Origin: Phoronis australis
Lineage: Eukaryota > Animalia > Phoronida
Assembly (NCBI GenBank): GCA_002633005.1
Contig: NMRA01000028.1
Span: 870,764-926,228 of the forward strand
Direction of reading: 5' to 3'
Length of the DNA: 55,465 bases
The position numbers and the translations under genes were made by a program. Shown piece after piece: positions 1 to 55,465 of the stretch (the stretch's first letter is position 1; the number at the start of each line of letters is the position of its first letter). Below the pieces are notes generated by a model. It did not search any database, was not told the origin of the DNA, and saw only the letters and a list, made by a program, of their open reading frames with translations.

Positions 1-651
1 CCGGACTGGCCGTGGCACGGCACGGCAGCTGATGGTTCACCAAGTAGAAACGTCTGTAATATTTTATGTTCTATCAACACTAAGGCAAAAGAGAGTGGTT
101 TCAACTTATATAGTATCTATTTAACGAACTGAACCATGCACTATGAACATGTTGGTGGCCATGATTAATAACAGCTGACGGTATAAACAAAGAGTGAAGC
201 ACTGAGCTCATCATGTCACGTTGTCACAACGGCGATGTGACGTCAGCAGCTGTAGAATGTAGGTCAAGATGCTGGGTCAAGATTCAGTTCACACAAGAAT
301 GTCATATGACTGTAAGCAGCATTGCATCCAGTGCCATCTGTTTGCCGTAAAGGTTTTGGATGAGCGGGTACATTTTGCTGCCTGAACCATGAATCAAAAA
401 CTGTCCGATAACTATGCTGCTATGCTATTGGGCAAGCAGACGACACAATCAGTCGGCACCGAAGTTTGAATTTTGTAATTAATTACCAGTAACATTGCCA
501 AAAGTACTCACGATACCAACACTTCTATACTATTGAAAGACTTTGAACAGCGTTTCAATGCCGAATTTTTTTTTCATTGTTTTGGACAGTAAAGTAGATG
601 CAAATATTTCTCGTCAAAGTACACTCTTGGCTAGCATGTAAGAAAATACCG

Positions 652-804
652 CCTCCCGTTCAGTAACGCTAGGACCTCGCTAAAAAGGAAGACTTCGCGA
701 GATTACGTGAGACATTGCCGTGTATTTTAAATGAGAGCACGTGACTTTGACTAGGTTTTAGCTAGGTCCTAGCGTAGGTCCTAGCGTCTACTGAACGCAC
801 ACCC
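652..804. mobile_element. Short MITE-like element
   Basis: Inverted repeats GTTCAGTAACGCTAGGACCT (658-677) and AGGTCCTAGCGTCTACTGAAC (776-796). Confidence 0.45.
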
Positions 805-1992
805 GGAGTTGTGAATCTGTTGTCTATAATCTATGCTCAAATTGAACGGCTTTGTGCCTGACAGGGGAGATAGTCCATAGACCACTTTTCTTAGTTAATT
901 TTAGTGGTCGTTTATGTGACCCTCTTACTGCCATATTGCATCTTGTAGCTTTATGTAACTTTTTGAACATACAGCTAAAGAGTAAATCTTGATGTCTGAC
1001 CAAAAATATCTTTCCTCAACTTTACATTTAGTAAAAATTGTCTTGCACAAGTGTCGATTTTGGAAATGATGAGCAGAGTTTACAGAAAAATTGAACGAGT
1101 TTTTTAACAAAAATTCTGCTTTAAATTGTAATAAAAATGAAGTCTAAGGTATTTTAAATGTAAAAAAAGTTGTTTTCTGGATGTATTACGCGATCAGTAT
1201 CAAAACTGAACCCGATGACCTTTGTCCATTGAATCAGTTGACATTAGGTTTGAGGATATATAGAAAAATTGTACATGTAACCTTTTGCTTTCTTCCATTA
1301 TCATTTATTTGACAATTTCAGGTCAACTAAATGGAAATAAATCACTTTGAAGTTTGAATGTGTAAGAATTGTTATTTGTAAAAACTGGTTTTGAGACTAT
1401 CATGTTCTTAAAGACAAAATGATCGAAGAACGCCGGAAGGCCACTGATTTCTCAGTGCTCGTTTCATCAAACAAGTGCGATCACAAAGGCTTCGCGGCTT
1501 TAGTCAGTCATGGTAAAGACACTTCAGAACATCTGAGATGCTGGAATGTACCGCATGAATCAAGGCCAGTGTCAGAGTATGGGCTCGTACTGGCTAGCCA
1601 GGATGTAAATTTGTGACTGAGAGTGAGCACTAGGACCAGCGTCCGGCGTGGACTCCGAGTCAAATCATATGTGATGTTCACCGAAGAGAATTTGGTCCCG
1701 GGTCTTCACCCAAACAGAAAGTGCCTGTACCCTCAACACTCAAAATCTCCCAGAATAAATTCTGAACGAGGTACTAGACTATACTGACTTCAACGTTACG
1801 GTGGATATTGGTTCAGTTTGGACACTAGGCTTAGAGGCCACCCGGAACCTTCGACTAAGAGCCACAAGATCAGTTGTGTCACAGTTGCAGTTAAATGACC
1901 CAACTGTGCTTTCCTAGTCCTCGCCATGTATTATATATTTTATCGTTATTAATCGTAGTTTGTAGCTGAGGTGAAATGACAATAGTCAGTCA

Positions 1993-2207
1993 AGTGGCGT
2001 AGCCCTCAGTTCTTGCCCCCCGTCGACACCTCACTAAGTGGCGCCCCCTATTCCCGATTGGTAGCTGTGTAATTTGTAACCCCTCAATTAACAGATGCCT
2101 GGTGCCCCCCCTTGGACGACACCAGTTTAGCACCTCCTCCTCCCGCCCCCCTTTCGGCAAGCGCCCGGCGGCATCTTACTCCCCCCCTTACTAATTGCTA
2201 CGGCACA
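1993..2207. mobile_element. GC-rich MITE-like element
   Basis: Terminal inverted repeats GTGGCGTAGC / GCTACGGCAC with internal GCGCCCCC-type repeats. Confidence 0.45.
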
Positions 2208-5200
2208 GAGTCATTCCTGTTTGCTATGAAGTCCAGACCGTGTTGAACTTAGTATGCTTACCTAATGTCTGTCACGAACTGAGTCATTAATAAAATTGTC
2301 TTTCATGAATTGTTTTCTCTTTACCTTGAATGTACGTCTTTTCGTACCGTTACAATGATCGTAAAACTTTCAGATTCAACGTTGGGGTGGCCGGCGACCC
2401 CCGGTCTGGGACATTACAATATGAACGCAAACTTACAATAAGTTTTGACCGAGTTGAAATTTTTTTGCACTGAACAGAGGGCCACAACCCCCTTAGGTGG
2501 CTCTCACAACGAAGATAAAAAACACGAGTATATAAGGCAGATTCGGCTGGCAGTTGCGTCCACAGTCCCCATGTAAACAAACAGCGACGCCATCTATCAT
2601 TTAGACGAAGCACGTATACCAGTCATATTTTATGCACATAATTTTTGTAATAAGCAATAATCATCAGTGTGGTTTTGAGAGAATGGTAATTAGTAGTGCT
2701 GTTTGCTTTTTCTCTAAATACAAGCTGTTTACGTCATTTTTGCAAGCTAATTACACGTTTCAAGAGGTCCCCTATTGGTGGTTGAGGCAACTGAGAACAG
2801 GCAAATTGGTGCAGTTGGCGTAATGTTTCGTAAGCAAAAACTATGGGAGAGGCAAGATTTTTTATTTGAGATTATGAAGAGGTTAGGAATGACTAAGCAA
2901 ATTATTATAAGGTCAGTTTTTGAAAATGTGCAATATGGCTGCTACAGACTGCCAATCTTGGCCGAAAATTGATTCAGTGAAAACCTGCAAAATAGCCGTT
3001 TTTGCCACACAAAATCAAAACATACAAATTTGAAAACGAATTTTGAAAGGTATGCCGTTAAATTATTCAATTATAGTCCTTTAATACCGTATCACTCATT
3101 TGTTATCAGCTAGCTATATATGCTAGTAAAAGACATTCAAACATGTCTACTTCAGTGTCCAGTTTTGTTACAAAATGGAGGAACATGTCGTAAAAAGAGA
3201 AATAATGGATGAAAATGCTTAAATAGCGAGAATTTCCTACATCTCACCAAAGCAAAATCATGTGATAAGTCTCAAAAAATCTGTGGTTTTGGGAATAGAC
3301 TCTACTTGCTGGTTTTTATATGCCGTCACTCTTAAATTTGGGTAAACATCCCACAAATTAACGTCGTGATGTTCCCAAGCATATTAAAATAGCAATGTGA
3401 ATTTCAAAATCCGGCAGCGGATGAACTCCATTATCAGTTTTTTTTCGTGCTCAATGCAAAACAGTGCAATTACTGTCGTGTGCCAGTTTGCTTAGATGCG
3501 GGCAGTTTGGAACAACAAATTTGTTTAGGTTTGAGAACAAATGAAGAACGGAAAACGCACAGTACCGTTCGTTTTCGTTCAGGATTACGCAAACAAAAAA
3601 CTATTCATACAAAAATTGCAAAAGTGAAACAAAATTCTCATCCTTCTCACTGTTCATGTTCGAAGAATCTGTCCGGTACCCAGTCACTCCAAAAAAAAAC
3701 CCTTGGTTGAATTATTTTATTCACCACGCCGTATTCCTACTTAACTCTGTAACAAATTTTAATACAAATACCCTACATAGTTCAAGTTAACTTACAGTGG
3801 CAAGTGATTGGAAGGGGCCGGGATGTGATGGAACCGAGGAGATGAAAATATATTGGTAACCAGGAGAAAAGGTAATTGAAAAAATTGTTTTTGTGTTTCT
3901 CTCACAAAGCCATTGACTGTCCTAGCACGTTGTAAAATTTGCACTATCTATACCTATATGCAACATAGGCGNGCCTCCCCCCTTTGGCTGCCGCAAGCAA
4001 AATGAAACAACAGCAATACAGCGATACAGCGAGAAGCGTGAGGAAATGTTGAGTTCAGGAGCTAGGATCGGTAGCGGACGAAGGGGAAAAACACGTTGCC
4101 GTTTTATTTTATTTTTTTAGTCCACCAATAGATTATCCGAACAGAAGGTCTACATTCCTCAGCCCCCACACGTTTTGCGGCCGCCTGTGTGCACATACAA
4201 TCACGCTTTGCCCAATTCCCCGAGAATGTTGAGCCCGCCCACCCCTTATGGTATCCCAAATCCACCACTGTGCAATGACGACCATTTTTGCGATTTCAGT
4301 GCACGGAAAGAGAGTTATCAACGTAGAACTCTAGCTCTCGAATGCCAACTCCCGCACGTGACTTATGTACTCTATTATTAGAACTTGTGACAGAGACTAG
4401 TCGCGAGAGTTTGCATTGGGAAATTTCCGGCTGCTTGCTCGACTCAGTTTTGATCGAGAACTGTAGTCAATGAGCTATATACTTCTACTTGGTTGTAGTT
4501 ATCAAATCAAGCCCAATAAATTGCATTGCTTAATTTTCATTTTATGATTATTGCTCATTCAAGTGAGGCTCTTGGGTTATGGTTCCATACAATCAGCGAT
4601 TTCGCGGCAAAATTAGTGAACAAACCCGACATTTACATTGCTCAGTCATTCACCGCCCTGTGGCCCTGGGTGGATACCGGGAGTTGTTTGGCCTCTGATA
4701 TCTTTTCAGCTCCAGCCATAGAACCATTTTCAATAACCTACCATACTACATGCCAGGAGCTTTTAACTAGACATTTTTGGGTGTTAAAACCATGTTACAG
4801 TGTTTTACGGAAAGAAGTTACATTCGGCTTAACTGAAAAGCTTCTAAAGCCCTAAAAACAGATGTGTTTACGTAACGTAATTGCTTAACTAGGTGTGTGT
4901 GTGTACAGGCCCGTAGAAAGGTAAAAATTACTGGGGGAGAAGCACAAATGAATTCTAATTCGTCAAACTACACCCCCCCCCCCNGGTTCCCGGGCCTCAC
5001 AAGCTGACGTCACGGATTGCTTGTGAAGGCCCAGGTACAGGGCACTAGAACGATGGTTTTGATTGGCTGTCAGCTGGCAATTTTTAACCAGGAAGTTTGC
5101 TCTGCGCATGGTGACATCCGGTATTACGTTATCAGATCGCTAGGTGTCGCGAGAGTAAAAGTTATTTTGCGAGTGGGTCGCGTTTGCGATCGGGGGGAAC

Positions 5201-5417
5201 TCTCTGGTGAGGTAGCTGTTTATATATTGTGATATTACCAACAAACTGCAGTAAAATCATGTAATTATCGATTCCTTACTAGGAAAGTAAACCTGAATTA
5301 ACAATGGCTTCACTCTTTTCACTTGACATTTTTTCAGTTTCATTGTTTGAACGCTTTTTATCGATGAATTGAAAACATCCGAAATCCTGGATCCTCCCCT
5401 GCTGTAAGATCTTACAG

Positions 5418-5578
5418 CAGGGGATGATCCAGGATTTTGAGTTAGGGGGTAGGGGTAAGGGCAGAATATTTTGCCCATCAAACATTTGCATCCCCAAGCT
5501 GCCAAATGGAATCTGGGAGAATTTTAGGCAGGGCCATGGCCCCCTTGCTGCCCCCCCCCTTCCCCCTATCCGTCTCTG
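5418..5578 (+). mobile_element. MITE family A (CAGGGGCGGATCYAGGATTTTGAG termini)
   Basis: Shares GATCCAGGATTTTGAG, CCAAATGGAATCTGGGAGAATTTTAGG and GGGCCATGGCCCC with copies at 9323, 50435 and 54509. Confidence 0.65.
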
Positions 5579-8289
5579 TACAGTGTTACAGTAGATACTA
5601 CTGGCACCCAATTTTCACCACTTCGCAGCCTGCACAGTATTCATCCCAAAGAACACCACAATTTTTGACCCTCCAGGTAGCCACAATTCTCAAGCTTCAC
5701 CCCTCACCTTGTTGACATACTAATTTTTTCTTCCCCATTTCCCTTTTTGAGGTGGGACCCCACACAAATTGAGGGTCCTAAGCCATTCAGATCACCTTGG
5801 GTATATTCGGGGCCTCAAAGTTCTCACTGGAGGTAAATTTAACCTGCGTGATTATCAAACTTAGTGGAGAATAATTGACCATAAAGTTCGAGCATGCACA
5901 AAAAACATTAACTTCAGTCCGAGGGCATCCAGAACAACTCGGGTGTTTTTGTAACCTCAAATTTCACCTAATACGTGAATGCTCTCTGCATGTGTGCGGA
6001 CTTCAGTTTGCCTATTATTGTCACTAGATTGAAAATCACATGACTTGCCATATTTTGTATAACGTTCATCTCCGATAGGAGATTTGTAGCTACGAAAATA
6101 CCCAAGAGGTGTTCCAAATAGGCCCTAACCTTTAGTTTTGTACATAATCCAAGTACTAGGAGAATCTCCACCCATTTAGACAGTGGCTAAAAAAACATGT
6201 TTGTGATCCGAGGTTTAGACTTCAATAAAATTGTAGTCTAATGTTTCAAATGCACAATCTTTTTATAAGAGCTAATGCTAACAAATAAATCCTTTCGTAG
6301 TAATTCTTGGACAGCTGTCTTTTTCACCCATTAAGCTTGAAGAAGTCTGCTCAGAGATTCCTGTTGTCAAAAATGAGTCTGGTGTCCAAGGTTTTAAAAA
6401 TACAGGTATCGTATTAAAACCCCTTTTACAGTAGGAAAAAGGTACCATTTGCAGTGTTTTTAACTTCCAGAGTGAAACATGTTGTATTCATGGAAAAAAG
6501 TTTGCTTTGGTAGGGATTTTTTCAAGCACCATTTTGAAGAGAAATTGTTTGAGAAAAATCACCCAGTTGAGTGTCGTGAGCTGTATAAACCTGTGGGAGT
6601 ACACCCTTGGAATGGTTTTAGGAGGGTACTCTGAAAGCCCAAGGATGGTGGAATGAACCCTATCCCTATACCTAACAATGTGTGTTGAACATCTTGGAAA
6701 GTACAAGCACAATTGTTGATTTCGGAATGCGCTTATCAGATGGTGTCTTCTAGCTTCCAGATTTCCTTCGAATTAAATACATTTAAGTTGCTATAAATGC
6801 ATCTTATGTGAAAAAGAATAAATTTTGATCTGAACAACTTACCCCTATATACAGGAATTGAAATGAAAATAAGAGGAAAATTTTCCAGGTGATCTATCAT
6901 CTCACAAATAGGCTTGTGTGATAAAAATATTTTTGTGTTGTAAAATTAAACTGAAATACCGGTAAATGTTTTTGCATGAATCAAGCCAAAAATGATGATA
7001 AAAAAGAAGCTGGAAATCAAATAAAAGCAAGTAAAAACAAACAAGGAAAATTCCAAGCCCTGTATATATCCCTGTCTCGACTTGTTCCTTAGTGGACTTG
7101 GAAGAATTCAAATTTTGTTATTGCTCAAAGCCATGGTTATTGCACCAGGTCTTAAGCAATAACAAACTATCCATTTAACCGAAGCCAATATACCACATGT
7201 AATCTCAGTAAGGAACAGAACAAGATCAAGAGTCTAATCACGAGCGCACACATGAAGATTGACATCAGACACTAGTATCCAAATCCAATGCCAATCTTCA
7301 TGTGAGTGCTTGTGATTTTTGCTACTAATTTGGCCAAAAACAACATTGTTTGTACCAGACCAATCTTATATTCTTACATGACGGTTTTAAAGAGTTTGGG
7401 TAAATAGCAGCTTGAAAAATGGTACAATTTGTGGATAAGGAATGTCAAAAGGGTTCATTTTTTTCAACACAATTTAGTACAGATGTTTTATTATTATCCA
7501 CATACCATTTAAATGCTTTTTGGGCTAAACAGATTCTAGCCCAGTCTTGTATGGATTGATTTAAAACCCTGAAAAAGGATTATGCGATCATGTTTTGGGA
7601 ATACACCTCTAGAGTGAAACTTTCAATCCAAATCGAACTCGAAATTGTTTTTGTCACTTCTAGTCCACTTCCTTGCGAGATCAAGATAGTACTTAATGAC
7701 CACTAGATTCGAGCTAAAATTTGAGTAAAAACTCAAGATTTCTAGTAAAACCTCGAACTCGGACTCAAACTTTTAGCTGTAATGCAGGGATCATTAATTG
7801 CCATCAATAAGTACTCAAGTATAGAATAAAAGAAACTTATCTCGAATTCAAACACAACTAGAATAGAAAATAACAAAAATAATTTTGAGTAAAAAGTTGG
7901 AACCCAGGGCCCAGGTGTTAATTTCATAATGGTTTATGCTTTCACAAGGCAGTGAATGCGCAACTTGAATGGCAGTCGGGTCTTTAGTAACTTATTCCCA
8001 TGTAGCAACACTGGTGTAGTCAGAATTATTCAAGAGGTTGCTAAACTTGAAATTGTTGGCAACCAATGACTGTAATGTGAGGCAACTTGGAGGCACTGCA
8101 TGAACAGGGGACAGGTACAGGGAAGCTAGGCAAGAACAAAACTGAAATGAGTTTCTATCTGGGGAAGGGTTTGCAATGAGGAGGGGATAGCCCTGNACAA
8201 TGCATACAAATATCTCCTGTTGAGTGACAATATCTGAAGAGTGCAGTTTTCAAATGCATATTTTATGCTACTGTTACTGATTGCCGAAG

Positions 8290-8730
8290 CGTGTCAGTTT
8301 GCGTTCTTTCCAGGAATCGTCATGAAAAAATGCATGGAAAACTATTGGTCGACATTGTTGTTCTCAATGCAGGGTAAAGAATCGTTACCAGATAAATACA
8401 TGCAAGGTTGGTTACATTTATTTCAACCGACATCACAACAGTCGCGTTTCAGATTACACTCTTTCCAAGAATCGTCATGAAAAAATGCTTGAAAACCGTA
8501 CTGTGCCTCGGAGTTGTTGTTCTCAATGCAGGGTAAAGAATCATCCGATAAATACATATGTACCCAGACGTTCTCTTGTACTACACAAGGTTGACTGCAT
8601 TCAATTCAACTGACATTACAATAGTCGCGTTTCAGTTTGCGTTCTTTCCAAGGATCGTCATGAAAAAATGCTTGAAATGCTATTCCCAGAAATTGTTGTT
8701 CACAATGCTGGGTAAAGAATTGTTATCAGT
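8290..8730. repeat. Three diverged ~160-180-bp tandem units
   Basis: CTTTCCA..AATCGTCATGAAAAAATGC and TTGTTCTCAATGCAGGGTAAAGAAT recur three times with few changes. Confidence 0.75.
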
Positions 8731-9322
8731 TTTCTGTGTTTTTGCTTCTTTGACCCAGTTATCCTCAGAAATTTCAGGCAATATTTCCAATTTTTATTTA
8801 TTATTATTACTGAGACCATGGATGAGTTAATCCATTACACAAACTATTTCAGTGTCCTGCAGTTTCTAGGATTTTTACAATATCACAAAAATGAGATTTC
8901 ATATTAAAATTTGACACAGATTTTGAGCGAAAACTGATGTGCCCGACTTTTAAACTATTTATCAGAGTAGGAATTGTTTAAACTACATTTTCGTAATATA
9001 ACATAAGCAAGTAAACAGCAGCGCATAGTACCATCCAAGCCCGTGACATAGGGTGTCTTTTTATCCGTTTTATTTAGAAAACGTACTTAGTCGGCACGCA
9101 TCTGTTAGCAAATTTTATAATGAACACGCGGTTTACTCCGTGGATGGGCGGACACAGGTTATCGCTGACCGGTGTTTAGTAGCTTTCGGTGCGACGATAG
9201 ACTGAAGACTGGTTCGAGTTAATAACTTTATTAATTTCGGCCGCACGTACTCAAGTCTACTCAAACAAAACGTACTACATAATGTCTGTTTTATGCTGCA
9301 GCTAGTGCTGCAAAACCTTGGC

Positions 9323-9467
9323 CAGGGGCGGATCTAGGATTTTGAGTTGGGGGGCGGAGCAGAGTATTAGCCAGGAATTTGCCCGTCAAACACTTACACC
9401 CCGATTTACCAAATTTAATATGGTAGAATTTTAAGGGGGACCATGGCCCCTTCTAAATCCACCACTG
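9323..9467 (+). mobile_element. MITE family A
   Basis: TIRs CAGGGGCGGATCTAG / CTAAATCCACCACTG; internal similarity to 5418-5578. Confidence 0.65.
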
Positions 9468-11902
9468 TACCTATTACGGTTCACGAGTTAAACGTGAACT
9501 TCATTCAAACGCTTAGAAATCTTTGTTTATGATCGCGAGTACTTTGAGTACCACTAAGTACCCCCCCCCCGGCGTTCGACATGTACACGGTCATAAATCG
9601 TAGCTGCCCGACAGTCTTTTCGACAGGTGCGAATTCCTTGCAAACAACTCCTAGAAACTATCTTTAAAAGAAATAATATTCTTGTGATATTATGGGGAAA
9701 AAGGTAACATTATTTTATAACTAACCATCGGTAACTTTTGGTTTTTAGAATAAAAATACTTTTAAACCAGTCATGTATGCGAAATGATATTTACTTATGT
9801 ATTAAATTGTTTATCTTTTGCTTCTGATATAATCATCAAAAACTGACAAAGGACTTTCTAATGATAAGGTTCTTATCGGGAAGGCAGGTAATGCCTTTAT
9901 GTTCTAATGCAATTCGGTTGAATAACGATGGAGTTGCGAAAAGTTTTAATGACAGTAAATTCCGTAGCAAGTGCACACACCGGAACGAACGAATGCAAAC
10001 AACTCTCACGCTTGCGCGGTACAGCTACCTCAAAGGCATCAGGGCTAAGTTCTGAGTCATACCACTCAATTCGTCAATTAATTTCCCATTTACAGATCTA
10101 AATCTAAAGGCTTGGAGAGTCGTATACAAACATCTCGAAAGCATTTAAGCCTACGACTTCAAGTTTACGTGACCAAAACCCGGCACAAAAGAACTGGCAA
10201 GTGAACATGTAAACAGTAACGCTACCTATTGGTGACTGTGAAAACAATTTAATCTTATCTCCCATAGAAAAACCAAACAAATTAAAAATGGCCGACGTCC
10301 CTGGAGTATATCATGAGGATTTGTTAAAGAACAATCGCTGATTTGTGATGAAAAGTAAGGCTCCGTGCAGTTATGTTCTTCGAGGCTTAAGTTTAACATC
10401 CTTTCATTTTCTTCTTCCGACAAACCGACCTTGTGGCTTAGATTTAACCCTTTTCGCCGTATATGATTCTGAATTTATGAAATCTTACGTGATCACCCAG
10501 TTCAGTCCAACTCCAAACCGGTCCCCGTCCAACCAAGGTCGAAAGTGTGATGATTATTCGCAATATCTCACAGTTTGAGTTATACAGGGTGGTTAACCTC
10601 ATGGAACTTGTCTTTTCATTGGCCCCAGATGTTGAGAACTAGTTTCCTGCGCGTTATTTACGTTTCAGTGGAAGAAATTAGAAATTGGTTCTCAAATTTG
10701 GGATCAGACAGTCGGGCACTGTGCCACTGTGTAAATGGTGAGCTTGTTCTGTTCAAACTGTTGTAAATAATTTCAATTTTTCGGGATCTACCAGCCGCTG
10801 CATTCCACTGACACGTTCGTTGGTGTTTGCAACTCGTTACACAAGTGGAGCACACTGAATATCCTTATTTACGTACATTTGGGCCGGGGGTTACTGGCCT
10901 GTAAAAGGGTAAAAGTGGAGTAAATGGGTCCCTCTTGAAAGTGGCTGCCGACAACCAGTTTTCACTGAATAATGGCAGTGTCCAATATTGTAGAGGGACC
11001 CGTTTACTCGACTTTTACCTGTGGAAGTCGAGTAGTCAGGTCCCTCTTGGAGTCTTGGGTAATGACCGATACTTCTTTGTGAAAACTGGTTCCCAGGCAT
11101 TATTGTGAAGAGAGACCCAGCTACTTAATATTACCTTAATGACCTTCTTCTGCTGAACAGTAATGAGTGAATAGTCAGTATCTTGACTAGATTTAGACTC
11201 ATAGTGACACGTGACTTCTGGATGTGACGTAGAGCTGCACAAAGCCTATCTAAATCCGAACAGTTTGGACGCTTGGCTGTCACACTGGAAACCCTGGTTC
11301 AAGTCTCTGTGTTGGCAAAATTTTCTACGTTGGGCCAAATTTTCTACAATACGTATGCTCTATACTGCACATTGCTGGGGGTCAGCAGAAGTGAACCACT
11401 GATTTGCACAGAATTTTATGTGGCATTAAATGATCTGACTTTAAACTATAGACTGAATCAAGTGACAAATTGATCAACAGTATTTGGGTCAGTATGTGAA
11501 TTTGCATTAAGATGTATAAACTGTAGTGGCTCAAAGAGAAAACGAGGTATTAAACTGTCTGTATTGCTATAACATTTTTTAAAAACAAATTAGCATCATT
11601 GTGTCACATGCACCAGGGTATGACAGCCCTGACAGTCATGAGTTAAATCACCTTGCAACATTGTTGTTAATAGTATCTGTATCACATCTTTCTGATAAGT
11701 GTTAACTCAATGCAACCCTTGACATTTGACTCCTTGTCTGACTGTACTACATACAATCAATGAACAATGTACCCTGCAATGTACATATACCAATGCATGC
11801 ATTTGCGCCTCATTATTGTTGAGCTTAGCTTATGGCAGTCATGTTAGGTAAATATGCATTTTTAGTCTGATTTAGGATAGATTTGCATTTACTGGTTTAA
11901 TT

Positions 11903-12600
11903 CAGCGGCGGATCTAGGATATCACAAGGGGGGCCCAACATTTTGAGCGGCTGTAAGCATTTGCGCCAACCACGATTGTTGATGCATATAACACCGCCCA
12001 GGAAATTTTTTCTGTTTTTTCCTCTGAAAATCAAGCATTTTCCTTGATTCCTGAAGTATTATCCAAGAAAAAAAAAGAAAAAAACAAAAAACAAGAACGT
12101 GTCAAACAGGAAAAACTGCATGTTCCACAGACTCGAACTCACGAACTGGCGAATAGAGCGCGTGTGCTTAACCACTACAAAATCTACATGTACACGGGCA
12201 ATCGGGCAACCGTTAGTGTTGAACCCTGGTCACTCAGGTTCCATTTTCTTTAAAAAAATGAAGTAAATTTTCTTCATAGCACAGTGGAGCAGACAACGGA
12301 AACGGGGTCGTAGCGCGCAGCGCCACTGCCGGTCGCCTGTGATATCGCGGGAGAGCCTATACTTAGCCATAGTTCCGTTACGAATGCGCCGTGTTCCGAA
12401 TTTGACACTTGAAATTGGATCTGAGCCCCCCCCAAACACTAAAACTGCACACATTCAAATCTTGTTTCATCCGTATAATTTCAATTACCTGGGTTAATTA
12501 ATAATTTCCAACATTTCCCTACGCTCTTGCTGTTTTATTTTTTTGTGGCAGCCAAAGGGGGGAGGCCCGGGCTCGGGCCTCCCCCCTAAATCTGCCTATG
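11903..12600. mobile_element. Composite repeat: MITE-like ends plus a tRNA-derived (SINE-head-like) fragment at about 12130-12180 on -
   Basis: Ends CAGCGGCGGATCTAG and TAAATCTGCCTATG. Segment 12500-12600 resembles the reverse complement of 3964-4050. Minus strand shows A-box-like TAGTGGTTAAG and B-box GTTCGAGTC. Confidence 0.45.
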
Positions 12601-13046
12601 TAATTGTGCTTTCAGTTTCTGCTTTTCTTTGATGTTTTCACTATGAACGTTGTTCCACCTGCCTTTGACAAGTGCCAGATTTGGTGTCATCCTTCTGTAC
12701 ATGGCTGCAGTTATTAAACGTTATTTGTACCATAGATTAGTCTCCTTGATTTCAAATCCCTGCTGTAATTCACAAAGCATCTTGACTGTCTTTACTAGTT
12801 CCAGTACTTAGTATGTTCTAGTAAACTCTATCCTCCATGGGCTTCATCAAACTATGAACATTTGTATTTATGTGCCACAGCTATGGTCCACATGAATCAA
12901 ATAAGTGAAGCTCTCCTTGCACTGTACTGTCTGTACATGGACCAGCTACAAGTGCAACACACATGGAGAGCTATGAGCTCAGTTGACTGCTTCAAGTGAT
13001 ATTTATCTCAAACTCTTGTATTGTGCAAGCAGGCAGGCAAAACACA

Positions 13047-13050
<4 letters not shown>

Positions 13051-13084
<34 letters not shown>
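13051..13084. repeat. (CA)n microsatellite
   Basis: Read directly. Confidence 0.95.
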
Positions 13085-13088
<4 letters not shown>

Positions 13089-13405
13089 AATGCATTCAAT
13101 GATTAAAAAATTGCCCTCAAGACTGGACTCCTTTTAACTCTCGGAGACCTCTGTTGCAGAAGCTTTTATGCAAGTATAAAAATTCTACCATTATAGGACA
13201 TGCCTTACTACTCAGGAACCCGTAGTATTATAGCGTCGATGTGGAGAACTGAAAATGGTAAGTTTATCACAATTAATGGATGTTGCATACATTGCATAGA
13301 GAAACCAGCATGCTATTGTAGAAGACAAACTTTTTAAGGTTGGATTGTTTCATCAATATCAGTTCATTTCAGCTGGAGTCCATTGAAGCCATGCGATGCT
13401 GAGCT

Positions 13406-14740
13406 ATGAGTGCAAACAAGAAGATTGATCTGAACCAGGCCAATGTAGACCAACTGGAGTCGCTGAGGGGCATCGGACGGGCCAAGGCTGAGGCTATAGT
13501 GGAGACTAGGAAGGTAAGTGGCCAAGGCTGAGGTTGTAGTGGAGACTAGCAAGGTAAGGGGCCAAGGCTGAAGCTGTAATGGAGACTAAGAAGGTAAGGG
13601 ACCAAGGCTGAGGTTGTAGTGGAGACTAGGAAGGTAAGGGGCCCATGCTGAGATTGTGTTGACTAGGAAGGTAAGGAGCCAAGGCTGAGATAGTGTAGAC
13701 TAGGAAGGTAAGGGGCCAAGGCTGAGGTTGTAGTGGAGACTAGGATGGTAAGGGACCAAGGTTGAGGCTGTAGTGGGTACTAGTAGGGTAAGGGGCCAAG
13801 GCTGAGGTTGGAGTGGAGACTAGGAAGGTAAGGGGCCAAGGCTGAGATTGTGTAGACTAGGAAGGTAAGGAGACAAGGCTGAGGTTGTAGTGGAGACTAG
13901 GATGCTAAGGGACCAAGGCTGAGGCTGTTGTGGCTACTAGGAGGCTAAGGGGCCAAGGCAGAGGTTGTGGAAACTAGGAAGGTAAGGGGCCATGGCTGAG
14001 GTTGTAGTGAAGACGAGGAAGGTAAGGGGCCAAGGCTGAGGTTGTAGTGGAGACTAGGAAGGCCCCATCACTGTTCTCTATTGCTCTATATCACTATTCT
14101 ACTTGTGACTCTTAGTGCAACATCCTTGTGTTGTCAGTTACAATACTGACACAGACAATTAACTGGTGAATGATTCTTTTCTTGTTTGAACAGCCTTTTC
14201 AAAAACTTGGCCAGTCAAATGCATTGTTCTACCTCTGCAATAAGAGAGAGCTGAACTCAGTACTTGTCTGTTCCATTGTCTGTTAGTCGACTATTTTGTA
14301 AATGGCCTCTGCGGTTATCCTTCTGTATTCAAATATACCATCATCCATGTTCCCTACTTTGAAAGTGAGCCAAGTACAGTGTTTTTGCTGTAAATTTTAT
14401 GTCATTAATTTCACATGACCTTCTTGTCTATGTGTGTATTCAGTACTGATCAGTGAGCATCCGCATTATACAGTAAACTTGCCAATTTTCAGTTTAAGTA
14501 CCCGCTGCTTGGGTAATTGCGTCCTCCCCCCCCCCCGTCTCAGGGTTTCCCAATTTAACCTCCCATGGCATTAACCTGCGGGTTTATGGGGGGTGTTTAG
14601 AAAGCTTTATCTTTTGAGTTGAATTATAAATGTGGTCATCAAGTCTTCATGCGGAACACATTCTGATCTCAGTAGCATTGATTTGGCTCACCAATGCAAT
14701 AGTAATGGAAGAGTTTCTTGCTTTAGCAGTCACAATGGGT

Positions 14741-14771
<31 letters not shown>

Positions 14772-17700
14772 CAACTACGATATGATGATGATAATGACTG
14801 AGTGACTATGTGAGTGGTGATGAGGTCATGATGCTGGCATTGTGTGGTTAGTCAGACTGGGTTGAAATTATGGATGAAGCTGGCCAATTCCGTAAACTCG
14901 CGGGTCAACGCCCATGCAATTGCCCATCCCCGACTTTTGGTCAATTTTCGGTTTAAAGCACCCACTGCTTAGGTAATCGCCCACCCCCCTGCCAAAGGTT
15001 TTCCCAATTTAAGCACCCATGGCTTTAACCCGCGAGTTTACGGTATATAGTGACTATCTCTGCCTGTTGTGGGCTGCTGGGAATGTCTGCATTCTTGCCT
15101 TGTGTAAATACAACAGGACCACCAAGCACACTCCTAATGTAAGCATGGAAATAGGTGTCATGCACTTTATTGTTCCACAGAGGCCTTTGTTCAAATTAAA
15201 ATTCCAAAGGTCCCAAACCACTGAGGTCACAAGTCAACAAAAGACCAAAGCTGTGAGTGGACCATTATGGTGTACATTGGAGGAGTTTTATCTTCGATCC
15301 CCTGACCTAAACGCTTTTGTATGACTTGACTGTCAGAAAGTCAGGAATTCTTAGCTGGGGGCACTGCAGACTTCACTGAGGTTAGTGACTTTCTGGGTAA
15401 TATAGTTTTGGGTAGTTTTATCATAGGAAGTACGCTGTTGCTGGATGGGTCAGAACAGTGTGGCTTGGGTACTCCACAGACAATCCTATTTGTTAGATAA
15501 TGACAATGAGTTAGATAGGAGAGTGGGCTATACTGTGCTTGGTTGATAACATGTCAATTGTGTTATTGTGTGTATGGCTATTTGAATTAGGCCTTCTAAG
15601 AAGTTTGAAATCTCTGTAGGTCAGACCTCAATTGTTTTTTTATCTTACTAATGCTTGTCTGATAAGTAAGTTGAACATTGTTTCATTCATTGTAATGTGT
15701 GTATATGGCTTTGCTTACCAGAATTGACGCCTCATTGTTTTGGGGAGTGTCAGCCAGTAGGAACTGTTAACTTTGGTCTTGCTAAGTTAACATGGCAATA
15801 AATAGGTTGATGTAACAGCAGAGTGTAGTGACAATGGTTGTTTGAAGTCTCTTAGGAGTTGTCTCCATGTGTCACTGTCAAACCATATATGTTGTATTTT
15901 TATGTTTTGTTCAAATACTCATCATTCTACCTCTATGCTAAGTAAGTGCTTCATTTTATTTATTGTGCTATGCGAACATATTTGCAATTTATTTAAAAAC
16001 TTAAAATTCTGTGTGTATCAAGTCTTTGCAGCGCCACCTTGCGATAATTTCAATGGCTGAGTATCAACTAGGGATATTTTTGGTTTAATTAATTATTGAA
16101 CTGAATCGGGTTTGAAAGGTGCGACCTTCTCATATTGGAGTTAAGTTGGCATTAGAAAGATTTATTGACTCATGCTAACTATTGTGAGTCTCAGGAGCTG
16201 TATTTTGTCTTAGATCACTGCAGACATCGTCAGGGTATAAGAATGCAGTTATTAAGACCGCGTTAGTTGAAGGCATTTTCATATTGATAACTGTTAAAAT
16301 AAGGTTTAAGTGCATCAACAATGTCTTCAGGAATTAGTGATTATGGAGGAGGGTGGTTATGAAGAGGGGGGGGGACTGAAGATCATCAAAATCACTAGTC
16401 AGCCACTGTTGTACAGTAACTTTAATGTAAGACGTTTACTAATTTCTTAAAATGTGCCGGGGGTTAAAGTTTGATAACCCATACCAGTCCAAAGTGCTTA
16501 ATGTGGTGAGACTGTTTGCATTAATTACAACAACCCAGATGTCAACAACATCCTGTCAATTCTTTTTGGGAAAATTAACCTCAGAGCTCACCCACTGTCA
16601 AGGAAGAGAACCAGTAATAGTGATTCAGATTGACCAGTTCTCACTATCAATGGGCAAGGCTGTCAGTCTTTCTTTGGCTTAATTCACACAAGGACTTTAA
16701 CTTATGTAGGATGGTAGCACCCTAGAACAATGTCCAAATTTAGCTAACTGGAGTACATCATATCTCAGGAATGTTCATATGAAAGTTTCACATCGCAGCC
16801 CTCGTTCATCCGAGGGGAACAGTGTCTGTGCCTTTTGAGAGGGAAATTTGCGGTTAGGGGCAAATTCTACCTCCCGATCACCATCAATAGCACCCCACCC
16901 CTGTTGCAAGTCCTCATAGGCTCTGCCTCGAGTAGCCAAAACTAACATTTTGCGCCATTTCAAATTGTCACCTGTGTGAGTTATAAGTCATTTGAACCTC
17001 AAGGGGAATTTATCAATCGCTTGAGGGGAATTACCGGGCCTCATGAGGGGAATTTTGTGTGATTTTTCAGTGTTTTTCAGTGGGAAATGGGGCCACTATT
17101 TGGCCCCAAAATTGAGAAACTAAAGGCCCTGTACTTAGTGTGTGTTATGCACTGTTTTCTTAAAGTTAAAATCTTCCTGTTTTGCACCATGGGCTGTAAA
17201 AATTGAAGTTTGATGATTTTATGAACAGTCTCAAAAGTTGCACAAAATCAAATCATATGATAATTTCAGCATTTCTGAGATTTCATCATGAATAATTGTA
17301 TCAAATGAAATTTAGTTATGTTATTGATAAAGTTATTTTGCCAAGATCATATAATCGTACCATTTAAGGAAATTTTTGCTGTAAAAAACATGGTCACATG
17401 ATCCAATTACTGGTTGATTGATCAAATTCAAAATTAAAAATCTACAGGCTTTGTAGTTTCAGAAAATATATTATTTGATTTTCACTGATTGCTTTAGTCT
17501 TACAGATAGTTGATTATATGCATACATAGATCCTGCATAATCATAGTGTCATGTATAGCTCCATTGACTCCTTTCAGCAAAGCATTTATGCAGTTCTGTT
17601 TTAGCGAAATGCATATATTAAGCTTTTGTACTAAAAGGCTCATGGTTTTTAAACATGACTCAAAAAAGATGTTTGACATGTCTGTCAGGATGTTTGAAGC

Positions 17701-20700
17701 ATGGTCAAAACAGGAGTGTTCACCTACTGACAGAATGAGTTCTCTCAACAATCCTGGAATATTTAGTAAAATATTGACTTGCTATGAATAGTACTTTCAC
17801 CAATCTGGTAGGGTGCTAATATTTTCATCTACTATAATGAGGGTCACTAAGTGCAACTCGTTCAGCCATGCCCTTATATGCCTTACATGTGGTTATTTGG
17901 AGTTGACCAGATGTTCTGCATTTGATGCTGACGAGGTCAGATAGTTGAGGTTGCCTGCCCACAGTGGAGGATGGCCCGTGTTGACTGCTGTTGATATGAG
18001 ACTTGGCTGTGGTGTTAGGTGTGTAACCTTGGCATGAAGGTCAAGGACACGCCCCCTGTGAAGCACCTAGGAGGTCACTACTACCAAGAAATATGTTGTT
18101 GGTTATTTTACACAATATGATTCCCCAAATCATCTCTTCACTTTGTCACAGATTAACTATGCTGCCAACTATAAACAAGCCACCCTGCTAGATGTTTTCT
18201 AACCAGTCACCTAGCTGTGTATTAGCCAGCTTGCTGTATACTAGATAACCACAGTGTTCTCCACTACCTATTTTGACTCATCACTGCATAGAGTTTGAAT
18301 TTTGCTGTGACGAGTTTGGCTCACTTTTGTCGAGTTAAAAAAACCTGTACAACGAGTTTGAAATATAAGGAGTTTAGGCGTTGCCTAAGAAAATTAGGAC
18401 ATTTGGGCGTTTGGTACCACTTCAGTGCATTTATTTCAAATACCCGATAGTATAGACATTGATATGGAATACATGTACATGAATTTTGACATTTTGGTAG
18501 AGTTTGAATTTTCTGTTGTGGAGAACACTGAACCAGCCAGCTGTATACCAGCCAGCCAGCTAACTGAACAATAAATAGCCAGCCAGCTTTGTGGCAAATG
18601 TAATTTTTATGCGCCCACATATTTATATGTGGACGCATTTTGCCGTCATCTCCATCCGTCCGTCCGTCCATCCGTCTGTCCGTCCGGGTGGCGTCCGTCT
18701 GGTGTCCGCTGCTTTATCTCTAAAACCCTTTGACATACGTTCATGAAATTTGGCACATATGTTCCATTCATGAATGGGACGGCATGTGCGAACTTTCGGA
18801 CGGATCCGATTACCGGTGTGCCCCCTAGTGGCAATTTTAGTTTTTTACGCTTAACTTTGTATCTTCAAAAGTCCTGAACGGATTTTCATGAAATTTGGTA
18901 TGTAGGCGCCTATTAGTGAGATGACGCTATGCTCCCGTTTTCAGATGGATTCGACATAGTTTGCGCCACCTAGTGGCCATTTTTAGTGTTTTCGAGTCTG
19001 TTTTTGTGCATTCACCTCTCTATCAACCAAACCGCTCTAAGGATGATTGTGAAAATTGGCATGTATATGCTTACTATGGAGAGGACGGTTGACGATGATT
19101 TTCCGACGATTTCGACTACTGTGGCACCTCCTAGTGGCAGTTTTTTTTTTTGCGCCTATGGCTGTATCTCCTAAACCTTTCGCAGGATCTTTAAGAAATT
19201 ATGTAAGTATATTTATGTGATGTTAACAACGGAAGATGACGACTTTTGGACGGATCCGCCTACCAGTGTGCCCCCTAGTGGCAATTTTATTTTTTTACAT
19301 TTACCTCTGTATCTTCACAAGTCCTTAACGGATTTTCATGAAATTTGGTTTGTAGGCACCTATTAGTGCGATGACGCTATCCTCCCATTTCGGATGGATT
19401 CGACCTAGTTTGCGACACCCTGTGGCCATTTATACTGTTTTTGAGTCTGTTTTTTGGCGTCCACCCCTCTATCAACCAAACCGCTCTAAGTATGATTGTG
19501 AAAATTGGCATGTATGTTCTTACTATGAAGAGGACGGTTGACGCTGAATTTCCCATGACTTTGATTACTGTGGCGCCTCCTAGTGGCAGTTTTTTTTTGC
19601 ACCCATGGCTGTATCTCCCAAACCTTTTGCAGGATCTTTACTAAATTTAGCAAGTGTATTTATGTGATGTTGACAACGGACGATGACGACTTTAGGATGA
19701 TTCTGACTACCGGTATGCCTCTAGTGGCAATTAAGTATTTTACATTGACCTCTGTATTTTCATAGGTCTTCAGGTGTATACCTTGTGTTACTTAGTGACT
19801 ATGAAGGAAAAGTTCCAAGTAGAAATTTGTTTCTGGCATTCTAATGCTGTGCTAATCTCGTATGTTGGTAAATTGTTTTTTAATTCTATGTTTCTGTGGT
19901 GCTTTAAGCAACTGATGTATAGGATGTGCTTGTATTATGAAGATCACTCACATTTTGCCCCTGGCCTATTGAGGAGACAATGACCATGCCTTTCCATTTT
20001 GCAAAGTACAACATACTACATATATGCCCTCTACTGGCCACTTTATGGTACCAATAAAGAAGGATACCGTATACGGTGCAATTGTGGGCGCATTTCAACG
20101 CTCTGCGTTGCTCTTGTTATGTTTGCCTCCGTTCCGTTATGTTGGCAGACAACTATCTGTTATGAAGGCGACAGTACATTTCTGTTTTGGAATGTATTTG
20201 TCAGATTTTACGCCACCTAATGGCCATTTTAATTATGTATACGTCAAACCCCTCAGAGTATCATTAATGGAAATTGGCAGATGTGTTCCTACTAACAAAG
20301 AGCCCAACTGACATGGATTTTCAGATGGATCCAACTACTACGGTGCCCCCTAGTGACATTTTTGCATCTGTGGCTGTATCTTCTTAACCCCTTTGCAAGA
20401 CCACAATTTGGCGTATTCCTTTTAACTTGTCAACAGATGGACGGATTCGATTACTGCTGTGCCTCTTAATGACAATTTGTTTTTTACGTTTTACTCGGTA
20501 TCTTTGGAGTTCCTTGATGGATTGTCATTAAATTTTGTTAATAATTTTGTATTAGAAAAACAACGATGCCCTCTCAACCCCAGAGGCAGTTGACGTATTC
20601 TGTGCCACCTATTGGCCATTTTACTGATAAAGCTACTGTAGAAACACACACTTTGCGATACAGTCGTGGGTGCATTTCAACGCTCCCTGTTGCTCTTGTT

Positions 20701-23700
20701 CAACTTTGCCCCATAGTTTATATACTGGCACGTTAAGCTTAATGTTTCTTGAATCTTGAATATAAATGAATGCTGAAATTACCATTCTTCTCATTTTTGA
20801 TTAACTGATTTTGGTAGTTTGATGAAAAAATGGAAAAACTGTATTCAAAGCTAGTTTTCTTTTTGTTGAGAAAATTGGTGTAAGTGTATTTTTCTGTCCG
20901 TTTAGAATTTGAAGAAGTTTTATTGTACTATTATATCTGTGTCTGTGGCATGCAGGAAGATTGTCATGAGGAAACAATATTGTCTGTGTGAGCCATGCTT
21001 GTTGGAATTAGGCCCTGGATAAACCCTGATTATGTCACAGCACAACGACTACTTTAGTATGTAGGCCATGTATTTGGGTGCATGAGATAGAAGTGTTTTG
21101 TGTGACACCTTGAAAGGCGATGGCTTTCATGGGAAACTGAAACTAAACAGTCTTTTGTCTTGCTAATTAGTTTCATATTGATTGAGGTTTCCCCAACTTC
21201 ATTTTTTTCCGTATTTCTCTCTTTTCTGAGATGCATTATGAAGTGTAGGAGTATTTTTCCTTTCTTTTTAAACTGTTTACTTCATTGCACAGACAGTACA
21301 GAAAATAATACACTTCCCCACGCAAGGAAGGTGTGTTAACACACTACTGTGCTTTGTTGGTATTTGTCATCATGACAGGTATTCCAGTCTATTTACAGTC
21401 ATTTTTTTCAATAGTTTACCTGGGCTCTTTTGTTGGTGCATTACAGAAACTGGGTGGGTTCAGTTGCCTGAGTGACCTCATGAAAGTGCCTGGCATTGGC
21501 CCTGGAGTTCTAGACCAGAATAGGACCTGTTTCAACTGTTTACCTGTACAGAGTAGAAAGTCACCACGGAAATGTGAAAGGTTTGTGAGTTCAACTTTCC
21601 TGTTCTATAACACGCCCGCGTTAACAAAGTCTTGATGAGGCATGTGGCTGTCGTGATGTTCACTTCCTGTTAATTAGATAGTTCATGCTTCTAGTGAACG
21701 TCGTGTTTCCTTGGCATAATAATCCAAAAAAAGATCATCATGATTCACATCATGTCTCAACTGATTCGTTTGAAAGCCAAGTGCTTGGTTAGTCGTCTCT
21801 GTATATTGTTGCTTTATTTCTTCATGCAGTAATTAATGTTCAACGCTCTCTACTGGGATTAGATGTATGTACAAGGGCTTGACTGTGTTTGTAGAGAAAC
21901 CAGGAGTAGTATTGGCTCTACATCACGTCATGATGGCTCACCTGACATCGTCGAGTGTTCCCCGATAAAACGTAGTCTGAGGGGACAAGCTGAGGGGCCC
22001 ACCTGCTCGTCAAGTAGTGCAGAGGACACTGTAAACCCAGGTCCAGTCCTGGATGGTGGTGTTGCCATGGAAACTAGCCACCCCATGGATGCGGGTGTCA
22101 GTATTGATAGTGGGGGTCAGAATGAAGAGTCGGGTGCTAGCACTGGTCAAGACAGTGACAGTGACGATAGCTCGGAAGAGAGGAGCCACTCCCCGTTTAC
22201 AATACGCTCGCGAATCCCAGTTAGGGATGAGCCACCTCTGTGGATGCAGGTTTGTGCTGCTCTTTCTGTATTCTTGTTCTCATCATATTAACATAGTCTT
22301 TTTAGTTGCCTGTTGTCTTTTTTATTTCAAGAAATTGAAATTTCTGCCTGATAATTCTGGCAATTTTTATTTGTAATGTGCGAGTCATTAGATCAAGTCT
22401 ATGCTTCACCATGATAACTGTTGGTCTGAGTAAATGAGTTGCACTGGGACGATGATCTTATTTGTCGGTAACCCTTTCGCTAGCAGCACAAACACCAGTG
22501 CATTAAGATATCACCAAGTTTGGACAAAAATAATTAACAAAATTACATTTTTTTTCATTTTTCAATGGATTCTAACATTGTTGTGAATGTCTACAGTTTT
22601 TCAATATATTGTCTGTTGGTAGCTGTGATATATAGAACTTAGATGTGCCACAGTATTACATATCATGTGTGAAAAAATAATATAAATTTCACCTTTCCAC
22701 CATATTGTGTCCTAAATTCGTGAGATTTTTACCGTAATTTGTATGTGATTAGACTCACTGGGTCATTGTCACTGGCTACTGCTTGCATTTGTATGTGAGT
22801 AGACTCACTGGGTCATTGTCACTGGCTACTGCTTGTATTTGTATGTGAGTAGACTCACTGGGTCATTGTCACTGGCTACTGCTTGCATTTGTATGTGAGT
22901 AGACTCATTAGGTCATTGTCACTGGCTACTGCTTGCATTTGTATGTGAGTAGACTCACTGGGTCATTGTCACTGGCTACTACTTGCATTTGTATGTGAGT
23001 TGACTCATTAGGTCATTGTCACTGGCTACTGCTTGCATTTGTATGTGAGTAGACTCATTAGATCATTGTCACTGACTACTGCTTGCATTTTCTCCTTTTC
23101 TCTAGCCTAGCTCTGTTACAGCCTGACAGCATACTTCAAAAGCACTCATGACTAGTTACTTGTAAAGTGTACCATTGTTTACCATTGCGGTAACAATGTT
23201 ATTGCAGACTGAATCTGATTTCATTCTAATTTCCACTTTGAAACAATATGGGTATGTTAAAATCTCCCCAATTTAAGACCCATGTATGGCTGACAAGCGA
23301 AATCTTTATTATCTCATTTTTTTCCATGAAAGATATAAAGCACCATATTAGTGCTTTCAAGGTCAAGTTGCATACCAGAGCTACCGTCAAACATCGTCTT
23401 GAAATATTTTCGGCATTCAAAACAATTTAAGAAGCCCTTGAAAAATGAGAAAAGGACAATTTTATTAATTATTTTGTCCAAAATAGGTGATATTTTGCCA
23501 TAGTGGGAAAACACATGTGTCTGGGTAAAGTGCTTGTGTCTTTACCACTCATGCCAGTTGTAGGCAGTAATAATGAACTTGTTTACAGCTTGTGTCTTTA
23601 CCACTCATGCCAGTTGTAGGCAGTAATAATGAACTTGTTTACAGCTTGTGTCTTTACCACTCATGCCAGTTGTAGGCAGTAATAATGAACTTGTTTACAG

Positions 23701-26700
23701 CTTGTGTCTTTTCTGTGGCTGTTCTCCAGACTAAAAGGGTGTGGTGAATTAATGATGTAGGCGTTGTTTGTAATGTGCATTAGTCGTTGAGCCATGGCAA
23801 AATACAAAAGTTTTTAACAGGTTAAAAGTAAATTATTATTTACATATAATTTAGTTGTGGCATGGTGTCGGTCTTCTTTTGTTAAAACAAAACTGATGAT
23901 TGAACTTAGCAGACTTCCATTTCTAATGACTTGGGCTCTCGAATGAAGTGTGGTGAGCATTTTTCAGCCAAAACTGAATTTTCTTCATTCTGAAGATTTG
24001 GACATGGATGATTTTGTCAGTAATCATGTTTCTCAAATATTCAACACTATGTTTTGTGAAGTCTTGAATACAGACTTAACAGGTCTTCAAATTATTGAAA
24101 ATAGCTGCCAGTGCTACATTTTCATGTTTGCGTAACAGGCATTTATGATAATTTCTGTTGATCGTAATTCTTGAATTTGTTCCTAAAATTAGATGCAAGC
24201 TATGATCTGGTGCAAAACAATTAATTTTTCTCTGTCCCAAACTGTAGAATTTTTAACGTAGCCTTTGTTATGGATACAGAACTTGCAATTTACATCAGCA
24301 CGGCAGCTTGGGCATGCTGGCAAGTATTTGGTGAACATTCTCTTCAGAAAACTCACTGTGTGAAGGTCGAAATGAATTTTGTTGACACGGCGTAGGGCAA
24401 TGATTTAATACTACTGTACTTTTGACTGTGTTTGTCATCAAAATACTGTGGTTCAGTTGAACAACATGCATTACTTTAATGCTGTGTTGAACTCGTGTCA
24501 TGTTTGGGTACAATGAGCTGTGTTGAATTCGTGTCATGTTTGGGTACAATGAGCTGTGTTGCTGTTTCAGATGAATCTTATGAAGCGTAAGTCGGAGAGT
24601 GGCTTTGAGTCGAGAGATATTCCTGGCAAGAGGCTCTGTCGCTGCTCAGCCTCTGATCTCGCTCACTGGTAACTACATGTTTATTGTATCAGTAGATAAG
24701 TATTTAAATAAAGAGAAACATGTCTTGATATGAGTGTTATTAAATGCTAATGCATGAGATTACCATTTTGATGCTAATTCTTGTTGGCTACCGCTTGAGG
24801 TAGCAGTCATTTGTCTTGAGTGTACGCATCAGTTGCTATTGGAAGAGTCCCTGAGTATCACGTTTTGAGGTCACTTGCCACTTTATTTTTGAGAGGTGCG
24901 TGATGTTCTTATTGTTTTGTTTGTGTGCGTAATGATGATGACCCTGTGATAAAGTAATTATTTAGAGTAGACAATACATAAGTAACACATGAAAAACAAA
25001 CTAAAATAAAATATCTTGTATTTTATTTATTTCTTTGTAATATTTCGAAGACGTGTTGTTATCATCTGACTTGATATTTTAGCTGTTTTGTCAAGCCAAC
25101 CTTGTCTGACCGAGGCCTCTTGCTGGCTTAGGCATTATGGTTAATTGACTAGTGACATAATTGTGACTAGTGTTATCCATGTTTGTGACTAGTGTTTTCC
25201 AAGTTTGTGAGTAGTGTTATCCACGATTGTGACTATTCATAGTGAGACGAACACAGGATGCATCAAGCTGACCCCCACCTGTATCAGGCGAAGGATACCA
25301 TCAAAAGATAACCCACCGCCCGGCCTGCACCAATGGCTGCAAACATTTCAGGTAATAGTCACACCACCTAGACATGATGTGAGGCAACAGCTTCTCATCT
25401 GAATTTCTGTGTGTTTTCAGAATTTGTTCCCTTGGTAGGCAATAGTCAGATGTAACATGCCCACATTTTGAGAACCAGTTTGATGCCTGTTATTCATTGG
25501 AGAATATTGATTCTCAATATGCAGGCATGTTATATCCGACTATTGTCCCTTTGTATCCGGTAACATGTTTTGATTTTGGTGGGGTTTGTTTTAAAATTTG
25601 CGTGGTTGGATTGTATGGAAAGACATTGTCTACTGTGTGAAAATAGTAGAATAACATTTTTCCTCCCTCACTTTTGCTAAGCACTTCTTAGTGGTGTTGA
25701 CTGGTTGGTTGAGTGACATCTATGTGTTGTAAGGCAATAAAAAATACTGCTGCCTCCATTAACCTTGTTCAAAAGTCTCCCAAACGTGAACTGCTGTGCA
25801 TCACACAGAAGTGGTGATATTTAACTACCACCTAGACAGACACATATAAGTGTCATCTAGGGCACTCAACAGAATTGAAGTTGTTACTATGTATTTATGT
25901 TTTGTCTTTTATTCTGCCAAGTCCTATTTGTCAGTTGAAGGTCACGTGACTTGTTCTATCTTCATTAGCCATTGGCTACACCTGTTGATAAAGGTGATGC
26001 ACTGTTCCTATGAATTGGTACATGAAAACTACTGTCAATTTTGGCAGGTGGCAAACTTCAATGTTCAGTCATACCATCATTGCATGTTCATCGTCTGATT
26101 TTCCCTAGTATTTAGTGAATAAAAATCTTAAAGACCACCTTGATCAGATTTTTTTTTATTTCAGATGTTTAGGCTACATAGATAGTCCCAGCAGTATTTC
26201 AACAACATTAAAAAACTTGATTTAATTAGCTTTCTGTGCCACATTGCATTACTGCGTTTGATTATTTATGGTTTTGGTGTGCTTAGAATGATGCTCAAGA
26301 CACATTGTAGCAAACAAATTGAAATGTGTTGTCGTTCAAAGTAGGCTTTAAACTTCATTATTTTACATTGTACTTTTGTAATAGACAGGTTGCAGCAGGT
26401 GTCATTTTGAACTCCATTTTGTGGAGAAATTGTGAACCAGTTGATGAAGCTTAATTTCATTAACAAACTTGTGTGGCTGTAATACATGTGAACAACCCGT
26501 ACAGTTCATGGGTTAGTTTTATCAAAGGTTGTATGCTGAGATGGTCTCGCATTTCATTAAGGTTGTTGATTGTGGAAATAAACTGAGTCGGAATCGGCAT
26601 TGCAAACTGCTAACGTTTCTGCAAAAACACAGCGTCGCGTTGTCCGTTTCGAGCTTACAATAGTCTTAGCTATGGCCTGTGTGATACCGCGACCTATTTC

Positions 26701-29700
26701 CAGGGCTGGAGTCATGCAGAGAGACTAGCAGCCCTAGATGACCTCATTAGCGTGTGCGAAGCAACTCAAGTGCGTCACATGATGGCCGTAATAGAACCTC
26801 AGTTTCAGAGAGACTTCATATCTTTACTTCCCAAAGAGGTGAGTATGTGCACCTGAAACAAGCACTTTTGATATACACCAACCCCTAAACTCCTCCTTGC
26901 ATTGCATAATTTGTATACTGAATAATGTTTCATTATTATTATTATTATGGCAACCCCTTAAAAGACATGGATGAATTGCATTTTCTTCCAAGTAGTTAAC
27001 ATAAAGTTATAAATCAAAGCAATACCCTTGAGATGCCAACAAGTAAGGATCGATATCACGATCGTTTGTTGTATATGGGAAGAAGAGATGAGTCATGGTG
27101 CATATTGTGGTTCCATCTTTATGGTCATCACACATTGAGCGTAGCACACTTGCACACTCCAGTCTGCATGAGCCTGACCTTTGACCTTTGACCCTGTTTC
27201 AGCTGGCACTGTACGTGCTGTCTTTCCTGGAACCACGTGACCTGCTGAAAGCTGCACAGACTTGTCAGTACTGGCGAACATTAGCGGAGGACAACTTACT
27301 GTGGCGAGAGAAATGTCGAGAGGAGGTTATTGACGACATACTCGTCTATGGACGAAAGAGGTCAAGATCATCGCCAATTGGTCGCAGTCCATGGAAGAGT
27401 CTATACATGCGGCAACATCAGATAGAGCAGAACTGGAGATCAGGCACAATACGCAGTCCAAAGGTTAGTATACTCATTCAATTCAGAGTGTGTCATTTAG
27501 GATGTATTGTAATTAATGTAGGATCCTTGGAAATGTCCAAATTCAGCTAATTTCGGAATGTATCTCGGTAATGGCTGATCAGATTTTATTGAAACTTTCA
27601 CTATGCTTTACACACTGTTCTCCATTTGTTTTTAAATGTTCTACTTTTGCATGAGGATCTATCAAAAATGGGACTTTTATGATTATCATGAAGAAACTCG
27701 AAAGTTGCACAAGAAAATGAAAATAATACTTTAGAACCCTATATAAGAGTGTCTTTGAGGTTTCATCTTGAACATTTATCAAATGCAATTTGGTTGTTAT
27801 GGATACCATTGTTTTGGCTACCATTCTATGTATCCTTTTTACTAAATCTTAGTAAAAAGACAAGGTCATGTAATCCAATCAACGGGCGATTAGTGAAGTC
27901 ACACATCAAATTCCATAGGCTCGTTTTTCAGAAAACGTCTACTTTTTGCGAGATAAAATTTAAAGTTTTTATAGATATTTGGCTAAATACATACTTGTCA
28001 ATAAAATCCAACATGACCATAAAGTAGTAGTGCCCTCACCTGTGTAGTAGCCAACTAAAGTAGCAGTACCCTAACCTTCTGTGTAGTAGCCAACTAAAGT
28101 AGCAGTACCCTTACCTTCTGCGTAATAGCCAACTACTGTAGTTATGTAGTACTCTTACCTTCTGTGTAATAGCCAACTAAAGTAGTAGTATCCTTACCTT
28201 CTGTGTAGTAGCCAACTAAAGTAGCAGTACCCTTACGTTCTGTGTAATAGCCAACTAAAGTAGCAGTACCCTCACCTTCTGTGTAATAGCCAGCTTTTGA
28301 TTTAGACTACTTATTGTTATAAAATCAATCTCATCTTGTTCCTTATGCGGATTAGAAATGATTCTCGATTTGAGTAAAACTGACATGTTCATTAAACTGC
28401 TTGTCACTGCGGGTTAGTTTCAGTTGCCAAGACTATATGGCCATCGGGGGAGATGCAGGCTATTTATTGTAACAAACATCACTTTAAACTAANGTGTAAT
28501 AGCCAACTAAAGTAGCAGTACCCTTACCTGTGTAATAGCCAACTAAAGTAGTAGTGCCCTCACCTGTGTAATAGCCAACTAAAGTAGTAGTGCCCTCACC
28601 TGCGTAATAGCCAACTAAAGTAACAGTACCCTTACCTTCTGTGTAATAGCCAACTAAAGTAGCAGTACCCTCACTTTCTGTGTAACAGCCAACTAAAGTA
28701 ACAGTACCCTAACCTTCTGTGTAGTAGCCAACTAAAGTAGCAGTACCCTTACCTTCTGCGTAATAGCCAACTACTGTAGTAGTACTCTTACCTTCTGTGT
28801 AATAGCCAACTAAAGTAGTAGTATCCTTACCTTCTGTGTAGTAGCCAACTAAAGTAGCAGTACCCTTACGTTCTGTGTAATAGCCAACTAAAGTAGCAGT
28901 ACCCTCACCTTCTGTGTAATAGCCAGCTTTTGATTTAGACTACTTATTGTTATAAAATCAATCTCATCTTGTTCCTTATGCGGATTAGAAATGATTCTCG
29001 ATTTGAGTAAAACTGACATGTTCATTAAACTGCTTGTCACTGCGGGTTAATTTCAGTTGCCAAGACTATATGGCCATCGGGGGAGATGCAGGCTATTTAT
29101 TGTAACAAACATCACTTTAAACTAAAGATAGGAAAGTTCTTACACTGCTTTGGAAGAGCAAATACGCCTGTGGAGAAAGTTGGTGTTTTTAACTGCATAA
29201 CTGCATAATGGTTTTATTTATGGATGTGCTCGACTTCATATATGTGTATGTATGGTTGTATTCAACGATTGCCTTCAGTAAATAACATCAAGCAAAAAGT
29301 CAGGAATTTCCTTGCATAATGAGAGTCTTTGTGCAAAGGATGTCATTTTTCACGATTTCCTAATTTTGCATGACCTCTTGTTTCCTGAAGATGGTATTTC
29401 TTCTTACAATGTTCAACAAAAGACTAGGTCTTATTAGCAAGTAGGTCAGTAATTGTGTTTTTTTTGCAGATTCTAAAAGGTCACGATGACCATGTCATCA
29501 CATGTCTAGAGTTCAGTGGAAGTAGAATAGTCAGTGGCAGTGATGACAATACACTCAAAGTATGGTCGGCCATCACGGGCAAGGTAAGTGTCACCATGGA
29601 TGGCTGCCATGGAATCATTTGTTCAAGTAGATGTTGGCCTGTTAAAAGTGAGTGGGTGGATTGCTGCTATGTGAACAGTTGTTCAAATAGATGTTGGCAT

Positions 29701-32700
29701 GTTAAAGGTGAGTGTCTGGGTAGATAGCTACTTTTTGAACAACTGTTCAAGTAGATGTTGTCCTTTAAGGGGCCATTAATAACCGTTTTTGACGATGCTC
29801 TTCCCAATTCTGTTACCTCCTTTTATTATGCGCCCTGGCTTCTGGCGTCCGCTGCTCTATCTCCAAAACCCTTTGACATACGTTCATGAAATTTGGCACA
29901 TATGTTCCATTCATGAATGGGACGGCATGTGCGAACTTTCGGACGGATCCGACTACCGGTGTGCCCCCTAGTGGCAATTTTAGTTTTTTACGCTTACCTT
30001 TGTATCTTCAAAAGTCCTGAACGGATTTTCATGAAATTTGGTATGTAGGCACCTAGTAGTGAGATGACGCTATCCTGCCGTTTTCGGATGGATTCGACAT
30101 AGTTTGCGCCACCTAGTGGCCATTTTTACTGTTTTCGAGTCTGTTTTTGTGCTTCCACCCCTCTATCAACCAAACCGCTCAAAGGATGATTGTGAAAATT
30201 GGCATGTATGTGCTTACTATGTAGAGGACGGTTGACGATGATTTTCCGACGATTTCGACTACTGTGGCGCCTCCTAGTGGCAGTTTTGTTTTTTTTGCGC
30301 CTATGGCTGTATCTCCTAAACCGTTCGCAGGATCTTTACGAAATTGTGTAAGTATATTTATATGATGTTAACAACGGAAGATGACGACTTTTGGACGGAT
30401 CCGACTACCGGTGTGCCCCCTAGTGGCAATTTTAATTTTTTTACGCTTACCTTTGTATCTTCACAAGTCCTTATTGGATTTTCATGAAATTTGGTATGTA
30501 GGCACCTATTAGTGAGATGACGCTATCCTCCCGTTTTCAGATGGATTCGACATAGTTTGCGCCACCTAGTGGCCATTTTTAGTGTTTTCGAGTCTGTTTT
30601 TGTGCGTCCACCCCTCTATCAACCAAACCGCTCAAAGGATGATTGTGAAAATTGGCATGTATATGCTTACTATGTAGAGGACGGTTGACGATGATTTTCC
30701 GACGATTTCGACTACTGTGGCGCCTCCTAGTGGCAGTTTTTTTTTTTTTGCGCCTATGGCTGTATCTCCTAAACCGTTCGCAGGATCTTTACGAAATTGT
30801 GTAAGTATATTTATATGATGTTAACAACGGAAGATGACGACTTTTGGACGGATCCGACTACCGGTGTGCCCCCTAGTGGCAATTTTAGTTTTTTACGCTT
30901 ACCTTTGTATCTTCAAAAGTCCTGAACGGATTTTCATGAAATTTGGTATGTAGGCACCTATTAGTGAGATGACGCTATCCTCCCGTTTTCAGATGGATTC
31001 GACATAGTTTGCGCCACCTAGTGGCCATTTTTACTGTTTTCGAGTCTGTATTTTTGGTCCACTCCTCTATCAACCAAACCGCTCAAAGGATGATTGTGAA
31101 AATTGGTGTGTATGTGCTTACTATATGGAAGACAGCTGACAATGATTTTCAGACGATTTGGACTTCTGTGGCGCCTCCTAGTGGCAGTTTTGTTTTTTTG
31201 CACCCATGGCTGTATCTCCCAAACCGTTTGCAGGATCTTTACTAAATTTAGCAAGTGTATTTATGTGATGTTGACAACGGACGATGACGACTTTAGGATG
31301 ATTCTGACTACCGGTATGTCTCTAGTGGCAATTTTAGTATTTGCCTCTAGTGGCAATTTTGGTATTTTACATTGACCTCTGTATTTTCATAGGTCTTCAG
31401 GTGTATACTTTGTGTTACTTCGTGACTATGAAGGAAAAGTTCCAAGTAGAAATTTGTTTCTGGCATTCTAATGCTGTGCTCGTATGTTGGTAAATTTGTT
31501 TTTAATTCTTTCTGTGGTGCTTTAAGCAACTGGTGTATAGGATGTGCTTGTATTATGAAGATTACTCACATTTTGCCCCTAGCCTATTGAGGAGACAATG
31601 ACCATGCCTTTCCATTTTGCAAAGTACAACATACTACATATATGCCCTCTACTGGCCACTTTATGGTACCAATAAACAACCCTAGAAGGATACCGTATGC
31701 GGTGCAATTGTGGGCGCATTTCAACGCTCTGCGTTGTTCTTGTTGTATATTCTGCTGTACTGTTTTAGCTTCAGTAGTCAGGTTCATTAGGTTAGTCTTA
31801 GTGTTCCTTGCATTATTCATTTTTATCACTTTGAATTTCACTCCCGTACCTGGAGTTTTTACTTATATCAGAACAGTTGTTGTTATAGTATACTTTGTAT
31901 TGGTTATTCATTATATCCACTGTGCGTCTGTGGTGAATTAAAAATACTTAGAACTCCTGACTATTCAAAAGTGATTCCAAGTGGTATTGCATTTTTCAAG
32001 TAATGCTGGTCCTAAAGTTTTCAAATCACTGTACTGATTAGAGTTGTAGGGAATTACCTTATTATAATGTTTGGTGATAATTATGCTGTTACGGATTATC
32101 AATCATAAACACAGGCTCTTTTTTATTACTAACTTAAAAGTGATGGTTTGGTTATTTAGTTTATTATGCTATGGTCACCATGTCTGAGATGTCCATTTGA
32201 TTGGTCAGTATGTAATCCTGAGTCATCCATTTCAGTGCTTGCGTACTCTAGTGGGTCACACAGGTGGTGTGTGGTCGTCGCAGATGTGTGGTCACACAAT
32301 AGTCAGCGGCTCCACTGACCGCACACTCAAGGTGTGGAATGCCGACACCGGTCAGTGTGTACATACCCTCTATGGTCATACGTCCACTGTCAGATGTATG
32401 CATCTTTACACGAGCAAGTAAGTTAGCTACAGTTACCTTTAATTAATGAATGCCACTTAATAACACTGTCATTCTTACATCTGCCAACTATACACCATCT
32501 CATCACCACCTTAAAGGGATTTTAGGAGGTTAAAATTTTGGACTTTTGAATTATCTTTGGTGAGAATAACTAATTTCTACACCTTGTTGATGTCATTTAA
32601 GGCTAAAGTCTGGACTCTGTTGTTTTCATCTTTGTATTGGAAGCGAGATAGTGAGCTGTGTTGCTTGTTCAATCCTGAACAATTGTCTTTACACAGTTTT

Positions 32701-34610
32701 GTATCCACTTTCAAATCATTTTTACCTTCATAATCTCCTGGACAAGTTGTGTACTAAGGCTGTAGATTGTAATTTAAAAAGATTAATAAAATTGCAAATT
32801 TAGTATGTCCATACTAAATTTACAAAAGTCAGTTGTGTTGATTTGTCATTGATGTGGAAGAAATGAAGAGGCTGTGAAATGTTTGTGCCTACCTCTTCAC
32901 CTGCCTCTTTAATAAACAGTCCTGTTTCATGGGTATGATTTCTTACTTTTTCAGAGTGGTTAGTGGGTCACGTGATGCCACTTTGCGCCTGTGGGACATC
33001 GATACAGGTCAGTGCCTGCACGTATTAATGGGCCATGTAGCAGCAGTCAGGTGCGTCCAGTACGATGGCCGGAGAGTAGTCAGTGGAGCCTACGACTACT
33101 CAGTCAAGATCTGGGACCCAGAGAGTGAGACATGCCTCCATACTCTGCAGGGACACACAAACAGGGTCTACTCACTACAGGTGGGCAGAAATTAATTAAT
33201 TTGCATTCAAATTTGCACAACTTACATGACATGGCTCTTTCTATGAGGGGTTACCAATGCAATGCTAATCAGGTCAAGCTTAAATCGCAAACTTGTAAAT
33301 GCAATAACTGCAGGTAGTGACAGTGATCTGTTTAGTCCAAGGTGTTATGGTGTGAAACTAGGAGCGCTAACGTGCTGGATTAAGAAAAAGAAACAAAGGG
33401 TTCCACCCAAAACATGAACTGAAACTATGGTTTTCTAACATGGCACTTTGTGGAGCTTGTAGTCATCATATCAAGTTTACACGATGATACAGGGGGTCAC
33501 GTCTTGTGTCATTGTTCAGTATAGGTGTTGAGTGGCATGAAATTCTTTGCCTTTCAGTTTGATGGTGTACACATAGTCAGTGGTTCACTGGACACATCCA
33601 TCCGTGTGTGGGATGTAGAGACAGGCAACTGTCTACATACACTTATAGGTCACCAGTCATTGACTAGTGGCATGGAGTTGAAGGACAATATACTGGTGTC
33701 TGGCAATGCTGACTCTACAGTGAAAGTGTGGGATATCAGGACAGGGCAGTGTCTACAGACATTACAAGGTAAGTATGATGAACTGTAGTGGGACCACAAT
33801 GTACGGGTGGTCGGATTATGCTGAACTGTTGTGGGACCACAATGTACTGTTGTCTGGAATATGATGAATTATGGTGGGAACACAATGTATTGTTGTCTGG
33901 AATATGATGAATTATGGTGGGAACACAATGTATTGTTGTCTGGAATATGATGAATTATGGTGGGAACACAATATACACATGTCTGACATTGTTCACTGTA
34001 TATTTAGTGAAGGTGTTTGAGATCTAGACAACACGGTGTCTAGAGACAGTACCAGGTAGGTATGATATACAGTAATGGGAACATAACTTAAATGATGGTA
34101 CATTTTAGTGTTGACTGAGCTAGAATTTGTGGGAAGTATGGCATTGTTAAACATTTCCTAAATAAAATCTCCTGTTGAAAGGTGTTTCGCTGTTCCTGGA
34201 TTTGACTAGTACCATATGCTTATAGTTACAAACAAACAAACGGTATCAGTATTGACATTTACAAATCGTACTACAGAACAGAATGGTGGGTCAGTTGTTA
34301 AGACTGCTGCTATTTCATTGCAGGCCCTAACAAACACCAGAGTGCTGTGACCTGCCTACAGTTCAACAAGAAGTTTGTGATCACGTCCAGCGATGATGGT
34401 ACGGTGAAGATCTGGGACCTAAAGACGGGCGACTTCCTACGTAACTTGGTGGCGCTGGATAGTGGGGGTAGTGGTGGCGTTGTGTGGAGGGTAAGGAGCA
34501 ATAACACCAAGCTTGTATGTGCAGTAGGGTCCCGCAATGGCACTGAGGAGACTAAGCTGCTTGTGTTGGACTTTGATGCAGAGGAGCCATTGAAGATCAG
34601 TAAAATATGA
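13406..34610 (+). CDS. FBXW7: F-box/WD repeat-containing protein 7 (SCF substrate receptor) with an N-terminal (HhH)2 extension; 12 coding exons, 739 aa
   Basis: Exons, all GT-AG with compatible phases, total 2220 nt: 13406-13513, 21447-21580, 21895-22249, 24571-24668, 25243-25351, 26704-26838, 27203-27463, 29470-29583, 32236-32417, 32955-33180, 33558-33768, 34324-34610. Translation includes MKRKSES (NLS-like start of the vertebrate common region), [28 protein letters not shown]...[16 protein letters not shown] (D-domain), [24 protein letters not shown] (F-box), and WD40 repeats [51 protein letters not shown], all closely matching FBXW7 as I know it. Exons 4-12 are near certain; the joining of exons 1-3 is inferred from phase. 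Confidence 0.95.
13480..14062 (+). repeat. 37-40-bp minisatellite, about 15 copies, derived from the FBXW7 first coding exon end plus donor site
   Basis: Unit GGCCAAGGCTGAGGTTGTAGTGGAGACTAGGAAGGTAAGG; the first copy is the exon end with GTAAGT. Confidence 0.92.
14742..14795. repeat. (GAT)n microsatellite
   Basis: Read directly. Confidence 0.9.
14890..15043. mobile_element. Tc1/pogo-type MITE; a deleted copy lies at 14471-14589
   Basis: Perfect 15-bp TIRs CCGTAAACTCGCGGG / CCCGCGAGTTTACGG, followed by TA on the right. Confidence 0.65.
18604..20118 (+). mobile_element. Non-autonomous Helentron/DINE-1-like element (HINE), copy 1, in an FBXW7 intron
   Basis: 5' T-run then hairpin GCGCCCACATA..TATGTGGACGC; (GTCC)n microsatellite; ~451-bp internal tandem units; 3' subterminal inverted repeat TGTGGGCGCAT, short hairpin CAACGC-TCT-GCGTTG, then CTCTTGTT. 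This is the DINE-1/HINE/pearl-type layout. Confidence 0.75.
20119..20700 (+). mobile_element. Older degenerate fragment of the same HINE family
   Basis: Diverged core boxes (GTGCCCCCTAGTGAC, GCCACCTATTGGCC) and a similar 3' end GTGGGTGCATTTCAACGCTCCCTGTTGCTCTTGTT. Confidence 0.55.
22737..23090. repeat. 50-bp minisatellite, about 7 copies
   Basis: Unit ATTTGTATGTGAGTAGACTCACTGGGTCATTGTCACTGGCTACTGCTTGC. Confidence 0.92.
23532..23711. repeat. 56-bp minisatellite, about 3.2 copies
   Basis: Unit GCTTGTGTCTTTACCACTCATGCCAGTTGTAGGCAGTAATAATGAACTTGTTTACA. Confidence 0.92.
28020..29125. repeat. 36-39-bp minisatellite in two blocks, with the ~200-bp unique flank duplicated around an N at 28493
   Basis: Unit TGTGTAATAGCCAACTAAAGTAGCAGTACCCTTACCTTC; 28290-28492 recurs almost identically at about 28925-29125. 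Confidence 0.9.
29821..31744 (+). mobile_element. HINE copy 2, with three ~452-bp units and lacking the 5' hairpin and microsatellite
   Basis: Highly similar to 18700-20118. Unit marker GGACGGATCCGACTACCGG recurs at 29941, 30393 and 30846; same 3' terminus at about 31709-31744. Confidence 0.75.
33772..33972. repeat. Degenerate ~38-bp minisatellite starting at an FBXW7 donor site
   Basis: Unit TATGATGAATTATGGTGGGAACACAATGTATTGTTGTCTGGAA, with variants. Confidence 0.8.
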
Positions 34611-34642
34611 ATACACGTGGGTGGGTGGGGGGGGGGGGGGGG

Positions 34643-34661
34643 NNNNNNNNNNNNNNNNNNN
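34643..34661. other. Assembly gap after a poly-G run in the FBXW7 3' UTR
   Basis: Run of N. Confidence 0.95.
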
Positions 34662-36687
34662 GTAAAGACACATTGAAGATACTGAGATGTAAAGACACAG
34701 AAGGACGTGCTCATTAGAGTGTCAGTATTGGAGATCAGCTAGACTCTAGGGGAGGGGGGTTATATGTATGATGCAGGGTTAGTTTTACAGTGAAAAAGAC
34801 CAGGTAGTAAGTGACACCAGTGCTGAACCCTAGATGAAGATGATCTTGCATTATCTTGGCTACTTGTGGAGTGTTATTACACTGGTGTGCTCCTGTACAG
34901 GGCTTAGTGAGGCTAGGAGTTGATGTGATAATCATGTTTTTCAGTTGACACTAGCAACCTGTCACAGGCAGTTTAAAAGTCACTCACTTCAAACTGCTTT
35001 TAGTAATGTTGTAGTATTAAATTTAGACTGAATATTAAATCAACCCAACTTGGATTTTATTTTAAGTATCTTCTTGAATGAGATATTAGTGAAAATTCAA
35101 TCATCATTCATCGGATCTCTTTGTTTTATTTGTGTCTTCAGTCAAATGTATGGCAGCTCCAACAGATATGAGTATTGTGTTGTGGGCTATACTAGTCTTC
35201 TGATGCCAGTAGTTTATAACCTGTTCACAGATTGTGTGGAGACTTGGGTTTAGTTTTAGGTTTTAGGATTGACCTATATTGTCTTCAGACTCACGAAGGT
35301 GTACCACTGACCAGATGTTCCTAATACCCAAGACTTGGCCCTGTTTCTGTATATAGCATGACTTGTCAGTAATATGTAAAAATGTTGAGATCGGACAAAA
35401 TTAGACAATGTAGAAGCAGTTTAAAATCAGGTAAAATATATGTTATTAAAAACATTAGCTTTCATGCCGTAATGAGTGCAGCTCTTCAACAAGTGCAAAG
35501 ACAACTGGTGCGAAAAGCTCATTGGTCTTAAATAGGTCGGTATAAATGAACTTTTGGCACCACTTGTCTTCACACCTAATGAAGAGTCACACCCATTAAG
35601 ATTTGAAAGCTTGTCTTTTTATAATGTATGTTTTTAATGGATTTTAAACTGCTTCTGCGTTGTTCAGTAATATGTAAATAGTTGTATTAAGTTGTTGTTG
35701 CTTCGTTGATGCATAGTTTTGTTGGAATCAGGGAGTGGAAACGTTACATTGGTGTGAACAATAGGTAACCGTATTCAAACCATAAATTCATTAATGCACT
35801 GTAAATAATCCAGCAACCAGTATATCAAATCCAATGATGGCACCCTATAAAAACAATTGCTACAGGTCAAATCCTGTGCTGTAATCTACTGTGTATGTAC
35901 TGTTTTCTGTGAAAGATGTCTGAGAAAACATGAGCATTGTCTGCACAACAGTTGTGTAAACAAACTGGATTTATTGCGCGTGCAAATGTGGAGTCTCACA
36001 ATCATGATCCTGGCCATTGGAGAGTTGGTGCACCCTTAGGATTTGATGGTATTTGTCATTGTAATTTTGGTCTGTTCATTAGACGTTCTGGTTCTTATGA
36101 GTGCGACCTCTGTTTTGTTTCGACTTGTTGAATATTTGTAATACGTAACAACTGATGCATTGAGAACTTTATTTTTGTAAATGGTTTGAACTCCCTATGC
36201 CAAAGTGACTGAGGCCTAAACTGGCTGTTGGTCAAAGCAATGTTTCCACGCAGTTGTTTGATTAGAAATTCCTTCGAAGTGACAAAGTGGATTGGAATGT
36301 TGCTTTGACTAGTGTGTGTAATCAGTATTATAATCAAAGCATTTGCTTTGTGCACATTTAATGTAGGAGGATAAATCAATAGTAATAATTACTATATTGT
36401 TCATAATATGCGCTGGGAGCACTTTGCGATAATTGCTGAAGGAGGTACTCTTCTTTGTGCCCCTGAAAGAGGCAGCAATTGCACAATTACAGCGGTGATG
36501 TGGGGTTAATAAATGTCAATTGAATGTTGGGGTTGATATGATGCCAAGTCAACTTAAGAATGAAGAATTAAGATCCTCAGCTTTGTTGACTCAAAGGTAA
36601 TTTGTGGAGCAGCTATAAACTGCTGATCAAAAAAAAACAGCATCCTGTTGTGGTTTTAATCCAGGTGTCTATGTAACTTTTTCATCA

Positions 36688-36777
36688 GTTAACTTTGTTA
36701 GCTCATACAAATGCAATGTTAACTTTGTTAGCTCATACTAATGCAATGTTAACTTTGTTAGCTCATACAAATGCAAT
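36688..36777. repeat. 30-bp tandem repeat, 3 copies
   Basis: Unit GTTAACTTTGTTAGCTCATACAAATGCAAT. Confidence 0.9.
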
Positions 36778-37645
36778 AGGTTGCTGCCGACACTAGTTCA
36801 CGCCAAGTTTTGCTGTGAAGAATAATAAATTAGACAGTAAGAACAAATATGTTTTATCAGTATTTACTAACTCGGGAATGTCTCATTTTCGTGGTTTAAT
36901 TCAGTACTTACATGTGACGTTTTAACTAATAATCTTGAAATTTAATGAAGATATTTTATTGTATTTTAATGTGTAATATACAAATTACTTGAAATCCCCA
37001 AAAATGAAGTCATATTCCAAAGTACAAACACGTCCAAGGCTGCGCCACAGTTTGCAGGTAATGTTCATAGTTTGTGGTGAAATAGTTATCATACTGCTCA
37101 ACAGGGTTTGTATGTCTGGCTGTTCACTGCTTTACTTGCACATTTATTCAAACCAAATTTGTGAGTCATGTGTCGGGTTTTTCCTGATTGGAAATTCTTG
37201 TCATCCTCAAGTGAAGACATGTTGAACAGCAAACTGATAAGGTTAACAATAGGGGGCTTGTATTCTTTGCTTGAAACAGTACGTGTTTAATAGCTGGAAT
37301 GAGTTGATGGATATTACTTTGAAGTGATTCTACCTATCCTACCATTGTATTATAAAGCTTCAATTGATGTATATAGGTGTATGTATAATTGAACTACCCA
37401 CATTGGTACTTCTAATTTGTCAATATGTTATGTGCAATACATATTTATAAACCGTTAACGTGCTTGTTTTTGTATCAAACCTTCGTTTAGCTACTCAGAC
37501 ACGAATGGTATGGCCAGTGCTGAAGTGGCCGTTTCCTCCACTTAAAGTGTATTGCTACCCATTACTGTTTTTAGACTTGGCTGCGTTGCGTGGATGCAAG
37601 ACACGCACGAGAAAGGCTAGACATTGTGATCTAGAGCTTCAGTTA

Positions 37646-37843
37646 TAATGCATGGCAACTGTGTGTCTGTAATGCATGGCAGCTGTGTGTCTGTAATGCA
37701 TGGCAGCTGTGTGTCTGTAATGCATGGCAACTGTGTGTCTGTAATGCATGGCAACTGTGTGTCTGTAATGCATGGCAACTGTGTGTCTGTAATGCATGGC
37801 AACTGTGTGTCTGTAATGCATGGCAACTGTGTGTCTGTAATGC
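37646..37843. repeat. 24-bp minisatellite, about 8 copies
   Basis: Unit TAATGCATGGCAACTGTGTGTCTG. Confidence 0.95.
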
Positions 37844-38684
37844 AGTCCACGGCAGTGTGCTATAACATAACATGCCAACCCTGTTCAGCACAAGGCATCC
37901 CATATTTTAACAGTTTTCACATCAAGTTAGCTCACGAAGATGATTTTATTGTAAAGGACATTCATGGCAGAACCAACAATAAGTACATAATTGCTTATTG
38001 ATAGTTCTAATAATTGAACATTACGTGACCTGAGTGATTAAAAAACGTTGCCCATATTTTTACCTCTTAATTATTTTCAAATAAATCACTAAACTTTACA
38101 AATCAAAGATTACTATGAGAGGACGATGTGACAAAAAGTTGATTCCTTGTCATTTTACTGCTTAATACTTGAAACTTGATCGAGTGTCCACCTTGTTACT
38201 GCAAGTATACTTGCAGGCAGTGCAATATTTTTTATGGTCACGTAAACTGAAGAATATCTGGTGTACACCACAAAATTGTGTTACAGAGACCTTTGCATCC
38301 TTCAAAATGCACAGGCATGTGGAAACGCAACATTATTTGCCCATAGATACTCTATTACAATCTGCGATTGGCCCATGTTGGCTCGAAAATACGAACGGCC
38401 ATTTAATTAGGGTCAATTGTAAGCATTTTTTTGCAGAGCTTGGCAAATTTTAGAAAGCTTTAAAACAACAGCATAGGCCATGCAACTGTACATAGCACCA
38501 GTGTTGTGTGTAAATACAAACAGTAAGGCAGTGTAAAAATTGGGAATAAGTGTATGTCAGTAAATACTTTGTGCCAATTTAGATGTCTTTCAAAGCTATT
38601 TTAACTATAATGGTAACAGTATTATTACATCAATAATAAAGTTGCACTGCGGCATTGACTAAGAAAGCCAGTTTTCACCAACAC

Positions 38685-51103
<12,419 letters not shown>

Positions 51104-51737
51104 AACACCATAATCATATATCCAAATGTTTCTCTGCTTTAATTACTCAACTCTGCTCCGGGTACCGAACAAATTCCACTCGTAAACAAACGTTTCACAT
51201 GTTTTTCTTGATGGTATCCACCATGACAGATCACGTTAGTCACGTGACACTTTAACTTAAAATCACACATTTAACGGCCCATTTGGTCACATTAAGAAAA
51301 TAATTGTCAACATACTTTGTTTTTTTGATCGTTTTGATGTTCTTCAGTAACTAAATATTGTTTTTAAAGAGAAGATATATAAAGAATTGCTAATCATCTC
51401 GTTTAGCAAACGAGACTTCCAAGTTGTGCTACGCCGCTGCCATATTTTATAGATTTACTGTTGTTTTTGTAAAATCACATTAGATTTGAAGAAATCGTGA
51501 CGAGCATTGAGTTTGACGCCCTTTGTCATTATACGCAGAAGTTCTTTCATTAGCTTCACGAGAAATATCTGTTGAGTGATGTCATCAAACGCTGGGTCGA
51601 CGTAATCTGGAACGCAGAATTGACCGACTTCGTCTTCTTGTGTTACGGAAACGGTTGACGGTTCAAGTTGTGACTTCGGGCTTGATGAAGATTTTGGTTG
51701 CAGTCTTGCTTCCTTGAAATTATTCCTTACAGCCAAA
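51104..51737. promoter_or_regulatory. Bidirectional promoter region between SPATA5 and RBM26/27
   Basis: Start codons are head-to-head with 634 bp between them. Palindromic E-box GTCACGTGAC at 51239-51248; YY1-like GCCATATTTT near 51439; locally CpG-richer. Confidence 0.7.
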
Positions 51738-53378
51738 ATGATAATTGAGAGCATTGATGTTTTTAAATCGTGGCTTACAATACAGTTACAACCAATGTAA
51801 GTTTGCCAGAACGGCAGAAGCAGAAGTTCCACAATAACTTAAATCAGTAAACTTTTATCAGCTTTATTAGACAATTACATCTACCTCGCCCTGAATGCTG
51901 CAGGCATATCAGCGTTTATGGCAAAAAGAAAGATTTTAAAGGGAATTCAATGTATATATCATATCAATATCTTATGTTAAAATGGCCTGTTCATAACTAT
52001 TTCAATGGGCTGTTTGTCAGTTATGTCTTTGTGCCAGTGTTAGTGATTCATAAAGCGACCCTGATTTTCCATTCCAGAAAACAAAGAAATGCGTCTTAGA
52101 GAACATGAAATTCTGTTTCCATGTTGTAAATTAGTAAATTTGATTTTGTTATTTAAAAACTGGTTAATAAAAAAATAAAATGGGAGCCACCTTATTTTTC
52201 CACTGAATGATACTCCGTTTACCAATAACTTGTCGTGCGCCATGTATATTGTTTCTCATCGAAAAATGAAAAGCACCTCTTTCCAAAAGAAGAAACAACT
52301 ACTTGAACATATCTATATCTTCCATCCATTTCCGCATCACATAAAATTATGCTCTTTAATGGTAACTTTTTAGTGTCACATAAAACATTTTCTCAATCTG
52401 AACTTTCTCCAATATTTAAGATAACATTCCGAAAAGATATAATTTGAAGACCAACTTAAATCTCCAAGTGTGCTCCTATTTTGTATTGTAGTATTTAATG
52501 GTACTAAATAAAGTATATGAATTCTAAAACTTTCCCCAACTCGTAAAAAATTCAGTGTTAATTTTGAATGTATGTACTAGTGAGATTTTTAAGTGTGGAT
52601 TTTGAGTGAAAATGTTTTTACGCGCACTGTCACTAGCTACTCATCACACACTTTTTTGTCCAGATGTGATGCTGATCCCGCTGCACTTGCTAAGTATGTT
52701 ATTGCTCTGGTGAAGAAGGACAAACCAATCAATGAACTGAGGGAGGCTTGTCTTGATCAACTAGACGTCTTCTTACAACAGAGTAAGTATAACAGATTTT
52801 GTTGTTGCTCGCAGTCTCACTTTGAACTGACGTAAATTGGCAAATTTCCACCTATTGTGATGTATAGATGGCGCTGGCTGTTCGCCCTATCCACCATATT
52901 CCTTTTGTCTCTAAGTCCATTGTTTAATTAGCTGTTAAGATCATAGATGATAACTCGCAAGTATTTACTGTTTATTGGCATCAGTGAACAACAAATGATC
53001 GTAACAGAAACAGAAAGTTTGTTCTATCAGGTTGTGATCATTCGTAGTTTACTGACACCAATAATCAGTAAAGAAATACTTGGGAGTTATCCTCTACCTG
53101 TAATCAAGACTGATAATTTCATAATTGCTCTGTCGACATGACATTGGAAGACCGGCACATGGTGGTGAATAAGACTTGCATTTGTTTTATGCTGCTGTGA
53201 AAGGTGAATTAGTATTTGCTCGACTTTTTCAGATACCAAGGCATTTGTAGAGACATTATTCACAAACTTAGATAGTAAGGCTTACCTGAAGCCACCTGAG
53301 GAGAGAGAGAAGGTCAACAATGTTGAGCAGCCTGAGGCTCCCAAACCAATACCAGTCAGTGTGGTTAGGGTTGAAAAG
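51738..53378 (+). CDS. RBM26: RNA-binding protein 26/27 family, N-terminal PWI domain; first three coding exons, gene continues beyond the window
   Basis: Exons 51738-51796, 52664-52782, 53233-53378 give MIIESIDVFKSWLTIQLQPICDADPAALAKYVIALVKKDKPINELREACLDQLDVFLQQNTKAFVETLFTNLDSKAYL, matching the RBM26/RBM27 N-terminus. Probably the single pro-orthologue of both vertebrate genes. Confidence 0.9.
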
Positions 53379-53847
53379 GTGATTGTTACAGATTTGATTA
53401 TCTCTGTGTTACTCTGTTGGGTAACAAAATCTCTCATTGGTCACCTATTCTATTGTTTGACATCTTTTGAACGCCTTAGGGAGGTACTGCACCAGTTCTG
53501 CTTAGAGTTGCCTAATGCAATGCACTGCCATACTTATGCTGTCTTAAGCTGTGCTCGTGTTGGCCTACGTGGGATACTCAAGTGTTTTTGGAGACGAACA
53601 CTTGATGCAGAAAGTGGGCAGTTTTTGCATAAGCTTGCACTACTGTATGCCATGCTTAGGCAAATAGTATGCCATCCTGACCCAGTCCAACGAAAACACC
53701 AGGGTATGCCTGTGCAGCGTCATTTTTGTCATGAGTAGACAGTTGAATTTTGGCATGCTTCGTGCGTCGCTTTAGACAACTCTACTTAGGACCGATATGC
53801 ACATCCCTTTACTCTCCTAGTCGACTTGTTACAGCCAATTTCGTAAA

Positions 53848-54078
53848 GGTGGTTTAAAGTTAAACCTGGTTTAAACTGGACTTAGACCAGGTTTAAAGAT
53901 CTGCATTTTATAAAAGTGGTTTAACTTTGAGATCAGTGGTTTAGTAAAACCTGGTTTAACTCTAGTTTAGACCTGGTCTAAGACACTTTTCATTTCACCA
54001 ACAAGGTCTATATATCTTAGATCTGTATTAAGATCTTAAACCAGGTTTAACTTAAGAATTGGTCAGACCCAGGTTTAA
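53848..54078. repeat. Cluster of near-palindromic TAAACCWGGTTTAA / AGACCWGGTCT motifs, probably a transposon-end remnant
   Basis: The motif recurs about six times in both orientations. Confidence 0.5.
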
Positions 54079-54508
54079 TGATATTAAATATGGCAGACTT
54101 GTACGATATAAGTGCAACTGAATGATGCTGTGGTGTGCATTTACGACGCAGTTTTAGAGTGAGAATGGACTATTTTCAATATTGAGTTTTAGGATGACAC
54201 AAGATCAAACTTAACAGGTGGGACCAAGCATTTTTAAGGGAGTGGGGGTGTCGAGATAAAGGATTTTTAAAAGGAGGGCCTGGGTCAACAATTTGAAAAT
54301 TATAGACTTGATATCACTAAAATCAAGGGAAAAAGGGGGTCCGGGCCCTTGAACCCCTGGATCCGCCTATACATAGACCATTGCATACTGAAGGGTGTCG
54401 TCGTCGCAAGTGCTTCGCGTATGAGTAAAAAGGCATCTAATGATTATTCTGGCCAAGTTCCATCTCAATTGGTCCTCGATTTAAGGTTGCCGGGCAGGGG
54501 TCCTGCCC

Positions 54509-54665
54509 CAGTGGTGGATGTAGAGCGGGGCCAAGGGGTTCATGGCCCCCCTAAAATTCTCCCAGATTCCATTTGGCAGTTCGGGATTGCGAATGTCTGA
54601 CGGGCAAAATCCTGGTTAATACTCTGCCCTTGCCCCCCGAGCTCAAAATCCTGGATCCGCCCCTG
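54509..54665 (-). mobile_element. MITE family A in an RBM26/27 intron
   Basis: CAGTGGTGGATGTAG ... CTAAAATTCTCCCAGATTCCATTTGGCAG ... CTCAAAATCCTGGATCCGCCCCTG. Confidence 0.65.
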
Positions 54666-55465
54666 TGCCCTCCTTGGGCCACAAAAAAGTAAAATGACAT
54701 AGAAATAAACATGCATTTACTATGTTGCAGTTAATCGTGAACAAGTACTTTAATGTGTGTACGTTTGCTGGACACAGACAATACAAAATGAAAAATATCT
54801 CCTCCTAGATCTGCCACTGGGTCCCTCGCCATTTTTCTTTGCAATTTTTTCACTGATGAAATTTTCTTTCTGGCCTTATTCTGGTTCAATATCTCTCCAA
54901 GCCTGCTGCTTACGTATGTGGCATCAATTTTCTTGTTCTCGACTATGACATTTGCTTTTTCTCTGATCAGTTATGGGAGGGAACATTTTTCCTCACAAGA
55001 AAAGCTTTTAGCCTTTTTTTGCTAATGTCTGCACTGATTCTACTGCTGTTTGCTATTGTGATCAAGGGTTCATTGATTAAGCACTTCAATAGTTTCTTTG
55101 TTGGGTTAATCCGGATCAACACAATAGGGTGGCTCGGATACCTTAAAGACCCTACATAACGGCCAAATGACTTTTGAACATGTTAAATATCTGTATCATT
55201 GATCGAAACAAACATATCATCCCTCCCTTTACTCCTGGCATTAGCTAATTACGCCAATTACTATCGTACGACCCCATCATGAACCCCATTTAGCGCCGAA
55301 AAAAAACTTTAGGTGGCGCTCGTTCTAATCGACGCAAATGACGTCATCGTTGATACCCAATACCTATCGAACAGTCCGTTGCCACAGGAAGCTTACCTTA
55401 CGGTGCCTGGTGCATATTTCAAGTCACAGATTTTCAAAATTACAACTGTTAGAGACAACCAAGCT

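Follow-up and report, generated by a model that had tools for sequence, protein, structure and literature searches.

Phoronis australis FBXW7 carries a predicted DNA-binding HhH domain that is likely ancestral in Bilateria

Few tumour-suppressor E3 receptors have been studied as much as FBXW7. Human FBXW7 is recruited to DNA damage by WD40-PAR binding and ATM phosphorylation, and the available part of that account reports no DNA-binding domain (PMC6486556); a further source, in its accessible part, treats the canonical Fbxw7 locus alone (PMC2446394). No description of an HhH-bearing FBXW7 was found in the literature. The DNA-binding domain of bacterial ComEA has four helices, two hairpins and no linker helix (PMC9747964), and mutants of K164 (B. 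subtilis) or K63 (V. cholerae) lose DNA binding (PMC9747964, PMC3879209). XPF-ERCC1 and Mus81-Eme1 dimerise through the HhH fold, and the two HhH modules of human EEPD1 did not bind DNA when isolated, according to the accessible text of PMC12988330.

The stretch of Phoronis australis DNA analysed here (the window, 55,465 nt) contains an FBXW7 frame of 739 aa that runs open through 12 exons and joins an HhH domain to the D-domain, F-box and WD40 repeats. We consider it probable that this is an FBXW7 ortholog in its likely ancestral bilaterian form, with a predicted dsDNA-binding, ComEA-type HhH domain, a poorly conserved acidic linker and an intact core.

Gene structure, transcripts and the FBXW7 core

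The exons at 13406-13513, 21447-21580, 21895-22249 and 24571-24668 have AG/GT ends and compatible phases (Table 1). Two acceptors keep the frame, 25243 giving 739 aa and 25288 giving 724 aa. The spacing from MKRK to the D-domain is 53 residues in the longer form, 38 in the shorter and 56-60 in three relatives, and the 739-aa form was preferred because it is closer to the relatives.

Table 1. Features of the FBXW7 gene in the window
Feature	Coordinates	Strand	Content and evidence
Non-coding first exon (5' end not mapped)	10292..10354	+	10354^13373 joint reads; X4 contig, 63 letters; in-frame stops before ATG
Exon 2	13373..13513	+	CDS from 13406; first HhH motif; both joints in RNA
Phase-0 intron inside the HhH domain	13514..21446	+	7,933 nt; 22 joint reads
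Exon 3	21447..21580	+	Second HhH motif, conserved Cys67, basic patch
Exon 4	21895..22249	+	Acidic Ser-rich linker; SRIP at 22208-22219; open and in phase
Exon 5	24571..24668	+	MKRK exon; tblastn matches to relatives, RNA depth
Exon 6	25243..25351	+	Start of dimerisation domain (25288 acceptor likewise in frame)
Exon 7	26704..26838	+	Dimerisation domain into F-box; 33-read joint to 27203
Exon 8	27203..27463	+	F-box, PF12937 E 4.6e-13
Exon 9	29470..29583	+	WD40, open frame
Exon 10	32236..32417	+	WD40, first pocket Arg motif
Exon 11	32955..33180	+	WD40, second and third pocket Arg motifs, PF00400 E 1e-17
Exon 12	33558..33768	+	WD40, open frame
Last coding exon	34324..34610	+	WD40 and stop, PF00400 E 5.8e-9

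RNA joints came from runs X1, X2 and X3 (about 18-19% of each), with 15 of 128 joints listed. Reads over three of these joints, all in RNA from the + strand, numbered 22 for 13513^21447 (8, 5 and 9 in X1, X2 and X3), 28 for 10354^13373 (10, 5 and 13) and 33 for 26838^27203 (9, 17 and 7). A single contig of X4 unites the exon ending at 10354, the exon at 13373-13513 and the exon starting at 21447. The non-coding first exon has its 3' end at 10354, and the ATG exon therefore begins at 13373. The joints 21580^21895 and 22249^24571 and those into 25243 and 26704 lie outside the 15 of 128 joints listed and are thus supported indirectly. Summed RNA depth was estimated at 30-37 on all six coding exons considered between the first HhH exon and the F-box exon, both included, an estimate that leaves aside the 25243 exon and takes the bins as exon reads only. 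An Owenia protein matches across the 21580^21895 joint and across the end of the acidic exon (tblastn), and the match is colinear over residues 4-270 (E 3e-45).

The even exon depth and the relatives support the joining of the HhH exons to the MKRK exon. The position of two joints, 21580^21895 and 22249^24571, outside those listed would suit a gene-model chimera, in which the HhH exons form a separate short transcript not joined to the FBXW7 core. However, even depth, matching phases, the colinear Owenia match and single transcript-like contigs in relatives make such a chimera hardly credible; intron-less Logan contigs of 2.4-5.6 kb encode the whole HhH-FBXW7 protein. The initial annotation had read the HhH exons as spliced in phase across a 7.9-kb intron and the 739-aa frame as open through the acidic exon into the MKRK exon, and both readings held, the latter with the 25243 acceptor. 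Its view of the product as an unusual isoform did not, as the exon depths suggest that the HhH-bearing transcript is the main FBXW7 transcript here.

The acidic exon was without a match in a Pfam scan, and its linker resembles the Owenia and Lingula sequence immediately before MKRK. The MKRK exon is basic and NLS-like. The D-domain before the F-box matches canonical and invertebrate FBXW7 in sequence, and core identity to FBXW7 relatives is 80-87%. All three WD40 pocket Arg motifs are intact (model residues 488, 502 and 528; the same motifs occur in PDB 7T1Y), and we take them to be R465, R479 and R505 of human FBXW7. Trees were built from chosen subsets of 69, 27 and 24 rows, and this FBXW7 falls in the spiralian clade (support 98/99, with no other FBXW family as outgroup). 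Judged by sequence, the D-domain, F-box and WD40 core is intact and the gene is an FBXW7 ortholog.

The HhH domain and its predicted ligand

The two HhH exons encode complementary halves of Pfam HHH_3, a profile of 65 positions: the first exon covers 2-35 at E 1.6e-9, which passes the cut-off, and the second covers 37-62 at E 9e-4. Together with the F-box and WD40 profile matches of Table 1, they yield the architecture that the initial annotation had expected, a ComEA/EEPD1-type domain fused to FBXW7. TIGR00426 matched exon 2 at E 1.6e-5 and gave 57.4 bits for the Owenia protein (cut-off 53.1) and 49.3, below cut-off, for the turtle paralog; the ComEA competence protein profile TIGR01259 was far below its cut-off. 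EEPD1 and ComEA were the best PDB sequence matches of the FBXW7 HhH domain, and the KIF22 HhH domain also matched. The AlphaFold model of the Owenia domain, used as a stand-in for that of Phoronis, has four helices, two hairpins and no linker helix (pLDDT 91.7), and its best Foldseek match was ComEA of G. stearothermophilus (TM 0.88, rmsd 1.1), followed by PsbU, Tex and TEFM. In the ESM Atlas, the domain retrieved mostly bacterial HHH_3 clusters and one EEPD1-like cluster, and the whole protein retrieved ordinary FBXW7 clusters and no new lineage.

The motif G-h-G-x-x-[KR]-A-x-x-[IV]-x-x-x-R is present in 111 of 112 whole FBXW7 HhH domains, and its K/R aligns with K164 of B. subtilis ComEA and K63 of V. 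cholerae ComEA. The hairpin of exon 2 reads G22-I-G24, followed by K27 (13484-13486) and R35; G24, K27 and R35 correspond to V. cholerae G60, K63 and R71, and the K62 position is Ala26, with Arg25 adjacent. Invertebrate FBXW7 HhH domains have only a modest net charge (median +2, range -1 to +6), and the basic patch that follows has a median of +6 in 25 aa. From the motif residues and the fold, the domain is predicted to bind the dsDNA backbone without sequence preference; the Ala at the K62 position, the modest charge and the Thr in the second hairpin of the vertebrate paralog speak against this.

The HhH domain could alternatively localise the ligase through structured RNA, poly(ADP-ribose) or a protein partner. 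The fold is also that of Tex, TEFM and PsbU, HhH pairs dimerise XPF-ERCC1 and Mus81-Eme1, and the EEPD1 fragment alone bound no DNA (PMC12988330, accessible text). A special surface is hinted at by invariant positions peculiar to FBXW7, such as a Cys (Cys67 here) found in 69 of 70 relatives and near the domain end in 3 of 30 outgroup HhH domains, and, in the vertebrate paralog, by a change in the second hairpin. Yet the first hairpin and the ComEA DNA-contact lysine position are preserved in nearly every domain, ComEA is the top fold match and a basic patch adjoins the invertebrate domain, which leaves a ligand other than chromosomal dsDNA unlikely.

SxIP is the EB-binding motif of microtubule plus-end trackers and occurs in low-complexity regions. 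Of 51 invertebrate sequences, many of them from near-identical oysters, 30 contain S[RK]IP in the 60 aa that precede MKRK (shuffle mean 0.1), and the motif is common to annelid, chiton and clam lineages. Together with the KIF22 match, this would fit a mitotic linker whose HhH domain sits on chromosome arms, as in that chromokinesin, and whose SxIP binds EB proteins at microtubule ends. Such a role is improbable: none of 55 vertebrate paralog sequences has the motif, heterobranch snails, echinoderms and Lingula lack it too, and four-letter motifs are open to many readings.

Tethering to DNA, as the initial annotation proposed, is the natural hypothesis for HhH-FBXW7. The domain would contact dsDNA through K27 and hairpin amides in a ComEA-like manner. 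A single module would bind weakly, and the D-domain dimer would supply two, giving avidity comparable to that of EEPD1 and ComEA. SCF would be held where DNA is exposed, in open chromatin or at promoters, forks or breaks, and the WD40 propeller would still pick phosphodegron substrates, so that DNA-bound substrates would be favoured.

Distribution among animals and the vertebrate paralogs

Among 120 FBXW7 F-box-exon matches, 56 had the whole HhH domain, 6 had part of it and 58 had none; the architecture is present in seven animal phyla and is no peculiarity of this species. The full-length comparison set consists of bilaterians outside Ecdysozoa. All 150 multi-HhH proteins obtained by an HhH-profile search of 1.84 billion proteins lacked an FBXW7 core; these 150 are uninformative on cnidarians, sponges, arthropods and mammals. 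Searched by itself, the second HhH exon had no homolog among 3 candidates, a weak test. The apparently full-length Littorina and Batillaria models have no HhH domain, so the domain can be lost.

In the tree of HhH domains, 18 FBXW7 domains lay on one side of a branch and 30 other HhH domains on the other (98/91; 64 columns, bootstrap unsettled, EEPD1 absent, outgroup chosen by an ingroup-built profile). A transposon-borne source, which the initial annotation had named for comparison, was unsupported, with no such Pfam match in the 11 and 95 frames of the window scanned outside the long intron. Bacterial contamination, against which the initial annotation had argued, and recent transfer are ruled out by the splicing, an intron position that birds share and the single branch of the tree.

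Jawed vertebrates have two FBXW7 paralog clades (support 100/99 each), and Carettochelys and Pogona are represented in both. One paralog retains the HhH domain in sharks, lungfish, amphibians, reptiles and birds, where it is annotated solely as 'FBXW7-like' or misnamed RRP8; none of its 44 hits was from a mammal or a teleost. Its second hairpin has Thr in place of the last Gly (29 of 29). The initial annotation had known of no HhH domain in vertebrate FBXW7, a view that must be revised, since this paralog keeps the whole domain and the canonical alpha exon appears to hold a remnant. Read-through RRP8 models from birds and P0150 break at the residue aligned to the HhH intron, and canonical vertebrate FBXW7 models diverge there; we infer that the intron position is common to both.

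The canonical alpha exon aligned with the second HhH half (hhalign E 2e-4), and for all 11 canonical long models tested an in-register 31-mer topped 423-847 windows and beat 5000 of 5000 shuffles. For the first HhH half, hhalign gave no alignment to the Cys-rich exon upstream in the canonical long isoforms, and the remnant claim is therefore limited to the second half: the canonical alpha exon likely opens with a decayed, hairpin-less second HhH half, upstream of the alpha Met.

The domain is lost or decayed in the canonical vertebrate gene and, it seems, in two caenogastropods, and the 44 hits to the paralog include neither mammals nor teleosts. This could mean that a formerly DNA-binding domain has become an accessory that hardly influences the choice of substrates, serving nuclear retention or protein stability, for example. 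Against this stands the conservation of the domain well above that of the linker in each pair tested (44-78% identity vs 21-43%, 13 of 13 pairs; lungfish-gull 78% vs 43%), and an accessory role seems very improbable.

HhH-FBXW7 is likely the ancestral bilaterian form. A duplication before the split of sharks and bony fish would have left one copy with the domain; from the other, the first half and the hairpin would have disappeared, and a new start Met inside the old last helix would have given the alpha isoform. The design occurs in seven phyla and in a vertebrate paralog, and the canonical gene likely keeps a remnant; on these grounds, FBXW7 probably served at one time as a DNA-tethered adaptor for protein destruction. 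We tentatively extend this to a bilaterian ancestor whose FBXW7 was a directly DNA-tethered receptor degrading DNA-bound transcription factors or repair proteins on the spot, of which human alpha may be an amputated, PAR/ATM-reliant descendant; the putative DNA-binding paralog may have been lost in mammals and teleosts.

These observations bear on how FBXW7 reaches chromatin-bound substrates and on the role of isoform-specific N-termini, and the remnant would explain how the alpha exon, and with it the alpha start codon, arose. The intact paralog of birds and reptiles eases direct tests, and in FBXW7 knock-outs of non-mammalian vertebrates a paralog under RRP8 gene models may mask effects.

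Comparison with known systems

The FBXW7 core and the ComEA-type fold are known; the putative ancestral HhH domain, its vertebrate paralog and the alpha-exon remnant appear to be new. Vertebrate FBXW7 (Fbw7/hCdc4; PDB 7T1Y, 2OVP) has, as here, an acidic linker before the MKRK exon and the pocket Arg motifs, and a quick method put core identity with canonical fish proteins at about 81-82%. The canonical protein has the hairpin-less second half only, whereas Phoronis FBXW7 has the whole HhH domain. The gnathostome 'FBXW7-like' gene beside RRP8 (XP_043928861.1, lungfish; XP_059579679.1, alligator; XP_051647103.1, manakin) shares the architecture, the HhH intron position and a MKRKSE-type exon start. 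It differs in a more basic HhH domain (median +6), the Thr of the second hairpin and the lack of SRIP, and it is one of two duplicates, with automatic annotation only and frequently fused into RRP8 models.

Bacterial ComEA (HHH_3, TIGR00426; PDB 8DSS, 8DFK, 2DUY) shares the four-helix double HhH, the first hairpin and the K63/K164 and R71 positions, and has an oligomerisation domain nearby, as does HhH-FBXW7. In contrast to ComEA, HhH-FBXW7 is a spliced animal gene, has no membrane anchor or signal peptide and is fused to an E3 receptor. EEPD1 (PDB 9YI2), whose first domain gave the highest-scoring whole-sequence match in the PDB (52.8 bits), resembles it in an N-terminal HhH, flexible linkers and obligate dimerisation, but carries two HhH domains per chain and an EEP domain, where FBXW7 of Phoronis has one HhH with F-box and WD40.

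Exon structure and transcription of the gene

The four exons that the initial annotation had joined, running from a ComEA/EEPD1-type helix-hairpin-helix (HhH) domain to the MKRK exon, are bounded by canonical splice sites and join in phase. The predicted 739-aa frame was also borne out: 12 exons through 34610 stay open, giving 739 aa (acceptor 25243) or 724 aa (25288). Each HhH exon scanned alone matched Pfam HHH_3, and the two halves are complementary because they cover successive parts of the profile. RNA reads were taken from three runs under the same species label (about one fifth of each was read), along with a contig from a fourth; the reads carry several mismatches per 100 letters against the window and are therefore from another individual. 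On the + strand, the predicted joint 13513^21447 (donor^acceptor) was detected in 8, 5 and 9 reads of the three runs, 10354^13373 in 10, 5 and 13, and 26838^27203 in 9, 17 and 7, and the contig of the fourth run unites the first three exons. Among the 15 joints listed of 128, none links exon 21447 to the FBXW7 core, which leaves a chimeric HhH-core gene model as a very unlikely alternative; the link is supported indirectly. Summed RNA depth was 30-37 on six coding exons from HhH to F-box (roughly estimated from binned coverage). The model also aligned colinearly with the Owenia protein over residues 4-270 (E 3e-45), spanning both joints absent from the listed set. Several HhH carriers are Logan contigs, which must be spliced transcripts because 2.4-5.6 kb encode 700-820 aa.

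Features of the HhH-FBXW7 gene and its neighbours (window positions)
Feature	Position	Strand	Remark
Spliced leader	10288-10354 + 13373-13405	+	ATGs at 10288, 10313, 10348, 13391, 13396
First HhH exon	13406-13513	+	HHH_3 positions 2-35 of 65, E 1.6e-9 (Pfam scan)
Minisatellite	13479-14062		40-bp unit, ~15 copies
Intronic stretch	18272-20272	+	RNA depth 340-850
Second HhH exon	21447-21580	+	HHH_3 positions 37-62, E 9e-4 (Pfam scan)
Acidic linker exon	21895-22249	+	
SRIP motif	22208-22219		directly before MKRK
Repeat array	24481-24561		exon edge
MKRK exon	24571-24668	+	
Repeat array	33774-33976		exon edge
AFG2A/SPATA5-type AAA ATPase gene	about 38688-51142	-	downstream, convergent with FBXW7
RBM26/27-type gene start, candidate by eye	53208-53738	+	head to head with AAA gene

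The uORFs of the leader include an in-frame one of 3 codons, whose stop lies 3 nt upstream of the main ATG, and an out-of-frame one that overlaps; judged from sequence, these and the upstream ATGs may exert translational control. The minisatellite unit corresponds to the final 35 nt of exon 13406-13513 together with the splice donor of that exon; the array thereby offers many decoy donors, the first of which is used by the RNA joint. The intronic stretch of high depth, rich in mismatches and loose ends, is likely a repeat occurring in many other transcripts. The last frame of the table, which may be RBM26/27-type, gave no match in a Pfam scan.

Distribution and origin of the HhH-FBXW7 architecture

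The window core is an ordinary FBXW7 (80-87% identity to relatives) placed in a spiralian clade (98/99), and the nearest match to its linker was that of the annelid Owenia, an affinity that would suggest an annelid host. Among the 120 relatives listed out of 606 matches to the F-box exon, the HhH was whole in 56, partial in 6 and absent in 58, so the HhH+F-box+WD40 architecture is widespread. Forty-two of the 58 were classed as canonical-type vertebrate proteins, and the remainder were mostly fragments or started at or after MKRK. Littorina (P0057) and Batillaria (P0031) have apparently full-length caenogastropod models without HhH, whose start resembles an abalone protein; independent loss is likely, the alternative being incomplete models. 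Named carriers include molluscs, a brachiopod, nemerteans, an annelid, echinoderms, a hemichordate and chordates. Identity was 44-78% in the HhH versus 21-43% in the linker, and higher in the HhH in 13/13 pairs.

The tree of HhH domains (64 columns, rough bootstrap) has a branch (98/91) with 18 FBXW7 domains on one side and, on the other, the 30 top-scoring domains of other HhH proteins, EEPD1 not among them. Sampling covered bilaterians other than ecdysozoans, and the tree would fit a single fusion event no later than the protostome-deuterostome split. Fly Ago, worm SEL-10 and yeast Cdc4 are not known to carry an HhH domain.

Among the open-literature papers listed (subscription journals were mostly outside the scope), none was seen to describe an FBXW7 with a helix-hairpin-helix or ComEA domain, and none used the term FBXW7-like or paralog for it; the paper that combines FBXW7 with the helix-hairpin-helix concerns SMUG1. 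The relevant paper found on FBXW7 duplicates, ohnologs or loss treats, in the part available, the canonical locus only (PMC2446394). The architecture is present in the automatic domain annotation of many records and has thus gone unnoticed rather than unseen. HhH-FBXW7 is a real, ancient variant of FBXW7, apparently undescribed.

The vertebrate paralog and a probable remnant in canonical FBXW7

The initial annotation had vertebrate FBXW7 N-termini as not known to carry an HhH, a view contradicted by an HhH-bearing gnathostome clade and by a probable remnant in the canonical gene. Core trees gave two gnathostome clades (100/99 each), one HhH-bearing and one canonical, the latter with ray, coelacanth, frog, bird, gar, medaka, hamster and bat; they did not settle the placement of hagfish. 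Carettochelys and Pogona are represented in both clades, with 86% core identity between the two forms; core identity between turtle and hamster is 99.8% in the canonical form. Forty-four proteins matched a turtle HhH query, with turtles, birds, squamates, a caecilian, a newt and a lungfish as sources (3 unnamed); no mammal or teleost was among those named, which is weak as absence in a word-based search. Other searches added sharks, rays and alligator. Many bird records (P0095, P0099, P0103, P0104, P0116, P0135-P0149) are filed as 'ribosomal RNA-processing protein 8' owing to read-through models in which RRP8 is joined to the second HhH exon, an annotation that conceals the HhH-bearing gene in birds. 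In these chimeras, as in the intron-retaining P0150, the break falls at the residue that aligns with the window's 13513^21447 intron. The human RRP8 neighbourhood is presumably paralogous to that of FBXW7; the two FBXW7 copies would then be ohnologs from a whole-genome duplication.

Canonical long models (database gene models from one parrot and ten teleost records) have 23 residues upstream of the alpha start Met. With the first alpha residues, these form a gap-free alignment with the second half of the HhH (hhalign E 2e-4 versus the paralog, 2e-3 versus invertebrates). In 11/11 models, which are related rather than independent, the in-register window ranked first of 423-847 same-protein windows and beat 5000/5000 shuffles. 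Alternative 5' ends of the long models split at the aligned intron position, a hamster isoform begins at the alpha start Met, and the hairpin glycines are lost. By sequence, the alpha exon most likely descends from the second HhH exon together with the acidic exon.

Predicted DNA contacts and a possible tether

SxIP is an EB-binding motif, which SRIP resembles; a mitotic chromosome-microtubule role via SRIP is one, rather unlikely alternative to DNA tethering. SRIP is common to Owenia, a chiton and bivalves and was present in 30/51 invertebrate sequences, many redundant, but in 0/55 vertebrate sequences; open literature on SxIP with FBXW7 gave cilia reviews only. In its place, the paralog linker (e.g., P0102, P0131, P0030) has a conserved Tyr/Trp-rich segment immediately upstream of MKRK, present in each of the 15 named vertebrate paralog sequences compared and possibly a binding motif.

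Every functional step of the tether model is one we infer. Two HhH modules in an FBXW7 dimer would form a bivalent, sequence-independent DNA tether that would raise the local concentration of SCF at exposed DNA; phospho-substrates would be selected by the WD40 pocket, which is intact. The bivalent tether is proposed because contact residues are kept, EEPD1 needs a dimer, ComEA binds cooperatively as an oligomer, and FBXW7 is reported to dimerise through the domain preceding the F-box (PMC1802738, PMC3861666). Alternatively, the HhH may have an accessory role only. Human FBXW7 reaches DNA damage through WD40-PAR binding and ATM (PMC6486556, in part), so that an HhH role at damage is possible, not required.

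The Owenia HhH, a stand-in for the window domain, was predicted with four helices (pLDDT 91.7), and its best fold match was ComEA (TM 0.88); it fits the linker-less ComEA form (PMC9747964, in part). DNA binding by V. cholerae ComEA requires K63, aided by K62 and G60 (PMC3879209, in part). The K63 equivalent in B. subtilis ComEA is K164. The window HhH has G24, K27 and R35, and the ComEA-type contact motif is retained in 111/112 whole HhH domains; the K62 position is Ala. As another alternative to DNA tethering, the HhH might bind a different ligand. The EEPD1 HhH fragment alone did not bind DNA, a dimer being required (PMC12988330, in part), and ComEA binds DNA cooperatively via oligomerisation.
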